Source: an uncultured bacterium (GTDB taxonomy: Bacteria; Acidobacteriota; Thermoanaerobaculia; Multivoradales; JAHZIX01). From it: a stretch of DNA of 64,000 nucleotides. Positions 1 to 64,000 of the stretch are shown here, one piece after another (within the stretch, counting starts at the first letter, position 1; every line of letters begins with the position of its first letter). A program made the position numbers and the translations under genes. The stretch is taken from NCBI GenBank assembly GCA_965368975.1, contig CBDUPA010000018.1, positions 64,001-128,000 on the forward strand, given 5' to 3'. The notes under the pieces are model-generated. The model did not search any database and was not told the DNA's origin. It saw nothing but the letters and a program-made list of their open reading frames with translations.

Positions 1-3000
1 CGTCGCGGCTGGTGAAGCCGGTAGCGCTGGGCGGCAGCACGAAGCGCACAAAGTAACCACCCGGCGGCAGATCTTCGAACAGGTAGTAGCCGGGAGCAGC
101 GAAAGCATCATCGGCTGTCGCCTGCACCTCGACCGGCGGACCATCGTCGCCCCCCGGTTCCGGCGTACCGTCACCGTCAGCGTCCTCGTAGAGTTCGACG
201 GTGACACCGTTGACGCCTTCAGCCACTGGCTCGTCCTGGACGCCATCGGCGTCGAGGTCGAACCAGACGTAGTTGCCCAGCGATGCAGTGGTCGGCGGCA
301 GCAGACCGAGGTCGAGCGTCGGGTTGTCTTCACCCGGCCCGAGGCTGACCAGCGGCGTGCACAGCAGCAGTGGGTCGACATCGGAATCCAGGGCGTCGTT
401 GCCGCCCTGGTCGGGGGCCGTGACGTCGAAGTTCGTCGGCGGCGTGAACTCGACGTAGTAAGAGGCAGGCGTCAGGTCCGAGAAGAGGTACCAACCCGGG
501 TTACCGAACATATCGTCCGCGGTGATCGAGTTGGCGACCAGAACATCGTCTCCAGTCTTGGCCACGCCGTCGGGACCCGGCGAGTAGAGGCGGACAGGCA
601 CGTCGTTGACGCCGGTCGGACCGTCGTCCTGGATACCGTTGCCATTCGTGTCCAGCCACACGAAGTCGCCCAGGCTAGAGGTCGGCGGCGCCTTGGCGAT
701 GATGCCGACCTTGAGCGGCTCGGCGTTCAGCGTGCCACCATCGACGCGCGTGCCCTGGTACCCAAAGGAGTTCCAGGCGATATCGCCGGCCGCGGGCGTC
801 ACCAGGCTGGCGGCCAGGGGTACGTCCGAGGGCGCGATCATGCGCCACTGGAAGTCGAGAGTATCGAGCGGGTTGAGCACGCGGCTACCGAACTCGACTT
901 TGAAAGCACGCACCGAGCTGATCGGCGACGGCGGTACCGTCGTCCAACCGGGCGGGTCGCAGCCGCTCACCGGGCCGCCGACCTCGGGCCGGCATGGATT
1001 CGGTGAGGTGCTGTAGAACACCGCACCGCCCGGCGGCGGCGTGATCGGACCAACCAGGATCGGCGCCCAGAACGAGTCGCGCGGGTTGAGATCGAGCACG
1101 CCGGTATCCCCCACCTCGGGCAGGATGTCGACGATCACGAAGCCGGTCACCGGCACGGTGCCGACATTGGTCACCGTCTCTCGGTAGTCGATCAAGCCGC
1201 CAGGCACGGTGACACCGAAGTTCGGGAACTTAGTGAACCCGACGTCGCACTGCCCCTGCACCAGCTTTTCGGAGGTCAGCTGCGCCACCGCGGCGATGGT
1301 GAAGTTCTCGTTGTCGCGGCACAGCCTGTCGGCCGTCGAGGCGTCACCGTCTTGGTCCAACGTGTCGGTGTCCGAGCCCCCGGAACAGCGCACCAAGACG
1401 CCGGGGGTGTTGTGGGTCTGGCTGCCCGTGTTGGTCAGCGTGCCGCTGATCACGCCGGTGAGCACCTCGGCATCGAAACGGACGTCGATGTTCTGGCCAG
1501 GCGCGATGGTGCCCGAGAGTGTCCAGCGCAGCAGGGTGCTGCCGGCGCCGTCGAAGTTGGGTAGAACCTCGAAATTGGCCACCGTGACACCCGTGCCGTT
1601 GGCAGCGAAAGTCTCGCTGGCGGCAACGAACTGCACGCCAGCCGGCAACAGATCGGTCACAACCGCATTGACCAGCGGCTCGCTGGCCTGCGTCTGGTTG
1701 TCGACCTCGATCTCGAAGCTCACCGTCTGGCCGGGGATGTAGGGCCCGCCGGAGAGTTCTCGCTTGTTGGGTGACGAATAGGTGAAGGGCTCACTGACGT
1801 TGAAGCTGTGACAATCGGAGTCCATGACGGCGGTCGGACCGCTCACCAGCGTCGCCGGTGCGGTGCCGTCGATGCAGTTCTGCACCGAATCGCCCGTGTT
1901 CACCGGGTTGCCCAGGTTGTCGGTCGCCAGCAGCGTCGCCTCGACGCGCGCGCGGTTCGAGTTGTTGACCGCCCGCATGCCGACCGGGATCGGTCCCGCG
2001 AAAGCCCACTCGATCGAGGTCACGTACTCCCCCGCTGCCAGTGCCGGGATCGGGAAGTTGGCGTTGGTGTTGCCGGGGGAACTGCCGAGCACCGAAGGGC
2101 CGCCCAGGTTGGTGCTGTAGGAGATCGTCACCAGGCCGGTATACCCACTGTTGTAGTCGCCGGTGCTGACGCTGACCACGTCGAGCTGCGCCGGCACCGT
2201 GTCCGTGACGGTGATCGAGTCGAGCGGGATGTTGCCATCATTCTCGATCAGTACGTCGTAGAGAAAGGTCTGGCCGAGCGCGGGCGAGGGATAGCCACCA
2301 CCCAGGCGCTTGTCGAGGTCGAGCACCGGAGTCTCGACAAAGGCCTCGACATCGTGCGTCAGGCCCACCGGGCCTACCGCCTGCGGGCTGCCCCCGAGCG
2401 GCGTCATGGTGGCGTTGACCGTGTTGGTCACCATGTCGCCATCGTTGAACGGCGGCGACTCGTAGCGCACCGTCACCTGCAAGTTGAGCGGACTCGACAC
2501 CGTGGCACTGAAGCCGGCGCCGCCGTTGTCCCAGGTCACCGTGTGGCCGATCGCGTCGTAGGCACCACCGTTGTTGGCGCTGACGAAGATCGCGCCGGCC
2601 GGCAAAGTGTCCACCACCGTGACGGCGCTGACGTTCAGGCTGCCCGAGTTGTTGAGCGCACCGACCGTGATGTTGTAGGTGGAGTCGAAGCCGAGCAGCG
2701 CTTGACCGCCGGACAGGCTCTTCTGCAAGCGCGGCATGAAGGTGGCGTTGGCGGTCACATCTACCGGATTGGAGGTGCTGGGCGGCACGTTGGTGCCCGT
2801 CGCCGTGGCTGTGTTCGTGCGTGTGGTGCCGTCCGGGGTCGAGCCGTTGCGGAAGCGAACCGTAATGTCCAGATCACCCGCACTGCCGGCGGCTAGCGGC
2901 GTGTTGAAGATGAACTCGACCTGCGGTCCACCCGGCAGACCGGTGCCCAGCGTGCCGACCGCCGGTGCATTGACCGTCGCGACATCGCCAGTGGCGAGCA

Positions 3001-3232
3001 CGGAGACGAATTCCAGATCCGCCGGCAGCACGTCGAGCACCACGATGTCGTCGCAGTCGTTGGTGGTCGACGCACAGTTGTAGGTAATGCGGTAGGTGAA
3101 GTTGCTACCGGTATCGACCACATTGCCGGGGCCCACGCCCTGAACTGCTTTGGCCAACGGAAAGGTCTGGGCCAGCATCAGCCCCGGAAAAGCCAAACCT
3201 GTGATCAACGCCAGGATAAACAACCGAATCAC
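1..3232 (-). CDS. Large secreted adhesin-like protein with DUF11-type and SdrD B-like (Cna-B) repeats; 3' end beyond window
   Basis: Missing from the ORF track because it has no stop in the window. Manual translation from GTG 3232 (GGAGGG RBS at 3245-3250) gives the signal peptide MIRLFILALITGLAFPGLMLAQ, then DUF11-like TYRITYNC..VVLDVLP and VTVVDTLPAG units, then SdrD-B motifs SLGDFVWLDTNGNGIQD, SLGNYVWFDLDADGVQD and GYYLFEDLPPGGYFVRF. Confidence 0.85.
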   Translation of the reverse strand, partial: MIRLFILALITGLAFPGLMLAQTFPLAKAVQGVGPGNVVDTGSNFTYRITYNCASTTNDCDDIVVLDVLPADLEFVSVLATGDVATVNAPAVGTLGTGLPGGPQVEFIFNTPLAAGSAGDLDITVRFRNGSTPDGTTRTNTATATGTNVPPSTSNPVDVTANATFMPRLQKSLSGGQALLGFDSTYNITVGALNNSGSLNVSAVTVVDTLPAGAIFVSANNGGAYDAIGHTVTWDNGGAGFSATVSSPLNLQVTVRYESPPFNDGDMVTNTVNATMTPLGGSPQAVGPVGLTHDVEAFVETPVLDLDKRLGGGYPSPALGQTFLYDVLIENDGNIPLDSITVTDTVPAQLDVVSVSTGDYNSGYTGLVTISYSTNLGGPSVLGSSPGNTNANFPIPALAAGEYVTSIEWAFAGPIPVGMRAVNNSNRARVEATLLATDNLGNPVNTGDSVQNCIDGTAPATLVSGPTAVMDSDCHSFNVSEPFTYSSPNKRELSGGPYIPGQTVSFEIEVDNQTQASEPLVNAVVTDLLPAGVQFVAASETFAANGTGVTVANFEVLPNFDGAGSTLLRWTLSGTIAPGQNIDVRFDAEVLTGVISGTLTNTGSQTHNTPGVLVRCSGGSDTDTLDQDGDASTADRLCRDNENFTIAAVAQLTSEKLVQGQCDVGFTKFPNFGVTVPGGLIDYRETVTNVGTVPVTGFVIVDILPEVGDTGVLDLNPRDSFWAPILVGPITPPPGGAVFYSTSPNPCRPEVGGPVSGCDPPGWTTVPPSPISSVRAFKVEFGSRVLNPLDTLDFQWRMIAPSDVPLAASLVTPAAGDIAWNSFGYQGTRVDGGTLNAEPLKVGIIAKAPPTSSLGDFVWLDTNGNGIQDDGPTGVNDVPVRLYSPGPDGVAKTGDDVLVANSITADDMFGNPGWYLFSDLTPASYYVEFTPPTNFDVTAPDQGGNDALDSDVDPLLLCTPLVSLGPGEDNPTLDLGLLPPTTASLGNYVWFDLDADGVQDEPVAEGVNGVTVELYEDADGDGTPEPGGDDGPPVEVQATADDAFAAPGYYLFEDLPPGGYFVRFVLPPSATGFTSRD

Positions 3233-3358
3233 TCGACACAGAATCCCTCCGAGCATGGCTCGTCTCCTCTGCACATGTAGCAATTTGAGGATCATCCCTC
3301 ATTTCCAAAAAGAGGGCGATCTAGATGAACTCAGATGATACCGAAGCTATCGCGAGAA

Positions 3359-4102
3359 TCAACGACGAAGTAGCGGCAGGGCAACAGCAGACAGCAGCAA
3401 GATCAGCAGCACCATGCCCCACTCATCGAGCGTGGGAATCGTCACGACCGGAGTCGGAGCCACGGCCGGGTCATAGGAAAGGGTCCACGCGAAGCCATCA
3501 CCGGCGCCAGGTATCGGCTCCGTATCGGTCACCGTGAAGGTGACCGAAGTGATCGGGCCAAACAGCTCGACGGTGCCACAACCTCCATTCGGGTTGCCTC
3601 CCGCAAGGTCTTCGCAACCTCCCAAGAGCGCCTGGGCCGGCGTCGAGTTGAGCACCGATCCCGTGACTTCGAATTCCGGGTTGCCTGATAAGCGAGCCAC
3701 GGTCACGCCACCGAAGTCAACGGTTCCGAAGTCCAGATTGACGAAATGGAAGCGCGGATTGAGCACTGGTTGCGAGAAGGTAACAGTCAGGTCGGCGGAA
3801 CCAACGGTGCCGCCGGCATCCACACTACCGATGGACCAGACCGTACCCACGGGCGGCGTCGGCGTGAACCAGACGTCTGGATAGTTCGCACTACCGTCGA
3901 CCGGTATCGTAAGGCTCAGCAAGGTATTCACAGCACTGATGGCATTCCCCGTGCTGGCGGTGCCGGTCACCGCGCCGCCGAAGTCGAAGGTAGTGTTACT
4001 GGTCCAGTTGGCGAAGACCTGCTGTGCGCTGGCGGCAGAAGGGACCAGCAGCACCAGAGCGGCGAACAGAGACAGGGCGACGCGGAAGCAAGTTCGGAAC
4101 AT
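3359..4102 (-). CDS. IPTL-CTERM sorting domain surface protein
   Basis: Signal peptide MFRTCFRVALSLFAALVLLVPSAASA; C-terminal IPTLDEWGMVLLILLLSAVALPLLRR (IPTL motif, TM helix, basic tail). Confidence 0.85.
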   Translation of the reverse strand: MFRTCFRVALSLFAALVLLVPSAASAQQVFANWTSNTTFDFGGAVTGTASTGNAISAVNTLLSLTIPVDGSANYPDVWFTPTPPVGTVWSIGSVDAGGTVGSADLTVTFSQPVLNPRFHFVNLDFGTVDFGGVTVARLSGNPEFEVTGSVLNSTPAQALLGGCEDLAGGNPNGGCGTVELFGPITSVTFTVTDTEPIPGAGDGFAWTLSYDPAVAPTPVVTIPTLDEWGMVLLILLLSAVALPLLRR

Positions 4103-4152
4103 GGGGCTCTCCTTCAGGGTAGAGTTGCAAGACATCGATACCCAGAAGGCAT

Positions 4153-4168
4153 AGCAAAGCCAGTGCCA
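4153..4168 (-). promoter_or_regulatory. sigma54 (-24/-12) promoter for the IPTL-CTERM gene
   Basis: Minus strand TGGCAC-TGGCT-TTGCT, matching consensus TGGCAC-N5-TTGCW, about 50 bp upstream of ATG 4102. Confidence 0.8.
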
Positions 4169-4208
4169 GGTGCGACGACAGTTAGGTGGTGCCAACGCAC
4201 GTCCCCGC

Positions 4209-4266
4209 GGACACCATCGTACACAAATGAACATACCTGGACATGCCGACGAACATCCTTGGACAT
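4209..4266. repeat. Six helically phased GnACAY direct repeats (candidate enhancer/UAS)
   Basis: GGACAC 4209, GTACAC 4219, GAACAT 4229, GGACAT 4239, GAACAT 4251, GGACAT 4261 (spacings 10,10,10,12,10), upstream of the sigma54 promoter at 4153-4168. Confidence 0.6.
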
Positions 4267-4309
4267 GGCTGATGCCGTCAGCGCTATCCGAACCGACTCG
4301 CGAGTCAGT

Positions 4310-6004
4310 TCACGGGTCGGACAAGAGCCCTAGGCCTCGCGCGCGTCGCTTGAGGCCCGCTAGCGAGACACGCAACTCGGCCGCCCCCCGCCGCAAGCTG
4401 CCACCATTGCGTTCCAGGACCTGCCTCAACTCCTGCTCCGAGATATCGACTGCTTTGCGCAGCTGCGAACAATCGTCGATCAGGCGGTACAGCGTCGGCC
4501 GCGAGACACCCAGGGCCTGCGCCGCCGGTTTGAGCTGCCAGTGGTGCTGCTCCAGCACCTGCAACAATTCCTCCTCCGTCACCTCGACCGCACGCCGGAA
4601 GCGCCCGGAGTCCGTCACCGACGGCTCTGTGGGCCGCACCACGCTGGTGTGCTGGGTCTGCTGCTCGATCGCGGCTGGCCGGGACGCCGGAGAAGGCTTG
4701 GGAGACGGCAGCAGCCGCTCCAGCGAGGCTGCGTCGGTGTGCGGGTCAGGGCTGTTGCGGTACATCACCAGCTGGCGCGCTACGTTACGCAGCTGACGCA
4801 CGTTGCCTGGCCAGTCGTAGCGCACCAGCCGGGCCACCAGTTGCGCCGGCGGCCACGGCGTCTCGGAACCAGTGTGCTCCAGCGTCTCGGGCGTCGTCAG
4901 GTCCGCCAGTTCGCGGCCCAGAAAGTGGTAGAGCAAGCGGGCCACATCGTCGCGTCGCTGGCGCAGCGGCGGCAGGTGGATTTCGCAGCCGGCCAGACGG
5001 TACAGCAAGGGCGCCCGGAACGAACCACGCTCGATCGCCGCTTCCAGGTCCTCGTCGGTCGCCGCCAGCACCCGCACGTCGATCTGACGGCTCTCGGCAC
5101 TGCCCACGGCATGGATCTCACCACTCTCCAACGCCCGCAGCAGCGCGACCTGCACCTCCAGCGGCGCGGCTCCGATCTCGTCCAGAAACAGCGTGCCGCC
5201 CTCGGCGCGCTGGAAGAACCCCTGCTTGGCACGGTCGGCACCGGTATAGGCTCCGCGCACGGCACCGAACAACTCGGCCGCCGCCAGTGACGTCGGCAAG
5301 GCGCCCATGTTGACCGCCACGAAAGGCCGGTGGCGCCGGCGGCCGATATCGTGCAACGCGCGCGCTGCCAATTCTTTTCCGGTACCGCTCTCGCCACGTA
5401 GCAACACCGGTACGTCCAGCTCGGCCGCGGCGCGCACCTCCTGGCGCAAACGCAGGATGGCGTCCGACTCGCCTTCCAGACCAAACGACGGCAACACCGG
5501 CGGCACCGGGTCCATCAGATGTAGCAACAGCGCCACCCGGCGCGCCAGCACCAGCACGACACCGGCTTCGATCTGCGTCGCGGTCAGTGCCATGCGGCCG
5601 GTCAGCACCTCGTCGTTGACGCGCACCGAGGTCTTGCACTGGTTGGCATCGAGCGTCACGCCCCCCTCGGCCTCAGTGCCGCCTGCCCCCGGCAAGAGCA
5701 AGAGCGGGCGACGGCTCAGATGCGGCTCTTCCAGGGGCCGCGGCACCGCGCTGCCGGCAGCCGCCCCGACGAACAGTGGGTGCAGACGCGACAGCTGCAC
5801 CGGCTGCCCCGACACCAACTCGGGGAGCACCACGCGTTCCCCCACCCGCCGCGGGTCCGGATGGCTCAGGATGACCACCCCTGGCACTCGCGGACTCTGG
5901 TCGAGGCTCGCCAGGTGATCGGTCGTGCACGTGGTTTCCTGTGTCGGATCTCCAGCGTTCATCGAAGCCCCGGCATCGAACCCAGACATCGCTTGCATTG
6001 GCAT
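4310..6004 (-). CDS. sigma54-dependent enhancer-binding protein (FHA-like N-terminus, AAA+, tandem Fis-type HTH); start uncertain
   Basis: Walker A GESGTGKE, GAYTGA loop, Walker B FLDEIG and WPGNVRQL. Two HTHs: AAQALGVSRPTLYR and AAELRVSLAGLKRR. Confidence 0.9.
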   Translation of the reverse strand: MPMQAMSGFDAGASMNAGDPTQETTCTTDHLASLDQSPRVPGVVILSHPDPRRVGERVVLPELVSGQPVQLSRLHPLFVGAAAGSAVPRPLEEPHLSRRPLLLLPGAGGTEAEGGVTLDANQCKTSVRVNDEVLTGRMALTATQIEAGVVLVLARRVALLLHLMDPVPPVLPSFGLEGESDAILRLRQEVRAAAELDVPVLLRGESGTGKELAARALHDIGRRRHRPFVAVNMGALPTSLAAAELFGAVRGAYTGADRAKQGFFQRAEGGTLFLDEIGAAPLEVQVALLRALESGEIHAVGSAESRQIDVRVLAATDEDLEAAIERGSFRAPLLYRLAGCEIHLPPLRQRRDDVARLLYHFLGRELADLTTPETLEHTGSETPWPPAQLVARLVRYDWPGNVRQLRNVARQLVMYRNSPDPHTDAASLERLLPSPKPSPASRPAAIEQQTQHTSVVRPTEPSVTDSGRFRRAVEVTEEELLQVLEQHHWQLKPAAQALGVSRPTLYRLIDDCSQLRKAVDISEQELRQVLERNGGSLRRGAAELRVSLAGLKRRARGLGLLSDP

Positions 6005-6050
6005 GGCCAGAGTGTACTCGATTCCGAAACCGCCTTCGAAGCGTCGAATC

Positions 6051-6066
6051 TGGCATGTGCTTTGCT
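6051..6066 (+). promoter_or_regulatory. sigma54 promoter for ORF 6196
   Basis: TGGCAT-GTGCT-TTGCT. Confidence 0.75.
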
Positions 6067-6195
6067 AGAGTCCATCCATATTCCGGACCGGTTTTCCAGG
6101 CACAGAAGACCGGTTCAAAGAAATTCGCATTCTGATTATGATGTCAGGATCGCGAGAAGTGACGCCAACCCGTTTGATGTACTCAAGGAGTTCCA

Positions 6196-6753
6196 ATGGC
6201 TCTCAAGCATCCCAACGCCATCCCTGCGGGCCTCATCCCCGCGGGCACCGACGACAACTTCGACTACTACGCAAAGTACGAGGCTTCTGGAAACACCCTC
6301 AACTTCTACTCCGATCCTGAGGGCACCGAAGCAACGACTCCGCCTGGCTGTGTCACCGACAAGAACAAGAAGTTCGGACACATCCTGGTGATGACCAACA
6401 ACTCAGAAGGTACCTTCGCCGATCCGGCGGTGACATGGGAAGGCCAGGTTCCGAACACGACTCCACCGCCCCCCATCAGCGCCGTCACCCGTTCCACGGA
6501 AGGCGAAGGCTTCTCGTTCGTCGACGACAACGACCCGCGACCGGAAAACACGACCACGTATCACTTCACCATCTGGGTACACCCCAACGCGGGCGGCAAT
6601 CCGACCGGTCATGAAGAAGTCGCGCCTCAGGCCGTGCCGATGGGTCCCGGCCCCGTGGTCATCGGCTTCGGCCCCAGCGGCACAGAGCACGGCTTCGATC
6701 CGACCGTGGTCAACAAGGGTGAGTACGGGGGCGACGGCGGCACCGGTAGCTGA
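6196..6753 (+). CDS. Hypothetical 185-aa protein, beta-rich, C-terminal DPxVxN motif (DP-EP-like)
   Basis: AAGGAG RBS and an upstream sigma54 promoter; ends ...YHFTIWV...FDPTVVNKG. Family assignment is tentative. Confidence 0.7.
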   Translation: MALKHPNAIPAGLIPAGTDDNFDYYAKYEASGNTLNFYSDPEGTEATTPPGCVTDKNKKFGHILVMTNNSEGTFADPAVTWEGQVPNTTPPPPISAVTRSTEGEGFSFVDDNDPRPENTTTYHFTIWVHPNAGGNPTGHEEVAPQAVPMGPGPVVIGFGPSGTEHGFDPTVVNKGEYGGDGGTGS

Positions 6754-6800
6754 ACCAGCAACTCCCTGAGCAGCTGCAAAGCAGCGCGGCCGACCACCGC

Positions 6801-9545
6801 TCAGTTGGTGGTCGGCTGGCTGGCCGCCGCGGAGAGACCCAGGCGCGACCGTAACTCGTCGAACCAGGGAAACGAGAACCAGCGCGGTTCGAAGTCTTGC
6901 TCCAGCGCACGCCGAGCGTTGACCAGGGCCGAAGCCTCGTCGCCGACCAGCGCGTAGACCAGGGCCGCCTCGTAGCTCACCTGCGGGTTGTCCGGAAACT
7001 GACGCAGTGCCGCCTGTACCGACGCCACGGCCTCCTCGTGCCGCTGCAGGCGGGCCTGCGCCTGCGCCCGCACGGTCAGCAGCGCCTCCGGCCGCGGATC
7101 GTCCGCCGCTAGCTCCAAGACGCGCCCGTAGAGCTGCGCCGCGACGTCCTCGTGACCCAGTAACAGCTCGGCATCCGCCAAGTTGAGCGCGGTATAGGGC
7201 GACGATGGACCCAGGCCAAAGGCCTGATGGAAGCGCGCGGCAGCCTCCTGGTAGCGCTGCAGCAGCAGGTAAGCTGTGCCTAGGTTGGTCAGCTCGGTAA
7301 CCTCCGGCGAGCGCTCCACCAACCGCTCGTAGAGCTCGGCCGCACGCTGTGCACTGCCGTTGAGCAGTTCCAGCTGTGCCAGCCGCGACAGGCCATCGAA
7401 GTGATCCGGCGCCAGCCGCAGGCCCGCCTCCAGACTGGCACGCGCCCCCTCGACGTCCCCTTGGCGGTAGAGCAGGTCCGCCAGGTCGAAGTAATAGGCC
7501 AACGACGGCAGTCTCTCGACCGCCTCACGCATCGCCGCCACCGCTTCCACGCCGCGTCCGCGCCGCTCCAGCAACAAGGCCCCATGCATCAGGCTCAGAG
7601 CATTGCCCGGCTCCAAGCGTCGCAGCTTGTCCAAGTGGCCTTCCGCCTCGTCCAGACGGCCAGCGATACGCGCCACCTGTATCGAGCGCGCCAACACCTG
7701 CGCATCTTCAGGTGCCAGCTCCCGGGCCCGCCGCAGTGCCGCCTCGGCTCGCTCCAGATCGTCTCGGTCGCGTTGCTCCTGGAAGCGCTGCAGGTAGATC
7801 TGCACGCGCAGCAGCGGCGCCGCCAGGAAGCGTGGTGACGACTGCTCCAGGGTCTCCAGGTCGCTCAGCAACTGCGTCGAAGAACGCACCGTCGTCCGCT
7901 GTAGGTAGCTCTGGTAGAGGCGCAGGAACCTCTCATAGTCCTCGGCGCGCACCTCCAGATCCGGGACACCCGACTGCAGCCGTTCGTCGGGATAGCCACG
8001 TCGCAGGTGGTCGAGTACTGCTCGCGAGGTCACTAGCAGCTGCCGCCGATCGACACTGAAGCTCTCCGTCCACAGCACCCGGCCGTCGCTGCCTCGTACG
8101 CGCCGCAGCACCGCCTGACAGGCGCGTCGATCACACTCCAACCGTGACGTCAGAACCTCGTCGGCAGCTACCGTGCGCGCCAGCTCGACCAGGTCTGCTT
8201 GCGTACCACCTTCGGCCATGGTCCCCTCCACCGGTGCCAGCCGCCGAAAGCCGAGGATGCCCCGCAGCAAGGCCGTATGGACCGCATTCGCCGTCAACTG
8301 CAGATCTTCGCGCTCCTCCTCCTCATCCTGCCCGTTGACCACCACCGCTGTGTGCGGCACCGCGACATAGCGCTGCTCCATCGGCGGTCGCAAGTTCCAC
8401 CACAGTGCGCCCGCGAGCACAGCAACCGTCAGTGCCAGGATCACGATCCAGCCCGACTTCCTCGCCGAACCCGTCCGCGAAGATACCGTCGATGGCGTCT
8501 CCTGGAGGTCTGGCGGCACCGCCGAGGCCGGTTGTGGTTGCTCCCAGGCTGTCGGCCCGGCCGTGGCCTGCTCCCCTGACCCCAGGGTTGGAGCTGCCTG
8601 CTGAGCGTAGGATTCGTAGCTTTGCTGCAGCCCGCTCCCGCCATCGAACTGCGCCAGGTCGCGCAGGGCCTGTTCGGCACTCTGCGGTCGCTGCAGCGGG
8701 TCCTTCTCCATCAAGCGCTCCACAAAGGCCGAGAGCCCCGGCGGCACCATCGGGTCGAGGAGGTGCGGCGGCGGCGGCTTGGCGGTGCAGATTCGGTGCA
8801 CGATCATCGCCGGCGCTTCGGCCCGGAAAGGCGAGCGTCCGGTCAGCAACTCATAGAGGATCGACCCCAGAGCAAACAGATCCGTCCGCTGATCCACCGG
8901 CCGTCCCAAGACCTGCTCCGGCGCCATCGCGGTCATGGTGCCGGCGATGTGGCCCTCACGAGTCAACCGCGTCTCGTCGACACCCACGCCGAAGCGGCCG
9001 GCGATGCCGAAGTCCAGAATCTTGACCTGCTCGCCCTCGTCGCCGGTCTCACCATGGCTGAGCATGATGTTCTCCGGCTTCAAGTCGCGATGCACCACAC
9101 CCGCCGCGTGCGCCGCCGCCAACCCCCGCAACAACTGCCGCGCCATGCGTAGCACCCGCGACGGCTCCAGCGGCCCGTCGCGCAGAACCTGGCGGAGCGA
9201 GCGTCCGTCCACCAATTCCATGACGATCCACTCGCCGCTCTCCTCCTCCACCCAATCGTGCACTTGCACGATCGCCGAATGCCGCAGCCGAGCCACCAGC
9301 CGCGCCTCTCGGCGCAAGCGCTTCGCCTGGTTGCCCGAGTCCGTGCCCGGCCGGATCCGCTTCAGCGCCACCGGCCGATCGAGCCGAGAATCGAATCCGG
9401 CGTAGACCTCCCCCATGCCCCCCTCGCCCAGGCGGCCTTGCACCTGATAGGGGCCGACAGTCAAGCCCGACTCGGAAGAGATCTCCCCCGACGGGGTCGC
9501 CTCGGACAAGTCGAGCTCAGATGGGGGGTGCTGAGGCTCAGTCAT
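6801..9545 (-). CDS. Membrane Ser/Thr protein kinase with C-terminal TPR repeats
   Basis: LGEGGMGEVY, VALK, HRDLKPEN, DFG, APEQ and DLFALG motifs; TM segment WIVILALTVAVLAGALWW; TPR-like helices. Start placed at MTEPQ, which is uncertain. Confidence 0.92.
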   Translation of the reverse strand: MTEPQHPPSELDLSEATPSGEISSESGLTVGPYQVQGRLGEGGMGEVYAGFDSRLDRPVALKRIRPGTDSGNQAKRLRREARLVARLRHSAIVQVHDWVEEESGEWIVMELVDGRSLRQVLRDGPLEPSRVLRMARQLLRGLAAAHAAGVVHRDLKPENIMLSHGETGDEGEQVKILDFGIAGRFGVGVDETRLTREGHIAGTMTAMAPEQVLGRPVDQRTDLFALGSILYELLTGRSPFRAEAPAMIVHRICTAKPPPPHLLDPMVPPGLSAFVERLMEKDPLQRPQSAEQALRDLAQFDGGSGLQQSYESYAQQAAPTLGSGEQATAGPTAWEQPQPASAVPPDLQETPSTVSSRTGSARKSGWIVILALTVAVLAGALWWNLRPPMEQRYVAVPHTAVVVNGQDEEEEREDLQLTANAVHTALLRGILGFRRLAPVEGTMAEGGTQADLVELARTVAADEVLTSRLECDRRACQAVLRRVRGSDGRVLWTESFSVDRRQLLVTSRAVLDHLRRGYPDERLQSGVPDLEVRAEDYERFLRLYQSYLQRTTVRSSTQLLSDLETLEQSSPRFLAAPLLRVQIYLQRFQEQRDRDDLERAEAALRRARELAPEDAQVLARSIQVARIAGRLDEAEGHLDKLRRLEPGNALSLMHGALLLERRGRGVEAVAAMREAVERLPSLAYYFDLADLLYRQGDVEGARASLEAGLRLAPDHFDGLSRLAQLELLNGSAQRAAELYERLVERSPEVTELTNLGTAYLLLQRYQEAAARFHQAFGLGPSSPYTALNLADAELLLGHEDVAAQLYGRVLELAADDPRPEALLTVRAQAQARLQRHEEAVASVQAALRQFPDNPQVSYEAALVYALVGDEASALVNARRALEQDFEPRWFSFPWFDELRSRLGLSAAASQPTTN

Positions 9546-9651
9546 CGTAGATCCCGGAACCTTCGGTTCGGAGTCTTGGGATTCTACGCTAATCCTCAGG
9601 TCGTCTGCTTTCCGACAGCCGTAGGCGCAAGCTATCCACGATCGCCCACTC

Positions 9652-9686
9652 ATGTCCGTGGATGTCCAACGAACAGGAACGGACAC
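9652..9686. promoter_or_regulatory. Phased RTGTnC/GnACAN dyad (candidate UAS)
   Basis: ATGTCC 9652, ATGTCC 9662, GAACAG 9671, GGACAC 9681. Same motif and 10-bp phasing as 4209-4266. Confidence 0.5.
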
Positions 9687-9729
9687 CGAAAAACCGCTCC
9701 ACAAAGCCGAGAACCAGGCTCTCGGACAC

Positions 9730-9745
9730 TGGCACTACTCTTGCA
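9730..9745 (+). promoter_or_regulatory. Consensus sigma54 promoter
   Basis: TGGCAC-TACTC-TTGCA, an exact match to consensus. Confidence 0.85.
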
Positions 9746-9756
9746 TTTGACCAACA

Positions 9757-9882
9757 CCCACGAGGGTCTCATCGCAAGGCGGTCACCCGCTACGAGAGAA
9801 CAACAGTTCGGAGCGCTTCGACAGCTTCAGCGTCAACGACAGCTGTCGAAGAATCCCACCCCCTGTTTCAGGGGGCTTTTTT
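9757..9882 (+). ncRNA. Candidate sigma54-dependent small RNA or leader RNA
   Basis: Lies between the sigma54 promoter and an intrinsic terminator. Perfect 11-bp stem 9816-9826/9841-9851. No ATG-started ORF inside. Confidence 0.55.
9859..9882 (+). terminator. Rho-independent terminator
   Basis: CCCCCTG-TTT-CAGGGGG followed by CTTTTTT. Confidence 0.8.
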
Positions 9883-9916
9883 GTTGCACGAATTCCTGAG
9901 CATAGAGCTATCATAT

Positions 9917-9944
9917 TTGCGTTCTTATCAGTATCCGCTATGCT
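9917..9944 (+). promoter_or_regulatory. Possible sigma70-type promoter for the ATPase/deaminase operon
   Basis: TTGCGT-16 nt-TATGCT in a locally AT-rich stretch. Confidence 0.35.
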
Positions 9945-10098
9945 TATACCAATCTTCTCCACCGAAATCGAACCGATCTCGGTTTTTTCTCTCTAGGAAC
10001 GCGGTTGAGTCAGCCAGGAGCTGGCGTTGGGATCTGCATCTCGTCGAGAGCGGCCTGACGGCGGCAGCCTGGAAACCACTGTTTCTCAGGGAGAGCGC

Positions 10099-13000
10099 AT
10101 GTCTGAGTCCATTTCCAGAAATCGAGTTCTTACGATCGACCTTGATCGCTCGAGGGCACCTCGCGCCTTCCGTGATCAAAACAGTCTCTGGGCCAGAGAT
10201 CTTGCCCGCATCTATCGACTGATCAAACATCAGGTCGATTTGATTGCTCCAGACAAGAAAGACGATGAGCAAGAGTCCGAGTGTCGGTCAAAACACAGGA
10301 AAAGCGAACGGCCCTGGTTGTCAATCGCAATCTTCGGTCCCTCGGGGTGCGGCAAGAGTTCCCTGCTGCGAACCCTGGTTGGTGATGTCGAGCGGCCACG
10401 CCTCCTCCCTGCCAGCTTGCGCAGCAAGGTTGCCTCGCTCCCCGTAACAGATCCGACAACTTGGTCCTCGAACGAGCAGTTCCTCTATGCGTTCTTGGCG
10501 AGTGCGTTGGAAAGAGAGCAGGACGCGCAGCACGACGACGAGGGGCCGCGCACGCTGGCGCGAGGACTCACCCCGGTACAGCTCGCCTTCCAGGACGTCA
10601 ACGAATACCTGCGAGTGGTCGACGACCCAGGCAAGACCGACGAAAACGATCCGCTCGGCTTGAGTTTGCAGAAACTCGAACGCCACACGAGCGGCCTGCG
10701 TCTAAGAGCTGCTCTGGGTACGTTCATTGACAGCCTGGCCGCGGCGCTGCAAGCGAAGGTCGTGCTACTTCCGGTCGACGATCTGGACATGGCTCCGGAA
10801 CACTTGGTGGAGTCACTGCAGGCGTATCAAAGCTTTCTCGTGCACCCAAAGCTCATCCCCATTTTCACGTTCACGGAGCGCATGCCTGAGGAACTGATTG
10901 AAGCGCACTTCCGCCAGCGCCTACGGCTCAAGGGGGACTCTGGCTCCCCAAGGGCGCAACGGGAAGACAACGACTACTCCCGCTTGACGATCGCTGAACA
11001 GATGGCCGTGCAGTTTTTGTCTCGCTGCTTCCCCGTGCGCAACCGCATTCGCCTGGGTCCAGCTCCAGCACGGGTACAACGCGCTGTCTACCAGAGTAAG
11101 CACGGCACTCGGGAAGACAACAGCGAGAATCCCAAGGTCTTGGAACTTCTGATCACGGCCAGCTTCCTCTTGTTCGGTTACCCAGACGAGGAGGATGCAC
11201 ACCGGGTACGTGCTGCGCTGCGCCCCTCTACCCTGCGGCGTCAGCTACAAGTCGTCGACGGCATGGCCGACTGCTTTCTCCACACGCTGCGGTCCCCGCA
11301 GCTGGCTCAGATGTCCTTGTTGGAAGACAGCACGAGTGAACAACTGAAGAGCTTGGGACAGCTGGCGGCCGATGACAAGTTGCACCTACCGGCCTTGTCC
11401 TTGAAGCCAGGCTGGGACTCCGAGCCCGAGAACCGGCTACGCAACCGCTGGAGCGCTCTGCAGGGGTACCTCCTCGCTCCCAGCCGAGCCAGCAACGACA
11501 TGAAACGTCCGCACGGAGCCGGGTACTTGAAGCTAGCCCACGAGCTTCGGAAGCTCAATCGCAACGCAACCTGGGGCACGATCTTCGACAGAGCAAGCTG
11601 GACCTTGCTCAACGTCCACCGAGATACCCTGCGAGAACTCAGCCTCTATCTCGAAGACCTCTACAGCTGGAGTCCGCGAGAGCTGCGCAGCGTGGTGCTG
11701 AACAAGATCCTCAGTCAGCAGGGTGGTGTGAGACGCATGGTCGTCGACCGTTGGCTGAATCGTACCGATTATCGGCGCAGCCAGGTCTTGTCCTTGCTGG
11801 CGGCCAATATCTTCCGCCCCTGGATGGTCGGTGAGGAGCCCTATGGTGACGAGGAAGCTGCTGTCCGAGCACAGCAGCGAATCGACAGCCACCCAGAGGA
11901 ATCCATCGACCAGAGCTGGAATCCCAGCGAGAACAACTCCTATCCGCTTCTCGAACCTGTGCAGGTATGCGACCGTCTCACCATCTCCTCCATTCACGGA
12001 CTACTTTGGTTTATCGAGGTCACGATGGGTTTCTACCTACCGCAGGTTGTCGCACGCAACTGGCGACTCTCTATTTCAGGTGACGACAACCTCACAGAGC
12101 GTTTCAGCGGCAATGGCTGGGACCTGCAACGAGCTCCGGTGAATGCCGTGCGCGTAGCTGATGCAAAGCAGGAAGGCACAGCCTTCGGCATGCTGTTTCT
12201 AGATGCCGTGGGCTATAGCCGAGCGCTCGACCCGCAGGACAACTGGCAAGACAAATTGAAGCGCCAGAAAGTCTTACCTCTCCACGAGGACCAGGAAGCA
12301 GCGAACTTCGACTTAGAGGCCTTGGCCCAGGAACTGGACGAGCTGCAGCCGGTCGAGCCCAAGACGACACCGGCCGGACGCCTCCTCCTACGCCTCTGGA
12401 CCTGTTACGGCTTCAGCCAGGGCCGGTACTGGGCCGTTCTCTCGCTGTGGCGGGGTCTCGGCATTATCGGACAAGTCCTGGAACTCGAGTTGCGCAAGCG
12501 TCAGCCCTTGGAGAAGCTCGCGGCTTTCTATACCGCGAAGCTCTCAGAGCACACGACTGGTAGCCTGTATCCAAGGCTCACGAACCTCATCAGAGAGCAA
12601 GAAGAGAAGGCCAATGCAGAGTCCGCCCCAGACGCCCAGGAACTGGTCAGGATCTATCAGTCGTTGTGCCAAGACCTCGAGCGTCTGCTGCGCTCGCATT
12701 GCCTGGCAGGTATGGTCCCGGGTGCATTCCTCGAGCGCACCAAGGAAGAACGCTCCATGCATCTGGCCTTTCCGAGCTGGCAGCCGCATGACCTCGAAAC
12801 CGAGGGGGCGATCAGGACACTGGCCCAAGACCTGCTCGATTGGCTGATCTTCAACTGGCACGACAAGATCTTTCCCTTGCCTGCTGGAGACATCTGGATC
12901 GGTTGGCGCGACGATTTCGTCCGCCGCCTGCACGGGGATCTGATCCTCGGCTCGCTCTGGCCGCATATGAAGGGCAATTATCTGGACAGCCACTTGCGTT

Positions 13001-13674
13001 ACGACTCAGGGCAAGAGCTGGCCTGCCTACGCAGCCTCCGCGTCGACGGTAGTAAGGCCAGCCGACACTTCAACGCCACCCAGATCGCAACGGGAACACA
13101 TGTCAGCCACTGGACAGCCAGTCTGGCGGTGAGCACTTGGTCCGATACCCTCCTCACGTACTGGCGCGGCTGCCCATCCCTCTTGAAACTCCTTCTCACC
13201 TGCCCGGTGTTCTTGAGAAGTCCGCAACGGTTTGGTCCGCTGCCGGTAGACAGCGACTCGCAGCCCCTCAATGAAGTCACCCAGCACGACTTCAGGACCA
13301 CTCTGCAGAACTTGAGAGACATTCCACAGGCAGACGGTAAGCGCCCCGCGAGCATCGAAGCAACGGGTCCAGAACGTGTCCGACTCGCTTGGCTGCATCG
13401 CCTGGCCATTCCAGCGGAAGTTTGGGACACGATCGTCGACTACTGGCAATCCTGTGCAGGAACTCCGCCAGACACAGAACCAGCGCAGCAGACCGGTGAC
13501 TCTGAGCCAGAAACAGCTGAAGCAGAGGAGGCCGCGGCGGAAGAGCGGCAGGCTCCTGGTACCGGCTCAAGTCCACCTCCCCTCTTGGTCGATGTTCACG
13601 ACCTGGTACCCGACGAGTTCTGCATCCAGCGCATTCCATTGCAAGTCTTCAGCTTTGCCGGAGATCCTGAGTGA
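10099..13674 (+). CDS. rdrA: RADAR-like P-loop ATPase (RdrA-like)
   Basis: Walker A AIFGPSGCGKSS, Walker B VVLLPVDDLDM, long helical C-terminus. Its stop overlaps the GTG of the deaminase. ATG 10099 has an AGGGAG RBS. Confidence 0.75.
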   Translation: MSESISRNRVLTIDLDRSRAPRAFRDQNSLWARDLARIYRLIKHQVDLIAPDKKDDEQESECRSKHRKSERPWLSIAIFGPSGCGKSSLLRTLVGDVERPRLLPASLRSKVASLPVTDPTTWSSNEQFLYAFLASALEREQDAQHDDEGPRTLARGLTPVQLAFQDVNEYLRVVDDPGKTDENDPLGLSLQKLERHTSGLRLRAALGTFIDSLAAALQAKVVLLPVDDLDMAPEHLVESLQAYQSFLVHPKLIPIFTFTERMPEELIEAHFRQRLRLKGDSGSPRAQREDNDYSRLTIAEQMAVQFLSRCFPVRNRIRLGPAPARVQRAVYQSKHGTREDNSENPKVLELLITASFLLFGYPDEEDAHRVRAALRPSTLRRQLQVVDGMADCFLHTLRSPQLAQMSLLEDSTSEQLKSLGQLAADDKLHLPALSLKPGWDSEPENRLRNRWSALQGYLLAPSRASNDMKRPHGAGYLKLAHELRKLNRNATWGTIFDRASWTLLNVHRDTLRELSLYLEDLYSWSPRELRSVVLNKILSQQGGVRRMVVDRWLNRTDYRRSQVLSLLAANIFRPWMVGEEPYGDEEAAVRAQQRIDSHPEESIDQSWNPSENNSYPLLEPVQVCDRLTISSIHGLLWFIEVTMGFYLPQVVARNWRLSISGDDNLTERFSGNGWDLQRAPVNAVRVADAKQEGTAFGMLFLDAVGYSRALDPQDNWQDKLKRQKVLPLHEDQEAANFDLEALAQELDELQPVEPKTTPAGRLLLRLWTCYGFSQGRYWAVLSLWRGLGIIGQVLELELRKRQPLEKLAAFYTAKLSEHTTGSLYPRLTNLIREQEEKANAESAPDAQELVRIYQSLCQDLERLLRSHCLAGMVPGAFLERTKEERSMHLAFPSWQPHDLETEGAIRTLAQDLLDWLIFNWHDKIFPLPAGDIWIGWRDDFVRRLHGDLILGSLWPHMKGNYLDSHLRYDSGQELACLRSLRVDGSKASRHFNATQIATGTHVSHWTASLAVSTWSDTLLTYWRGCPSLLKLLLTCPVFLRSPQRFGPLPVDSDSQPLNEVTQHDFRTTLQNLRDIPQADGKRPASIEATGPERVRLAWLHRLAIPAEVWDTIVDYWQSCAGTPPDTEPAQQTGDSEPETAEAEEAAAEERQAPGTGSSPPPLLVDVHDLVPDEFCIQRIPLQVFSFAGDPE

Positions 13675-16600
13675 CCTCTCCCACGAGCCCTGGCCCCAGG
13701 TCTCTGCCGGCACTACCAATCCACATCCTGGGCCACATTGCGCCGATCCTGACCTGGACCGAAAGTGGCAACGTCAGCCGGCTGCCACCGACCTGGCAAA
13801 CGGAATCCGTCGCCTTTGCCGATCGCGAACGCGACTGGCTGCTACGCGAGCTACCGACCTACTCCTACACCAACGTCCAGGAGATCGTCCGTGGCACGCG
13901 CAAGGACCACAGTGGCCCCAAGCCCGTCCGCATGCCTTCAGCTTCTCGCTTCCCTTCCCTGTCGCCACCGGAAGGATTCGACCTGCAGGAGGCTTTTCGG
14001 GCCCTCAACCTGTACTTCTTGCTCTGGAACGGCACGGAACCCTGCGTCCGGCAGGGGCGCATGGAAGAACTCCATGAGCTGGCACTTCGGCTACCGGCTG
14101 GCCACATCGTGCGCCACTCCCACGCCCGTGCCATTTCGGAGGGTGTCCTCACACTCGAAGACGCTCTGGCTCTACCGGAACAAGTGACCCTGCTGCCCAG
14201 CAACTCTCACGGCCTCCGGACGATAGTGCGCAAGGGGCTGAGCGAGAGCCACTTACACCTGACTGGTGTCACCAGTGCCGAGGAAACCTGGGCCAACAAC
14301 CTGCTCAGTCCAATACCCAGCCGTCCCGTTCATGCCAGGAGCCGTCCCGAACAACGGCTCCTGACTCTCAACCTGTTTGCCGGTAGGTTGCTCGCTCTAG
14401 CCGTCTGGTACTCCCTGCAGCCTATCAATACACTCCGGCTCGACCACCTCCTCCTGCTGCAAGGACTCGACAGTCTGTACTTCGCGCGCACTGCAGCCGA
14501 AGAGAACTATGCGGTGCTCTGGCTTCATCGCAGCCTCAAACGCACGCTCGAACACACGGCCAAGAAGGCCCTGCCACTGCCGATGGAATACAGTTTTCTT
14601 CGTCGTTGGTTGAGTCCGGCCAGTCACCATCTCACACAGCGCGGCAAGTACCTACCCTCCAGCCTTCCAGAGAGCCTTACCGACCGTTGTAGGTACTTGC
14701 ACAAGCTACACTTGGCCGCTCACCTCCGGCTCGTCCAGCTTCCGCACCACCCCCGGAACGCCCCTCCGAGGCAAACCTCCCCGACAGGTCGTGACGGCCA
14801 CTACACACCCGACCACCGCTGGTTCTTCTTGCACGAAACACTCTTCCGTTACCTGGTGTGCCGCACGCACCACTGGCAGATGACGGCTCAACAAGGGGCC
14901 ACCACTGGTCTGTCTTACTTCCGTACCTACTACAGCTCCCAGCACCGGAAGCTGACCAAGATCAACGACTTTCAGTACGCCCGGCTTGTGTTTTCGCAGC
15001 TGCGACGCTGGCGTGGTCTGCGCGTCCTCGAAGGCCGGGTTGCTCCCCCAAAGCGGGCACAGCAGCTAGCTCACTGGATTCTGGCCTACGCACAGCAGGA
15101 GGATCGCCGTATCCGCAAGTTCGGCTTGGTCGTGCACTTCAAGAAGGAAGACGAAGACCAAGAAGAACGCCCGCTACGCAGTTCACGTGGCCTCCGCCTG
15201 CGCTGGGGAAAGCGGCGACGCCTGGTACGAGACGAAGGTCTTCGCCTGTACCGACTACTGCAGAGCCCGACTCCGGTGACGCCGTTTGTCGTCGGCATTG
15301 ATGCCTGTAACCTGGAGCTGGCGACCCCTCCCGAAGTGTTCGCTCCAGTCTTTCGCTTCCTACGAGAACTGCCGATCTCACTGAAGGGCAATAATCGGCG
15401 CTACGCTCCCTACTTCGAGCTCGACCCGGTAATCCGCAAGCTAGCAGAGAACCGCCGTTTGGGCATGACCTACCACGTCGGTGAGGACTTCCGACACCTG
15501 CTTTCCGGACTGCGTGCCATCCACGAGGTCGTTCTGTTCTTGGAACCGCAGCCAGGTGACCGCCTCGGTCACGGCACCGCGCTGGCCCTGCAGCCACGGG
15601 ACTGGCTAGAACACAACGGGTACCAGGCCGTCGTACCCCGCCTGGAGTGGCTCGACACGCTCGTCTGGGTCCACCATTTCCTGGGTCCCGGTGACGATCT
15701 CGTCGGCGAGCTCGGTATCGAGGACGAGATTCAGCGCCACAGTTGGAAGGTCTACAGCGAGGCCCTGAGGCGGCTGGACCACAATCATACCCATCCTCTC
15801 GATCAAGATCTGCATCCGCTCAGCTTGTGGGACGCCTGGTATTTGCGACAACTCGACCCTTATTGTGTCGACCTACCCAAGCTGCGGAGTCGCGAGTTGG
15901 GGCTACGCCCCCTACGCAGTGCATCGGAAGAGAGCCGGCGCTGGTACTCAGTGCAGGATCGCGTCTTGCAGCACATTAATGAGACCGTCGGGTCGCGCAA
16001 CGCGTACCTACTGCTTGCGCTCTACTGGCTCAGCCCGCTAGTTCGAGAAGCTGGCAATGAGATCCTGGTCATCAACATGCAGAAGCAGCACCGGCAATGG
16101 CTCGAGCTGTGCCAGCGCGTCGAGGAACGCATGAAGGACCTGATCCATGAACGTGAGCTTGTCGTCGAGGTCAACCCCTCAGCCAATCGCATCATTGGTC
16201 CGATGGCACGCTACGGCCAACACCACGTCTTCCAACTGACGCTCGACGAGAACCGCCGACTGTCCCGCAAGGTTCGCGTGTCGGTCAACACGGACAACCC
16301 AGCCGTTTGCAACACCACTCTGGCCCATGAGCACTACCTACTTGGCGAGATCCTGATCGGGCAAGGCGTGCCGGAAGCCGAGGTGGCGAAATGGTTGGAG
16401 TGGCTGCGCAGCAACGGCGAGGAATACAACTTCGTACGCCGACTACGAACTCCGGAAGAGGATTCGGACACCAAGAAGCTCTTCGACTGGTTGCGCAACA
16501 TTCGTCCGACGGTTCGAGACGCTGAGACGCGTCAGAGCAAACTCGACGCCTTCCATACCTGGCATCAGCGAACTCGCCTCCGTAGCCAGGGCTTCGAGCC

Positions 16601-16820
16601 CGATCTGATCGAGCAACACCCCGAAGTCCTGGACCGTATCCTCAGCCTCGAACAGCAGCTCGAGCACCAGCGAATCGCTCACGAGGACGAGATAGCCACC
16701 CGCCACCAACTCGACCAGGAGTATCGGCAGGTCCTCGACCGATACAAAGCCGAATTGGCTGAACGCGATCGCCTCTGGGAAGAGGTGAAGAAACTACGAC
16801 GAACTGCTGCTGGCACCTGA
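13671..16820 (+). CDS. rdrB: RADAR-like large adenosine deaminase (RdrB-like)
   Basis: Amidohydrolase/ADA motifs ESHLHLTG, GIDACNLE, TYHVGEDF, RLGHGTAL, VEVNPSAN and VNTDNP; 1049 aa; GTGA overlap with the ATPase. Confidence 0.8.
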   Translation: MTSPTSPGPRSLPALPIHILGHIAPILTWTESGNVSRLPPTWQTESVAFADRERDWLLRELPTYSYTNVQEIVRGTRKDHSGPKPVRMPSASRFPSLSPPEGFDLQEAFRALNLYFLLWNGTEPCVRQGRMEELHELALRLPAGHIVRHSHARAISEGVLTLEDALALPEQVTLLPSNSHGLRTIVRKGLSESHLHLTGVTSAEETWANNLLSPIPSRPVHARSRPEQRLLTLNLFAGRLLALAVWYSLQPINTLRLDHLLLLQGLDSLYFARTAAEENYAVLWLHRSLKRTLEHTAKKALPLPMEYSFLRRWLSPASHHLTQRGKYLPSSLPESLTDRCRYLHKLHLAAHLRLVQLPHHPRNAPPRQTSPTGRDGHYTPDHRWFFLHETLFRYLVCRTHHWQMTAQQGATTGLSYFRTYYSSQHRKLTKINDFQYARLVFSQLRRWRGLRVLEGRVAPPKRAQQLAHWILAYAQQEDRRIRKFGLVVHFKKEDEDQEERPLRSSRGLRLRWGKRRRLVRDEGLRLYRLLQSPTPVTPFVVGIDACNLELATPPEVFAPVFRFLRELPISLKGNNRRYAPYFELDPVIRKLAENRRLGMTYHVGEDFRHLLSGLRAIHEVVLFLEPQPGDRLGHGTALALQPRDWLEHNGYQAVVPRLEWLDTLVWVHHFLGPGDDLVGELGIEDEIQRHSWKVYSEALRRLDHNHTHPLDQDLHPLSLWDAWYLRQLDPYCVDLPKLRSRELGLRPLRSASEESRRWYSVQDRVLQHINETVGSRNAYLLLALYWLSPLVREAGNEILVINMQKQHRQWLELCQRVEERMKDLIHERELVVEVNPSANRIIGPMARYGQHHVFQLTLDENRRLSRKVRVSVNTDNPAVCNTTLAHEHYLLGEILIGQGVPEAEVAKWLEWLRSNGEEYNFVRRLRTPEEDSDTKKLFDWLRNIRPTVRDAETRQSKLDAFHTWHQRTRLRSQGFEPDLIEQHPEVLDRILSLEQQLEHQRIAHEDEIATRHQLDQEYRQVLDRYKAELAERDRLWEEVKKLRRTAAGT

Positions 16821-16838
16821 TCTCGGTACCCTCCGGGT

Positions 16839-17438
16839 TCAGTGCCCCGCGAGTCGCAACTGCTTCCTGAGCCACTCGGCTTGACGCTGGATCTTCTCGT
16901 ACTCTTTGGTATTCAGCCTCTGCCAAGCCAAGATGCACAGCAGCATCAAGACGAGGCCAGCGAGGTTGCCAGCCGAGATTTTCCAGTAAGCCCAATCCGG
17001 GGCGTTCGGAGATAAAAACACCCACAGGTTGAAGCTGACTACCAAGCAAGCACTGTTCAAGGCCCAACCGCGGCAGATGCGTAGCCGACTACGGCCGTAC
17101 TCCAAGTGTGCCCACAGGGCAGAGCCGTAGTGCACTAGGGTCCTGCGATCGTGATGATAGCTTTCGAACTTACCTCTGTAGACCAGATTGAAATGCTTCT
17201 TGTCCTGCCTGTCGAAAAGCCAGTCTGCCACTCGATCCGTGATGATCCCCAGCAGATAGGCAAAGGTAAGGACAGGCAACAGAGTCGTGATCGACGAGAC
17301 ACTGCCACCGAGATTCCTGGGATCGTAGCCGAAAAGAGTCGCCCCCAATAGAAACACCCACGCCAATGTGCCAAAGCCAATAACCAGCAACTCCACGAAG
17401 AACTGCGTGGTTGCCATGGTCCCACCTGAATCAGACAT
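16839..17438 (-). CDS. Hypothetical 4-TM membrane protein
   Basis: AAGGAGGT RBS before ATG 17438; four hydrophobic segments; convergent with the deaminase, 18-bp gap. Confidence 0.75.
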   Translation of the reverse strand: MSDSGGTMATTQFFVELLVIGFGTLAWVFLLGATLFGYDPRNLGGSVSSITTLLPVLTFAYLLGIITDRVADWLFDRQDKKHFNLVYRGKFESYHHDRRTLVHYGSALWAHLEYGRSRLRICRGWALNSACLVVSFNLWVFLSPNAPDWAYWKISAGNLAGLVLMLLCILAWQRLNTKEYEKIQRQAEWLRKQLRLAGH

Positions 17439-17605
17439 CGACACCTCCTTTGAAACTGAGGAAGCTGGTAGCGACAGTAGAGTCAATGAACTTTAGCATG
17501 CAGCGTGGCGTGAAACAGCTTCCTCACTGGTAACGCGGCTGATGAATTCAGTGTACGCTCAGCCGGTCGCGGCCATCACCGGTACCGACAGGCCCCAAAT
17601 CTTCT

Positions 17606-18811
17606 ATGCCACCCAGAAAACCCGGCAAGCACGCGCTGCTCTTCATCTTCATCACGGTCCTGCTCGACTCGATCGGCCTCGGCATCATCATCCCAGTGAT
17701 GCCAGAACTGATCATGGAACTGACGGGCGAGGGACTGGGCAAGGCCGCGACGTACGGTGGCTGGATGCTCTTTCTGTACGCCGCAGTGCAATTCCTATGC
17801 GCACCGCTGATCGGCAACCTGAGCGATCGCTTCGGTCGTCGGGTGGTGCTGCTGATGTCGCTGTTCGCCTTTGGTTGCGACTACTTGCTGATGGGTTTCG
17901 CACCGACGCTGAGCTGGTTGTTCGTGGGTCGCTTCATTGCCGGCATCGCCGGCGCGACGTACAGTCCGGCCTACGCTTTCATCGCGGACATCAGCACACC
18001 CGAGAAGCGCCCGCAGAACTTTGGCCTGGTCGGCGCTGCGTTCGGCATGGGCTTCATCCTCGGACCGGTGATCGGTGGCCTGCTGGGCGACTTCGGCCCC
18101 AGAATTCCATTCTTCGTTGCCGCGGGCATCGCATTTCTCACCTTTGCCTACGGCTTCCTCGTGCTACCCGAGAGTCTGCCTGAAGACCAGCGCCGCCCTT
18201 TCCAACTGAGCCGTGCCAATCCACTCGGGACCTTGCTGCACCTGCGTAAGTTTCCGGCTCTCATCGGCGGGCTCGGAGTCCTGTTCCTTTACTACATGGC
18301 ACACCACGTTTGCCCGGCAACATGGTCTTACTTCACCATCGAGCGATTCGGCTGGAGCGAACGGCAGATAGGCTACTCACTCGGCGGCATCGGTCTGGCC
18401 ATGGCCTTCAGCCAAGGCTACCTGACCCGGGTCCTGATTCCTCGTCTCGGACCCCGACGAGCAGCGGTGCTGGGTATCGTCGCCGCGAGTGTGGCCTACG
18501 TGGGTTTCGCCTTCGCGACTGCCGGTTGGATGCTCTTTGCCTGGATGACCCTGTGGGCACTGTGCGGGCTGACGGCTCCCTCGATCCAGGGCATCTTGTC
18601 GAGTCGGATCCCAGCCGATGCACAGGGCGAGTTGCAGGGCGGAATCGCCAGCCTCGGTAGCTTGGCGGCAATCGTGGCGCCGCCGGTGATGACGCAACTA
18701 TTCGGTTACTTCACGTCGGCCAAAGCGCCCGTGTACCTGCCGGGCGCCGCTTTCCTCTTGGCGGCGATTCTGCTGCTGGTGGCGTTGCTCTTGGTTCGCC
18801 GGTCGCACTGA
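17606..18811 (+). CDS. TCR/Tet-family MFS efflux transporter
   Basis: About 12 TMs; LDSIGLGIIIPVMP, motif A GNLSDRFGRR, motif C GFILGPVIGG. Confidence 0.9.
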   Translation: MPPRKPGKHALLFIFITVLLDSIGLGIIIPVMPELIMELTGEGLGKAATYGGWMLFLYAAVQFLCAPLIGNLSDRFGRRVVLLMSLFAFGCDYLLMGFAPTLSWLFVGRFIAGIAGATYSPAYAFIADISTPEKRPQNFGLVGAAFGMGFILGPVIGGLLGDFGPRIPFFVAAGIAFLTFAYGFLVLPESLPEDQRRPFQLSRANPLGTLLHLRKFPALIGGLGVLFLYYMAHHVCPATWSYFTIERFGWSERQIGYSLGGIGLAMAFSQGYLTRVLIPRLGPRRAAVLGIVAASVAYVGFAFATAGWMLFAWMTLWALCGLTAPSIQGILSSRIPADAQGELQGGIASLGSLAAIVAPPVMTQLFGYFTSAKAPVYLPGAAFLLAAILLLVALLLVRRSH

Positions 18812-18863
18812 CCTTGGCTGTGAGCTGCCGCGAGGCGCCGAGTTCCGCAGCCAACTCTAGGAT

Positions 18864-19815
18864 CTACTCTCCGCCAAGGGCTCGGATTTGCGCCACACGC
18901 TGGCGTAGGTTGTCGTCCTTGTCGATCGAGAAGCTGCGGCCGTGTCCCAGTTCCTCGCGCAGGAAGCGGCTGAGATCCGCAGCAGTCTCTTGCATCGCAG
19001 CCTCGACGCTGGCCGCTGCCTGGGTGTCGAAGCAGCGGTAGACAACCTCACCAGCGTCCGGATCGAATTCCCAGAAACCGGCGATACGGTCGTTGTTCGC
19101 CGAAAATAGCTTACAGGCCAGGCAGATCAGGCGGCAGCTCGACACCTTCGAACGGATCGGACGCCGGCAGTCGCCACAGGTATTGCTCGCTGTCGAGCCG
19201 CCGGCCGACAAACGCGCGTTCGAGGCGGCCAGCAAATTCGAGAGCGCGGAGCGCCGGCGGCAGGGTCGACGAGAGGCCGACCTTCTTGCCGACTTCGCCG
19301 AGGCTTCGCACCAGACCTTCAGGGAGCGCTTGACGTAGTTGCGTCGGAGTCATCGGACCGGCCGCCAGCGCGTCGATCACGGCGTTACCGACCTGCTCCA
19401 GCTCTCCGGGCCGAATGCCTGTCTTCTCTTGCTCTCGTTCGGTACGCTTGCGACCGAGGTGCGCGGCGAGTCGCAGGGACGCGGCCTGCACGCGCCGAGG
19501 TACTAGGTAGATGCAGCCGCGCACCGACGGTAAGACACGCAGGTCTCCACGCTCGACCGCGGCGTCGAGCTCGGCTCGTTGCAGGCCCGGGATACGGGCG
19601 CGTAGCGCGACGTAGACGTCGACCCCACCGAGCGTCCGCACCAAACCGGTCCGCTCGACAAGGCTCTCCAAACAGGGAGAGTTGCCAGACGCCAGGGCGC
19701 TACCGTCATGGCTAGCGCCCCGCCCGAGCCCCTGCGCCTGCAGCATCCCTTGCCGGGCTTGCTGCGAACTCAGTCGCAGTGTCGTCGTTGCCGATCGAGT
19801 CTTGCCCGCTTGCAT
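18864..19815 (-). pseudogene. AlkZ/YcaQ-like winged-helix DNA glycosylase, split and internally deleted
   Basis: The N-terminal part (VALRARIPG, SVRGCIYLVP) stops at TAA 19111. A C-terminal fragment (DRIAGFWEFD) follows immediately in another frame. The central region appears to be missing. Confidence 0.55.
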
Positions 19816-19928
19816 GGATTCCCTCCAGAGTTGCCGCGCAACCTACCACAGCCCCATCGTGTCGACTCACCAGGCAGGCGCGCGCCTGGGCTAAGATGGC
19901 TCGCAACACCTGTAAGGAGATCTCGACT

Positions 19929-20270
19929 ATGCCCCAGCTGCGCCGCCTCGTCGTTCCGGCCCTCTTGATTGTCAGCTCCCTGAGCCTCGGCTACGCCCTC
20001 GGTGTCAGCCAGAGTCTCGACGCGCAACCAGACCTGCGCCAGGTCGATGAAGATCAATTACCGCTGAGCGTCGTCGGGCCACCAGGACGTCCAGCGCACA
20101 CGGTCTACATGTACCGGCGGGCCGAGAAGGAAAAAGCGGCCAAGGCGATGACCGAACTGCACGCCTACATGGCCAGCAAAGGCTATACCTTCTCGGACCT
20201 GGAACCGTACCTGGAGAACTCGGATCTCGAAGGATGGTGGATCACCTACGTAGCGCTCGATTCGCCGTAG
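19929..20270 (+). CDS. Hypothetical exported protein
   Basis: AAGGAGA RBS; signal-like N-terminus MPQLRRLVVPALLIV. Confidence 0.65.
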   Translation: MPQLRRLVVPALLIVSSLSLGYALGVSQSLDAQPDLRQVDEDQLPLSVVGPPGRPAHTVYMYRRAEKEKAAKAMTELHAYMASKGYTFSDLEPYLENSDLEGWWITYVALDSP

Positions 20271-20392
20271 CCGGCAAGTTCCGGTTGCCGGTAAGTCCGG
20301 TGCCACACTTGTCGGCACCACCTACCGCGAGTCGCGTTCTCGGAATAACCAGGGCGAATACCTTGCCCCGCTCATGGTATCCTCAAAGGATT

Positions 20393-21211
20393 ATGCGTAC
20401 CCTGATTTCACTTGCCCTCTCCTCGACGCTGGTTGTGGCCGCCGGCCTACCCATCGACGAGGCTCTGGCGAACGATTCTGCTGGTGACCCTCAAGCTCCC
20501 TCTCATCTTGCCAACATCCTCGAGAGGGGCGAGCTACACATGCTGTGCTTTCCGAAGCTCGACGGTCCGTACGTACGGCCGCGACTGGAGGTACTGCGGG
20601 AGCGGGGAGTGCCGCTCAACGAGCTGCACGATCCCGAGGCCTACGCGGGCATCGACGTCGACCTGGTGCGCGGCTTCGCTGCCGATCTCGGGGTGGAGCT
20701 GGTGATCCAGCCGATCACGACGTCGTACCAGGATCTGGTGAAGGCGCTGGTCGAGGGGCAAGGCGATCTCATCGCCAGCTCGCTGACCATCACCGACAGT
20801 CGCGAAGAACTTCTCGACTTCTCCATCCCGACCGAGACCGTCTGGGCAGTTGTCGCTGTGCCGCCGGATGTCATGATCGAGGATCTCGACGATCTGGTAG
20901 GTACCCGCGGCGCCGTAATGCGCGGCTCGAGCCACCAGGAGTTGCTCGAGAAGCTCAACCTGGAAGGCATCGAGTTCGTGCTCACAGACTTCAGCCTCGA
21001 GAACTACGAACGTCTGGTCGATGGCGAGGCCGACTTCCTGGTGATGGACTCCAAGGCCGAGATCGGCCAGGCGCCGGAACCAGGGCTGGACAAGGCCAAG
21101 GTGGTGCTGCGACTGAGCCAGACTTCGTACGCTGTCGCCCTGCCTTCAGGAAGTGACCTGAAGCCGCGGCTCGACACCTACCTGCGATCACAGCAGAGGC
21201 CGGCCGACTGA
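20393..21211 (+). CDS. Polar amino-acid-type substrate-binding protein (SBP family 3)
   Basis: GIDVDLVRGFA, GDLIASSLTITDSR..DFS motifs; signal peptide. Confidence 0.85.
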   Translation: MRTLISLALSSTLVVAAGLPIDEALANDSAGDPQAPSHLANILERGELHMLCFPKLDGPYVRPRLEVLRERGVPLNELHDPEAYAGIDVDLVRGFAADLGVELVIQPITTSYQDLVKALVEGQGDLIASSLTITDSREELLDFSIPTETVWAVVAVPPDVMIEDLDDLVGTRGAVMRGSSHQELLEKLNLEGIEFVLTDFSLENYERLVDGEADFLVMDSKAEIGQAPEPGLDKAKVVLRLSQTSYAVALPSGSDLKPRLDTYLRSQQRPAD

Positions 21212-21320
21212 AGTTCGCCTCTGCTCAGCGTACCCTTGATCGACTCGGCGATGCTCCTTAGCCACGGAACCGGCGTCGCGATCCAGCTGCGACGTTGGCT
21301 CTGAGGCTCTACCGACTACG

Positions 21321-22205
21321 ATGCTTGACAGAGACCTCCGTCTTCATGCCTTGAGACTGCGAGCCACCTGGCTTGCCGCGGGGATCGTGTGCCTGCTGAG
21401 CTGCGGCTTCGTGCTCGACAGCTTGGCTGCCGAGCCGATCAGACAAGGGCCGCAAGGTGGGGATGCTGGCGGCTTCGATCACGGGGACTGGACTCTGGTT
21501 CTCGAGCGCTTCGTCGACCGCCAAGGCTTGGTCGACTATGCGGCATTGGCGAAGAATCGAGCGACCTTCGACCGCTACCTCGAGCGCATCAAGAAGGTCA
21601 GCCCCCGCTCGCATCCACAGCTCTTCCCGACCCGCGACGACGCCTTGGCCTACTACCTCAACGCCTACAACGCCTTGGTCTTCGAAGGCGTCCTCGGGCG
21701 AGGACCGGAGGAGACGAGTGTCTGGCGCGGTATCGTGTCCGGCTATAGCTTCTTCGTCCGTATGCGCATCCGGATCGGCGGCGAGACGATGAACCTCAAG
21801 TCGCTCGAGGACGACATCGTGCGCGCCGAATTCCAGGACCCACGGATCCACGCAGCGCTCAATTGCGCCTCAATCGGTTGCCCACGCCTGCCGCGCGAGG
21901 CCTTTGTCGCAGATCGCCTCAGTCACCAGCTCGACTCTGCGATGACGGAGTTCGTCACCGACTCGCGACATGTGGAGCTGGATACCGAAGACCGCACAGT
22001 AACCCTGTCGCAGATTTTCGAGTGGTTCGCCGAAGACTTCCTCACCGATGAGCAGAATCAAGGCGCGGACGAACCGTCTGTCCTCTCCTACATCAACCGC
22101 TACCGCGACGGCGCGGGACCGATCCCTGAAGACTATGCGGTGCGCTACTCTGAGTACGACAAGCGCATCAACAGCGTGGGTGTCGGAGCGCCAGCCGGCC
22201 CCTGA
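21321..22205 (+). CDS. DUF547 domain protein
   Basis: LAYYLNAYNA, DPRIHAALNCASIGCP and LSQIFEWFAEDF. Confidence 0.9.
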   Translation: MLDRDLRLHALRLRATWLAAGIVCLLSCGFVLDSLAAEPIRQGPQGGDAGGFDHGDWTLVLERFVDRQGLVDYAALAKNRATFDRYLERIKKVSPRSHPQLFPTRDDALAYYLNAYNALVFEGVLGRGPEETSVWRGIVSGYSFFVRMRIRIGGETMNLKSLEDDIVRAEFQDPRIHAALNCASIGCPRLPREAFVADRLSHQLDSAMTEFVTDSRHVELDTEDRTVTLSQIFEWFAEDFLTDEQNQGADEPSVLSYINRYRDGAGPIPEDYAVRYSEYDKRINSVGVGAPAGP

Positions 22206-22242
22206 TCTATCCGATCGGCTGCCTACCCCTTAGAGTTTCCCC

Positions 22243-24777
22243 ATGATCGTTCAGAAATTCGGTGGTTCCTCCGTCGCCACACCGGACCGCATCCGCCGCG
22301 TCGTCCAGATCGTCGCGAATGCCAGCACGCGTGGCCCCGTAGCGATCGTGGTCTCGGCACTCGGCGGCGCAACCGATGCTTTGCTCGACGCTGCCGCGAC
22401 AGCGGCGCGCGGCGAGGCCGGCTGGCGCAGAGGGTTGAGTGACCTGGCACTGCGCCATCGCGACGCAGCGACCGAGTTGGCGCTGCCCGAAGAGTTGAAG
22501 AACCTGCGCCTGCAACAAGAGGCCGCTTTCAGTGAGCTTGGCGACTTGTTGCACGGCATCGAGCTGGTGCGCGAGGCCAGCGCCCGCACACGCGACAGTC
22601 TGAGCAGCTATGGCGAGCGGTTGTCCGCACCGCTGGTGGCAGCCGCGCTGCGCCGGCACGGCCTCGATGCCCGAGCCTGCGACGCCCGCGAGCTACTCGT
22701 CACCGACGCCAGCTTCGGTCAGGCACGCGTCGACATCGAGCAAAGCTACCAACGGGTGCGCCAGCACTTCGAGTCTGCGGCGTCAAGAGCCGCCGGGGCA
22801 CCGATCCAGGTGGTGACCGGGTACATCGCGGCCACACCGCAGGGGGAAACGACGACGCTGGGTCGCGGCGGTTCGGACTACAGCGCGTCGCTGCTGGGCG
22901 CGGCGCTCGCTGCCGAGGCGGTGGAACTGTGGACCGACGTCGACGGTGTGATGAGCGCCGACCCGCGCCTGGTCGGGGACGCACGCTCTTTGCCACACTT
23001 GACGTACCCCGAGCTGATGGAGCTGTCGCACTTCGGCGCCAAAGTCGTGTATCCGCCGAGCGTCCACCCGACGCGCCAGGCGGGCGTACCGTTGCTGATC
23101 CGCAACACGCTCAACCCAGATTTCGAGGGCACGCGCGTCACGGCTGAGCCACCAGCCGACACAGCACCGGACGGCACACCGCTGCCAGATGCCTGCGGAA
23201 TCTCGGCCATTCGCAGTATCTCGCTCCTGCGCCTGGAAGGCGACGGCATGGTCGGGGTTCCGGGTATTGCCATGCGCCTCTTTGGGTCTCTGGCGCGGCG
23301 GGAAATCAACGTCATCCTGATCAGCCAGGCGTCCTCGGAACACTCGATCTGCTTCGCGGTGGCACCGGAAGCCGCGCAGGCGGCAGTCGACGCTCTGGAC
23401 GCCGAGTTCCAGCTCGAACAGCAAGTTGGCCTGATCGATCCGCCGCTGGTCGAAACGGGCCTGTCGGTGGTCGCCGTCGTCGGTGCGCGACTGCGTAGGC
23501 ACGCGGGCGTTGCCGGCAAGATCTTTGCCGTCCTGGGTGACAACGGCGTCAACGTACGCGCCATCGCCCAGGGCTCCTCAGAGCTGAACGTATCGCTGGT
23601 GGTCTCCGAGACACGCCTGAAGGCGGCGCTCAACGCCCTGCATCGAGCCTTCTTCACCCCGCGACGCTGCGTCGAGGTCGCTCTCGCAGGCGTCGGTCGG
23701 GTCGGCGCCGCGCTACTGCAACAGTTGACGGAACAGGCACCTCGGCTGGTACAAGAGCTTGGCATCGAGCTGCGGCTGGTGGCCCTGGCCGGTCGGGCTG
23801 GCGTCCTGCGCGCCGCCGAAGGCGAATCCCTGGATTTCAGCACGGCGCTGGGTCAGCTGCGCCAAGCAGCCTCGGCCGGGCAACCCGCGCTGGACTCCTT
23901 GGAGGATCTGCGCCTGAGCTGGACACAGGACCCGCGACCAGGCCGAGTCTTCGTCGACTGCACCGCCTCCGCAGCCGTCGCCGCCGAACACGCAACGCTG
24001 CTGGCGGCGGGCGTCCATGTCGTCACCGCCAACAAGCTGAGAGTTGCCGGCAGCCTGGCCGACTACCGGCCGCTGATCTGGCCACGACGCCAAGCCCCCG
24101 GCCCTGCTGCCGGGCGTCTGTACTATGAAGCCACGGTGGGTGCAGGCTTGCCTGTGGTACGCACGCTGCAGGATCTGCGCCGTACGGGCGACCGTATTCA
24201 GCGCATCGAGGGCCTGTTCTCGGGCACCCTGAGCTTCCTCATGGATCGCTTGCACAGCGGGCTGAGCTTCAGCGCCGCGGTGCGCGAGGCACACGAGGCC
24301 GGCTACACCGAGCCCGATCCGCGCGAGGACCTCTCCGGCCGCGACGTCGCGCGCAAGCTGCTGATCCTCGCCCGCCTGGCCGGCTTCGAGATCGAACCGG
24401 AGGCCGTAGCGGTCGAGCCCTTGCTGCCCCCGGACCCCTGGGCTGCGTATTCTCTGGATGAGTTCTGGCAGCACTTGGATTCGCTCGATGCCGAGTTCGA
24501 GCAGCGACGAGTGGAGGCTGAAGCCGCGGGCCAGCGACTGTGCATCCTCGGCCGTCTGGATGCCGATGGCGCCACCGTCGAGCTGGCCGCTGTCGCCTCG
24601 GATCATCCCGCCGCCGCCGTGCGCGGCAGCGACAATCTGATTGCTTTCAGCACAGACCGGTACGACCCATCACCGCTGGTGGTGCGCGGACCGGGGGCTG
24701 GCCCCGCGGTGACCGCCGGTGGCGTCTTCTCGGACCTACTCCGAGCAGCGATCGAAATCCGCCGGGAAACGCCATGA
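22243..24777 (+). CDS. thrA: Bifunctional aspartokinase/homoserine dehydrogenase
   Basis: KFGGSS, TLGRGGSDYSA, two ACT domains, YEATVGAGLP, GYTEPDPREDLSG. Confidence 0.95.
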   Translation: MIVQKFGGSSVATPDRIRRVVQIVANASTRGPVAIVVSALGGATDALLDAAATAARGEAGWRRGLSDLALRHRDAATELALPEELKNLRLQQEAAFSELGDLLHGIELVREASARTRDSLSSYGERLSAPLVAAALRRHGLDARACDARELLVTDASFGQARVDIEQSYQRVRQHFESAASRAAGAPIQVVTGYIAATPQGETTTLGRGGSDYSASLLGAALAAEAVELWTDVDGVMSADPRLVGDARSLPHLTYPELMELSHFGAKVVYPPSVHPTRQAGVPLLIRNTLNPDFEGTRVTAEPPADTAPDGTPLPDACGISAIRSISLLRLEGDGMVGVPGIAMRLFGSLARREINVILISQASSEHSICFAVAPEAAQAAVDALDAEFQLEQQVGLIDPPLVETGLSVVAVVGARLRRHAGVAGKIFAVLGDNGVNVRAIAQGSSELNVSLVVSETRLKAALNALHRAFFTPRRCVEVALAGVGRVGAALLQQLTEQAPRLVQELGIELRLVALAGRAGVLRAAEGESLDFSTALGQLRQAASAGQPALDSLEDLRLSWTQDPRPGRVFVDCTASAAVAAEHATLLAAGVHVVTANKLRVAGSLADYRPLIWPRRQAPGPAAGRLYYEATVGAGLPVVRTLQDLRRTGDRIQRIEGLFSGTLSFLMDRLHSGLSFSAAVREAHEAGYTEPDPREDLSGRDVARKLLILARLAGFEIEPEAVAVEPLLPPDPWAAYSLDEFWQHLDSLDAEFEQRRVEAEAAGQRLCILGRLDADGATVELAAVASDHPAAAVRGSDNLIAFSTDRYDPSPLVVRGPGAGPAVTAGGVFSDLLRAAIEIRRETP

Positions 24778-25862
24778 GCTTCACGCGCATTCCCGTCGCC
24801 GTTCTCGGCGCCACCGGCAGTGTCGGTCAGCGCTTCGTCTCTCTGCTCGCCAACCACCCGTGGTTCGAGTTGCAGGCCGTCACCGCCTCCGAGCGCTCCG
24901 CGGGCTCGTTGTATGGTGACACGACCCAATGGCTGCAGACCACGCCGCTGCCGGCCTACATCGCGGGGCTGAAGGTCCTACCGACCGAGCCGCGGGCGGT
25001 GCTCGCCTCCGGGGTCCGGCTGGTGTTTTCGGCCCTGGGCAGCGACGTGGCGCGCCAGGTCGAGCGACCGCTGGCTGCGGCCGGTGCTCTGGTGGTGTCG
25101 AATGCTGGAGCTCACCGCATGGATCCGGACGTTCCGCTGGTGGTACCCGAGGTCAACCCCGATCACGTCAACCTGGCCGCCGCCGCTCAGGACAGCCCCG
25201 GAGCGCTGCTCACCAATCCCAACTGCTCCACCATCGGCCTGGTGATGGCGCTGAAACCGCTGGTCGACGCCTTTGGGCTGCGCACGGTCTCGGTGGTCAC
25301 TCTGCAAGCCGTCTCGGGCGCCGGCCTGCCCGGCGTGCCGAGCGTGCAGATCCTCGACAACCTCGTGCCCTACATCGGTGGCGAAGAAGAGAAGGTCGAG
25401 AGCGAGACACGCAAGATCCTCGGCACCCTGAGGAGACAGAGCATCACGCCACACCGCCTGGGGATCAGCGCTCAGTGCACGCGGGTGCCGGTGATCGACG
25501 GCCACACCGCCTGCGTGTCGGTCGAATTGGACAGCGATGCAGATGCCGTAGAGCCCGCCGATGTCCTCGCTGCCTGGCGCGACTTCACGGCCGCACCGCA
25601 GCAGCTCGGCCTGCCGACAGCTCCACGCCGCCCGGTGCACGTACTCGACGAGGTAGACGCACCGCAACCGCGCCTGCACCGCGATCTCGACGGCGGCATG
25701 GCCGCCAGCGTCGGCCGCCTGCGTCACTGCCCGCTGCTGCACTACAAGTTCGTCACCCTGTCGCACAACACTCTGCGCGGCGCCGCGGGCGGCTCCTTGC
25801 TGCTCGCCGAACTGGCCGTCGCACGAGGCTTGCTGCAGGGCGTCACGCCACCCCAGAGCTGA
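24774..25862 (+). CDS. asd: Aspartate-semialdehyde dehydrogenase
   Basis: GATGSVGQ, NPNCST, QAVSGAG, HNTLRGAAG; ATGA overlap with thrA. Confidence 0.95.
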   Translation: MSFTRIPVAVLGATGSVGQRFVSLLANHPWFELQAVTASERSAGSLYGDTTQWLQTTPLPAYIAGLKVLPTEPRAVLASGVRLVFSALGSDVARQVERPLAAAGALVVSNAGAHRMDPDVPLVVPEVNPDHVNLAAAAQDSPGALLTNPNCSTIGLVMALKPLVDAFGLRTVSVVTLQAVSGAGLPGVPSVQILDNLVPYIGGEEEKVESETRKILGTLRRQSITPHRLGISAQCTRVPVIDGHTACVSVELDSDADAVEPADVLAAWRDFTAAPQQLGLPTAPRRPVHVLDEVDAPQPRLHRDLDGGMAASVGRLRHCPLLHYKFVTLSHNTLRGAAGGSLLLAELAVARGLLQGVTPPQS

Positions 25863-25875
25863 GACGGGAGCCACC

Positions 25876-26871
25876 GTGGACCCACACCAGACTGTACGAG
25901 CCTTCGCCCCGGGATCGGTGTCCAACGTCGGTCCCGGCTTCGATGTCTTCGGTTTCGCCGTCGACGGCGTGGGCGACACCGTAGAAGCACGCCGCCGCGA
26001 GCAACCCGGAGTCGTCCTGACCGACATCACCGGTGACGGGGGTCGTCTGCCGCGCGAGGCTGAGCGCAACACCGCCGGCATCGCTGCCCTGCAGCTCTTG
26101 CGGGCCGCCCGCGAGCGGATGCAGCTGGAAGGTGCCAGTAGCGAGCTGCCCGGCGTCGAGCTGACGCTACACAAGGGCATGCCGCTGGCCAGCGGTCTCG
26201 GTTCCAGCGCCGCCAGCGCCGTCGCCGCGGTGGTCGCCGTCGACGCACTGCTCGGTACCACCCTGCCCCAGGAGACACTGCTGCGCTGTGCCGTCGAGGG
26301 CGAGCGCGTGGCCTGCGGCTCGGCGCACGCGGACAACGCCGCACCGTCACTCTACGGCGGCTTCGTGCTGGTGCGCGGCGCGCCCGCGGGCGGTGACGCT
26401 GGCGCTCATGGAGTCACGCAGCTGCCGGTACCAGAAGGACTGACCTGCGCCCTGCTGCATCCGCACGTCGAGGTCGAGACCCGCGCCGCACGCGAGGCCC
26501 TCGGCGACCGCGTGGCGCTGGCCGCCGCGGTGCGCCAGTGGGGCAATGCCGCCGCCCTCGTAGCATCGCTGTTCCGTGGTGATCTCGACTTGCTCGCTTC
26601 GGCGCTCGAAGATAGCGTCGCCGAGCCAGTGCGCGCCCGCTTCGTGCCCGGTTTTGCGGCCGTGCGCGCCGCCGCCCTGGACGCCGGGGCCCTCGGCTGC
26701 GGCCTGTCCGGCTCGGGGCCGACGATCTTCGCCCTGACCCGCGGCCGGGCCGGCGACATCGCGACAGCCATGCGCGAGGCTCTGACCGCTGCCACCGGCA
26801 TCGATGGCGATCTCTTCACCTCCGACGTCGACGCCCCAGGTGCGCGCGTGGTCGACATTGAGAACGGGTGA
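25876..26871 (+). CDS. thrB: Homoserine kinase
   Basis: NVGPGFD, GHMP motif PLASGLGSSAAS, HADN, SGSGPT. Confidence 0.93.
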   Translation: MDPHQTVRAFAPGSVSNVGPGFDVFGFAVDGVGDTVEARRREQPGVVLTDITGDGGRLPREAERNTAGIAALQLLRAARERMQLEGASSELPGVELTLHKGMPLASGLGSSAASAVAAVVAVDALLGTTLPQETLLRCAVEGERVACGSAHADNAAPSLYGGFVLVRGAPAGGDAGAHGVTQLPVPEGLTCALLHPHVEVETRAAREALGDRVALAAAVRQWGNAAALVASLFRGDLDLLASALEDSVAEPVRARFVPGFAAVRAAALDAGALGCGLSGSGPTIFALTRGRAGDIATAMREALTAATGIDGDLFTSDVDAPGARVVDIENG

Positions 26872-26878
26872 GGCCGCG

Positions 26879-28225
26879 ATGCGCTACCTGAGCACGCACG
26901 GAAACAGCCCGCCGGCCTCTCTGATCGAGGCCCTGACGCGAGGCCTGGCACCGGACGGCGGTTTGTACGTGCCGGAACACTTTCCGAACCCCGCCTTGCC
27001 GGATGCGGCTTCGCCGGATGCACCCGTTTCTCCAGATGCGCTAGCAGCCGCGGCCAGCGCCACTCTGCTCCAGCCTTTCGTGCAGGAACTCTCGCACGAC
27101 GAACTCCGTGCACTACTCGCCGAGGCCCTCGACTTCCCCATCCCTTTGCTGCAAGTGAGCGAGCGCATCTATGTGCTGGAGCTGTTCCACGGCCCAACGC
27201 TGGCCTTCAAGGATGTCGGAGCCCGCGTTATGGCACGCCTGCTGGCGCGCCTGGGTGGCACTGCCGAGTCCACAGACAGCAACAACGCAGACTGCCCCGT
27301 GACCATCCTCGCTGCCACCTCCGGAGACACCGGCGGTGCCGTCGCCGATGCTTTCCACGGCGTCGCCGGCACACGCGTCGCGGTGCTCTACCCGCGCGGC
27401 AAGGTCAGTGCACTGCAGGAACGGCAGTTCGCGACGCTGGGCGGCAACGTGCGCGCCTTCGCCGTCGAGGGAACGTTCGATGACTGCCAGCGGCTCGTCA
27501 AGGGGGCCTTCGCCGATGCCGAGTTGCACCGGCGCTTGCGTCTGACCTCGGCCAACTCGATCAACCTCGGTCGCCTGCTGCCGCAGATGCTCTACTACTT
27601 TCATGCGGTGACCGAACTGCGCCGCCTGGGGAAGCTACCCTTGCGAGCCGAGGCCCTTCGCTTCGCCGTGCCGAGCGGCAACTTCGGCAACTTGACGGCC
27701 GGCCTCTACGCCCGGCAGCTCGGCCTGCCGTGCGGCCGCTTCATCGCCGCCACCAACGCCAACGACGTCGTGCCCGAGTACCTGCAAGCTGGTGTCTACA
27801 CGCCGCGTCCCTCCGTCGCCACCCTGAGCAATGCCATGGACGTCGGCGATCCGAGCAACCTAGCCCGGATCTTGCACCTCTTCGACCGCGACCTCGACGC
27901 CATCCGCCGGCACGTCGAGGCCCGGCGCTGGGACGACAACGCTACCCGCGACGCCATTCGTCAGCTGACCCGCGAACACGACTACATCGCCGATCCGCAC
28001 ACCGCTGTCGGCTGGCTCGGTGCACAAGCGGCACTGCAGGACGACGAGATCGGCATCGTGCTGGCCACAGCCCACCCGGCCAAGTTCCGAGAGGCTGTGG
28101 AGCCCCTCGTCGGCCACCCGCTAGACGTTCCCGACCGCCTCGCCGCCGGACTCGATCGTCCGCTGCTCAGCCAGCCTCTGGTCGCCGACAGCTGCGCCTT
28201 CGAGCAGGCTCTCGTGGCCTGGTAG
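26879..28225 (+). CDS. thrC: Threonine synthase
   Basis: GLAPDGGLY, FHGPTLAFKD, ATSGDTG, SANSIN, PSGNFGN. Confidence 0.95.
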   Translation: MRYLSTHGNSPPASLIEALTRGLAPDGGLYVPEHFPNPALPDAASPDAPVSPDALAAAASATLLQPFVQELSHDELRALLAEALDFPIPLLQVSERIYVLELFHGPTLAFKDVGARVMARLLARLGGTAESTDSNNADCPVTILAATSGDTGGAVADAFHGVAGTRVAVLYPRGKVSALQERQFATLGGNVRAFAVEGTFDDCQRLVKGAFADAELHRRLRLTSANSINLGRLLPQMLYYFHAVTELRRLGKLPLRAEALRFAVPSGNFGNLTAGLYARQLGLPCGRFIAATNANDVVPEYLQAGVYTPRPSVATLSNAMDVGDPSNLARILHLFDRDLDAIRRHVEARRWDDNATRDAIRQLTREHDYIADPHTAVGWLGAQAALQDDEIGIVLATAHPAKFREAVEPLVGHPLDVPDRLAAGLDRPLLSQPLVADSCAFEQALVAW

Positions 28226-28303
28226 CCTTCCAGGCTGTCGCGGCTAGTAGCCTTCCAGGCTGTCGCGGCTAGTAGCCTTCAAGGTTCTCGCGGCTAGTAG
28301 CCT
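28222..28303. repeat. Three tandem 25-bp repeats plus a partial copy
   Basis: GTAGCCTTCCAGGCTGTCGCGGCTA at 28222 and 28247, a variant at 28272, and partial GTAGCCT at 28297. Confidence 0.85.
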
Positions 28304-28389
28304 CGACCTCTGCTGCCAACCACCGGGTAGGCGGGCCGCACAGCACAAATCCCCTGTACAGCAAAAAAGCACTGTGCTAGCCTTATGCA

Positions 28390-28616
28390 CATGTGATGAT
28401 TTCAGGGCACTCCTCCAGAGTGTCCGTACTGGTGTCTACACCAGTGCACTGCAAACTACAGGGTCCTGAACACAATTCCATGCATCCGGCGCAGTGCGTC
28501 GCGTACGAGCGCTGTCAGCGTCGAACATAAGCCTATCCCCCCAGGGTTATACCCAGGGAAACTCTGAAATCTGTGGAACTGCCTCCGTTCACGATCTGGA
28601 CGGAGGCACTTTTTTT
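28390..28616 (+). ncRNA. Candidate structured ncRNA between thrC and murJ
   Basis: Closing stem 28398-28407/28562-28571, internal hairpins, a putative promoter upstream and a terminator downstream. Confidence 0.35.
28580..28616 (+). terminator. Rho-independent terminator
   Basis: TGCCTCCGTTCA/TGGACGGAGGCA stem followed by C and T7. Confidence 0.8.
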
Positions 28617-28635
28617 CCCGGCAGAAAGACCCCCA

Positions 28636-30315
28636 TCAAGGCTGGCGGCGGAAGCGTCCGCTCAGGCGCCCCGTCCAAGTGCGCAGTTCCGGCAGGTCCA
28701 GCCACCAGGCCAGCAGCAAATAGCCACTGGCAAAAACTCCCAGGATGACTGGACCGCTGGCCAGGATCGGCCAGGGCGGCAAGAACCACCACAGCAGTGC
28801 CGCCGGCAGCGTCGCGGCGAGCGCCAGCGCCAAGAGCTTGCCGACGACCGCTGTCGGCAGTCGGAATTCCGGTAGCCTGAGGCGCAGCGAGCGACTCAGC
28901 AGCGCGACTTCGAGCCAGGCTCCGACCGCTGAACCCAGGGCCAGCCCGGGGGCCCCCAGGAACAGCATCCGCTCCTCGTCCGCGAGATCGAGGCGCAGCA
29001 AGTCGGCGACGGCGAAGCGGTCGAGCCAGTACATTGCTGCCGCCCCCACAACCGCGGCGACGGCGACGCGCATGCCCGCAATGCGCGCCGGCGTCTTGGT
29101 GTCGCGCAGGGCAAAGAAGAGATTCTGCAGCAGGCGCGACGCCGCGCTGCCGGGCAACCCGAGCGTGTAGGCGCACAGCACCAGATAGACCAGCCAGTTG
29201 TCCTGCAGCCCGAACTGGCCGTGGCGGAACATGACGCCCACGAGCAAGAAACCGAAAGCCAGATAGCCGATAGTCGTCGGCGCCACCAGGAAGGCGATCT
29301 GGCGCAAACCCACCTGGCTACGCTCGACCAGCTTGCCTCGGGCCTCCGCGTCTCCCGCCCCCTCGCCAGCGCCACGCGCCCGGGACAACTCCGGCAACTC
29401 GGCCGCCGCGACCGACATGGCGAACAGGCTGATCGGCAGCGCGTAGAGGATCGAGCCCCAACGAATCGCGCCCAGCGCCCCCACTGCCAGCAGAGTCGCC
29501 AGCAAGTGGTCGAGATAGAGTGACAGTTGCACAACCCCCCGCCCCGCCAGCGCCGGCCCGAAGGCGCGCAGCACGCCGCGAACCCCGGCAACTCGAGTCG
29601 AGAAGGAGAGCCGGAAACCGCGCAGCAGGCGTGCCGCTGACGGCACCTGGACGAAGAACTGCAGTCCCCCCCCGATCAGCGCTCCGAAACAGGCAGCGAA
29701 CAGCACCCGCGTGCGTGCCGCATCGCCGGCACCGGCCGTCAACCAGGGACCGCCCGCCCACAGCACGGCCGCGATGACCGCGGCGTTCCACAGGACCGGT
29801 GCGAAGTACGGCAGGAAGAAGCGTCGGTGGCTGTTGAGCACACCTAGCGTCCAGGCACTGAGCACCAGCAAGCCGGTCATCGGGAAGATGATGCGCACCA
29901 TCGAGACCGCCAGCTCGAAGCGGTCGACGGTCAGCTCACCAGCGGCTACCGCTTCGGCGTCACCAAGGTAGCCGGCGGCGAAGATCGCCACCAGCGGCCG
30001 CGCCAGCAGAATGCCGAGCAGCGTCAGAAGCGCGGCGAGCGCCAACAGCAGGCCGAAGATGGCGCCGGCCAGCCGGCCTGCCTCTTCCTCCTTGCCCTCT
30101 TCGAGCAGGCGCGCGTACGCTGGGATGAAGGCTGCACTCAGGCTTTGCTCACCGAGCAACACCTGCAGCGCGTTGGGAGCCCGGAAGGCGGTGGTCAGAA
30201 CGTCCGCGTGCGGGCTGACACCGAAGCTGAACGCCAGCACCTGCTCGCGGATCAGCCCGGCAATGCGGCTGGAGAAGATGCCAGCAGCGACCTGGACGGC
30301 CCGATTCTGGCTCAC
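28636..30315 (-). CDS. murJ: Lipid II flippase MurJ
   Basis: SRIAGLIRE, AFRAPN, LSAAFIP, LNSHRRFFLPYFAPVLWN, ALRDTKTP. Confidence 0.93.
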   Translation of the reverse strand: MSQNRAVQVAAGIFSSRIAGLIREQVLAFSFGVSPHADVLTTAFRAPNALQVLLGEQSLSAAFIPAYARLLEEGKEEEAGRLAGAIFGLLLALAALLTLLGILLARPLVAIFAAGYLGDAEAVAAGELTVDRFELAVSMVRIIFPMTGLLVLSAWTLGVLNSHRRFFLPYFAPVLWNAAVIAAVLWAGGPWLTAGAGDAARTRVLFAACFGALIGGGLQFFVQVPSAARLLRGFRLSFSTRVAGVRGVLRAFGPALAGRGVVQLSLYLDHLLATLLAVGALGAIRWGSILYALPISLFAMSVAAAELPELSRARGAGEGAGDAEARGKLVERSQVGLRQIAFLVAPTTIGYLAFGFLLVGVMFRHGQFGLQDNWLVYLVLCAYTLGLPGSAASRLLQNLFFALRDTKTPARIAGMRVAVAAVVGAAAMYWLDRFAVADLLRLDLADEERMLFLGAPGLALGSAVGAWLEVALLSRSLRLRLPEFRLPTAVVGKLLALALAATLPAALLWWFLPPWPILASGPVILGVFASGYLLLAWWLDLPELRTWTGRLSGRFRRQP

Positions 30316-32144
30316 ATCGAGATCGACCCTTTGCGAAAGTCGGTCTTCCCCAAGAGGACATTGACCAGCACCGGGGAGCCTTCCTTCGCCAGCCGCTTGG
30401 CCTCAGCAAGGACGGAGGGTAGCTCGCTCTCGTGCTCAATCTTCAAACCCTTGGCCTCGACACGCTGGCTGGCACCGTCCGACGCGCGCTCGGCGCTGAA
30501 CGCCTCGACCACGCGGTGGTAGTCGGTGCGTTCGAGAATGCAGCCGACGTCGTCTTCCAGGATCTCGATCTGCTCGCGCAGGATCTGCATCCAAGCACCA
30601 TCGTTGCCGACCACCGCGATCACCGGGATACCGTGGCGCACGAAGGTGTCGAACTCGGCGATCGTGTAGCCAACGGAGCCGTCACCGTAGAGGATCCAGG
30701 TTTCAGCCTCTGGGCGGCAGAGCTTGGCGCCGAGGGCGAAACCAGCACCAACGCCGAGAGTCCCGAAGGCGCCCGGGTCGAGCCAGCGCAAGGGGCCCCG
30801 CGGCTGGACGATGTAGGCGGCGGTACCAACGAAGTCCCCACCGTCGGCGATCAGCACGCTATCGTCGTCGAGCACGTCTTCGAGCGCTCGGCACACCGCC
30901 AGCGGGTTGCAGTTGTCGTCCGCCCCACCACCCGAGGCGGGCGCGCTCGCCTGTTCGGCGATCTGGGCGTTGCGCTCATCATCGCGCTGGCGCAGACTGG
31001 CCAGCCAGTCGCTCCACTCGTCGCCGTCGCGCTCCACCTGGCCCGCCAGCGTCTCGATGAAGAGACCGGCATCGGCACGGATGCCGAGGGTCGGCTTGCG
31101 GTTGAGCTTGAGATCCTGGGCACTACGGTTGACCGAGATCAAGGCGGCGCGCGCGTTGATGCTGCGGCCGTAGTCGAGCCGGAAGTCGCACGGGAACCCG
31201 GCCAAGATAACGACGTCAGCTTCCTTCAGCGCCAGCTTGCGCTTGTGCCGCAGCTGCAGCGGATGGTCCTTGCCCAGAAGACCGCGGGCCATGCCGGCCA
31301 GGTAGGTGGGCACACCCAGGTCGGTGATCGCGGTGGCCAGACGAGCGGCGGCCTCGGGACCGCCGAGCATGGCCTGGCTGCCGACCACCAGGACCGGTCG
31401 CTCCGCCTTGGCCAGGAAGCCAAAGGCCGATTCGAGGTCGGCCTCGCGCGTCTCGGGACGGTTGACGCATCGCGCTTCGGCATGCGGCACGATGTCGCAG
31501 GCGCCGGCGAAGAGCTTGTTCAAGTGCCGATCGACGTACCATTTCTGCAGTCGCTGCCCCAAGTTCTTGGGCTGCTGCCCTTCGCCCTGGAACGGATAGA
31601 GGCTGCGCACGGCTGGTTCGTCGTAGAGAAGATCGACCGGGCACTCGACGAAGACCGGCCCGGGCACATCGGCTTGGGCGACCAGCAGTGCCCGTTCGAT
31701 GGTGGGGACCAGGTCGCGCACACGACGCACGGAAGTGGCCCACTTGGTGTGCGGCTTGAACAGGGCCAACTGGTCGATGTCCTGCAACGAACCACGCCCC
31801 ATCAGCAGGGTCGCGGTGGCCCCTCCCAGCAGCACCACCGGTGACTGCGCCAGCTGCGCATTCTTGATTGCGGTGATGGTGTTGGTGACACCGGGCCCGG
31901 CGGTGACCGCGGCGACGCCCGAACGGCCGGTCAAGCGAGCCACGGCATCGGCGGCGAACACCGCGTTGACTTCGTGACGCACGTCGACGACGCGGATACC
32001 CAGCCGCTTGGCGGCCACCAAGATCGGCGAGATGTGACCACCGCAGAGAGTGAAGAGAAACTCGGTGCCCTGGTTCTTCAGCACCTGGGCGATCAGCTCA
32101 CCACCGTTCGGGCTACCGCCCGCCGCCACCGCATCTTGGCTCAT
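30312..32144 (-). CDS. Thiamine pyrophosphate enzyme, acetolactate-synthase-like (ILVBL/2-hydroxyacyl-CoA lyase type)
   Basis: [26 protein letters not shown] motif GDGS...ND. Confidence 0.85.
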
Positions 32145-32560
32145 GTGCGTAGCTCCAGGACGTGCTGGTCGAGAACAAAGCACTGAAAACTGCCGCTGAA
32201 AACCTCGTCCTCGCCGCGCCAGACCTTCACGTTGACTTGCCGGCGACGCCCCTCGGCCCGGCCTTCGAGCCGGGCTTCTGCGCGCACGGCCTCCCCCACC
32301 CGGACCGGCTTCAGGAAGCGAGTTTCCGCGGCTCCGAGAACAACGTAAGGATGATTCACCGCCAGCATGGCGGCATAGTCCGCCAGGCCGAAGAGGAAGC
32401 CACCATGGACCAGCCCGTGGCCATCGACCGTCATCTCGGCATCGGTCTGCAGCTCGACGATAGCGACATCGGTCGCCAAGTCGACAACCCGGCCACACAG
32501 TCGTGGACTGGTGGCCAGGTGCGTGCGCTGCATCCGGTGATGGCCCGAGTCGCGGATCAC
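32141..32560 (-). CDS. PaaI-family hot-dog thioesterase
   Basis: GLVHGGFLFGLADYA and FLKPVRVG. Confidence 0.85.
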   Translation of the reverse strand: MIRDSGHHRMQRTHLATSPRLCGRVVDLATDVAIVELQTDAEMTVDGHGLVHGGFLFGLADYAAMLAVNHPYVVLGAAETRFLKPVRVGEAVRAEARLEGRAEGRRRQVNVKVWRGEDEVFSGSFQCFVLDQHVLELRT

Positions 32561-34188
32561 TCCTCCCCCATGTGCGGGTAAGCGATGTCGGTCGGCGGCA
32601 CGAAGGTCTCCTTCATCGAGCGCTGGCTGGTCCAGCGCAGCAGGTTGAGCTTCGAACCAGCCTTGTCGTTGGTGCCTGAGGCGCGCGAACCGCCGAACGG
32701 CTGCTGCCCGACCACCGCGCCGGTGGGCTTGTCATTGAAGTAGAAGTTGCCGGCGGCGTGCCGCAGCGCGTCGGCCATGTAGACCAGGGCAGCGCGATCC
32801 TGCGCGAAGATGGCGCCGGTGAGCCCATAATCGCTGGTGGTGTCGCACAGACGGAGCGCCTCGTCCAGGTTCGCGTCGTCATAGACGAAGAGAGTCAAGA
32901 CCGGGCCGAACAGCTCTTCCTGCATGAGGCGGAACTTCGGATCGGTGGTCACCACGACGGTCGGCTCGACGAAGTAGCCGGTCGAGTCGTCGCAACCGCC
33001 ACCGATCACCACTTCTGCGTCGTCCGAGCTGCGCGCGTACTCGATGGCACCGGACAGCTTGTCGAACGAGCCCTGGTCGATGACCGCGGCCATGAAGTTG
33101 CGGAAGTCGAGCGGCGACCCCATCTGGATGGCGCCGACCAGCTCTTTGAGCTCGCTCTCAAGCTGCGGCCACAGCGAGCGCGGGATGTAGCCGCGCGAGG
33201 CTGCCGAGCACTTCTGGCCCTGGTATTCGAAGGCACCACGCGTCAGTGCCACCGCCAGCGCCCGCACGTCGGCCGTGGGATGCGCGAAGACGAAGTCCTT
33301 GCCTCCGGTCTCACCGACAATGCGCGGGTAGGTACGATAGTTGGCGATGTTCTCGCCAATGGTGCGCCACATGCCCTGGAACACCTCGGTGGAACCGGTG
33401 AAGTGGATGCCGGCCAGGTCGGGCTGTGCCAGCACGGGATCGCCCACTTGACTGCCCGAGCCCGGCAGGAAGTTGATGACACCGTCCGGCAGGCCGGCGG
33501 CCTGCAGCAGCTTCATCAAGTAGTAGCCTGAGTACACCGAGGTCGAGGCCGGCTTCCACAGCGCCGTGTTCCCCATCAGGGCTGGCGCCGTCGGGAGATT
33601 GCCGGCGATCGAGGTGAAGTTGAAAGGCGTGACGGCGAAGACAAAGCCTTCGAGCGCGCGGTACTCGGTGGTGTTCCAGACACCCGGCGACGACAGCGGC
33701 TGCTCCTCGTACATCTCGCGCAAGAAGCCCACGTTGAAGCGCCAGAAGTCGATCAGTTCGCAGGCGGAATCGATCTCGGCCTGGAACACCGTCTTCGACT
33801 GGTTGAGCATGGTCGCGGCGTTGATCGTGTCGCGCCAGGGCCCCGCCAGCAGGTCGGCCGCCTTGAGGAAGACCGCGGCGCGCGCCTGCCAGGGCATCTC
33901 CGACCATTCCTTCCAGGCCTGGGCAGCAGCAGCGGCGGCTTGACGTACCTCGGTCTCGCCGGCCTTGTGGTACGTCGCGAGGACGTGACCGTGGTCGTGC
34001 GGGCAAACGCTCTGGCCGGTGTTGCCAGTGCGCACTTCCTTGCCGCCGAGGATCAGCGGAATGTCGATCTGCTCGGCCGACATCTCGGCCAGCCGTGCTT
34101 TGAGCGAGGCTTTCTCCGGGCTACCGGGAGCATAGGATCGGATGGGTTCATTGACCGGCGTCGGTACAGACAGGATGGCGTTGGACAT
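32557..34188 (-). CDS. pruA: L-glutamate gamma-semialdehyde (P5C) dehydrogenase
   Basis: NEPIRSYAPGS, EIDSACELIDF, ETGGKDF, YQGQKCSA, QPFGGSRASGTNDKAG. Confidence 0.95.
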   Translation of the reverse strand: MSNAILSVPTPVNEPIRSYAPGSPEKASLKARLAEMSAEQIDIPLILGGKEVRTGNTGQSVCPHDHGHVLATYHKAGETEVRQAAAAAAQAWKEWSEMPWQARAAVFLKAADLLAGPWRDTINAATMLNQSKTVFQAEIDSACELIDFWRFNVGFLREMYEEQPLSSPGVWNTTEYRALEGFVFAVTPFNFTSIAGNLPTAPALMGNTALWKPASTSVYSGYYLMKLLQAAGLPDGVINFLPGSGSQVGDPVLAQPDLAGIHFTGSTEVFQGMWRTIGENIANYRTYPRIVGETGGKDFVFAHPTADVRALAVALTRGAFEYQGQKCSAASRGYIPRSLWPQLESELKELVGAIQMGSPLDFRNFMAAVIDQGSFDKLSGAIEYARSSDDAEVVIGGGCDDSTGYFVEPTVVVTTDPKFRLMQEELFGPVLTLFVYDDANLDEALRLCDTTSDYGLTGAIFAQDRAALVYMADALRHAAGNFYFNDKPTGAVVGQQPFGGSRASGTNDKAGSKLNLLRWTSQRSMKETFVPPTDIAYPHMGEE

Positions 34189-34458
34189 GGTTGGAGCGTC
34201 CTCCTCTGCGTCGGCGAAGCAGCCGCATCTCAGGACACGGCCGCGGGTGGTTCGTGGCTACAAGTGGTTCCGGCGGACAAGTCGTGGCAGTCGTTCCACG
34301 GCATCGGAGCGGGCTCGCTAGGCGTGCACGCGGAACGCCGAGATGGTAGCAGAAGACGGCCATGCGCGTGGCTTCCGTGGCCACACTACACCTTGGTTCG
34401 CAACACTTGGTTCGCAACGTCGCGACTGCACGCCGGCCCCCCTCAGGGCGAGGCACTA

Positions 34459-36012
34459 CTACTCCGAGGGCGACGGCAGGAAGGGCTTGTAGGTCAAGAG
34501 CCACAGGTCGGCATAGTCTCGCTGCGCGCGCATCCGCAACAACTCCAGCTGCCGCACTTCGGCCAGATCTCCGGCCTGGTCGATCAGGTGGTAGATGTGG
34601 TGCTCGTACTGACTGACGTACGCCCCGGTCAGGCGCAGCGTCTCGCGCGCTCGGGCAAAGGTCGGAGAGTCGCCCGTCACCGAGGTCTCGTCCATCAAGG
34701 TACGGATGTCCTCGGCATCCTGGCACAGGCGCACACGGGCCGAGGCGCCCAAGCGGACCATCAGTTCCAGGTCTGAATCGGTCTCCTGCCCCTCGCGCCG
34801 GAAGGCGATGACTTCGCGCGTCTCCAAGCGAAAGCGGTAGATCTCGGGACTGAGCGTTACCGACTCGACGCTGGCCGCCTCACTGGTCTCCTCCAACGCC
34901 TGCTTGATCTCCTGGTACGCATCGCGCAGGGCCGGAGGAATCGCCAGCGTGCCCGGCCGCTCCAGAACCTGATCGAGTTCCAGCTCGGCCATCCAGCTGC
35001 CGTCGGATAGGGGGGCTGGTTCCGGCTCGACCTCGGTCAGTCTCGGCATCAGCTCGCGCATGCGGTCACGCAACTGGGCCAAGTCCTCCAACCGCACTTC
35101 GGAACGCGACAACCGACGCTCGAAGACCTCGACCTCGCGCTTGAACTCTTTCAGCTCGGCTTCGAGCGCTCGACCAACCGGCTCGGCACGCTCGCGTTCG
35201 AGGTCGAAGATGCGCTGGTACTCGGAGATGATGCGCTGCTCTTCTTCCCCATACAAGCGCTGGATGGTCTCCTTGAAGGCCAGGTTGGTGGCCAGGATCG
35301 CCAGCTGCAATTCCGGATGAAACACCAGCATGCCGAGAGCCCGTTTGCGCTCCCGGTACTCGTTGACCAGCTGGCGCTCGTGCAACTCGTCGAGACTGCT
35401 GACCTCACGTAAGCCCAAGCGCAGGCTTTCGATCGCCTGCCGCTGCTGTTCGACCTCGTCCGGATTGGGTGCAGGCACCCGCAACAAGGCCCACTGAGCC
35501 TGGAAGATCTCGCGCAGGCGACTGGCTTCTTTGAGGCTTCGCCGGCCGCTGGGCCCCGGCTCATCCTCCCCCAGGCGTGAGAGCAGGAAGTCGACCTTGT
35601 CGAAACGATCTGGGCTCCACAACTTGTCACCGCAGGCGTAGAGGTAGAAGCGCACCAGCTGCGTCAGAATCCGCTCGTCGTAGTTCTTGACCCTTTGGAA
35701 GAACTGCCGCACGAGATTCGGGGAGATTCTGCTATCCTCCTCGAGAAGATACGCGGTCAACTGGCCGAGCTGATCTTCAATGTCCGCCATTCGCTTCTGA
35801 ATCTGCTCGGAACCTGCGGTGTTCAAGTTGGCGGACAGATCCTTGAGCTGAGAATAGACGTCTTGGAATCCACGACCTTGCTGCACCTTCTCCTCTTCGA
35901 AGAAGATCTTGCGGATACTCTGGACAAATTGCTGGAACGCCCAGCTTGCCCGGAATCGTCCGGACAGCTCAACGTACCGCTGGTGTGCGGCGGCTAGTTC
36001 GGTGACTGACAT
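34459..36012 (-). CDS. Hypothetical helical/coiled-coil protein (~517 aa)
   Basis: Long ORF with genome-like codon usage and no recognisable motif. Start placed at MSVTEL. Confidence 0.7.
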   Translation of the reverse strand: MSVTELAAAHQRYVELSGRFRASWAFQQFVQSIRKIFFEEEKVQQGRGFQDVYSQLKDLSANLNTAGSEQIQKRMADIEDQLGQLTAYLLEEDSRISPNLVRQFFQRVKNYDERILTQLVRFYLYACGDKLWSPDRFDKVDFLLSRLGEDEPGPSGRRSLKEASRLREIFQAQWALLRVPAPNPDEVEQQRQAIESLRLGLREVSSLDELHERQLVNEYRERKRALGMLVFHPELQLAILATNLAFKETIQRLYGEEEQRIISEYQRIFDLERERAEPVGRALEAELKEFKREVEVFERRLSRSEVRLEDLAQLRDRMRELMPRLTEVEPEPAPLSDGSWMAELELDQVLERPGTLAIPPALRDAYQEIKQALEETSEAASVESVTLSPEIYRFRLETREVIAFRREGQETDSDLELMVRLGASARVRLCQDAEDIRTLMDETSVTGDSPTFARARETLRLTGAYVSQYEHHIYHLIDQAGDLAEVRQLELLRMRAQRDYADLWLLTYKPFLPSPSE

Positions 36013-36150
36013 TCTCGGATACTCCCCATCGGCAGGCTCACGGTCAACTGGCTCCCGAGCCTCATCTCGAAGCGACGAATTCAGGTGCTCAGTTTCGATG
36101 TGTCCAGTCTCAACGCATCTTCGATCCTCTATTCCTTGAGATTCTAGACG

Positions 36151-36687
36151 ATGACTCAAAGCGTACCGCATTCTGAGCCGAAGGTGCTCATTTCTCAGGA
36201 AGAACTTCACCGCCGCGTGCACGAGTTAGCGGCGCAAATCGAGGACGACTACCGGGACTCGAAAGACCTCCTGTGCATCGGCGTCCTGAAGGGTTCGATC
36301 TTCTTCCTCTCCGACCTGCTGCAGCACGTGCGGCTACCCTGGAAGGTCGATCTGCTGCAAGCCGCCAGCTACGGATCGAGCAAGGTCCCCGGCGAGGTCC
36401 GCATCCGCAAAGACGTGGATATGCACGTACGGGGACGGGACATCCTGCTGGTGGAAGACATCGTCGACACCGGCTACACCCTGGCGACCGTGCTCGAGTT
36501 GATGCGCTTCCGCAAGGCGAACAGTGTCAAACTGTGCACCTTGCTCGAGAAGCCAGAGCGCCGCGAAGTCGAAGTCCCGATCGACTATTGCGGCTTTCAG
36601 ATCGAAGACCGCTTTGTCGTCGGCTACGGCCTCGACTACGATGAGCAGTACCGCAACCTACCGTACATCGGCTATCTCGATGACTGA
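36151..36687 (+). CDS. hpt: Hypoxanthine phosphoribosyltransferase
   Basis: VLKGS, LLVEDIVDTGYTL, FVVGYGLDY..YRNLPYI. Confidence 0.95.
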   Translation: MTQSVPHSEPKVLISQEELHRRVHELAAQIEDDYRDSKDLLCIGVLKGSIFFLSDLLQHVRLPWKVDLLQAASYGSSKVPGEVRIRKDVDMHVRGRDILLVEDIVDTGYTLATVLELMRFRKANSVKLCTLLEKPERREVEVPIDYCGFQIEDRFVVGYGLDYDEQYRNLPYIGYLDD

Positions 36688-36726
36688 ACTCGGACTCTTG
36701 ATCCGAGCCGCCAAGGAGGAGCACTC

Positions 36727-37104
36727 ATGAAGTTCCATCACACCGACGACGCCCCCGCCGCCATCGGCCCCTACTCGCAGGCCGTCGAGATCGACGGTCG
36801 TCTCTATACCTCCGGTCAGGTCGCGCTAGTTCCCGGTACAACGGACCTGGTGGGGCGCGACTTCGAGAGCCAGGCCAAGCAGGTGCTGGCCAACCTCGAA
36901 GCCGTGCTGGCGACCGCCGGCTGCACCTTCCAGGACGTCATCAAGTCCACCATCTACGTCACTGACCTGGGTAACTTCACCAAGCTCAACGACCTCTACG
37001 CCGAGGCGATGGGCGACCACCGCCCGGCCCGCTCGACGGTGCAGGTGGCGGCTCTGCCGAAGAATGCGCTGGTCGAGATCGACCTGATCGCGCGCATTCC
37101 TTGA
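36727..37104 (+). CDS. ridA: RidA/YjgF-family reactive intermediate deaminase
   Basis: APAAIGPYSQA, SGQ, RPARSTVQVAALP, VEID. Confidence 0.92.
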   Translation: MKFHHTDDAPAAIGPYSQAVEIDGRLYTSGQVALVPGTTDLVGRDFESQAKQVLANLEAVLATAGCTFQDVIKSTIYVTDLGNFTKLNDLYAEAMGDHRPARSTVQVAALPKNALVEIDLIARIP

Positions 37105-37152
37105 CACCGAATCCCCGACCGCGGGCTGGCACGCCCAGGCCACGGGGGTAGC

Positions 37153-39417
37153 TCAAGGGAAAGGCTGCAGCGCGAACCAGAGGTCCAGGTCATAGCGCGG
37201 CTCGAGCGTTTCGGACAGGACGTGCTCGGGAAGCTGTGGCTGGGCGGCGTAGGGTTCCAGGGTCAACTCGACTTCGGAACCCAGCGCCGACTTGGTGATC
37301 GACAATTCTTCTGCGTCGAGGATCACCCAGTGTACGACGCGCAGTAGCTGCTCATCGTTCGTAGCGCTCGCTTTGCCCTCTCCACCGTCGAGCCAGCGGA
37401 GGACACGGTACTCGTAGATCGCCAGCGCGTCGACATAGGGCGCGATCTCGTCCAGCGTTGGCGTCGCGGACTTGGCGACCAGCTCGGCGACCACACGGCG
37501 GGCTTCGACCGAGGGTCTGCCGGCACGTAGCTGAGCGTAGGTCTCGGCGTGGGCGCGGACCTCGGCCTCGTCGAGCAGACGGCCGTAGATCGCGACGCCC
37601 TCGAGGCTGCCCGGCCATGGACCGAACTGCAGCCAGCCGGGCGCGGACTCTCCGGCCCTCATCGGTTGACGCCAACGGAAGAAGTCGCGCTGGAGTCGAT
37701 CGCTGTTGAGCACAGGTTCACCGTCCAGATAAGCGCGCAGGCGGCCCGGTGTGTAGGTGAAGGCAACGTGATGGACCTGGCCGGGCGTCAACTCGACGAG
37801 CGAAGCGGTCTCGAGATTGGGGCCGAGTTGTAGCCGCAATTCGAGCTGGCGGTCGCGCTGGTGCAAGGCCAGCTTCGTCTGCCCGCCGCGTCCTAGCTGC
37901 ACGAGGACTCCCGAGTTTTCCACGTCCTTCGCCGGCTGCCATTCCGCCGGTAGCGGCTGGACTGTCAGCTCGACGCTCAACTCGTTGCGGTCGCGTGCCC
38001 CGGTCAAGACCTGCTGCGCCCACTCGGCACCTGCCGTGAAACGCCCGCCGGTCAGTTGCAGGCGACCTTGTCGGTCCAGGTGCGCCAGGTCACTGGCGTC
38101 CAGATTGACACTGCTCTCCAGGGCCGGTTCACTACCCCGACCGGAAGCGCCGACGGTCAGGGGCACGAGGTTGGACGCACTCGCGCTCTGCCACAGCAGC
38201 AGCAGGTCTCCACGCGTCGTCGGCCAGGCGATCGAAGCATCCTCGTTGACTGTGCCGGGTGTCTCGGAGGCATCGCGTGACGGCGGCGAGCGCGTCCAGA
38301 TGTCCGCGTAGTTCTCCCCTGCCGCGGGCGGTGCCAGATGGACGTCCGGGTAGCGATCCGACCCCGGATGCTCGGTGAGCCGCAGCGGCGCGGCGAGTAG
38401 CTGCAAGGTCGAGGGATCGACGGGCGCCACGAAAATGTCGTAGTTGGAGGCGTAATGATCGTGGCCTCCCGGCGAAGCGGCGAAGGCGAGCAGGCGGGCG
38501 TCGCGCGACAGCATCGGGAAGTAGGTGTATCCCTGCCCCGGCAGACGCGAGTCATTCTTACGCAGCAGGGTGGTCGACTCGCGGCTGTCGAGCCTCATGG
38601 CACGCAGCGGACCGCCAGCACCATGCACCCACAAACCCCAGTGGCCATCACCCGAGAAGTAGGGCTCACAGCCACCCAGTTGCCGACGTTCGGCAATCCT
38701 TCCAGACCGGTTCTCGCCGTCGGCTGCTGGCTGAAAGAGAGAAAAACTCGGCACGCCGGTCGTGGCGTAGCGCAGCGTCGGATCGATCAGCCAGCCCAAC
38801 TCGGCATCCTGCTGGTCGACCAGGATGCGGGCGGCGCTGGGCTGTCCCGCCAAGTGACGCTCGACATCGAGCAGCAAGGTGCGTCCCTGAGCATCGAGAT
38901 AGATCAGTTCGTGCTCGTTGCGCCAAACCGCCGCGCGGTGTCCACGGCCGTAGGTGCGAGCGGCCCTGCTCAGCACGCGCGGCGGGTTGCCTTCGCGCAC
39001 CAGATCAGAGTCGAGATCCAGCAGCAGCAGGGTGCCGGCGACTTCACGCCGGGCATCACGTCCGCGCGGGACGGCGCGGCTGAGATAAACCAAGCGCCGG
39101 CCGCTGGGCGAAAGGTGTGGGCAACAGTGCTGCGCGGGGCCTTGCTGTCGAGTGCCTGGACCGTCGCTCTCCGAGGCACCCTCGTCGGGCGTCAGCTGAC
39201 GCAGGCCGCTACCATCGAGCCGCCGGGTCCAAATTCGCCAGTCGCCACCGCGCGCGGACTCCCAGACAACGAAGCCCGCGCCCAGCTGCTGCGAACCCAC
39301 GGCTTGGCCCGTCGGCTCGGGGTCGTCCACGCCCTGTGGCCCCTGAGTGCAGGCCGGCAATGCAACCAGCCCCAATGCCAGGACCAGGGCCAGCAGCGCC
39401 TCAGTGGTTGCGCTCAC
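37153..39417 (-). CDS. Lipoprotein with TolB-like beta-propeller and LamG-like domain
   Basis: Lipobox LPAC; WESARGGDWRIW, YDIFVAP and DRYPD repeats; HHVAFTY..LRAYLDG (LamG-like). Confidence 0.7.
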   Translation of the reverse strand: MSATTEALLALVLALGLVALPACTQGPQGVDDPEPTGQAVGSQQLGAGFVVWESARGGDWRIWTRRLDGSGLRQLTPDEGASESDGPGTRQQGPAQHCCPHLSPSGRRLVYLSRAVPRGRDARREVAGTLLLLDLDSDLVREGNPPRVLSRAARTYGRGHRAAVWRNEHELIYLDAQGRTLLLDVERHLAGQPSAARILVDQQDAELGWLIDPTLRYATTGVPSFSLFQPAADGENRSGRIAERRQLGGCEPYFSGDGHWGLWVHGAGGPLRAMRLDSRESTTLLRKNDSRLPGQGYTYFPMLSRDARLLAFAASPGGHDHYASNYDIFVAPVDPSTLQLLAAPLRLTEHPGSDRYPDVHLAPPAAGENYADIWTRSPPSRDASETPGTVNEDASIAWPTTRGDLLLLWQSASASNLVPLTVGASGRGSEPALESSVNLDASDLAHLDRQGRLQLTGGRFTAGAEWAQQVLTGARDRNELSVELTVQPLPAEWQPAKDVENSGVLVQLGRGGQTKLALHQRDRQLELRLQLGPNLETASLVELTPGQVHHVAFTYTPGRLRAYLDGEPVLNSDRLQRDFFRWRQPMRAGESAPGWLQFGPWPGSLEGVAIYGRLLDEAEVRAHAETYAQLRAGRPSVEARRVVAELVAKSATPTLDEIAPYVDALAIYEYRVLRWLDGGEGKASATNDEQLLRVVHWVILDAEELSITKSALGSEVELTLEPYAAQPQLPEHVLSETLEPRYDLDLWFALQPFP

Positions 39418-40219
39418 CGACCGGTGGTGCCGCGAACAGGGAACGATCGAAGCCATTACCGAAGCGTACGCCAACGCTGATCTCTTCAGTCCAAGTGGCG
39501 TCGGCCGCCAGGGCACCGTCCCAGCCAGCAGCCGGTGCGTAGCGGCGATAGGTGGGCAGCTGCAAGCCATCGATCTCCTCGTAACGCACCTCCATCAGCA
39601 GCGGATTCTCGAGACCGAAGTCGAGCACGGTAAAGAGGAAGCGGTCGATCAGGTGCGTCTCGGGGTGGATGTAGAGCAGGTAAGTGTCCGAGACGTCACC
39701 GACCCCGCTCTTGAAGGTCAGCTTGACCAGGTCGTAGGTGGTGCCATCGTGCTCGCGAGTCCCCTCGTAGCTGTAGAGACAACCCGGGTCGAGTAGCTTG
39801 AACATCATGCTGAACCAGTAGTAGTTGGTCTTGCGCAGGAAGTCCGCCATCTTGGAAGCCTGTGGAGCACCGAGGCGATCACCGCCGAGCGCGATCCAGC
39901 TCGACTCGCCGTCGTAGCCCTGGGTGATCTCCAGCGGGCTGTCCTCGATGAATCCCTCGTGCACCGGGTAGGAGGCCCAGGAGAGTTCCCCGTCGAAGAC
40001 ATAACGCTCGAGCGAGACGTCGAGCTTGCCGTCGGGGCGGCGATAGAGGTAGGTGTATTCGACATCCTGACGGGCATGCAGAGCACCGGCACCGCCAACG
40101 GCATCAACGACCCCAGCGATCAGCGCCTCGGGATCCTTGGCAGCCTCGGCGGGGGCAACAAGAACCACTACGGCGAGCACAGCGATCAGGAGAGAGAGGC
40201 AAGCTGAGCGATAGGTCAC
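39401..40219 (-). CDS. DUF6503-like exported protein
   Basis: Signal peptide; NYYWFSMMFKLLDPG, YDLVKLTF..GVGD..DTYLLY. Confidence 0.7.
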   Translation of the reverse strand: MTYRSACLSLLIAVLAVVVLVAPAEAAKDPEALIAGVVDAVGGAGALHARQDVEYTYLYRRPDGKLDVSLERYVFDGELSWASYPVHEGFIEDSPLEITQGYDGESSWIALGGDRLGAPQASKMADFLRKTNYYWFSMMFKLLDPGCLYSYEGTREHDGTTYDLVKLTFKSGVGDVSDTYLLYIHPETHLIDRFLFTVLDFGLENPLLMEVRYEEIDGLQLPTYRRYAPAAGWDGALAADATWTEEISVGVRFGNGFDRSLFAAPPVGERNH

Positions 40220-40432
40220 GATGGAATACTCCTTCCAGGAAGTTCAACGAGTGCATTGCGACAGGTCTAGAACTGCCGTAGTCCTCGAGCAGCATGCTAT
40301 CGCACGCCCCTCGCTTGGTTGACTACGGGTGTCCCGGGAGCGCCGGATGTGCCCGCATGCATCCCGCGCCAAGAAGCCGCCTCCGGCACCTTCAGCGAGG
40401 CGAGCCCGCTCCGACGAGCTGGCGGTTGGCGG

Positions 40433-43400
40433 CTAACCGTAGCCCAGAGCCCGCAGGCGTGCGCGCTCCTCGGTGCTCATCTGCACCCCGGTATCTGCCT
40501 GGGGAACCGTCCCGACCGGCATCCCATCATTCAGCTTGTCAGCTTCGGCAGCGGCTTGCCAGGCGTCGAGCAGGGCCGTGAGGCGTTCGACGACTTCGGG
40601 GTACTCGGCGGCGACGTTGTGCTGCTCGAGTGGGTCTAGGTCCCTGCGGTAGAGTTGAAACTCGGGTACGCCCTCAGCATTCTGCAGGTAGTGGATCAGG
40701 CGCCACCCTTCGTGCGCAACCGCCAGAGCTCCCAGGTCGTGCGGCGGTGGCGCGGCAGGACTGGGATCCACCGGTTTCTCGCTGATTGCTGGCAGGGACC
40801 GCCAGGGCCTGCCAATGGACGCCGCCAGGGACACGGTCCCGGCCTCGGTCAACCCGCCGGCGGCCGCCAACAACGGAACCGCGCTCCGGCCCTGTACGGC
40901 CTCAGGAACCGGCAGGCCGCTCAACTCCAGCACGGTCGGCAAGACGTCGATCAGTTGTACGGTTTCCGTCACCGTGACGCCCGCCCGCAGCAGCGGCGAA
41001 TAGTGCAGAATCCACGGCACCTGTACCAGCTCCGCGTGCACCCCCTGGCCGTGGAAGCTGCGGCCGTGCTCCAGGAATTCTTCGCCGTGATCGCTGGTCA
41101 GCACCACCAAGGTCGACTCCGCCAGGCCCCACTCGTGCAGGCGCTGCCACAGACGCCGCAACTCCTCATCGAGAGCTCGGATCGAGCCGTCATACCAGGC
41201 TTGACGGTGCTGCAACCAGATCTCGGCGTCGACGTCGGCGGCATCTATCTCTTGCTGCCAGGGCATGACGATGCGCGAACGCATGCGGTGGTCGATGTGC
41301 CCTCGGATCTCCTCACTGGCGGCGGCGTGGGCGTCGAATTCGTCGACCGACGCCCACCGGCGGTCGTAGGGGGCCGCTGGACGGTAGGGACTGTGCGGAT
41401 CGAAGATGTGCAGGAAGGCGAAGAACGGGACTTCGCGATGGGCCTCGATCCACGGCAGCAAGCGGTCGACCTGGTCGCGGGCGGTCTTGCTGAAGTCAGG
41501 GTCGAAGGGAGCTTCGGCCAGCACTTCGTAGCCCTGGTGCAACGCGCTGAGGGTGCCGGTGAAGGGCACCGCTGCCTCACCGTAGGTGGCATAGCCTGCG
41601 GCGCGGTAGACCTCGGCCAGCGTCGTGGCTGCATACGGCAGCTTGTCGTTGAGCGTCAGCACACCCAGGCTGGTCGGGTAGAGACCGGTGAACAGCGAGG
41701 GCGCCGACACTTTGGTCCACGAGGCCTGGGCGACGACGTCGCGGAAGTGGACCCCGCCCGCCGCCAGACGCGTGAGGGTCGGTGCGGTCTCCCGCGGCGA
41801 GCCGTAGAGTTCCAGGTGGTCTGGACGCAAGGTGTCGATCAGCACGAAGACGACACCCCGCGGTGGTTCCACGCGCTCGGAAGCGCTGCCTGCTCTGGCA
41901 GCCAGATTCGGACTCTCAGGAAGCCGTCGACGCACCACGGGCGCTCCCCACAAACCTGCCGTCCCGGGCTCCTCCGCGATCAGCTCCAGACGCAGCTCGA
42001 CGCGTTCGCCCGCCCAAGGCGCCAGGTCCAGCTGCCACGGGTGCCAGCGCTCGCGACGCGTGACCGTTCGCTCAGCGAGCAGCTGAAAGCTCGGCTTCCC
42101 GTCCTCGGGCACCTCCAACCGGTGCAGACTCAGCCGGAAGGTGACGGGAGACTCGTCGAGGGTACCGACTGCGACCTCGAACCCTGCCCGCGAGGGCAAG
42201 GTCAGCGGCCAGGTCACGACCTCCGGCGCGCGAGTCACCAGCGTCTCGCGGTAGATTCCCTCCAAGCTGCGCCAGACGACGCCGGACTTGGCGCTTTCGT
42301 CTGTGGCGCTTGCGTCTGAGCCAGTGGGTTCCTCTTGCGCGACAGAGCGGGTGCTCGACCAGGCGAGTTGGTAGACGTCGATCAACCGCTGGCTGCTCGC
42401 CGACTCGTCGATTCCACGGTGTCGGGGTGCATCCTGCCGGCAACCTGCGCCGGCAACGCTGGCCAGCAGGGTCAGCCAGAGCAGCCAGGACCGCAACTTG
42501 GGCGGCGGCACTGTAGGCAGGACTGGGGACGGCACTGGGGTCGGCGCTGGGGGCGACCCGGTCGCAGCCGCCAACTCGGGTTCCTGGGCGCTCCCGGTTG
42601 GTTCTGAGACAGGGTGCTGGTCGATACGCTCGAGCACCGTACCGACGCGCTCCGTGCGGCGCCCGGCCTCGGCCAGTTGCTTGTGGGCGTTGTCCAGATG
42701 ATGCGACAGCTTGCGGAAGGTGTCCTGCAGTTGCCCGACTTCTTGACGCAGACGCGCCAGATCGTCGAGCACGCGCTGTGCCGAGCGTTCCAGGCGCAGA
42801 CCGCGCAGACCGAAGAGCACGGTCTGCAAGTAGGCGTAGAAACCGCCTGGCGACACCGGTACGACGCGCTTGTGCAGGGCGTGCCGTAGGAGCTGCGAGC
42901 CCTCGTCGAGGAAGGCCGCATGGTAGACACCCTCGGCCGCCACGTACATGAGCGCGAAGTCGAACGTTCCCTCGTCCGGCCGAACGTAGCGCTCGGCGAT
43001 GGCATCGATGTGCTGGCGCACGTCGCGCTCGAACTGACGTTGTGCCGACGCCCGTTCGCGTGCTTCCTCGGCCTCACTGGCGCGGCGGAAGTTGTCGAGC
43101 GGAAACTTGGCGTCCACCGGCACAAGTCCGGTGCGCAGCCTGACGACAGCGTCGACGATGACGCCGTCGCGGAAGCGGTACTGGAATGTGTAGGCATCCA
43201 CCGGCAGGATGCCGGCCAACAGCTCCTCGAGCACCAACTCACCGAGGCGTCCGCGCGCCTTGGGAGCGCGCAGCAGGCGTTGCAACCGATCCACTTCCTG
43301 ACCCACCTGCAGAATACTGCGCGCCGACTCGTCCAGGCGCCCGAGCTGCTCGCCCAGCTGATGGAACATCCGGCCAGTCCCATCGAGTCGCTGGTCAAGA

Positions 43401-43639
43401 GTCTGGCGGGTACTGCCGAGGGTCTGCAACATCTGGCCGTGCCCCTGTTGCAGCGCCGCGCGCAAGGCCTCCATCTGCGCCTGTCCCTGCCCCGCCAGCG
43501 CCTCGACCTGCCGCTGCAACAACAACAAGGCAGTATCGTCGACCACGGGGCGCCGCCGCAATACCAGCGTCCACCCCACCACCGCGATCAGGACCGCGAC
43601 GACCGCCAGCCAGAAGACGGGGTCAGCTAGCACGCTCAA
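40433..43639 (-). CDS. RmuC-family protein fused in frame to a sulfatase-like (alkaline phosphatase superfamily) domain
   Basis: RmuC motifs RGRLGELVLE, PVDAKFPL, TFDFALMY. Then a Pro-rich linker and a second hydrophobic segment, followed by IDTLRPDHL, HIFDPHSPY and TSDHGEEF. Confidence 0.8.
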   Translation of the reverse strand: MSVLADPVFWLAVVAVLIAVVGWTLVLRRRPVVDDTALLLLQRQVEALAGQGQAQMEALRAALQQGHGQMLQTLGSTRQTLDQRLDGTGRMFHQLGEQLGRLDESARSILQVGQEVDRLQRLLRAPKARGRLGELVLEELLAGILPVDAYTFQYRFRDGVIVDAVVRLRTGLVPVDAKFPLDNFRRASEAEEARERASAQRQFERDVRQHIDAIAERYVRPDEGTFDFALMYVAAEGVYHAAFLDEGSQLLRHALHKRVVPVSPGGFYAYLQTVLFGLRGLRLERSAQRVLDDLARLRQEVGQLQDTFRKLSHHLDNAHKQLAEAGRRTERVGTVLERIDQHPVSEPTGSAQEPELAAATGSPPAPTPVPSPVLPTVPPPKLRSWLLWLTLLASVAGAGCRQDAPRHRGIDESASSQRLIDVYQLAWSSTRSVAQEEPTGSDASATDESAKSGVVWRSLEGIYRETLVTRAPEVVTWPLTLPSRAGFEVAVGTLDESPVTFRLSLHRLEVPEDGKPSFQLLAERTVTRRERWHPWQLDLAPWAGERVELRLELIAEEPGTAGLWGAPVVRRRLPESPNLAARAGSASERVEPPRGVVFVLIDTLRPDHLELYGSPRETAPTLTRLAAGGVHFRDVVAQASWTKVSAPSLFTGLYPTSLGVLTLNDKLPYAATTLAEVYRAAGYATYGEAAVPFTGTLSALHQGYEVLAEAPFDPDFSKTARDQVDRLLPWIEAHREVPFFAFLHIFDPHSPYRPAAPYDRRWASVDEFDAHAAASEEIRGHIDHRMRSRIVMPWQQEIDAADVDAEIWLQHRQAWYDGSIRALDEELRRLWQRLHEWGLAESTLVVLTSDHGEEFLEHGRSFHGQGVHAELVQVPWILHYSPLLRAGVTVTETVQLIDVLPTVLELSGLPVPEAVQGRSAVPLLAAAGGLTEAGTVSLAASIGRPWRSLPAISEKPVDPSPAAPPPHDLGALAVAHEGWRLIHYLQNAEGVPEFQLYRRDLDPLEQHNVAAEYPEVVERLTALLDAWQAAAEADKLNDGMPVGTVPQADTGVQMSTEERARLRALGYG

Positions 43640-43668
43640 GGATCGGGTAGCCTCCGGGTCGGGCGGGC

Positions 43669-44937
43669 TCAGGAAGTTCGTAGCAGGTCACGCAACCAGC
43701 GCAGCGGCGCGGTCAGCGCGCGGCCGAGCTGGAAGCTAGCACTGGCCTCGACGCCTTGGAGCACCTCGCGCACCCGGCGAGCCGTCTGCTGCCACTGTTG
43801 CTTCTGGCGTCGCTCGTCGTCGCGTTCCGAAAGGGCCAGCAGCTTGCGCCGGCGCTCGTCCTCGGCTTGCTGCCGCACTTCCTGCAGCGAGGCACCGAGG
43901 TTGTGGATCTGCTCGACCAGGGCGTCGCGGTCGCGCTGCCGGCGCAGCTCTTCGGTCGAGAACAAGACCGGCAACACTAGCCCGAGGTCCGTAGTCTCGT
44001 CCTCGATCTCGCGATCCTCGGCCTGCAGGTCGGGCAGAGCCAACTCGGCGTAAATGCCTTCCAGAGCCAGGTCCATCACCGCCGGCGTCGCGTCGGCGCC
44101 CAGTTCGCCGATCATGCGCCGATAGTACTCGGGCAGCACGATCAGGTTGCGATCACGTTCCAGGCGCAGGTTGAGCAACAGCAGACCAGCCGCCCGCGCT
44201 GCCTCCAGAAAGTCGGCCAACCGCATGCGGTTGAGGGAAATCTCACGGTGCAGGTAGCTGTCCAGGTCGTGCTTGTGCAGGCAATGGTCCGCAGGCAGCT
44301 GGTGATCCAGCAGGCGCTGGCGCATCGCCGTCTCGTCTCCCCACAAGTGCTCCCACGGTTCCAGCGGCAGGTGCGACCCAGTCGAGGAGTAGTACAGCGG
44401 GTCGGTGAAGATCGCCAGGCGTCCACGGTCCGGCTCCAGGAGCTGCGCGCAGGCCTGGAAGGCATCTTCCAGGCGCGGCAGATGCTCGAAGACATTGTTC
44501 GACAACAAGAGATCGAAGCGCCGACCGAGACTCGGGGCATCTTCGATCGGCATCTGGCGCATCTCAAACGGGATGTCCGGATCGACGCCAGCGTGGACCA
44601 CCGCCCGCTGCAAGGCTCCGGGGTCCTGCGCCAGGATGTCGATCCCCAGCACCTCCTTGGCACCGTTGCGCAGACACCACAACATCTCAGTGCCAGCACC
44701 CGCCCCCAGCACCAACACCGATTTCCCAGCCGGGTCGGCGATGTGGCGAAGAAAATGGTCGCAGTGGCGCTGCGCTTGCAGGATGAAGCGCAGGCGCTGC
44801 TCCTCGCCATGCTCGTCGGGTCGGATGTTGCGCTTGCCGCTCAGCAGGCTCGAAGGCTGGCGTGGTCCCTTGCTGGCGCGAGACCCGGGGGCCTCCCGGT
44901 CTTCCAGCTTGGGTGACGGCACGATCTCCACTCGCAT
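43669..44937 (-). CDS. Class I SAM-dependent methyltransferase with C-terminal coiled coil
   Basis: VLVLGAGAG, FDLLLSNNVFEHL; coiled coil; amphipathic tail SFQLGRALTAPLRWL. Confidence 0.8.
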   Translation of the reverse strand: MRVEIVPSPKLEDREAPGSRASKGPRQPSSLLSGKRNIRPDEHGEEQRLRFILQAQRHCDHFLRHIADPAGKSVLVLGAGAGTEMLWCLRNGAKEVLGIDILAQDPGALQRAVVHAGVDPDIPFEMRQMPIEDAPSLGRRFDLLLSNNVFEHLPRLEDAFQACAQLLEPDRGRLAIFTDPLYYSSTGSHLPLEPWEHLWGDETAMRQRLLDHQLPADHCLHKHDLDSYLHREISLNRMRLADFLEAARAAGLLLLNLRLERDRNLIVLPEYYRRMIGELGADATPAVMDLALEGIYAELALPDLQAEDREIEDETTDLGLVLPVLFSTEELRRQRDRDALVEQIHNLGASLQEVRQQAEDERRRKLLALSERDDERRQKQQWQQTARRVREVLQGVEASASFQLGRALTAPLRWLRDLLRTS

Positions 44938-45136
44938 GGTGGCTCCTTGGCGGCAGACGATGGGGTCCGGGAACAGGTAGCGTGGTGGGGGGTGACACCG
45001 GGGGCCTGTGCTACGCTACAGCGCAGACGTCCACCAGCGTATCACGCCTATACACTTGGCTCGTCTAATCTTCCTGCCTCTCAACTCTGAGTCGCCCCGC
45101 CAGCATCGAACCGCCTCGACCATCGGACCAGCAACC

Positions 45137-47149
45137 ATGATTCTAGCCGCGGCCACTCTTCCGTTTCTCGACGACTTCGTGGTCATCTTCGGCGCCGCGC
45201 TGCTGGTCATCGCCGCCAGCCACCGCCTGAAGCTACCACCGCTGGTCGGCTTCTTGATCACTGGCATGCTGGTAGGCCCCAGCGGCCTGGCCTTGGTGTC
45301 GCAGCCTGAGCACGTCGAGACGTTGGCAGAACTCGGCGTCGTCTTTCTCCTGTTCACCATCGGGCTCGAGATCTCGATCGACCGCCTGCGCAAGCTGGGC
45401 CGCTCGATCCTCACTGGCGGCGGCATCCAGGTCGGCCTGACCGCACTCGCCGGCACCGGTACCGCCCTGCTGCTGGGCGCGGCCCCGGCGGCGGCCGTGT
45501 TCGCCGGCTTCGTGGTCGCACTCTCGAGCACCGCGATCGTCCTCAAGCTGTACCAGGAACGACGCGAACTCGAAGCTCCAAACGGACGCACCGCGCTGGG
45601 CATCCTGCTGTTCCAGGACTTCCTGGTCGTGCCCCTGCTGCTGGTGGTTCCCATCCTGGCCGGTCGTGGCGGCGGACTCGGCGCCCTGGTGCTGCGCTTC
45701 GGCGGCGGCCTCCTGCTGGTGGCCCTGGCGTTCGTGCTTGGTCGCTACCTGCTACCCGTGGTCCTGGGCGGCATCGTGCGTACCCGGGTGCGAGAGCTGT
45801 TCGTCATTGGTTCACTGTTCGCCTGCCTCGGCTCCGCCTGGCTGATGGAGGCCCTCGGCTTCTCGTTGGCACTGGGCGCCTTCCTGGCTGGCATCCTGAT
45901 CGCCGAATCCGACTATCATCACCAGGCGCTGGCCGAGATCGCACCGTTCCGCGACGTCTTCAACAGCCTGTTCTTCATCTCGGTGGGCATGCTGCTCCAT
46001 CTCGGCACCGTCGCCGAGCACTTGACGACCGTGCTGCTCCTCACCGCCGCCGTCCTCGCCGTCAAGATCCCGGCCGTCGCCTTGGCGGCACGCGGTCTCG
46101 GCTTCCCGTTGCGGGTCGGCCTGATCGCCGGCCTCGGCCTGGCACAGATCGGCGAGTTCTCGCTGGTGTTGCTGAAGGCCGGCCACCGCGACGAGTTGGT
46201 GCCGACGACCTGGTACCAGATCGCCATCGCTACCTCCGTCCTGACCATGCTGCTGACGCCGCTGTGGATCGCGCTGGCACCCCGCATCGCGACCCGCGTC
46301 ACGACGTGGCTGGGCGACCGATCGGCAAGCTCCGGCGGCACTACCCTGGACAGCGAGGAGGGAGGGGAAGCTCGGCGCCGCGACCATGTGATCGTCGCCG
46401 GCCTCGGCCTCAACGGCCGCAACTTGATGCGCGTGCTGCGCCAGGGCAACATCCCGCATCTCGGCGTCGACCTCAGCGCCAATGCAATTCGCAAGGCCAC
46501 GGAACGCGGCGACAAGGTGATCTACGGCGACATCACGCGGCGCGACATCCAGGAGGGCTGCGGCATGGCCGAGGCACGCATCGCGGTGTTTGTGCTCTCC
46601 GACCCGATCGCCCTGCGGCAAGCTCTGCCGCTAGCCCGTCAACTCAACCCCAACCTGTATATTCTGGCGCGTACCCGCCAGCTGTCCGAGATCGAAGAAC
46701 TCCAGAAGTGCGGAGCCGACGAAGTCGTGGCCGAGGAGTTCGAGACCTCGATCGAACTGGTCACTCACGTGCTCGGCCGCCTGCATCTGCCCGGCAACGT
46801 GATCCGCGCGCAGGCGCGGCTGCTGCGCGAGGATGGCTACCAGATGCTGCGCTCCCCCACCACCAGCGGCCTCTCCGAGCGTATGGTGCGGGCGCTGGCG
46901 TCAGGAACGACCGACACCTTCCAGCTCTTGCCCGAGCACGCTGCCTGCGGCCAGAGCCTGCGCCAGCTCGACCTACGCAAGCGCTCCGGCGCCTCGGTGC
47001 TGGCGGTGGTGCGCAACGACAAGCCACACAGCAATCCGGACGCCAAGCTGATCCTCGCAGCCGACGACACGCTCGTACTGATGGGTAGCCACGCGGAGAT
47101 CGAGGCAGCGTTCGCACAGTTACAGAAGCGCAAGACCCAGACCACCTGA
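45137..47149 (+). CDS. CPA2/Kef-type cation:proton antiporter with TrkA-N and TrkA-C domains
   Basis: LFTIGLE, LSSTAIV, LLFQD, QIGEFS; HVIVAGLGLNG; RCK-C domain. Confidence 0.92.
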   Translation: MILAAATLPFLDDFVVIFGAALLVIAASHRLKLPPLVGFLITGMLVGPSGLALVSQPEHVETLAELGVVFLLFTIGLEISIDRLRKLGRSILTGGGIQVGLTALAGTGTALLLGAAPAAAVFAGFVVALSSTAIVLKLYQERRELEAPNGRTALGILLFQDFLVVPLLLVVPILAGRGGGLGALVLRFGGGLLLVALAFVLGRYLLPVVLGGIVRTRVRELFVIGSLFACLGSAWLMEALGFSLALGAFLAGILIAESDYHHQALAEIAPFRDVFNSLFFISVGMLLHLGTVAEHLTTVLLLTAAVLAVKIPAVALAARGLGFPLRVGLIAGLGLAQIGEFSLVLLKAGHRDELVPTTWYQIAIATSVLTMLLTPLWIALAPRIATRVTTWLGDRSASSGGTTLDSEEGGEARRRDHVIVAGLGLNGRNLMRVLRQGNIPHLGVDLSANAIRKATERGDKVIYGDITRRDIQEGCGMAEARIAVFVLSDPIALRQALPLARQLNPNLYILARTRQLSEIEELQKCGADEVVAEEFETSIELVTHVLGRLHLPGNVIRAQARLLREDGYQMLRSPTTSGLSERMVRALASGTTDTFQLLPEHAACGQSLRQLDLRKRSGASVLAVVRNDKPHSNPDAKLILAADDTLVLMGSHAEIEAAFAQLQKRKTQTT

Positions 47150-47282
47150 GGGGCGTTCTTTGACGCTGTGCCGAAGAATCTGGTAGAAAGCTGCTCTACC
47201 CGTCGCGGCTCCCGAGACCCACCCGCCGCGGCCTGATCCGAGCATTCGACGAAATCCAACTCCATCCAAGGAAGGAAAAGGC

Positions 47283-47912
47283 ATGAACCGTTTCTTCGCT
47301 GTCGTGTTGAGCTTCCTTGTGCTCATCCCGGCTGCCCTTGCGGCCCAGACGCCCGAAACCCAAGCAGGCGAACAGGAGGCTCACGTGTCCGACCCCAACA
47401 AGCTCTACACGATCATCCATACCGAGCGCGGCACCATCAAGCTCGAGATGTTCCCCGAAGGTGCGCCCCTGACCGTGGCCAACTTCGTCAACCTGGCCGA
47501 CCGTGGCTACTACGATGGCATCCGCTTCCACCGCGTGGTCGCCAACTTCGTCATCCAGGGCGGTGATCCGACCGGCAGTGGCTCCGGGGGCCCTGGCTAC
47601 CGCTTCGGCGACGAGTTCGATCCGACCCTACGCCACGACAAGCCGGGCATCCTGTCCATGGCCAACGCCGGTCCGGGCACCAACGGTAGCCAGTTCTTCG
47701 TCACCCACACAGCTACCCCGCACCTGGACGACCGTCACTCGGTGTTCGGCGTCGTCGTCGAGGGCATGGATGTGGTCAACGCCATCCGCCAGGGCGACAC
47801 GATGACCAAGGTCGAGGTCGAGGGCGACTGGTCAGCCCTACGCGAGCAAGTCAAGGATCAGCTGGCCGAGTGGAACGCCATCCTCGACAAGGAGCACCCG
47901 CGCAAGCGCTGA
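47283..47912 (+). CDS. Cyclophilin-type peptidyl-prolyl isomerase
   Basis: FHRVVANFVIQGGDP, LSMANAGPGTNGSQFF, HSVFG. Confidence 0.95.
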   Translation: MNRFFAVVLSFLVLIPAALAAQTPETQAGEQEAHVSDPNKLYTIIHTERGTIKLEMFPEGAPLTVANFVNLADRGYYDGIRFHRVVANFVIQGGDPTGSGSGGPGYRFGDEFDPTLRHDKPGILSMANAGPGTNGSQFFVTHTATPHLDDRHSVFGVVVEGMDVVNAIRQGDTMTKVEVEGDWSALREQVKDQLAEWNAILDKEHPRKR

Positions 47913-47942
47913 GGTGTTTCGGGCCTTTGGCCCTGCTGATAT

Positions 47943-47979
47943 CAAGAACGCCGGAGCCTCACCCGCTCCGGCGTTCTTG
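47943..47979. terminator. Hairpin between convergent genes (likely bidirectional terminator)
   Basis: Perfect 15-bp stem CAAGAACGCCGGAGC/GCTCCGGCGTTCTTG. Confidence 0.65.
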
Positions 47980-47983
47980 TATT

Positions 47984-49114
47984 TCAGCGAGGCTCGGCAT
48001 CCGGGCCGTAGAAGTAGCCCTGGCGCCCCTGGACGTCGAGACCGGGATCGGCCATCTCGACCTTGACGCGTTGGTAGCCGCGCTGCCCCGCCGGCTGGCG
48101 GCTACGGAAACTGACCAGATAGTAGCCATGCAGCTGCTGTGTCACGCGGCGCAACGGCTTGTGGAAGTGATCGATGTGGTGGTAATAGCGGCCGCCGGTG
48201 TCCGCCGCCAGTTCGTGCAGCACCGGTGCCAGCATGTGGTTGGCTCGCGGCGGCGTCAGGTCCATGGTGTAGACCGCGATGTCGGCGCCGTTGAGCGTCG
48301 CGACCAGCGGCGCGTCGTCGCCGTTGCCACCCCACAGCGGCATCTCCCCGCCGCCCAGGCCTGTACCGATACTGAAGAACAACAGTCGCTTGCGTCCCGG
48401 TACCTCGGCGGCAGCGCGGCCGATCACTTGCAGCGCGTCGTACGTGGTCGGCGTGGCATCGACGATCGCCTCACCCAACGGCATGTGCCGCGCCAGCGAC
48501 GGCCCATCCGCCTTGATCCGCGATGGCCAGATACGCCCCGGGTCCTTGCGCTGCACCGCACGGTCGATGGCATCGACGACCGTGCGGCGGTCGTTGCTGA
48601 AGTCGAGATAGAGCTTGAGGCTGAAGTCGTAGCGTAGTACCGCCACGAAGTCGTCCGGCCCCAACTCCTCGCGGACCCACTCCTTGGCCCCCTGCGCCGC
48701 GCGCATCTGCTGACTCAGCACGCCGCGGGTCTCACGGTCGGTCTTGCGGATGTCGTGAAAGAAGACAATGAAGTAGCGCCTCTGCGCTTCGGCTTCGACG
48801 TCGATACCCTGCGCCCGCAAGCGCTCCAGCTCCGCCGGGTCGCCACCAAAGGGCCGGTAACTCTCATAGGCAACCGAAGTCACCTCGACCGGTTCGCCGT
48901 CCTCGGTGATCTCGAAGTCTTCCGGCTGGAGACCGAGAATCGGATGGCCGTCGCGGTCGGTGACCTCGAGCTGCAACAAGACCTCGACAACGTCGAGTTC
49001 CTCGCCGAAAGTCTCGGCCGGCTCCTGCGCGGTCGCTGACGACAAGGCCAGCGTCCAAACCAGCACCAGCGCGCTCGAGGCCATCCACCGAATCCGCACA
49101 CTCTTGGTTTTCAT
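47984..49114 (-). CDS. VWA domain protein (acidobacterial VWFA-related type)
   Basis: VTDRDGHPILGLQPEDFEITEDG, GRKRLLFFS, LAADTGG, YYLVSF, RQGY. Confidence 0.85.
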   Translation of the reverse strand: MKTKSVRIRWMASSALVLVWTLALSSATAQEPAETFGEELDVVEVLLQLEVTDRDGHPILGLQPEDFEITEDGEPVEVTSVAYESYRPFGGDPAELERLRAQGIDVEAEAQRRYFIVFFHDIRKTDRETRGVLSQQMRAAQGAKEWVREELGPDDFVAVLRYDFSLKLYLDFSNDRRTVVDAIDRAVQRKDPGRIWPSRIKADGPSLARHMPLGEAIVDATPTTYDALQVIGRAAAEVPGRKRLLFFSIGTGLGGGEMPLWGGNGDDAPLVATLNGADIAVYTMDLTPPRANHMLAPVLHELAADTGGRYYHHIDHFHKPLRRVTQQLHGYYLVSFRSRQPAGQRGYQRVKVEMADPGLDVQGRQGYFYGPDAEPR

Positions 49115-49233
49115 CGTCCGTGATAACCCCTGGGCGCTTGGAGAGAATTCCTTGCACGCGCTACCAAAGTACAGTCACAATTGGCATCAGGTCGACAGAA
49201 GCCAACTTTGTTATCCTACGGTTGGAGGTCGTC

Positions 49234-49464
49234 ATGTCACTGAGCGTAGAACAACTCGAAGAGGAAGCCCTCAAGCTCGATGCCAAGCAACGTGGGATCC
49301 TCGCGACACGGTTGCTGCAGAGTCTGGCGGCAGCTTCTGCCGAAGAAATCGAGGCCGCCTGGGCTCAGGAGTCCCTGAGACGGATTGCTGAGCTGGACTC
49401 TGGGCACGTACAAGCTGAACCCATCGAAGTCGTGTTCGACGAAGCCCGAGCCCAGTTGCGGTGA
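49234..49464 (+). CDS. Addiction module antitoxin
   Basis: ALKL...LA.RLLQSL...IEAAW..ES.RR..EL.SG pattern; GTGA overlap with the toxin. Confidence 0.8.
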   Translation: MSLSVEQLEEEALKLDAKQRGILATRLLQSLAAASAEEIEAAWAQESLRRIAELDSGHVQAEPIEVVFDEARAQLR

Positions 49465-49754
49465 TACCGGCGCGTATGCATCCTGCCGCCAAGCAGGAAT
49501 TGATCGATGCCAGCCAATACTACCAAGAACAAGTCGACGGACTGGGACATTCGTTCCTAGATGCGGCGCTCGAAGCCGTTGATCGCATCCGCGCGTTCCC
49601 TCAACTAGCAGAGGAGATTCGGCCAGGAGTGCGGCGTCTTCCTTTGCAGCGCTTCCCCTATTCTCTCCACTACCGAGTCCTCGCCAACAGCGTCGAGATC
49701 GTTTCGGTCGCCCACCAGAAACGCAAACCTGGGTATTGGTCCGATCGACTCTAG
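49461..49754 (+). CDS. RelE/ParE-family toxin
   Basis: HPAAKQEL..A..YY, RRLPLQRFPYSLHYR, VAHQKRKPGYW. Confidence 0.88.
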   Translation: MIPARMHPAAKQELIDASQYYQEQVDGLGHSFLDAALEAVDRIRAFPQLAEEIRPGVRRLPLQRFPYSLHYRVLANSVEIVSVAHQKRKPGYWSDRL

Positions 49755-51902
49755 TCAGCGCGGCGTGGCTCCCAGCTCGCGTAGCAACTGTTGTGCCATC
49801 GCCGGATCGATGCGTCGAAGCAGCTCGATCTGAGCTTCCGCGGCCTGACGGTCGCCACTCTGCAGGTAACCGAGGGCTAGAAAGAAGTGCGGCTCGGGGC
49901 GTTGCGGTTCGAGACGTGTCGCCTCCTTGAGGTAGCGCAGGGCTCCCTGCAGATCGCCGCGATCAGCGAGGACAGTCGCCAGGTTGACGTGCGCCTCGAC
50001 GTGCCGTGAATCCAGCTCCAGGGCGCGACGGTAGCGCGCTTCGGCCTCTTCCAGCCGGCCGGCCTGCACCAGCACGTTGGCCAGGTTGGCGTGTGCGTTG
50101 GCGTAATTCGGGCGTAGCGCCAGCGCTGCCTCATAGGCCTCCAGGGCCTCGTCCAGCCGCCCCTGCGATGCCAGCGTATTGGCCAGGTTGTTGTGTGCTT
50201 CGGCGAGCCTGGAATCCGCGCGCAGGGCCGCCCGAAACTCAGTGACTGCCTCGTTCGGCCGTCCCTGGGCGGCGTAGAGATTCCCCAGATTCAGGTACGC
50301 TTCAGCGAAGCCGGAATCGATCTCCAGGGTTCGCCGGAAGTGGTGCTCGGCACGGCTGGCCTCGCCGCGCCGGCTGAGGACCAAGCCGAGGTTGTTGTGT
50401 GCTTGCGTGTACAGGGGCCGCAGCTCCAGCGCCGTCTCCAAGTGCCCGATGGCTTCGCCATAGCGCCCCTGGTCGAGCAACTCGGCACCGAGGTTGTTGT
50501 GCATCAAGTAGTTGCCCTCGGTGACCGCGAGCGAGTGGGTGAAGATCGTCTCACTGTTGCGCCAGTGCATCGCTTGCCGGTGGGTCAGCCAGGCCAGCAC
50601 CACCGTCAGGACGAGCGCGGTCACCACGCCGGTCCACCGTAGCCATGAGGGCAGGCCCGGCTCCCTCGTGGCCGCATCCTCTCCGGCCTTGCCATCGACG
50701 CGTGTCGCAGCCCAACGCGTCGGCAAATCCGCCAACCCCCAGGCTAGGGCTAGCGTCAAGCCGATGAAGGGAACATAGGTGTAGCGGTCGGCCATCGCCT
50801 GCGCACCGACCTGGACCAGGCCGATCACCGGCACCAACGTGCCGAGATACCAGAGCCACCCCACTATCAGGTACGGCCGCGACGTCCGCAGACGCAGCGC
50901 CAGCACCGTCACCGCCACCAGCAGCACCAGGGCTCCAGCAATCTGCCAGGCTGGTGGCATGCCGGGGTGCGGGTAGAAGAGGGACAGGTTCGACGGCCAC
51001 AGGAGCTTGCCCAGGTAGGCGACATAGGTGACGGCAGCATTGGCGATGCGCTCACCGAGGCCGACGCGGTCGACCGCCACGACCGCTCCGCCGGCCTGCT
51101 GCGCCAGCACCGTCACGATGCTGGACACCAGCGTCAAGGCGAACAAGGGCCCCTTCTCCAGCACCCGGGGCAAGAGCTCCTTGAACTCCGTCCAGCGCTC
51201 GATGCGCAGCCGTCCGAGTGGCCACACATCGAGCAACAGCAGCACGAAGGGCAGAGTCACCAGCATCGGCTTGGCTAGCAGGCCGAGCACAAAGCTGGTG
51301 ACCAAGAACGCGTAGTGGCGCGCCCCGGGCTTTTCCGTCCAGCGCACGTAGGCGAGCAGCGTCACCATCCAAAACAGGGTGCTCAGCACGTCCTTGCGCT
51401 CGGCCACCCAGGCCACCGACTCGACATGCGTCGGGTGCAGCGCGAACAGCAATGCCACCAGCGTGCTGGGCCACCAAGCAGCCGTCAGCCGCAGCAACAG
51501 CCACAGCAACACGAGCGCCGAGGCCAAGTGCAGGAGCACATTGGTCAGGTGGTGTCCGCTGGCGTCGAGGCCCCAGATCTCGATATCCAGCATGTGCGAC
51601 AGCCAGGTCAGTGGATGGTAGTTCGAAGCATGAAAACTGGAGAACGCCCAGGCCACACCATCAGCCGTCAAACCACGCTGCACGATGTCGTTCTGGCTTA
51701 CGTAGACGGTGTCGTCGAAGGCGATGAAGTCGCCTTCCAGCGCCGGACGATAGGCCAGGAAGGTCACGGCCAGCAGGACCAGCGCGGTGAGCCAGAAACG
51801 GCGACCGGCCCTGGAAGGCTGGTCCACCGAGGCGGTACCAGAGGTGGTGCGTGGTGTCTGGGTGCGGGAACCGGACTTCTTGGAGGACTTCTTCTTGGCC
51901 AT
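49755..51902 (-). CDS. TMTC-like membrane glycosyltransferase with TPR repeats
   Basis: FDD, YHPLTWLSH, HLTNVLLH, HPTHVESVAWVAERKD, DRYTY; C-terminal TPRs. Confidence 0.88.
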   Translation of the reverse strand: MAKKKSSKKSGSRTQTPRTTSGTASVDQPSRAGRRFWLTALVLLAVTFLAYRPALEGDFIAFDDTVYVSQNDIVQRGLTADGVAWAFSSFHASNYHPLTWLSHMLDIEIWGLDASGHHLTNVLLHLASALVLLWLLLRLTAAWWPSTLVALLFALHPTHVESVAWVAERKDVLSTLFWMVTLLAYVRWTEKPGARHYAFLVTSFVLGLLAKPMLVTLPFVLLLLDVWPLGRLRIERWTEFKELLPRVLEKGPLFALTLVSSIVTVLAQQAGGAVVAVDRVGLGERIANAAVTYVAYLGKLLWPSNLSLFYPHPGMPPAWQIAGALVLLVAVTVLALRLRTSRPYLIVGWLWYLGTLVPVIGLVQVGAQAMADRYTYVPFIGLTLALAWGLADLPTRWAATRVDGKAGEDAATREPGLPSWLRWTGVVTALVLTVVLAWLTHRQAMHWRNSETIFTHSLAVTEGNYLMHNNLGAELLDQGRYGEAIGHLETALELRPLYTQAHNNLGLVLSRRGEASRAEHHFRRTLEIDSGFAEAYLNLGNLYAAQGRPNEAVTEFRAALRADSRLAEAHNNLANTLASQGRLDEALEAYEAALALRPNYANAHANLANVLVQAGRLEEAEARYRRALELDSRHVEAHVNLATVLADRGDLQGALRYLKEATRLEPQRPEPHFFLALGYLQSGDRQAAEAQIELLRRIDPAMAQQLLRELGATPR

Positions 51903-52009
51903 GGGGCGCCATTGTATATCGACGTCCCGTAGATCGACGCCCTGGCCTTCCGGCCACGGCCGACGCTAGAATGACGCAACACATCAACATCTCATGGGGA
52001 GGAAACCTT

Positions 52010-52219
52010 ATGAAGAAACGGAATCGCAAGCTCGCCCTCCACTCCGAGACCTTGCACCACATGAGCGGCCAGCAGCTGCGCGACGCCCAAGGCGCCGTGG
52101 TGCAGATCGGCAACCCGCGGCCGATTTCGGATCCGAAGGTGAGCTGTCTGTGCATGACCACCCCGGAAACCGAGTGCCTATGCGGCGGCAATGAGACCGT
52201 AGTCATCGGAGTCGGCTGA
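52010..52219 (+). CDS. Putative RiPP (lanthipeptide-like) precursor peptide, 69 aa
   Basis: GGAGG RBS. Sequence MKKRNRKLALHSETLHHMSGQQLRDAQGA|VVQIGNPRPISDPKVSCLCMTTPETECLCGGNETVVIGVG. Confidence 0.65.
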   Translation: MKKRNRKLALHSETLHHMSGQQLRDAQGAVVQIGNPRPISDPKVSCLCMTTPETECLCGGNETVVIGVG

Positions 52220-52220
52220 C

Positions 52221-52808
52221 ATGCCGAGCCACGGTGCAGACCTGACCGCGACGGGCGACACTCTCGCCGACGCCCGGCGACAAGCCTCCTTGAGTGCCGG
52301 TCTCGGCTACCCTTGGCTGCTCGCCTTCGGCTTCACCGTTTCGGTCTGCGCCGTGGCCTCGTTCTTCGTCTCGACACGTCTCGCCGCCTTGATGTTCGTC
52401 TTCCAGGGCGGTGTCGCGTTACCACTCGCCTTCGGCCTGGAACGGGTCTTCGGACTACCGCGCATGGCGCCGGACAATCCGGTCAAACCCCTGATCATCC
52501 AGGTGGCCAACATCCAGACGCCAGCGCTCCTGGCAGTGCTTTTCTTCTTCTCGCTCGGCCGCCCCGACCTGGTTCCCGCCGCCTTTGCCGCGGTGGCCGC
52601 TGGCCACTTCCTGCCCTACACCTGGCTGCACGAGACGAAGGTCTACATCGCCCTGACTGTAGCGGCTGCATGCCTGCCCTGGGCCCTTACCGTTTGGGGT
52701 GGTGACGGCGGCTACCGCCTGGGCATCGTCGCCCTGGCGATCGTCTACTTACTCACCGCCCTGGTGCTCTACTTCCAGTACCGGCAGCGCAGCCGGCAAG
52801 TCGACTGA
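52221..52808 (+). CDS. Multi-pass membrane protein (DUF7010-like)
   Basis: About 6 TMs; NPVKPL and GHFLPYTWL. Confidence 0.7.
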   Translation: MPSHGADLTATGDTLADARRQASLSAGLGYPWLLAFGFTVSVCAVASFFVSTRLAALMFVFQGGVALPLAFGLERVFGLPRMAPDNPVKPLIIQVANIQTPALLAVLFFFSLGRPDLVPAAFAAVAAGHFLPYTWLHETKVYIALTVAAACLPWALTVWGGDGGYRLGIVALAIVYLLTALVLYFQYRQRSRQVD

Positions 52809-52827
52809 TCCAGTCACGAGGCCCATC

Positions 52828-53820
52828 ATGAAGATTCACTGCTCCCTTTGGCTGCACCGTCTCCTCCTCCTCGGACTCGTCGCCGGGATGCTCGGCACCA
52901 ACGCTTGCGGATCCGAGGCCCCAGAAGCCGAGTCTCCGGAGAGCACTGAGTCTCCGGAGAGCACCGAGTCGATACCCAGTACCGAACAACCACCCGAGAC
53001 AGCCCGCACCGAGACGGGCGCCCACCTGACCCAGGCCGCCGACGGACTGCCGATCGCTTTCGAAGACCGTGGCGAGGGCGACACCACTCTGGTCTTCGTT
53101 CACTGCTGGGCCTGCAGCCGCCACATCTGGGATGCTCAGATGGACGCCTTCGACGGCGACTACCGTGTCGTCGCCATCGACCTGGGGGGTCACGGGGAGT
53201 CCGGCCGCGACCGCGAGACCTGGACCCTCGACAGTCTGGCCGGCGACGTCGAGGCGGTGGTCGAGCACCTCGGCCTGGAACGCGTGATCTTGGTCGGCCA
53301 CTCGATGGGCGGACCGGTGGCCCTGGCTTCGATTCCGCGCCTCGACGCCGAAGTCATCGGCCTGATCCCCGTCGATACCCTGCAGAATGTCGAATCGCAG
53401 TGGCCACCGGAAGCCGCGCGGCAACTGGTCGGTCAGTTCGAAGCCGACTACGAGGGCACGATGCGTCGGATGATGCCGGCCATGTTCCCCGCCTCCGCGG
53501 ATCCCGAAATCGTCGAAGGCATCGTCCAGCAAGCCCTCGCCGCCGATCATGCTGCAGCCATGGCCCTGCTGCTGGACTTCCCACGGTTGGAGCTGCCAGC
53601 CATGATGCAAGCGGCCGGCGTCAGGGTCCGGGCGATCAACGCCGAACCGTATTCCGAAGCCAGCCTGGTGACGGCGGTCGAGGTGAACCAGAGGTACGCT
53701 GACTACGACGTCCGCATGATGGACGGTGTCGGGCACTTCCTGCAGGTGGAATCCCCCGACACCTTCAATGAGCGGCTACGCGAGACGCTGGCGGAGTTGA
53801 CGTCGAGCCAAGAGCCCTGA
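52828..53820 (+). CDS. Alpha/beta-fold hydrolase, probable lipoprotein
   Basis: Lipobox TNAC; VFVHCW, DLGGHGES, GHSMGG, GHF; ESPEST repeat in the linker. Confidence 0.88.
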   Translation: MKIHCSLWLHRLLLLGLVAGMLGTNACGSEAPEAESPESTESPESTESIPSTEQPPETARTETGAHLTQAADGLPIAFEDRGEGDTTLVFVHCWACSRHIWDAQMDAFDGDYRVVAIDLGGHGESGRDRETWTLDSLAGDVEAVVEHLGLERVILVGHSMGGPVALASIPRLDAEVIGLIPVDTLQNVESQWPPEAARQLVGQFEADYEGTMRRMMPAMFPASADPEIVEGIVQQALAADHAAAMALLLDFPRLELPAMMQAAGVRVRAINAEPYSEASLVTAVEVNQRYADYDVRMMDGVGHFLQVESPDTFNERLRETLAELTSSQEP

Positions 53821-53883
53821 AGCCTTCTTCGCCAACAGTCAGGCGATTACTTCATCTCCAAGAACGAAACAGACGTCCTCCGC

Positions 53884-54039
53884 TCAGAATCCGATGTCGT
53901 CTTGGATAACGACACAGGTAACGCAAGTGTTACACCCAGACAGCGGGGTGCTCTCGTCACCACCACCTGCGTGGCGTAGAGCCTTGTCTTCTAGAAGGAC
54001 CAGTGTTTCCCGATGCAGCTTCAGTTTGCGAGCCTTCAT
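53884..54039 (-). CDS. Putative RiPP (lanthipeptide-like) precursor peptide, 51 aa (not in ORF track)
   Basis: AAGGAG RBS at 54047-54052. Sequence MKARKLKLHRETLVLLEDKALRHAGGG|DESTPLSGCNTCVTCVVIQDDIGF. Confidence 0.7.
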   Translation of the reverse strand: MKARKLKLHRETLVLLEDKALRHAGGGDESTPLSGCNTCVTCVVIQDDIGF

Positions 54040-54070
54040 CTCAACTCTCCTTTGACTTCCTAGCGACAGA

Positions 54071-54099
54071 ATTATAACGCTTGCTCAAGAACAGCTCAA
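54071..54099 (-). promoter_or_regulatory. sigma70-type promoter for the 51-aa peptide
   Basis: Minus strand TTGAGC-17 nt-TATAAT, flanked by the inverted repeat GACAGAATT (54065-54073) / AATTCTGTC (54098-54106). Confidence 0.65.
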
Positions 54100-54104
54100 T
54101 TCTG

Positions 54105-55085
54105 TCACATCAATAGTTTCAGCGCACCCGCCAGCACCTCGACCTCGACATCGCCCGCCAGCACGGCTTCGCCATCGACTTCGAGGGGTGGAAACGGGAT
54201 TCGTGGCTGCAACCGTACCCTAGTCGCCTTGGCGAAACGAACGCCGGGCACACCGAGGTGGGTCCCGAAGTAGAGGCGCGGCAAGTACAGCGGCAGTTTC
54301 CAGCGCGGGATCGCGGGCACCAGCACGACATCCATGAGGCCATCGTCCAGCTCGGCATCGGGAGCGATCTTCATGCCATTGCCGAAATAGCGACCGTTGG
54401 CCATGGCCAGCAGCAGCAGATCGCCGTCGTACCAAGGCTCGCCTGCTGCCGGGTCCAGGCCCGGCCCCTCGACGTCGACGCGGCACGGCAGCGGTCCAAA
54501 GCGCCACAGCGCACTCAACGTCGCCCGCAAGAAGACGTCCGGACCCCGGCGCGGTTGCGCGTTGACGGCACCGCAGACCAGGCCCGAGAGGCCGGCGGAA
54601 GCGGTGTTGACGGCGTGCTCGACGAGGGTGCTTCCTGTGCCATCCTGTGCGGTGATGCGCAGCAGGTCGACGGCCCGCGGCTGAGCGCGCATGACGTGAG
54701 CCAGGGCATCCAGCGGCCGCTTGGGCAATCCGAGAAACCGCGCCAGATCGCTGCCCGTGCCGGCAGGGATCAGCCCAAGCGCAATGTCCGTGGCACGGCC
54801 GCTGCGCAGCAGCTCGTTGACCACCAGGTGCAAGGTGCCATCGCCACCGACGGAAAGCACACGCTCGACTCTCGGTGTGCTCTCGGATGGGGTCAGCGCG
54901 GCGTCGAGGAGCTGGCGCGCTTCGGCTTCGTCCTTGGCGAAGATCACGTGTGCGGCTTTGAGCGCCGGCTGCGCCAGCTGCAGCTCATGCCACAGCTTGG
55001 CGGCCCGTCCGCCACCCGCGGCGGGATTGGCGAAGACGACCGTCGACCGGAAGTCAGAAGGCGAGTTCACGTCGACGCTACCCAA
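54105..55085 (-). CDS. Diacylglycerol/lipid kinase family (YegS/BmrU)
   Basis: NPAAGGG, GGDGT, PAGTGSD, NGRYFGNGM, DDGLMDV, DGE. Confidence 0.9.
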   Translation of the reverse strand: MGSVDVNSPSDFRSTVVFANPAAGGGRAAKLWHELQLAQPALKAAHVIFAKDEAEARQLLDAALTPSESTPRVERVLSVGGDGTLHLVVNELLRSGRATDIALGLIPAGTGSDLARFLGLPKRPLDALAHVMRAQPRAVDLLRITAQDGTGSTLVEHAVNTASAGLSGLVCGAVNAQPRRGPDVFLRATLSALWRFGPLPCRVDVEGPGLDPAAGEPWYDGDLLLLAMANGRYFGNGMKIAPDAELDDGLMDVVLVPAIPRWKLPLYLPRLYFGTHLGVPGVRFAKATRVRLQPRIPFPPLEVDGEAVLAGDVEVEVLAGALKLLM

Positions 55086-55094
55086 CGATGGCCC

Positions 55095-55436
55095 TCAGAG
55101 GTAGCGCACGAAGCGGTTGTACTCATCAACCAGGATGGCGGTCGGCTCGATCGGCTTGTCGGTCAGCTCGAAGCCGATGATGATGATTTCTTCGCCCGCC
55201 CTGATCAGGTGCGCCGCGGCCCCGTTCATGCAGATCTTGCCCGAGCCACGCTCACCGAGGATGACGTAGGTTTCGAGCCGGGAACCGGAAGTGTTGCTCA
55301 CCACCAGCACGCGCTCGCCCTCCCAGAGACCCGACTTCTCCACCAGCTCTGCATCGATGGTGATGCTGCCAATGTAGTTCAGGTCCGCCTCGGTGACGGT
55401 GGCTTTGTGAATTTTCGATCGATACAACCAGCGCAT
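55095..55436 (-). CDS. panD: Aspartate 1-decarboxylase
   Basis: SKIHKATVT..LNYIG/SITID, ETYVI, NGAAAH. Confidence 0.95.
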   Translation of the reverse strand: MRWLYRSKIHKATVTEADLNYIGSITIDAELVEKSGLWEGERVLVVSNTSGSRLETYVILGERGSGKICMNGAAAHLIRAGEEIIIIGFELTDKPIEPTAILVDEYNRFVRYL

Positions 55437-55442
55437 GAAGGG

Positions 55443-56390
55443 CTACGGCTCCTCCGTCGGACCTGTCGTGTCAGCGGCTCCGCTCTCTTCGCCCGACCCG
55501 CTGTCTTCGGCCGAGAGGGAGTTCTCCGCCGGCAGATCGAGGACCAAGAGGTTATCAATCAAGCGGGTCGAACCGAAGTAGGCGGCCATCGACAGCAGCG
55601 CTCCACCGTTGCCGACGTGCTCCAGCTCCCGCAACGTGCGCGGATCGGCAACGCTGGCGTAGTCGAGCTGAGCTAGAGGTTCGTCCTCGATAGGCGTGCT
55701 CAGCCGCCGGCGCAGCGAGTCTCCCTCGCGCTCGCCGGCACGCAGCGCACCCGCGGTGGCCACCAGCGCCTGGTGAATCACCGGCGCCGCGGCTCGCTGT
55801 GCAGGCGTCAGCAAGGCGTTGCGTGAACTCATCGCCAGACCATCGCTCTCGCGGATCGTCGGACAGACCACGATCTCCAGCGGCAGCCCCAGGTCCTCGA
55901 CCACGGTACTGACCACCACACACTGCTGTGCGTCCTTCTGCCCGAAGTACGCGCGATCCGGCTGCAGGACCATGAACAGCTTGGTCACGACGGTCGCGAC
56001 CCCCCGGAAGTGCCCAGGGCGCGACGCGCCCTCAAGCGGCACCGATGCGTCCTCGACCTCGACCCAGGTCTGGTAGCCCGGTGGATACATGCTCTCCGGC
56101 GTCGGCGTGAATACCAGGTCGACACCAGCATCGCGCAGCTTGTCGAGATCGCGATCGAGATCGCGGGGGTAGCTATCGAGGTCTTCCGGCCGATTGAATT
56201 GCGCCGGGTTGACGAAGATGCTCACCGCGACACGGTCGTTCTCGGCGCACGCGCGGGCCACCAGCGCCAGGTGACCTTCGTGCAGGAAGCCCATGGTCGG
56301 GATGAGTCCCCAGGTTTCGCCGCCGGTACGGCGGCGGTGGACGATCCCCAGGTGACGGTGAATCTCGGCGATGTCAGCGCTGACCAACAT
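55443..56390 (-). CDS. panC: Pantoate-beta-alanine ligase
   Basis: PTMGFLHEGH, SIFVNP, RPGHF, FGQKDAQQ, DGLAMSSRN, RLIDN. Confidence 0.95.
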   Translation of the reverse strand: MLVSADIAEIHRHLGIVHRRRTGGETWGLIPTMGFLHEGHLALVARACAENDRVAVSIFVNPAQFNRPEDLDSYPRDLDRDLDKLRDAGVDLVFTPTPESMYPPGYQTWVEVEDASVPLEGASRPGHFRGVATVVTKLFMVLQPDRAYFGQKDAQQCVVVSTVVEDLGLPLEIVVCPTIRESDGLAMSSRNALLTPAQRAAAPVIHQALVATAGALRAGEREGDSLRRRLSTPIEDEPLAQLDYASVADPRTLRELEHVGNGGALLSMAAYFGSTRLIDNLLVLDLPAENSLSAEDSGSGEESGAADTTGPTEEP

Positions 56391-56493
56391 GGCGTCGTGC
56401 GGTCCTTTCCGGCTCAGGTCGAGTTTCTTGGCTGCAGCGTGCCGAGGGCGGCCGCGCAGCTACGGAGCCACGGTATCGAGTGCAGGGCCGAGT

Positions 56494-57588
56494 CTACCCT
56501 GCCCGCAGCTCCAGCTGTCGACGCAACCAGTGCAGATCCTCGACGCCCTGGCTCCAAGCCGTCGCCGCCTGCAACGCTTCTTGCCAGGCAGATACCGCCA
56601 CAGGCTCGCCAGCCTCGGCGGCCCGCATCAGTCGTGTCAGCAGTTCGTTGAGCGGCGCGCGCACCCCATGGCGCGATGCTTCCAGGGCAACTGCACCGTT
56701 GATCACGTCGACCTCCGTCTGCCGGCCTGCGGTCAAGTCCTGCAGCATCGACCCTCGGTTGCCCGCAGTCGCGCGACAGACCTCGACCGCCCGCTCGACC
56801 CCGTCGAAAGGCAGCTCGACGCCCACCGCGGCCGCCACCACCTCGACCTCCCACGCAACCCGGCGCAGCAAGCGTTCAGCGGGTGCTGTGGCCAACAGCA
56901 CCCCGTTCGGCCGGCCGAGCAGCGCCGCCAGCGGATTGATCGCCGCATTCACCGCCAGCTTGCCCCACAACAATCCATCCGCGTTGTCGACACAGGCGGT
57001 CGGCAAGCCGGCACGGTTGAACACCTCGGCGACCTGCCGCAGTTGCGGTGCCAGAGCACCCGGCCCCGCCAGCTGCGTCAACCCTTCGCCAGCATGCCGC
57101 ACTATCCCCGGCTCGACGACGTGTGCCCCTTGCGTGGTCACGCCGAGCGCCGCTCGCGAAGCGCCCACGGCCTCGGCCAGGTGTGCCAGGTTTCCCAGGC
57201 CATTCTGCAGCGTCACTGCTACCGCGGCGCCTTCCGTTGGATCTAGATAGTGGTGCACCCAGCGCACCGCGGCGGCCGTGCCGGCGCTCTTGACCGCGAC
57301 CAATACCAGCTGCGCCGGTGCCAGGGTCTCCCCCGGGGCCGCGACGCTCAGGCCTGTGACACCAGACTCTGATCCCAGCTCCACCAGGGGTTGCACGTCG
57401 CGCCCACCCGCCGGATCGATCAGCGTCAAGCCCGAGCGCCGCAGCGCGATCACTTGCTGCGGCCAGCGCCCGACCAGGGTCACCGGCAGGTAGCATGCCA
57501 GCTTGCCGCCGAAGAGACACGCCAGCGAACCGACGCCGACGATCACGACGCGTTGGATGCGGAAGGGCTCCTCGGCGTCCGCGCTCAC
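56494..57588 (-). CDS. panE: 2-dehydropantoate 2-reductase
   Basis: GVGSLA, VK, LQNG, WGKLAVNAAIN, SMLQD, TEVDVING. Confidence 0.92.
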   Translation of the reverse strand: MSADAEEPFRIQRVVIVGVGSLACLFGGKLACYLPVTLVGRWPQQVIALRRSGLTLIDPAGGRDVQPLVELGSESGVTGLSVAAPGETLAPAQLVLVAVKSAGTAAAVRWVHHYLDPTEGAAVAVTLQNGLGNLAHLAEAVGASRAALGVTTQGAHVVEPGIVRHAGEGLTQLAGPGALAPQLRQVAEVFNRAGLPTACVDNADGLLWGKLAVNAAINPLAALLGRPNGVLLATAPAERLLRRVAWEVEVVAAAVGVELPFDGVERAVEVCRATAGNRGSMLQDLTAGRQTEVDVINGAVALEASRHGVRAPLNELLTRLMRAAEAGEPVAVSAWQEALQAATAWSQGVEDLHWLRRQLELRAG

Positions 57589-58526
57589 GAGTCGGTAGCG
57601 ATACCCAGTGCCGCCGCCACTGCCGCGGGATCCTGAGCCTCGACCTCCTCCAGGTGGCGCTGGAAATCTTCCAGCTCAGCCTGGGCCATCGGGTAGGTGT
57701 GCTCCGAGGCCGGGAACCGCCGCTGCTCGACATCTTCCCGGTACTGCCCCAGCGCCTCGACCACCGTCTGCGCCAAGTTCGCGTAGCGTTTCAGGAAGCG
57801 GGGCGTGAACTCGTCCTGCAAACCCAGCAGGTCGTGATAGACCAGGACCTGACCATCACAGCCGGCGCCGGCGCCGATACCGATGGTCGGGATCGCCAAC
57901 CGCTGACTGATCGCCGCTGCCACCGGTGACGGCACCATTTCCAGAACCACCGCGAAGCAACCCGCCCGCTCCAACGCCAGCGCGTCGCGTAGCAGGATCC
58001 GTGCTTCCTCCGCCGTGCGTCCCTGGACACGATTGCCACCCAGCTTGGACACCGCCTGCGGTGTGAAACCGATGTGCCCCATCACCGCGATACCCGCGTC
58101 TGCCACAGCACGCACCGTGGGTACCATCGCTCGCCCGCCTTCCAGCTTCACCGCTTCCATGCCGCCCTCCTTGAGCAGCCGGCCGGCGTTGCGCACGGCC
58201 TCAGCATGGTCCGTCTGGTAGCTCAGGAACGGCAGGTCACCGACGCGAAAGGCGAAGCGCGCGCCCAGGCTCACCGCTCGGCAATGGTGCACCATCTCAT
58301 CCATGGTCACACCGACCGTCGACGTCCGCCCCAGCACCACTTGCCCGAGCGAGTCACCGACCAGAAGCAGGTCGATGCCGGCTCGGTCAGCGAGTTGCGC
58401 CGAACTGACGTCATAGGCGGTGACGGCACTGATCGGCTGCTGCCGCTGCTTCTTGCGTTGCAGCGTCAGGATGCTCGTCTTGCGGCGGCCGGCGGGGTCA
58501 CTCTCGGGGGCTTGGTGGGCAGACAT
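57585..58526 (-). CDS. panB: 3-methyl-2-oxobutanoate hydroxymethyltransferase
   Basis: TAYD, LVGDSL, VKLEGG, GHIGFTPQ, TIGIGAG..CDGQVLV. Confidence 0.96.
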   Translation of the reverse strand: MSAHQAPESDPAGRRKTSILTLQRKKQRQQPISAVTAYDVSSAQLADRAGIDLLLVGDSLGQVVLGRTSTVGVTMDEMVHHCRAVSLGARFAFRVGDLPFLSYQTDHAEAVRNAGRLLKEGGMEAVKLEGGRAMVPTVRAVADAGIAVMGHIGFTPQAVSKLGGNRVQGRTAEEARILLRDALALERAGCFAVVLEMVPSPVAAAISQRLAIPTIGIGAGAGCDGQVLVYHDLLGLQDEFTPRFLKRYANLAQTVVEALGQYREDVEQRRFPASEHTYPMAQAELEDFQRHLEEVEAQDPAAVAAALGIATDS

Positions 58527-58610
58527 GGGTTTCTCCGCAGCGAGTATACCCCCTCCAGAACCTCTACGTTCGCCCTGCCGGAGTCAATGCGAAGGAGCCG
58601 GCTCGTACCC

Positions 58611-60686
58611 CTACGAGGTACCGATCATGACCCTGCGCGGAATGGTGAAGGTAATCGACGTCCCCTCTTCCGTCACGGACTCGATCCAGATCCGGCCGCG
58701 CATTCGCAGAATCAAGGCACGGGCGAAGAAGAGGTTCCCCTCGCCGTCCAGCACCACCTCCAGAGGATGGAAGGCGCGGTCGCGCGCTTCCCGTGCCACC
58801 GCGCAGCCGCTGGTCCAGATGCGAAACTGGAACTCCAGGTGTTTTTCCTCAGCCTGCACGCGTACCAGTCCCGGAGCCTCACCATCAATCGCTTGGAGGG
58901 CGAACAAGAACAGACATTCAAAGGCCTTTCGCAGCAAGGTCGCATCCATGATCACGCTTGGCAGCGGTTGAACACGGATCTCACAGTCAGGGGGACGGTG
59001 GTCCAAGGACAGCGAGGCCAAGACTTCCTGGACCAAGTCGTTGAGATCGAGTTGGACAGGCTCGGGCTGGAGATCGTTGATGCGGTTGAAGTCGCGGAAG
59101 GCATCCGACAGCGAAGCCACGTCCTTGGCCGCTTGTTCGATGAAGAGCAACGCTTCTTGGACCTCGGCTCGATCAGCAGCCGGCTCATCAACGGGCCCGG
59201 ACAGAGAGGACCGCAGCTCGGCGACAAAACCGCTCAGGGTGAGAATCGGCGTCCGCAACTGGTGGGCTGCAACGTGCAGAAAGACCTTTAGCTGCTCATT
59301 GGCCGAGGTCAAAGCATCTTCCATTTGCTTGGTGACCGTCAGATCTCGCGAGACACTCAGAATGGCTTTATCGCGTCCGTGCTGCAGAGGGGTTGCCGCT
59401 GTTTCGAGATATCGCAACTCGCCGTGGCTATCGATCAAGGTGTGCTCGAACAGATACATCCCATGCTCTTCGACGGCCCTGGCGATGTAGCGCCAGTCCT
59501 GAGCGGTCTGGGTCGAGAACTGGGCCAGAGATTTGCTGCTCAGCTGCCGAAAGGGCAAACCGAGCAAGTCCGCAGCCTGCTGATTGGCTTCCAGGACCCG
59601 CTGGTCGCTGGCGCGCCAGATGAAAATGCAGTCCGCGACCTGGTCGAACAACGCCCGATATTCCTCGAGGTAGTCCCACTCTCTCCGCAGGGTCAAGCTC
59701 TGCAGGAGTGCCAGGGTGCCTAGCACAGCCAGCGTCGCGAGCACGAGAACTTCCCGTGATTGCCGCTCGGCGTCAGAAAGACCGCCCATCAAATAGAGGC
59801 TGAAATGGAGTATCGGCAAGGCGACGGAATAGACCGGCAAGAGGAAGCCCGGACCGCTGCGCGCAGCCGCGAGTCGCTCCAAGAAGTTGGTAGATTCTCC
59901 GCCATCTCTTTCTCGAAACGAGAAATGACGAATGCGGGCAGCCGCAAGAATCGGCAGGAAAGGCAGAAACCAAAGCGCGGCGATCGGAACGTTGTCGTCG
60001 AAGTCGAACTGCCAGACAGGGAACAGAGCCTGCGCTCCATCCGTCAGGAGCCACAGGAAAGCGGTACACGACAAGCAGGCGAAGAGCGCTTGCCAACGTC
60101 TGGACACAGAGGTCAACGCGAACTGCAGCGTCCGCAACGCCAAAAAGAGGTCGAACGTGATCAGTAGGTAGAGCGTTCTGGGCAAGGGCTCAGGCGACGA
60201 CGTGAACAAGGGCAAGATCAGAAAGTAGACCATCAGGGCGATCGCAAAGAAAGCCAGGCCCACGCGCTCCAGACGCGGCGTCAGGCGCCCGGGACGTAAC
60301 CCTCGAGGCAAGTCCGGCCTCGACTCGACGGCGGCAAAGAAACATATGAAGAGTGCAAAGTAGAGCAACTCGAGCAGATATGCGGCGACGACGGAAAAGG
60401 TCTCCTCGGGGATGGCCAGCAGCAGTACAGAACGCACCAGCCAAGCGCTGAAACCCGCGATCAAGAGGAACCAGAAACGTTGCTCACGCCGTTCGATCTG
60501 GGCCAATTGGTACTGCAAGAACCACAGGGTCACTAGCAGCGAGGGAATCGTCCAGTGATTCCATAGGAGGTCCCAAGCTGGCTCCAGGCGGAGCACTGGC
60601 ACAAGGTAAGGTACGACTAGGAGAGCAAACACAAAGAGGCCGGCTCGTAGCGGCCGGTCAAACCGAAGCTCAGTCCACAAAATCAA
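58611..60686 (-). CDS. Membrane PAS sensor histidine kinase-like protein with a degenerate ATPase domain
   Basis: Many N-terminal TMs, a PAS domain, H-box AAHQLRTP, terminal GRIWIES..GTSITFTIP; N, G1 and G2 boxes eroded. Confidence 0.8.
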   Translation of the reverse strand: MILWTELRFDRPLRAGLFVFALLVVPYLVPVLRLEPAWDLLWNHWTIPSLLVTLWFLQYQLAQIERREQRFWFLLIAGFSAWLVRSVLLLAIPEETFSVVAAYLLELLYFALFICFFAAVESRPDLPRGLRPGRLTPRLERVGLAFFAIALMVYFLILPLFTSSPEPLPRTLYLLITFDLFLALRTLQFALTSVSRRWQALFACLSCTAFLWLLTDGAQALFPVWQFDFDDNVPIAALWFLPFLPILAAARIRHFSFRERDGGESTNFLERLAAARSGPGFLLPVYSVALPILHFSLYLMGGLSDAERQSREVLVLATLAVLGTLALLQSLTLRREWDYLEEYRALFDQVADCIFIWRASDQRVLEANQQAADLLGLPFRQLSSKSLAQFSTQTAQDWRYIARAVEEHGMYLFEHTLIDSHGELRYLETAATPLQHGRDKAILSVSRDLTVTKQMEDALTSANEQLKVFLHVAAHQLRTPILTLSGFVAELRSSLSGPVDEPAADRAEVQEALLFIEQAAKDVASLSDAFRDFNRINDLQPEPVQLDLNDLVQEVLASLSLDHRPPDCEIRVQPLPSVIMDATLLRKAFECLFLFALQAIDGEAPGLVRVQAEEKHLEFQFRIWTSGCAVAREARDRAFHPLEVVLDGEGNLFFARALILRMRGRIWIESVTEEGTSITFTIPRRVMIGTS

Positions 60687-60760
60687 GCTCCCGAAAGTTC
60701 GGAGAAGATTTTCGTTCGAGGGAAATCAGTTCAAACGAAAGTATAGCAAAACAACCCTGC

Positions 60761-62206
60761 CTACTCCTGTGCTGCCGTCAACAGTCCCGCTGGCAAGACC
60801 CCATCCGGGGCTTCGAAGTCGTCAAGACCAAGCAACGCCGCGACAATCGGAGCGATGTCTTCCAGGTGGAGTTCCTGTGCCACCGCCCCCTCACGCACCG
60901 CGGCACCCCATAGCACCAGGCCGGTGTGAATCTGCGGAAAGTCCGGAACATAGCCGTGAGTTGCGCCCTGGGAAGGCCGGACGGCGGGAGCTTCCGCGGA
61001 ACTCGTAAAGTGGACACCGGGAGCAGGATTGAGCGCGAAGGCGGCTTCCGGGGAGGCTCCGAGACGGTCGAGTTCTTCTCGGTCCACGATGCGAAAGAGC
61101 CGACGAAGGCCAGCAGGCAGGGCCTCGAGAGCGGTACGCGCGGCAGTGACGGCCTCCCTATCAGCAGGATCGCGCAACATCAGGAAGGCAGAGGCCGCAC
61201 TGGTGTGGAAGGTTGCGCGCCACCTGCCGCGCTCGCCCTCTCCAGGCTGCTCCAGCAGACCGGCGGCTGTCAGCCAGACGTTGGGGGCGAGCAGGGTGTG
61301 CAGGTCGACATGCCCATGATCGCCGGTGACCACGAAAGTGGTCTGCTCGAGAATGCCTTCACGTTCAGCAGCCTCGACCATCTGCGCCAGAGCACGGTCG
61401 ACGGCGGCGACTGCTCGGCGAACAAGCCAATCTTCGCGGCCCCTCTCGTGCTGCCAGTGGTCGGTTTCGATCAGGTGCACGGCGAGCAGCGAAGGCCGCT
61501 TCTTGGCCAGCAGATAAGCGGCGATGTCACCGGCACGATCGTCTCGGGTCAGAAAGTCGATGTGGAAGGTCTCACCGTTGAGCGGTCCAGCTGCCTCGCG
61601 TTCGAGTTCTTGCCACAAACCGCTGGGCCGCGTTGCGTCCCGCATGGCCGCCAACGGTGCAGCCGTAGGGTCGAGCGACCAGATCTCGGGCAGGTTGTAG
61701 TCGATCTCGGCACCAGCGCTGACCGGCCAGGAGACGGCGGCACTGGTGCCTCCAGCGCGATGCACGGCCTGCCACAGAGTGTCGACGCGGATGGCGTCGG
61801 CATACCAGTACCAGGCGCCCGTGGCTCCCTCTGGCTCGAACGGTGAGTTGTAGTAGATCCCGTGGCGGGCGGGCCGAGCACCGGTGACGAGGGTGGTGTG
61901 CGACGGATAGGTGACACTCGGAAAAACGCCGCGCACCGCTTCAGCGTGCGCACCCTCGGCGACCATCTGCTGCATCATCGGCGCCGGCCAAGTCGGATCG
62001 AGGTAGAACTCGGGACGCAGACCATCGATCGACACCAGCACGACGTGACGCATCGGCATCGGGTGGGCTTCTGCCGCGTCGGCGGCACCAGCCACGTCGG
62101 CAGCACCAGCCAGCACAGGCGCGTGCACCGCCAGGAACGTCAGAAACACCGTGGTGAGGGCGAATTCCAAGGTCAGCCACGGCATCGAACGGGAACGCAA
62201 GCACAT
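60761..62206 (-). CDS. Ectonucleotide pyrophosphatase/phosphodiesterase (alkaline phosphatase family)
   Basis: LVSIDGLRP, FPSVTYPSHTTLVTG, TDHWQH, TGDHGH, HGY. Confidence 0.9.
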   Translation of the reverse strand: MCLRSRSMPWLTLEFALTTVFLTFLAVHAPVLAGAADVAGAADAAEAHPMPMRHVVLVSIDGLRPEFYLDPTWPAPMMQQMVAEGAHAEAVRGVFPSVTYPSHTTLVTGARPARHGIYYNSPFEPEGATGAWYWYADAIRVDTLWQAVHRAGGTSAAVSWPVSAGAEIDYNLPEIWSLDPTAAPLAAMRDATRPSGLWQELEREAAGPLNGETFHIDFLTRDDRAGDIAAYLLAKKRPSLLAVHLIETDHWQHERGREDWLVRRAVAAVDRALAQMVEAAEREGILEQTTFVVTGDHGHVDLHTLLAPNVWLTAAGLLEQPGEGERGRWRATFHTSAASAFLMLRDPADREAVTAARTALEALPAGLRRLFRIVDREELDRLGASPEAAFALNPAPGVHFTSSAEAPAVRPSQGATHGYVPDFPQIHTGLVLWGAAVREGAVAQELHLEDIAPIVAALLGLDDFEAPDGVLPAGLLTAAQE

Positions 62207-62425
62207 GGGTGGCAGTCCTCACAGAGCGATTATGGACGGGGTCGGGCGGTTGCCTGACGATAGCAAATCCACTAGTCTCTGGTCAGGTTGCTCTCTTCAG
62301 AGTTATGCTGAAACGGCGTAACGAGTATGGCCACGCACAGCGCCTGTGCATCGAGCCACGACAGCAGTTAGCAGCCAGCAGCGGGTAGCAGCAAGCAGCG
62401 AGACGGGTACTCAGGAGAATCTAAG

Positions 62426-64000
62426 GTGGCGGAGCCCCTGGAGCACATCGACGGCAAGTACGAGATCCTCGAGAAGCTCAGGGAGGGTGGCATGGGTGCC
62501 ATCTACAAGGTGCGCCACCGGCTGCTCGAAGAAGTCCGCGTCATCAAGGTCATGCGCCCGACCTTGCGCGACGACGAAGAGCTGTACGCTCGCTTTCTGC
62601 GCGAGGCAAGAATGGCGATCCAGCTGCGCCATCCCAACATCGCCCAGCTCTACGACTTCACCATCGACGACGACGGCAACGCCTTTATCGTCATGGAGTT
62701 CATAGGCGGCCTCAACTTCGGTGACCTGATCGATCAGGCAGGACCACCACCGCTCGGCCTGACGCTGGAGATGGCGGTGCAGTCGCTCAAGGCGCTCGAC
62801 TACCTGCACCGCCAGGGCTTCGTTCACCGCGATATCTCGCCCGATAACCTGATGCTGAGTCAGGACTTCGACGAGCGGCCACTGATCAAGCTGATCGACC
62901 TTGGCATCGCAAAGGCCCTGGAGGGAAATTCCGACCTGACGGCGACCGGCCACTTCCTCGGCAAGGTGCGCTACTGCTCACCCGAGCAGCTCGAAAGCAC
63001 CAGCAGCATCACGCCGTGCAGCGACCTCTACTCTTTCGGCCTGGTGCTCTACGAACTGCTGACCGGCCAGTGCCCGATCGCCGGCGAAACGCCGTCGGCT
63101 CTGATCGCCGGGCACCTGATGCATCCACCGACGGGTTTCGAGAAGACCGACCCCAAGGGTCGCGTGCCGGCGATGCTGCGTTCGGCGGTGCTGCGCTCGC
63201 TCGAGAAGAAGCCGGAAGATCGATTCGCCAGCGCAGAAGAATTCCAGCAACTCTTGGAGCAAATACAGCAGCAGCATCCGTTTACCCACGAGCTGTCCCA
63301 ACATGCCCACACCCTCCTCGACCGGGACCACTTCGAAGTCTCGGACCAGATCGAACCCGGGAGCACGCAGCAGCGGCTGAACCAGGAATTCGGCCTGAGG
63401 GCGACACCGCAGCCAGAAGCACGCACGGATCGACTACCTGAAAAGCCGTTGCCGTCGACCCATCCCCTGGTCGAACCACCACCGCCGCCGCCTCTGCCTC
63501 TCGTATCGCCGGCAGCGCCCGCAGCTCCAGCCTCCCCGACGCCCGCTGCCGCGCAGCGCGCCACCTCCGCGACCCATGCGCTGCGCTCGGCGGGTAGCGC
63601 GGCAAGTAGTTCAGAGAGCAGAGCACCCGCCGGTGCACCGTCCAGGCAACCGGGCACCGGCCAGAGCGGCCGTCGCTGGCTCGGTGTCGTGGTACTGCTC
63701 CTGCTGCTGGGTGTGACGGGCACAGCCGCGTGGTACTTCCTCGGCCGCGGCGAGACCGGCCCCGTCGACGCACCGGCGGCAGCGTCCGGCCGCCTGATCC
63801 TCAACGCCGTCCCCTGGGCCCAGGTGACCGCTATCGTCGACGCCGACGGCCAGGCCATGACCATCGCTCCCGGCACCTATACTCCGACCGCCCTCGACCT
63901 GGCTGCGGGTCGCTACACCGTCACGCTGCGCCGAGACAGCGCAACCCGCGACATCGAAGCCGAAGTGGTCGCCGGAGAGGTGACCCGACTCCAGACTACC
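62426..64000 (+). CDS. Membrane Ser/Thr protein kinase with Pro-rich linker and PEGA-like domain; 3' end beyond window
   Basis: Missing from the ORF track (no stop in window). GTG 62426 with AGGAG RBS; KYEILEKLREGGMGAIYK, HRDISPDN, DLG, YCSPEQ; TM segment; LNAVPWAQV..TP..LDLAAGRYTV. Confidence 0.88.
   Translation, partial: MAEPLEHIDGKYEILEKLREGGMGAIYKVRHRLLEEVRVIKVMRPTLRDDEELYARFLREARMAIQLRHPNIAQLYDFTIDDDGNAFIVMEFIGGLNFGDLIDQAGPPPLGLTLEMAVQSLKALDYLHRQGFVHRDISPDNLMLSQDFDERPLIKLIDLGIAKALEGNSDLTATGHFLGKVRYCSPEQLESTSSITPCSDLYSFGLVLYELLTGQCPIAGETPSALIAGHLMHPPTGFEKTDPKGRVPAMLRSAVLRSLEKKPEDRFASAEEFQQLLEQIQQQHPFTHELSQHAHTLLDRDHFEVSDQIEPGSTQQRLNQEFGLRATPQPEARTDRLPEKPLPSTHPLVEPPPPPPLPLVSPAAPAAPASPTPAAAQRATSATHALRSAGSAASSSESRAPAGAPSRQPGTGQSGRRWLGVVVLLLLLGVTGTAAWYFLGRGETGPVDAPAAASGRLILNAVPWAQVTAIVDADGQAMTIAPGTYTPTALDLAAGRYTVTLRRDSATRDIEAEVVAGEVTRLQTT

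What the first reader, a model, noticed from the sequence alone, without database searches (positions are those of the whole stretch)
9730..9882. sigma54-transcribed stem-loop ncRNA immediately upstream of a RADAR-like system
Seen: an exact sigma54 promoter (TGGCACTACTCTTGCA), then about 125 nt with no ATG-started ORF. It contains a GCGG-TCAC-CCGC hairpin, a perfect 11-bp stem (CTTCGACAGCT/AGCTGTCGAAG) and a clean intrinsic terminator, ~215 bp before rdrA. Known: RADAR was first linked to A-to-I RNA editing and later to ATP-to-ITP conversion, and structural work has proposed that RdrA engages stem-loop RNA. I know of no described cognate ncRNA. Inference: either a signal-induced sRNA that acts on the RdrA/RdrB complex (substrate, inhibitor or trigger), or an attenuating leader that puts RADAR under kinase/sigma54 control. 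This is the best candidate for a new system in the window.
Basis: partly seen in the sequence, partly recalled or inferred. Interest (0 to 1): 0.8.

Follow-up and report, generated by a model that had tools for sequence, protein, structure and literature searches.

The report
Orphan sigma54 small RNA beside RADAR island
A short, strongly folded, non-coding transcript unit with a textbook sigma54 promoter really is there, but it most likely belongs to the neighbouring kinase/activator signalling genes and only happens to sit next to a RADAR-like phage-defence island.

Summary
An exact sigma54 promoter lies at 9730-9745. About 127 nt follow with no plausible ORF: two stable hairpins, a 10-nt open linker and a strong intrinsic terminator.

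The link to RADAR is not supported. Five independent loci encode the same RdrA/RdrB-like family, and none has a sigma54 promoter or a match to the RNA model upstream of rdrA. The terminator has no competing antiterminator fold. GC content falls right after the terminator, and the rdrA, rdrB and accessory genes form a lower-GC block.

The promoter instead carries tandem ATGTCC half-sites about 80 nt upstream. The same phased sites precede the other exact sigma54 promoter beside the nearby activator gene. That activator has an FHA-fold N-terminus and sits by a Ser/Thr kinase, a cassette that recurs across the order.

Best reading (0.55): a lineage-specific, kinase/FHA-activator/sigma54-driven trans-acting sRNA, analogous to Pxr beside nla19. 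No homologue, target or expression data were found. It is a new member of a known kind, of modest interest.

The parts
9652..9667 (+). Enhancer-like site: tandem half-sites ATGTCC-N4-ATGTCC, 63-78 nt upstream of the -24 element. An inverted partial copy (CGGACA) lies at about 9680-9685.
   Evidence: ATGTYC is expected 0.043 times per 150 nt. Of 27 sigma54-type promoters in the genome, only this one, the one at 4153-4168(-) and one on contig C7 have 2 or more.
9730..9745 (+). Sigma54 (-24/-12) promoter TGGCACTACTCTTGCA. The predicted start is near A9756.
   Evidence: 3 exact matches in the window against 0.08 expected. RpoN is present in the genome. The start site is inferred from the usual -24/-12 spacing.
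9756..9882 (+). Predicted ~127-nt non-coding RNA.
   Evidence: No Rfam family matches: the best hit is 18.4 bits against a gathering score of 49.5.
9767..9799 (+). Stem-loop 1, which contains the GCGG/UCAC/CCGC hairpin (9779-9790).
   Evidence: Pair probabilities are mostly 0.84-0.996; the closing pair 9767-9799 is 0.445.
9800..9809 (+). Single-stranded linker AACAACAGUU, a candidate seed or Hfq-binding stretch (reads as three A-R-N triplets).
   Evidence: Unpaired in both the MFE and the centroid structures. The function is inferred. Hfq is encoded in the genome.
9810..9856 (+). Stem-loop 2 with the perfect 11-bp stem (9816-9826 paired with 9841-9851) and a 14-nt loop.
   Evidence: pair probabilities 0.95-1.0 in the 11-bp stem.
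9859..9882 (+). Intrinsic terminator: 7-bp stem with 6 G-C pairs, 3-nt loop, then U6.
   Evidence: Pair probabilities are 0.96-0.999, and no alternative pairing appears when the stem is forbidden.
9883..9999 (.). AT-rich spacer (GC 0.41-0.44) with a second terminator-like hairpin at 9970-9985. Probably the left edge of the lower-GC island.
6801..9545 (-). Ser/Thr protein kinase with C-terminal TPR repeats, divergent from the RNA gene.
   Evidence: Pkinase E 2.8e-50, several TPR families. The start at 9545 was chosen by eye from the alignment to the kinase domain.
4310..6004 (-). Sigma54 activator (bEBP): FHA-fold N-terminus, AAA+ sigma54-interaction domain (GAYTGA loop), Fis-type HTH.
   Evidence: Sigma54_activat E 2e-58, HTH_8. 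AF2 pLDDT 79, and nearly all of the ~40 Foldseek rows shown are FHA domains (best E 1e-3, TMt 0.63-0.77)..
4153..4168 (-). Second exact sigma54 promoter of the locus. It drives an IPTL-CTERM protein gene (3359-4102, -) and has four phased ATGTYC half-sites at 4229-4266.
10099..13674 (+). rdrA-like AAA+ ATPase gene. Not part of the RNA unit; it is the neighbour.
   Evidence: PADLOC RdrA E 2.6e-7. (family profile against the PDB RdrA chain 8hr7_A, E 7.9e-11). (Walker A at residue 80).
13671..16820 (+). rdrB-like adenosine deaminase gene, overlapping rdrA by 4 nt.
   Evidence: PADLOC RdrB E 2.9e-25. (PDB RdrB 8fnw, E 1e-19).
16839..17417 (-). Accessory membrane-protein gene of this RADAR-like family, here convergent with and downstream of rdrB.
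   Evidence: tblastn with the proteins encoded upstream of rdrA in L005 and L006 gives 45% identity, E 4e-41 and 2e-46; no Pfam family.

Best explanation
The unit at 9730-9882 is a stand-alone gene for a ~127-nt non-coding RNA transcribed by sigma54-RNA polymerase.

Proposed chain of events:
1. The neighbouring Ser/Thr kinase (6801-9545, -) phosphorylates a target.
2. The FHA domain of the activator (4310-6004, -) reads that phosphorylation.
3. The activator binds the ATGTCC repeats about 80 nt upstream of the promoter and opens the sigma54 complex.
4. A short RNA is made and ends at the strong terminator.
5. The RNA then acts in trans, probably by base-pairing through its open linker (9800-9809) with help from Hfq, on mRNAs that are not yet identified.

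The RADAR-like rdrA/rdrB/accessory block next to it is a separately acquired, lower-GC island with no demonstrable dependence on the RNA.

Shown: promoter, fold, terminator, lack of an ORF, shared upstream sites, FHA fold, and absence of the element from related RADAR-like loci.
Inferred: the transcription itself, which activator binds, the kinase-to-FHA link, trans action, and Hfq dependence.
For: - Promoter. It matches the consensus exactly and is far above chance (3 in the window against 0.08 expected). RpoN is present.
- Other promoters. By a crude script, 15 of the 19 exact sigma54 promoters in the genome are followed within 320 nt by an SD-preceded ORF of 40 or more codons. This one has no such ORF and has a terminator at +131.
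- Shared upstream sites. ATGTYC-N4-ATGTYC occurs 4 times in 7.13 Mb on both strands. Three of the four lie 76-98 nt upstream of the two exact sigma54 promoters that flank the bEBP/kinase genes. The half-site is expected 0.043 times per 150 nt. Among 27 TGGCA[CT]-N5-TTGCW sites, only these two and one on C7 have 2 or more.
- Activator. The bEBP has an FHA-fold N-terminus.
- Cassette. A kinase lies next to the bEBP, and homologues of the two proteins lie 1-3 kb apart in at least 17 places across the order (coordinates; G467).
- RNA architecture. It is typical of an sRNA: two hairpins, an open linker, a terminator with a U-tail, z -4.15 and -3.87. Hfq is present.
- No dependence on RADAR. None of 5 independent related loci has the element.
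- Precedent. pxr lies beside the sigma54 regulator nla19, has a predicted sigma54 promoter and folds into three stem-loops (PMC5568312, passages).
Against: - No homologue was found. DNA search: 40 relatives, with only 25-29-nt chance-level matches. Single-sequence covariance model: 120 genomes of the order, best hit 22 bits, E 0.05. So there is no covariation or conservation support.
- The nearest homologous kinase/bEBP pair examined (G467) has no such element beside the kinase.
- No target was found. A crude duplex scan over 7940 start regions and a 10-mer seed scan gave only chance-level results.
- There is no expression evidence.
- The half-site motif was defined after seeing these two promoters.
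- Which of the genome's 6 paralogous bEBPs binds it is not known.
- The consensus scan found no sigma70-type promoter between the terminator and rdrA. This leaves open how rdrA is transcribed.
Confidence: 0.55

Rival explanations
1. Sigma54-dependent leader. The transcript is the 5' part of the rdrAB mRNA, and partial or regulated read-through of the terminator puts the RADAR-like genes under kinase/bEBP/sigma54 control.
For: - It is on the same strand as rdrA and ends 216 nt upstream of it.
- The consensus scan found no sigma70-type promoter in 9300-10300.
- Only a weak TTGAGT-N17-TGGGAT candidate at 10005-10033 is visible by eye.
Against: - The terminator forms with probability 0.96-0.999. 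Forbidding it yields no alternative pairing of its arms (-39.0 against -52.1 kcal/mol).
- A second terminator-like hairpin lies at 9970-9985.
- None of 5 related RADAR-like loci has a sigma54 promoter upstream of rdrA.
- GC content drops immediately after the terminator.
Confidence: 0.15
2. By-product or remnant. The sigma54 promoter once drove a protein gene that the island displaced, or the transcript is simply young. A short RNA is made, but it has no selected function.
For: - It is an orphan: no homologue in 120 genomes of the order or in 40 relatives.
- Flanking sigma54 promoters of a paralogous cassette drive protein genes (C2 25692 and 30773).
- The lower-GC island starts right after the terminator.
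Against: - The body without the terminator is much more structured than shuffles (z -3.87, 0 of 200).
- It has a perfect 11-bp stem and a well-formed terminator, which are not expected of a decaying 5' UTR.
- No remnant of an ORF or Shine-Dalgarno site is visible.
Confidence: 0.15
3. Cognate RNA of the RADAR-like system: a substrate, inhibitor or trigger that RdrA or RdrB binds.
For: Only adjacency and the stem-loop content. Gao et al. reported A-to-G signatures in loops of stem-loop RNAs, as quoted in PMC9994260 (passage).
Against: - None of 5 related loci carries anything similar.
- The promoter's enhancer sites tie it to the bEBP locus.
- In the passages seen of PMC9994260, RdrB deaminates ATP/dATP, not hairpin RNA.
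- The rdrA start region shows no special complementarity (rank 5545 of 7940, crude test).
Confidence: 0.05
4. Chance. A promoter-like word and some hairpins lie in an intergenic region, and no transcript is made.
For: There is no expression data. My own arithmetic from base composition (no tool) gives roughly 5 of the 19 exact genome matches as expected by chance.
Against: Several features coincide within 230 nt: an exact promoter, phased upstream half-sites shared with a second promoter, a fold with z about -4, a terminator at the right distance, and no ORF.
Confidence: 0.05

Closest known systems
Pxr sRNA of Myxococcus xanthus (beside nla19)
   Same: - The sRNA gene sits next to a sigma54 activator gene.
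- It has a predicted sigma54 promoter with an enhancer site.
[quoted passage not shown]
   Different: - No sequence or structure match to any Rfam family was found. I did not check whether Rfam holds a Pxr model.
- From recall, Nla19 is a response-regulator-type activator. Here the activator has an FHA fold and a Ser/Thr kinase partner.
- No developmental or other role is known here.
Other sigma54-dependent sRNAs encoded beside their activators (Qrr/LuxO, GlmY/GlrR, CrcZ/CbrB, NrsZ/NtrC; recalled, not read here apart from LuxO abstracts in the listing)
   Same: The logic is the same: a signal-activated bEBP drives a short terminated regulatory RNA from a -24/-12 promoter near its own gene.
   Different: - Those activators are two-component response regulators, and those RNAs are conserved families with known targets or protein partners.
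- This one is an orphan with no known target.
- It lacks the repeated GGA loops of the CsrA/RsmA-titrating type (by eye).
RADAR (RdrA/RdrB) anti-phage system
   Same: The neighbouring genes are distant RdrA and RdrB relatives, and the family has its own small membrane accessory gene.
   Different: - RADAR as described in PMC9994260 (passages) is a protein-only system that converts ATP to ITP.
- None of the 5 related loci examined has an RNA gene upstream of rdrA.
- The RNA here is not a member or a conserved component of that system.
Transcription attenuators / riboswitch leaders
   Same: A structured RNA with an intrinsic terminator lies upstream of, and on the same strand as, an operon.
   Different: - There is no alternative (antiterminator) fold.
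- There is no leader peptide.
- There is no Rfam match.
- It is not conserved upstream of homologous operons.

Membership tests
sigma54-dependent promoter | GG at -24 and GC at -12 in TGGCAC-N5-TTGCW with exact spacing | tested here: met
   exact match at 9730-9745; 3 in the window against 0.08 expected.
sigma54-dependent promoter | The host encodes RpoN and a bEBP with a sigma54-contact loop | tested here: met
   RpoN: (Sigma54_DBD, E 4e-64). bEBP: (Sigma54_activat, E 2e-58). The loop reads GAYTGA rather than GAFTGA.
sigma54-dependent promoter | Upstream activator-binding sites about 70-150 nt from the promoter | tested here: met
   phased ATGTYC half-sites 76-98 nt upstream, shared with the promoter at 4153-4168(-). 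Binding itself was not tested.
sigma54-dependent promoter | Transcription start about 12 nt after the GC element, dependent on rpoN and the bEBP | not testable with these tools
   No sequencing run was listed.
trans-acting bacterial sRNA (Hfq type) | Own promoter, 50-300 nt long, no ORF, Rho-independent terminator with a U-tail | tested here: met
trans-acting bacterial sRNA (Hfq type) | Accessible seed with identifiable mRNA targets | tested here: inconclusive
   An open 10-nt linker exists. The crude target scans gave only chance-level matches.
trans-acting bacterial sRNA (Hfq type) | Conservation with covariation in related genomes | tested here: not met
   No homologue in 40 relatives by DNA search or in 120 genomes of the order by covariance model. 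No genome of the same genus was available.
trans-acting bacterial sRNA (Hfq type) | Hfq present in the host | tested here: met
   (Hfq, E 1.2e-16, above the cut-off).
RADAR component | Co-occurs with rdrA/rdrB in related systems | tested here: not met
   None of 5 independent loci (L005, L006, L029=L049, L030, L050) has a sigma54 promoter upstream of rdrA or a model hit with E below 1.
RADAR (for the neighbouring genes) | RdrA-type AAA+ ATPase and RdrB-type adenosine deaminase in one operon | tested here: met
   The genes overlap by 4 nt. An HxH motif is at RdrB residues 194-196. Defence activity was not tested.
terminator-antiterminator attenuator | A mutually exclusive alternative structure that sequesters a terminator arm | tested here: not met
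   terminator pair probabilities are 0.96-0.999, and with the terminator forbidden its arms stay unpaired.
any Rfam family | Score at or above the family's gathering threshold | tested here: not met
   best hits are anti-hemB at 18.4 bits (threshold 49.5) and Phe_leader at 18 bits (threshold 55); none in the whole window.

The most novel reading that the evidence does not exclude
A Ser/Thr kinase, through an FHA-type sigma54 activator, gates a RADAR-like defence island. The route would be either conditional read-through of the short RNA's terminator into rdrAB, or the RNA acting on the rdrAB mRNA or on the RdrA/RdrB complex. Either would be the first signal-transduction or RNA input described for RADAR.
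Probability: 0.1. Interest if true: 0.7.

Novelty: new member of a known kind. Interest (0 to 1): 0.3.

Why it matters
If the transcript is real, it adds a case in which a eukaryote-like Ser/Thr kinase and an FHA-type enhancer-binding protein, rather than a two-component response regulator, drive a sigma54-dependent small RNA. It would also give a handle on a kinase/activator cassette that recurs many times in this order of bacteria. For RADAR the result is negative but useful: the RNA is not a conserved part of this divergent RdrA/RdrB family. The family's conserved third component is a small membrane protein.

Tried and rejected
**Known RNA family.** Rfam gave nothing, either at E up to 10 on 9000-10500 or at gathering thresholds on the whole window and on L034.

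**Homologues of the element.**
- DNA search in 40 relatives found only 25-29-nt matches, E 8e-4 to 6e-3.
- The single-sequence covariance model R1 found only one 22-bit hit (E 0.05) in 120 genomes of the order.
- R1 found nothing below E 1 in 33 loci.
- The plasmid collection gave no match.

**More RADAR-like loci.**
- Single-protein scan of genome contigs: none.
- Alignment A1 in genome contigs: 2 loci.
- A1 in metagenome contigs: none, because the generic Walker A pattern filled the rows.
- A1 in 400 genomes of the window's phylum: only the window's own genome.
- Sub-alignment A2 in metagenome contigs: 2 loci.
- A2 in viral contigs: none.
- A2 in 300 genomes of the class of G505: 2 further genomes, one of which duplicates L029 at 98% identity.

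**Island boundaries.** No att-like repeat was found: only one shared 10-mer between 9700-10110 and 16800-17700.

**Target prediction.** RNA.duplexfold against 7940 crude start regions gave unrealistic long duplexes (mean -52 kcal/mol). The ranks were rdrA 5545, rdrB 7343, accessory 2163, kinase 7182, bEBP 4713, IPTL gene 3914 and p185 6503 of 7940. The 10-mer complement scan of the linker gave only 10-12-mers scattered over the genome. Neither result is evidence for or against trans action.

**Expression.** No run was listed and no RNA holder was listed.

**Orthologous locus.** The 185-aa protein (6196-6753) has no relative in 120 genomes of the order. The G467 locus has the kinase/bEBP pair but no sigma54 promoter or RNA beside the kinase.

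**Third promoter.** The 1-mismatch promoter at 6051-6066(+) has no ATGTYC half-site within 150 nt, so I do not claim it for the same regulon.

**N-terminus of the bEBP.** Pfam gave no hit at E up to 0.1 and the PDB sequence search gave nothing. Only the fold comparison showed the FHA domain.

**Literature.** My statement that no cognate RADAR ncRNA is described rests on two full-text searches: 4 terms, 7 papers, 5 listed; 22 papers, 10 listed. It also rests on term look-ups in PMC9994260 ('noncoding' 0, 'RdrC' 0, 'RdrD' 0, 'accessory' 0). The library lacks most subscription papers.

Full report
**Observation.**
- TGGCACTACTCTTGCA at 9730-9745 (+) matches the sigma54 consensus TGGCAC-N5-TTGCW exactly. 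The 64-kb window has 3 exact matches against 0.08 expected from shuffles.
- The 7.13-Mb genome has 19 exact matches and encodes RpoN.
- From the usual -24/-12 geometry, the transcript should start near A9756 (inference).
- The next 127 nt contain no ATG and no credible ORF.
- They fold into stem-loop 1 (9767-9799, with the GCGG/UCAC/CCGC hairpin), an unpaired linker AACAACAGUU (9800-9809), stem-loop 2 (9810-9856, with the perfect 11-bp stem) and a terminator (9859-9875 plus U6).
- The fold is far better than shuffles, both with the terminator (z -4.15) and without it (z -3.87); 0 of 200 shuffles matched either.
- The reverse strand folds as well, so strand assignment rests on the promoter and the U-run.

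**Surroundings.**
- Upstream and divergent lies a Ser/Thr kinase with TPR repeats (6801-9545, -). Further on is a sigma54 activator (4310-6004, -).
- Downstream on the same strand are distant relatives of RdrA (10099-13674) and RdrB (13671-16820): PADLOC E 2.6e-7 and 2.9e-25, PDB RdrB E 1e-19, and the family profile against PDB RdrA E 7.9e-11.
- A third gene (16839-17417, -) encodes a small membrane protein. Its homologues lie directly upstream of rdrA in other loci of this family.
- The rdrA-rdrB-accessory block has GC of about 0.55-0.62. The kinase and activator genes have 0.66-0.70, and the genome 0.654.
- GC drops to 0.41-0.44 immediately after the terminator.

**Is the RNA part of the RADAR-like system?**
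- I collected 5 independent loci of the same RdrA/RdrB family (35-48% RdrA identity): L005, L006, L029 (L049 is a 98% identical copy), L030 and L050.
- In 3 of the 5 (L005, L006, L050) the accessory membrane-protein gene sits directly upstream of rdrA.
- In L029 the upstream neighbour is a divergent Big_7/PKD protein gene. In L030 it is a PEP carboxykinase gene.
- None of the 5 has a sigma54-type promoter upstream of rdrA. The only relaxed match, in L050, lies inside rdrA.
- A covariance model built from the window's RNA found nothing below E 1 in any of them.
- The RNA is therefore not a conserved component of this family.

**Is it a leader of rdrAB?**
- The terminator stem forms with pair probabilities of 0.96-0.999 in the ensemble. 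When it is forbidden, its arms simply stay unpaired (-39.0 against -52.1 kcal/mol), so no antiterminator alternative exists.
- A second terminator-like hairpin follows at 9970-9985.
- On the other side, the simple sigma70 scan found no promoter between the terminator and rdrA. By eye there is only a weak TTGAGT-N17-TGGGAT at 10005-10033.
- Some read-through from the sigma54 promoter cannot be excluded.

**What ties it to the kinase/activator genes?**
- Upstream of the promoter lies ATGTCCGTGGATGTCC (9652-9667).
- The other exact sigma54 promoter of the locus (4153-4168, -, driving an IPTL-CTERM protein gene) is preceded by four half-sites of the same kind with 10-12-nt phasing (4229-4266).
- Genome-wide, ATGTYC-N4-ATGTYC occurs 4 times on both strands. 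Three of the four are these sites, 76-98 nt upstream of the two promoters.
- The half-site is expected 0.043 times per 150 nt. Among 27 TGGCA[CT]-N5-TTGCW sites, only these two and one on contig C7 carry 2 or more; the C7 site has palindromic ATGTCCGGGACAT.
- The motif was defined after looking at these promoters, so the statistics are indicative only. The agreement in sequence, phasing and distance is nevertheless what co-regulated enhancer sites look like.
- The activator's N-terminal 170 residues have no Pfam hit. They model with pLDDT 79 as a beta-sandwich, and nearly all of the ~40 Foldseek rows shown are FHA domains (best E 1e-3, TMt 0.63-0.77). The protein-language-model search gave the same lead.
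- FHA domains bind phosphothreonine (established knowledge), so the adjacent kinase is the natural input.
- Matches to the kinase's C-terminal half and to the activator lie 1-3 kb apart in at least 17 places in this order, including two further places in the window's own genome (coordinates; G467). This is a recurrent signalling cassette, unrelated to RADAR.
- Exact sigma54 promoters also flank a paralogous cassette on contig C2, where they drive protein genes.

**Conservation.**
- The element is an orphan. Nothing similar was found in 40 relatives by DNA or in 120 genomes of the order by covariance model.
- The window's genome is the only member of its genus among those searched.
- The closest activator/kinase pair examined (G467: 58% and 53% identity) has an 876-codon ORF where the RNA gene would be.
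- Conservation therefore neither supports nor refutes a function, and no covariation test was possible.

**Mechanism proposed.** Kinase signal, then FHA-activator, then binding at the ATGTCC repeats, then opening of the sigma54 promoter, then a ~127-nt terminated RNA. The RNA would act in trans through the open linker, possibly with Hfq, which the genome encodes.
- Shown: the sequence features, the shared sites, the FHA fold, the lack of an attenuator fold and the lack of association with RADAR-like loci.
- Inferred: transcription, the identity of the binding activator (the genome has 6 paralogues), the kinase-FHA link, trans action and Hfq dependence.
- My crude target scans found nothing above chance, including for rdrA.

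**Comparison with what is known.**
- The closest analogue is Pxr of Myxococcus xanthus: an sRNA gene beside the sigma54 regulator nla19, with a predicted sigma54 promoter and three stem-loops (PMC5568312, passages).
- Qrr/LuxO, GlmY/GlrR, CrcZ/CbrB and NrsZ/NtrC follow the same logic. I recall these; only LuxO abstracts were seen, in the listing.
- The difference here is the FHA/Ser-Thr-kinase input and the lack of any family relationship (no Rfam hit).
- In the passages I read of PMC9994260, RADAR is a two-protein complex that converts (d)ATP to (d)ITP. RdrB did not deaminate hairpin RNA, and no cognate RNA is mentioned.
- My two literature searches turned up no RADAR-associated ncRNA. The library is incomplete, and I did not read Gao et al. 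2020 or Gao et al. 2023.

**Verdict.**
- The reading as a sigma54-transcribed ncRNA is supported.
- The reading as a RADAR partner or RADAR leader is not supported, though read-through remains possible at low probability.
- It is best filed as a new, lineage-specific member of the known class of sigma54-dependent sRNAs encoded beside their activators.
- Interest is modest (0.3). The bold reading, kinase/sigma54 or RNA control of a RADAR-like island, keeps about 0.1 probability.

Noticed in passing
G000:C8:17266-17440 (L034 about 1767-1940): Another exact sigma54 promoter (TGGCACGAGGGTTGCA). About 150 nt follow, then a terminator-like hairpin with a T-run, and a second one at +270. It is a second candidate sigma54-dependent small RNA and has no Rfam match.
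   Followed up: partly
window 4310-9545 and many loci (for example G007:C7 180691-184798, G011:C93 650-4756, G000:C2 25962-30155 and 73148-77486): A cassette of a TPR-containing Ser/Thr kinase next to an FHA-fold sigma54 activator recurs at least 17 times across the order, with up to 11 or more activator paralogues per genome.
   Followed up: partly
G000:C7:157813-158100: A sigma54 promoter (TGGCACCGGCCTTGCT) preceded by two palindromic ATGTCCGGGACAT sites drives a 412-aa protein of unknown family. The half-site matches the one upstream of the RNA promoter, so this may be a further member of the same or a sister regulon.
   Followed up: partly
window 16839-17417 (-); L005 5289-5906; L006 5364-6003; L050 6535-7095: This divergent RADAR-like family has a conserved ~200-aa multi-pass membrane protein with no Pfam family (invariant EYGRSRLRICRGW stretch). 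It lies upstream of rdrA in 3 loci but downstream and convergent in the window. L030 instead has an unrelated 178-aa ORF after rdrB.
   Followed up: partly
window 9883-9999: An AT-rich spacer (GC 0.41-0.44) sits between the RNA terminator and rdrA, with a second terminator-like hairpin at 9970-9985. It may be the island's edge or another tiny transcript. No flanking att-like repeat was found.
   Followed up: partly
window 6051-6066 (+) and 6196-6753 (+): A one-mismatch sigma54 promoter (TGGCATGTGCTTTGCT), divergent from the activator gene, precedes a 185-aa protein. That protein has no Pfam family and no relative in 120 genomes of the order. The promoter has no ATGTYC half-sites.
   Followed up: partly
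window 49783-49798 (-): This is the third exact sigma54 promoter of the window (TGGCACAACAGTTGCT). My crude script found an SD-preceded 61-codon ORF only 232 nt downstream.
   Followed up: no
G000:C38:27925 (-): An exact sigma54 promoter lies near a paralogous activator gene (C38:25943-27457). By eye, about 90 nt downstream there is a good Shine-Dalgarno site and a roughly 16-codon ORF.
   Followed up: no
window 4310-6004 (-), protein residues about 245-260: The activator's sigma54-contact loop reads GAYTGA instead of the canonical GAFTGA.
   Followed up: no

Follow-up and report, generated by a model that had tools for sequence, protein, structure and literature searches.

Known RADAR systems

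RADAR is a rare defence system. Excerpts from PMC9994260 and PMC11482910 treat as open what triggers it and what its optional membrane partners do. Three subtypes appear in the accessible portions of PMC7699616 and PMC11676413, namely rdrAB, Csx27-associated and SLATT-associated RADAR. RdrD is considered putatively pore-forming (PMC11482910, in part). Csx28 makes pores (excerpt of 10.1101/2021.11.02.466367), and Csx27 has been reported as a down-regulator of Cas13b (excerpt of PMC11662929). Identity among tested RADARs is as low as 24–28% (PMC9994260, in part). The published list of RADARs, Table S1 of PMC9994260, has 280 rows and contains no Acidobacteria. Structures are available for the RADAR of E. 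coli P0304799.3 (8FNT, 8FNV and 8FNW, and also 8HR7–8HRC). Our literature search, outside which Gao 2020/2023 and their supplements lay, found no report of RADAR adenosine deaminase phage defence in Acidobacteria, and a search on defense systems of Thermoanaerobaculia found nothing relevant.

Here we describe a locus which is likely a horizontally acquired, intact RADAR anti-phage cassette that includes an accessory membrane gene and comes from a clade centred on Acidobacteria. Positions refer to the whole 64,000-nucleotide stretch of DNA that was analysed (the window). The features discussed below are as follows:

10099–13674, + strand: rdrA-like AAA+ ATPase, 1191 aa from ATG, with a helical C-terminal lobe
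13671–16820, + strand: rdrB-like adenosine-deaminase-fold enzyme, 1049 aa
16446–16820, + strand: clade-specific helical C-terminal extension of RdrB, approximately residues 926–1049 (about 125 aa), without a counterpart in E. coli RdrB
16839–17438, − strand: four-helix membrane protein gene, 199 aa from the ATG at 17438, with the motif EYGRSRLRICRGW

A coupled gene pair of deviating composition

An earlier sequence-only reading of this DNA had proposed a translationally coupled 1191-aa ATPase and 1049-aa deaminase, and the two open reading frames, which share 4 bp (GTGA), bear this out. The ATG of rdrA is preceded by AGGGAG 5 nt upstream; an alternative start is the TTG at 10027, which would extend the product to 1215 aa.

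The region had also been judged by eye to be poorer in GC than its flanks. Measurement agreed, with a GC content of 0.593 between 9700 and 17500 vs 0.654 in the remaining window. Among the 33 window genes, both rank low in GC3 and in codon adaptation, with GC3 values of 0.70 (rdrA) and 0.72 (rdrB) against a mean of 0.79 ± 0.05 for 30 other genes, and CAI values of 0.545 and 0.566 against 0.66 ± 0.06. The suspected excess of CTA and CTT among leucine codons is clear only for rdrB (0.22 vs a mean of 0.085), rdrA (0.13) being less than 1 SD from the mean. A Pfam scan of 39 window ORFs, which include few of those below 200 aa beyond 28 kb, revealed no integrase or transposase. As for other signs of mobility, there was no tRNA, no Rfam match and no convincing flanking repeat, and promoter and terminator counts were at chance level.

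Profiles, folds and catalytic residues identify RADAR

The pair is an intact RADAR: computation shows the RdrA and RdrB folds, the catalytic residues, the gene order and the coupling. The identity proposed earlier was thus upheld by best matches in two profile collections, by both folds and by the active sites. In the HMM search named at that time as a check, RdrA was the top PADLOC match of the ATPase (E 2.6e-7) and RdrB that of the deaminase (E 2.9e-25), and NCBIfam agreed (RdrA, E 1.4e-17, 63 bits; RdrB, E 2.7e-41, 142 bits). These scores miss the curated cut-offs of the NCBIfam equivalogs NF041743 and NF041744, 600 and 800 bits. All five control pairs, taken from organisms that the published RADAR table lists, fall below them as well (42–117 and 165–214 bits), so the cut-offs do not discriminate, and the controls rule out reading the shortfall as a sign of non-membership. 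A clade RdrA profile matched 8FNT (E 1.3e-16), and RdrB matched 8FNW (E 1e-19).

Structure prediction, the other check proposed, aligned both proteins nearly over their full length with cryo-EM structures. In Foldseek searches with AlphaFold models (pLDDT 85.7 and 86.4), the top match of the RdrB model was RdrB (E 3.5e-22, next family 4e-3) and that of the RdrA model was RdrA (E 2.8e-13, next family 1e-2). The RdrA model superimposed on 8HR8 with a VIA Z of 22.6 (rmsd 4.4, 690 aligned residues, 10–1182 onto 13–926), compared with 12.1 for the best non-RdrA structure, and the alignment spans the RdrA-specific C-terminal helical lobe as well as the AAA+ core. For RdrB and 8HR7 the VIA Z was 32.8 (rmsd 3.7, 679 aligned residues, 20–925 onto 1–798). 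Plain adenosine deaminases align over about 300 residues with Z of at most 21, whereas the RdrB alignment covers the assembly insertions.

The zinc and catalytic set, described as intact in the sequence-only reading, is indeed so. RdrB carries H194-L-H196, H602-V-G-E605, G633-H634-G and D875; H194, H196, H602, H634 and E605 are in register with E. coli H152, H154, H498, H530 and E501, and these five His/Glu residues together with D875 are invariant in 58/58 aligned homologues. In RdrA, Walker A (G85-K86-S87) and Walker B (D227-D228) correspond to E. coli G81/K82/T83 and D221/D222, the Walker A lysine being kept in 80 and D227 in all of 81 clade proteins. R380 is likewise invariant (81/81), with an aligned Arg in 39/40 RdrAs from outside the clade; judging from the alignment, it is probably sensor 2, equivalent to E. 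coli R377.

The active site bears on the view that the system acts chiefly by A-to-I RNA editing, with extensions for RNA loading. That was the original RADAR model, as summarised in excerpts of PMC7699616, and the PDB titles of 8HRA and 8HRB speak of an 'RNA-loading state' of RdrA. However, the active site belongs to the mononucleotide ADA type, and E. coli RdrB deaminated ATP and dATP, not hairpin RNA (PMC9994260, in part), which makes RNA editing as the main activity highly improbable.

A distant branch of RADAR, mostly from Acidobacteria

One GTDB scan gave 263 relatives, and the analysis went on with the best 80. The clade profile splits these sharply into 26 loci that score at least 608 bits (full-length ones at least 890) and 54 that score at most 284. 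The 26 clade loci are labelled Acidobacteriota (18), Aminicenantes (1), Pseudomonadota (3), Haliangium (1) or unclassified (3), which makes an acidobacterium the probable host of the window. A FastTree phylogeny of 36 rows, built without 3 partial clade loci and 42 of the 54 distant loci, recovered a 24-row clade with an SH-like support of 100, inside which the window pair falls into an 8-row subclade. Several of the distant loci come from organisms in Table S1 of PMC9994260 and are thereby anchored as known RADARs. Among the best 80 relatives, rdrA precedes rdrB in 22/26 clade loci; three of the other four are cut by contig ends, and one (L019) has no rdrA in 1.3 kb upstream. RdrB identity within the clade is 52–64% for the 34 best non-self matches. 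By sequence comparison, the clade is a well-separated, distant branch of RADAR, found mostly in Acidobacteria. The suggestion of a distinct subtype therefore stands on the supported 24-row clade, but most of the reasons originally offered for it (RdrA size, a sigma54 neighbour and the lack of another defence gene) do not.

Both proteins had been thought to be enlarged. This is true of RdrB, which at 1049 aa is longer than any of the 280 listed proteins (maximum 951 aa, read by eye in Table S1 of PMC9994260), the extra length coming from the C-terminal tail and from insertions inside the protein. RdrA is barely larger, only 9 aa above the longest published one (1182 aa, again a maximum read by eye in the 280 rows). 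Homologues have lengths between 777 and 1457 aa, and mostly-gap columns of the clade alignment hold 246 residues of the window protein, as variable and mostly private loops. The published 1182-aa protein and these loop residues rule out an enlarged RdrA as a subtype mark.

Clade RdrBs measure 942–1201 aa (median 1053), and all 58 aligned ones have 42–164 aa after the column of F921. In the window protein the extension lies beyond the structural alignment to E. coli RdrB, is helical in the model and ends in two long helices (984–1010 and 1018–1048) which, by eye, look like a coiled coil. At the glutamates E595–E597 of the three-fold interface in E. coli, a gapped pairwise alignment places D711-Q712-D713, with the two Asp positions occupied by D in 35 and 41 of 58 homologues.

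The RdrA P-loop differs as well. An Arg in the signature G-x-R-G-x-G-K, which was derived in the present analysis and is not published, occurs in 40/40 outside RdrAs vs 0/18 clade RdrAs; the window residue is S82, and the Arg of E. coli RdrA is R78 by our count. Across these alignments, the lack of the P-loop Arg marks the clade variant. At the sensor 1 position (E. coli D253) the window protein has T259, and clade RdrAs have Thr or Ser (T in 78/81); only 28/40 outside RdrAs have Asp there, so that Asp is not universal.

A neighbourhood consistent with horizontal transfer

The sigma54 signalling module next to the pair had been taken as a sign of a distinct subtype, a view that its distribution contradicts: among the best 80 of 263 relatives, the sigma54 ATPase has homologues in 2/26 clade loci and the Ser/Thr kinase in 1/26, with no conserved position. 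This rules out the regulator and the kinase as parts of the system, and the module is unrelated to the RADAR pair. The other 8 window neighbours tested had no homologues in the same 26 loci. Flanks differ between clade loci without any synteny, and the cassette has a lower GC content than its flanks in 15/18 clade loci with at least 4 kb of flank; together, these two observations fit sporadic horizontal acquisition.

Out of 118 flanking ORFs, chosen by a rough coding filter, 10 matched PADLOC at 1e-5, mostly through generic domains. Only L023 resembles a defence island, and clade neighbours are mostly housekeeping or secreted-protein genes. The scarcity of PADLOC matches leaves some room for a role other than defence, in which a domesticated RdrAB would control adenine nucleotides in response to stress or energy state. 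Such a role would suit the housekeeping and secreted-protein neighbours, the altered P-loop and the high conservation of clade RdrBs relative to tested RADARs. The absence of synteny, the low GC in 15/18 loci, the SLATT partners described below and the copies in records labelled Pseudomonadota and Myxococcota speak against it, and we regard domestication as improbable.

A membrane protein gene accompanies the pair

The statement that no other defence genes lie nearby did not survive, as the membrane gene at 16839–17438, which adjoins rdrB, is linked to RADAR. It lies 18 bp past the rdrB stop and, in the window, is convergent with rdrB rather than co-transcribed with it. Its ATG has AGGAGGT 4 nt upstream; an alternative ATG at 17417, where homologues begin, would give 192 aa. 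The gene has the lowest GC (0.553) and CAI (0.511) of the 33 window genes, and its product has an invariant motif of its own, EYGRSRLRICRGW.

Computation also shows the linkage of this gene to rdrAB. Homologues with 42–48% identity adjoin the pair in six loci, directly upstream of rdrA in five (L001, L002, L004, L005 and L006) and coupled downstream of rdrB in L013; in 6/6 the gene overlaps the rdrA or rdrB ORF or lies at most 73 bp from it. Among the best 80 of 263 relatives, it is thus linked to the pair in 6/26 clade loci vs 0/54 others, and it is missing in 20/26 clade loci, of which several are truncated by a contig end. In the window subclade it is present in 6/8 rows; the remaining two are L003, which lacks it despite 7.0 kb of upstream and 1.9 kb of downstream sequence, and L007, a 2.6-kb contig. 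L013 stands apart from the other six in both the TM tree and the RdrB tree, a single split. In L012 and L015 the slot directly upstream of rdrA is occupied by SLATT_2, as in published SLATT RADARs, where the SLATT gene sits directly upstream (PMC7699616, in part).

We find it fairly likely that the membrane protein is a functional accessory of RADAR. The gene might instead be a passenger, or an independent small defence gene sharing insertion sites with a RADAR of only two genes. In the window it is convergent and has a strong Shine-Dalgarno sequence of its own; L003, from the same subclade, lacks it; and RdrAB is enough in characterised systems (excerpts of PMC9994260). Moreover, its family comprises 1668 clusters at 50% identity, far more than the clade, and hence occurs elsewhere too: a fragmentary copy lies on a Streptomyces plasmid, where none of the 20 features annotated within 8 kb is a RADAR gene. 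Yet the gene is attached to the pair in three arrangements (upstream, downstream-coupled and convergent) while all other neighbours change, most rows of the window subclade have it, and its composition matches that of the pair. For these reasons a passenger appears rather unlikely to us, and an accessory remains the preferred interpretation.

Searches gave the protein no name. It has no Pfam or PDB sequence match, no phage match and one plasmid match, the fragment mentioned above, and the ESM Atlas returned 'hypothetical' clusters with no usable named match. Weak matches were obtained with PADLOC Csx18 (E 0.035–0.043), NCBIfam permeases (E 0.009–0.03) and PHROGs (E 0.27). SLATT was absent among the matches listed (25/42 families, 137 members). 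The PADLOC Csx27 model matched 0/137 family members at E 0.05. The PDC-M48A model, of which no mention was found in our literature search, matched 18/137 family members and also the Csx27-like genes of L045 and L064, which adjoin Lachnospiraceae RADARs. In hhalign, comparison with the Csx27-like genes scored 31.3, above all 60 block shuffles, the highest of which reached 24.5 (probability 43%, 34 columns); the global alignment was poor (12.3). When 10,854 ORFs were searched with the Csx27-like profile, 3 of the 7 membrane-gene copies took ranks 5–7 (E 0.002, 0.07 and 0.3), directly after four RADAR-adjacent genes, and in the reverse search a Csx27-like gene came 8th (E 0.03), the first outside the family. 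Two plus two hydrophobic segments round a soluble middle are common to both groups. Weak or no similarity was seen when profiles were compared with L010, L078 and the two-sequence A5. On balance, these profile searches tip slightly in favour of the membrane protein being a remote Csx27 homologue, that is, an RdrC-like accessory effector.

Proposed mechanism and significance

The core mechanism is probably the published one, so the surprise it holds is moderate. By analogy with the accessible part of PMC9994260, there is good reason to expect abortive infection, in which RdrA rings would dock onto an RdrB shell and, on infection, RdrA would activate RdrB, perhaps sensing through its variable C-terminal lobe. 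RdrB would then turn ATP and dATP into ITP and dITP, which would poison the nucleotide pool and abort phage replication. More tentatively, the membrane protein may occupy the optional RdrC/RdrD slot, acting as a pore-type helper or modulator, and may be interchangeable with SLATT in this clade.

A bolder scheme is a three-component, membrane-anchored RADAR, in which the RdrB tail would tether the shell to the membrane protein, inosine-nucleotide production or ATP loss would gate a pore, and the altered P-loop would reflect a different trigger. Tails of 138–172 residues in L009, L011, L016 and L021, all without the membrane gene, count against a tether, and we hold the scheme to be doubtful. 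Were it true, it would connect the poisoning of nucleotides with depolarisation of the membrane, and an unnamed family of more than 1600 clusters would gain a function.

As a separate observation, the tail after the last RdrB motif is shortest in L003 (97 residues vs 131–180 in the six carriers), the only member of the subclade that is assessable and has no membrane gene, which counts as a lead for the tether.

The clade extends RADAR to Acidobacteriota, with scores far under the cut-offs that NCBI uses for naming. The clade also amounts to a natural swap series, in which the same RdrAB core occurs with SLATT, with the four-helix family or with no recognised partner, so that what the third gene adds is directly testable.

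Comparison with known systems

Cad1, the CARF-adenosine deaminase of type III CRISPR (9C67, 8Z3K), whose PDB entries include ATP complexes, is likewise an ADA-fold immune effector. Unlike Cad1, the window RdrB has no CARF match in Pfam or PADLOC, and its N-terminal part aligns to RdrB. The PADLOC Cad1 match covers residues 823–893 only, and the structural Z is 19.2 for Cad1 vs 32.8 for RdrB.

With SLATT-associated RADAR (rdrD; for example Pluralibacter gergoviae RADAR2) the locus shares the optional slot, which holds SLATT_2 in L012 and L015, but the membrane protein of the window did not match SLATT and is built with four hydrophobic segments. Csx27-associated RADAR (rdrABC, from Gao et al. 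2020), as portrayed in parts of PMC7699616 and PMC11676413, also places a four-helix membrane protein of some 200 aa next to rdrAB; here, in contrast, the protein lacks a direct Csx27 HMM match, has its own motif EYGRSRLRICRGW and is encoded convergently.

The RADAR of E. coli is matched in gene order, in the full RdrA fold with its C-terminal lobe, in the RdrB fold over residues 20–925, and in the His tetrad, catalytic Glu, Walker A Lys and Walker B Asp-Asp, although identity in the structural alignments is only 13% for RdrA and 20% for RdrB. It differs from the window system, which has an RdrB tail of about 125 aa, no P-loop Arg, a sensor-1 Thr, D-Q-D aligned to the E595–597 interface and an adjacent membrane gene. 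What is new is a RADAR clade of its own: RdrB has a tail, the P-loop is altered, and the membrane partner belongs to an unnamed family.

Surroundings of the RADAR cassette in the window

Around the cassette (rdrA, rdrB and the adjacent membrane protein gene), the features of the window include the following:

2–9704, minus strand: SdrD/DUF11 surface protein, IPTL-CTERM protein, sigma54 activator and Ser/Thr kinase-TPR cluster
9859–9990, plus strand: terminator-like hairpin, then an AT-rich stretch, just 5′ of rdrA
17606–18811, plus strand: efflux gene of the MFS type, TetA-like, in divergent orientation to the four-helix membrane protein gene (16839–17438, minus strand)
40433–43639, minus strand: RmuC and sulfatase domains in a single 1068-aa ORF

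The group upstream of the hairpin is unrelated to the cassette. The hairpin itself may insulate the cassette; the count of such elements in the region is at chance level. The TetA-like gene scores 325 bits against the NCBIfam Tet(A/B/C) family, short of the cut-off of 475, and it showed no conservation near the 26 loci of the window's RADAR clade when the window neighbours were compared across them. The distal RmuC-sulfatase ORF is either a true fusion or the product of a lost stop.

Additional genes at other loci

Directly 3′ of rdrB, two clade loci each carry two unnamed small genes:

L010, 12901–13662 and 13659–14159
L016, 7935–8489 and 8493–8891

The first L010 gene encodes a 253-aa four-helix protein, while the L016 products are 184 and 132 aa long, respectively, the latter with a weak match to the PADLOC model PDC-M50A. 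These genes are possible further accessory partners.

The clade rdrB at L019 (1274–4183), on a 4.6-kb contig, has no rdrA within 1.3 kb upstream and is possibly an orphan deaminase. The clade rdrB of L021 (799–3843) is broken by a single in-frame stop, which makes it either a pseudogene or an assembly error.

Among the examined flanks of clade loci, the only defence-island-like context is that of the Haliangium locus L023, where a type II methyltransferase lies close by, together with an AlbA_2-HATPase-SAVED protein (17021–20770). At L081 (5780–8589), a locus on a Streptomyces plasmid, a fragmentary member of the membrane protein family comes after genes for a nucleoid-associated protein and a PDC-S33-like product, possibly a second defence context for this family. 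Further Csx27-like genes, found with the profile built here, lie 5′ of the distant RADARs L040 (5332–6048) and L078 (5472–6146).
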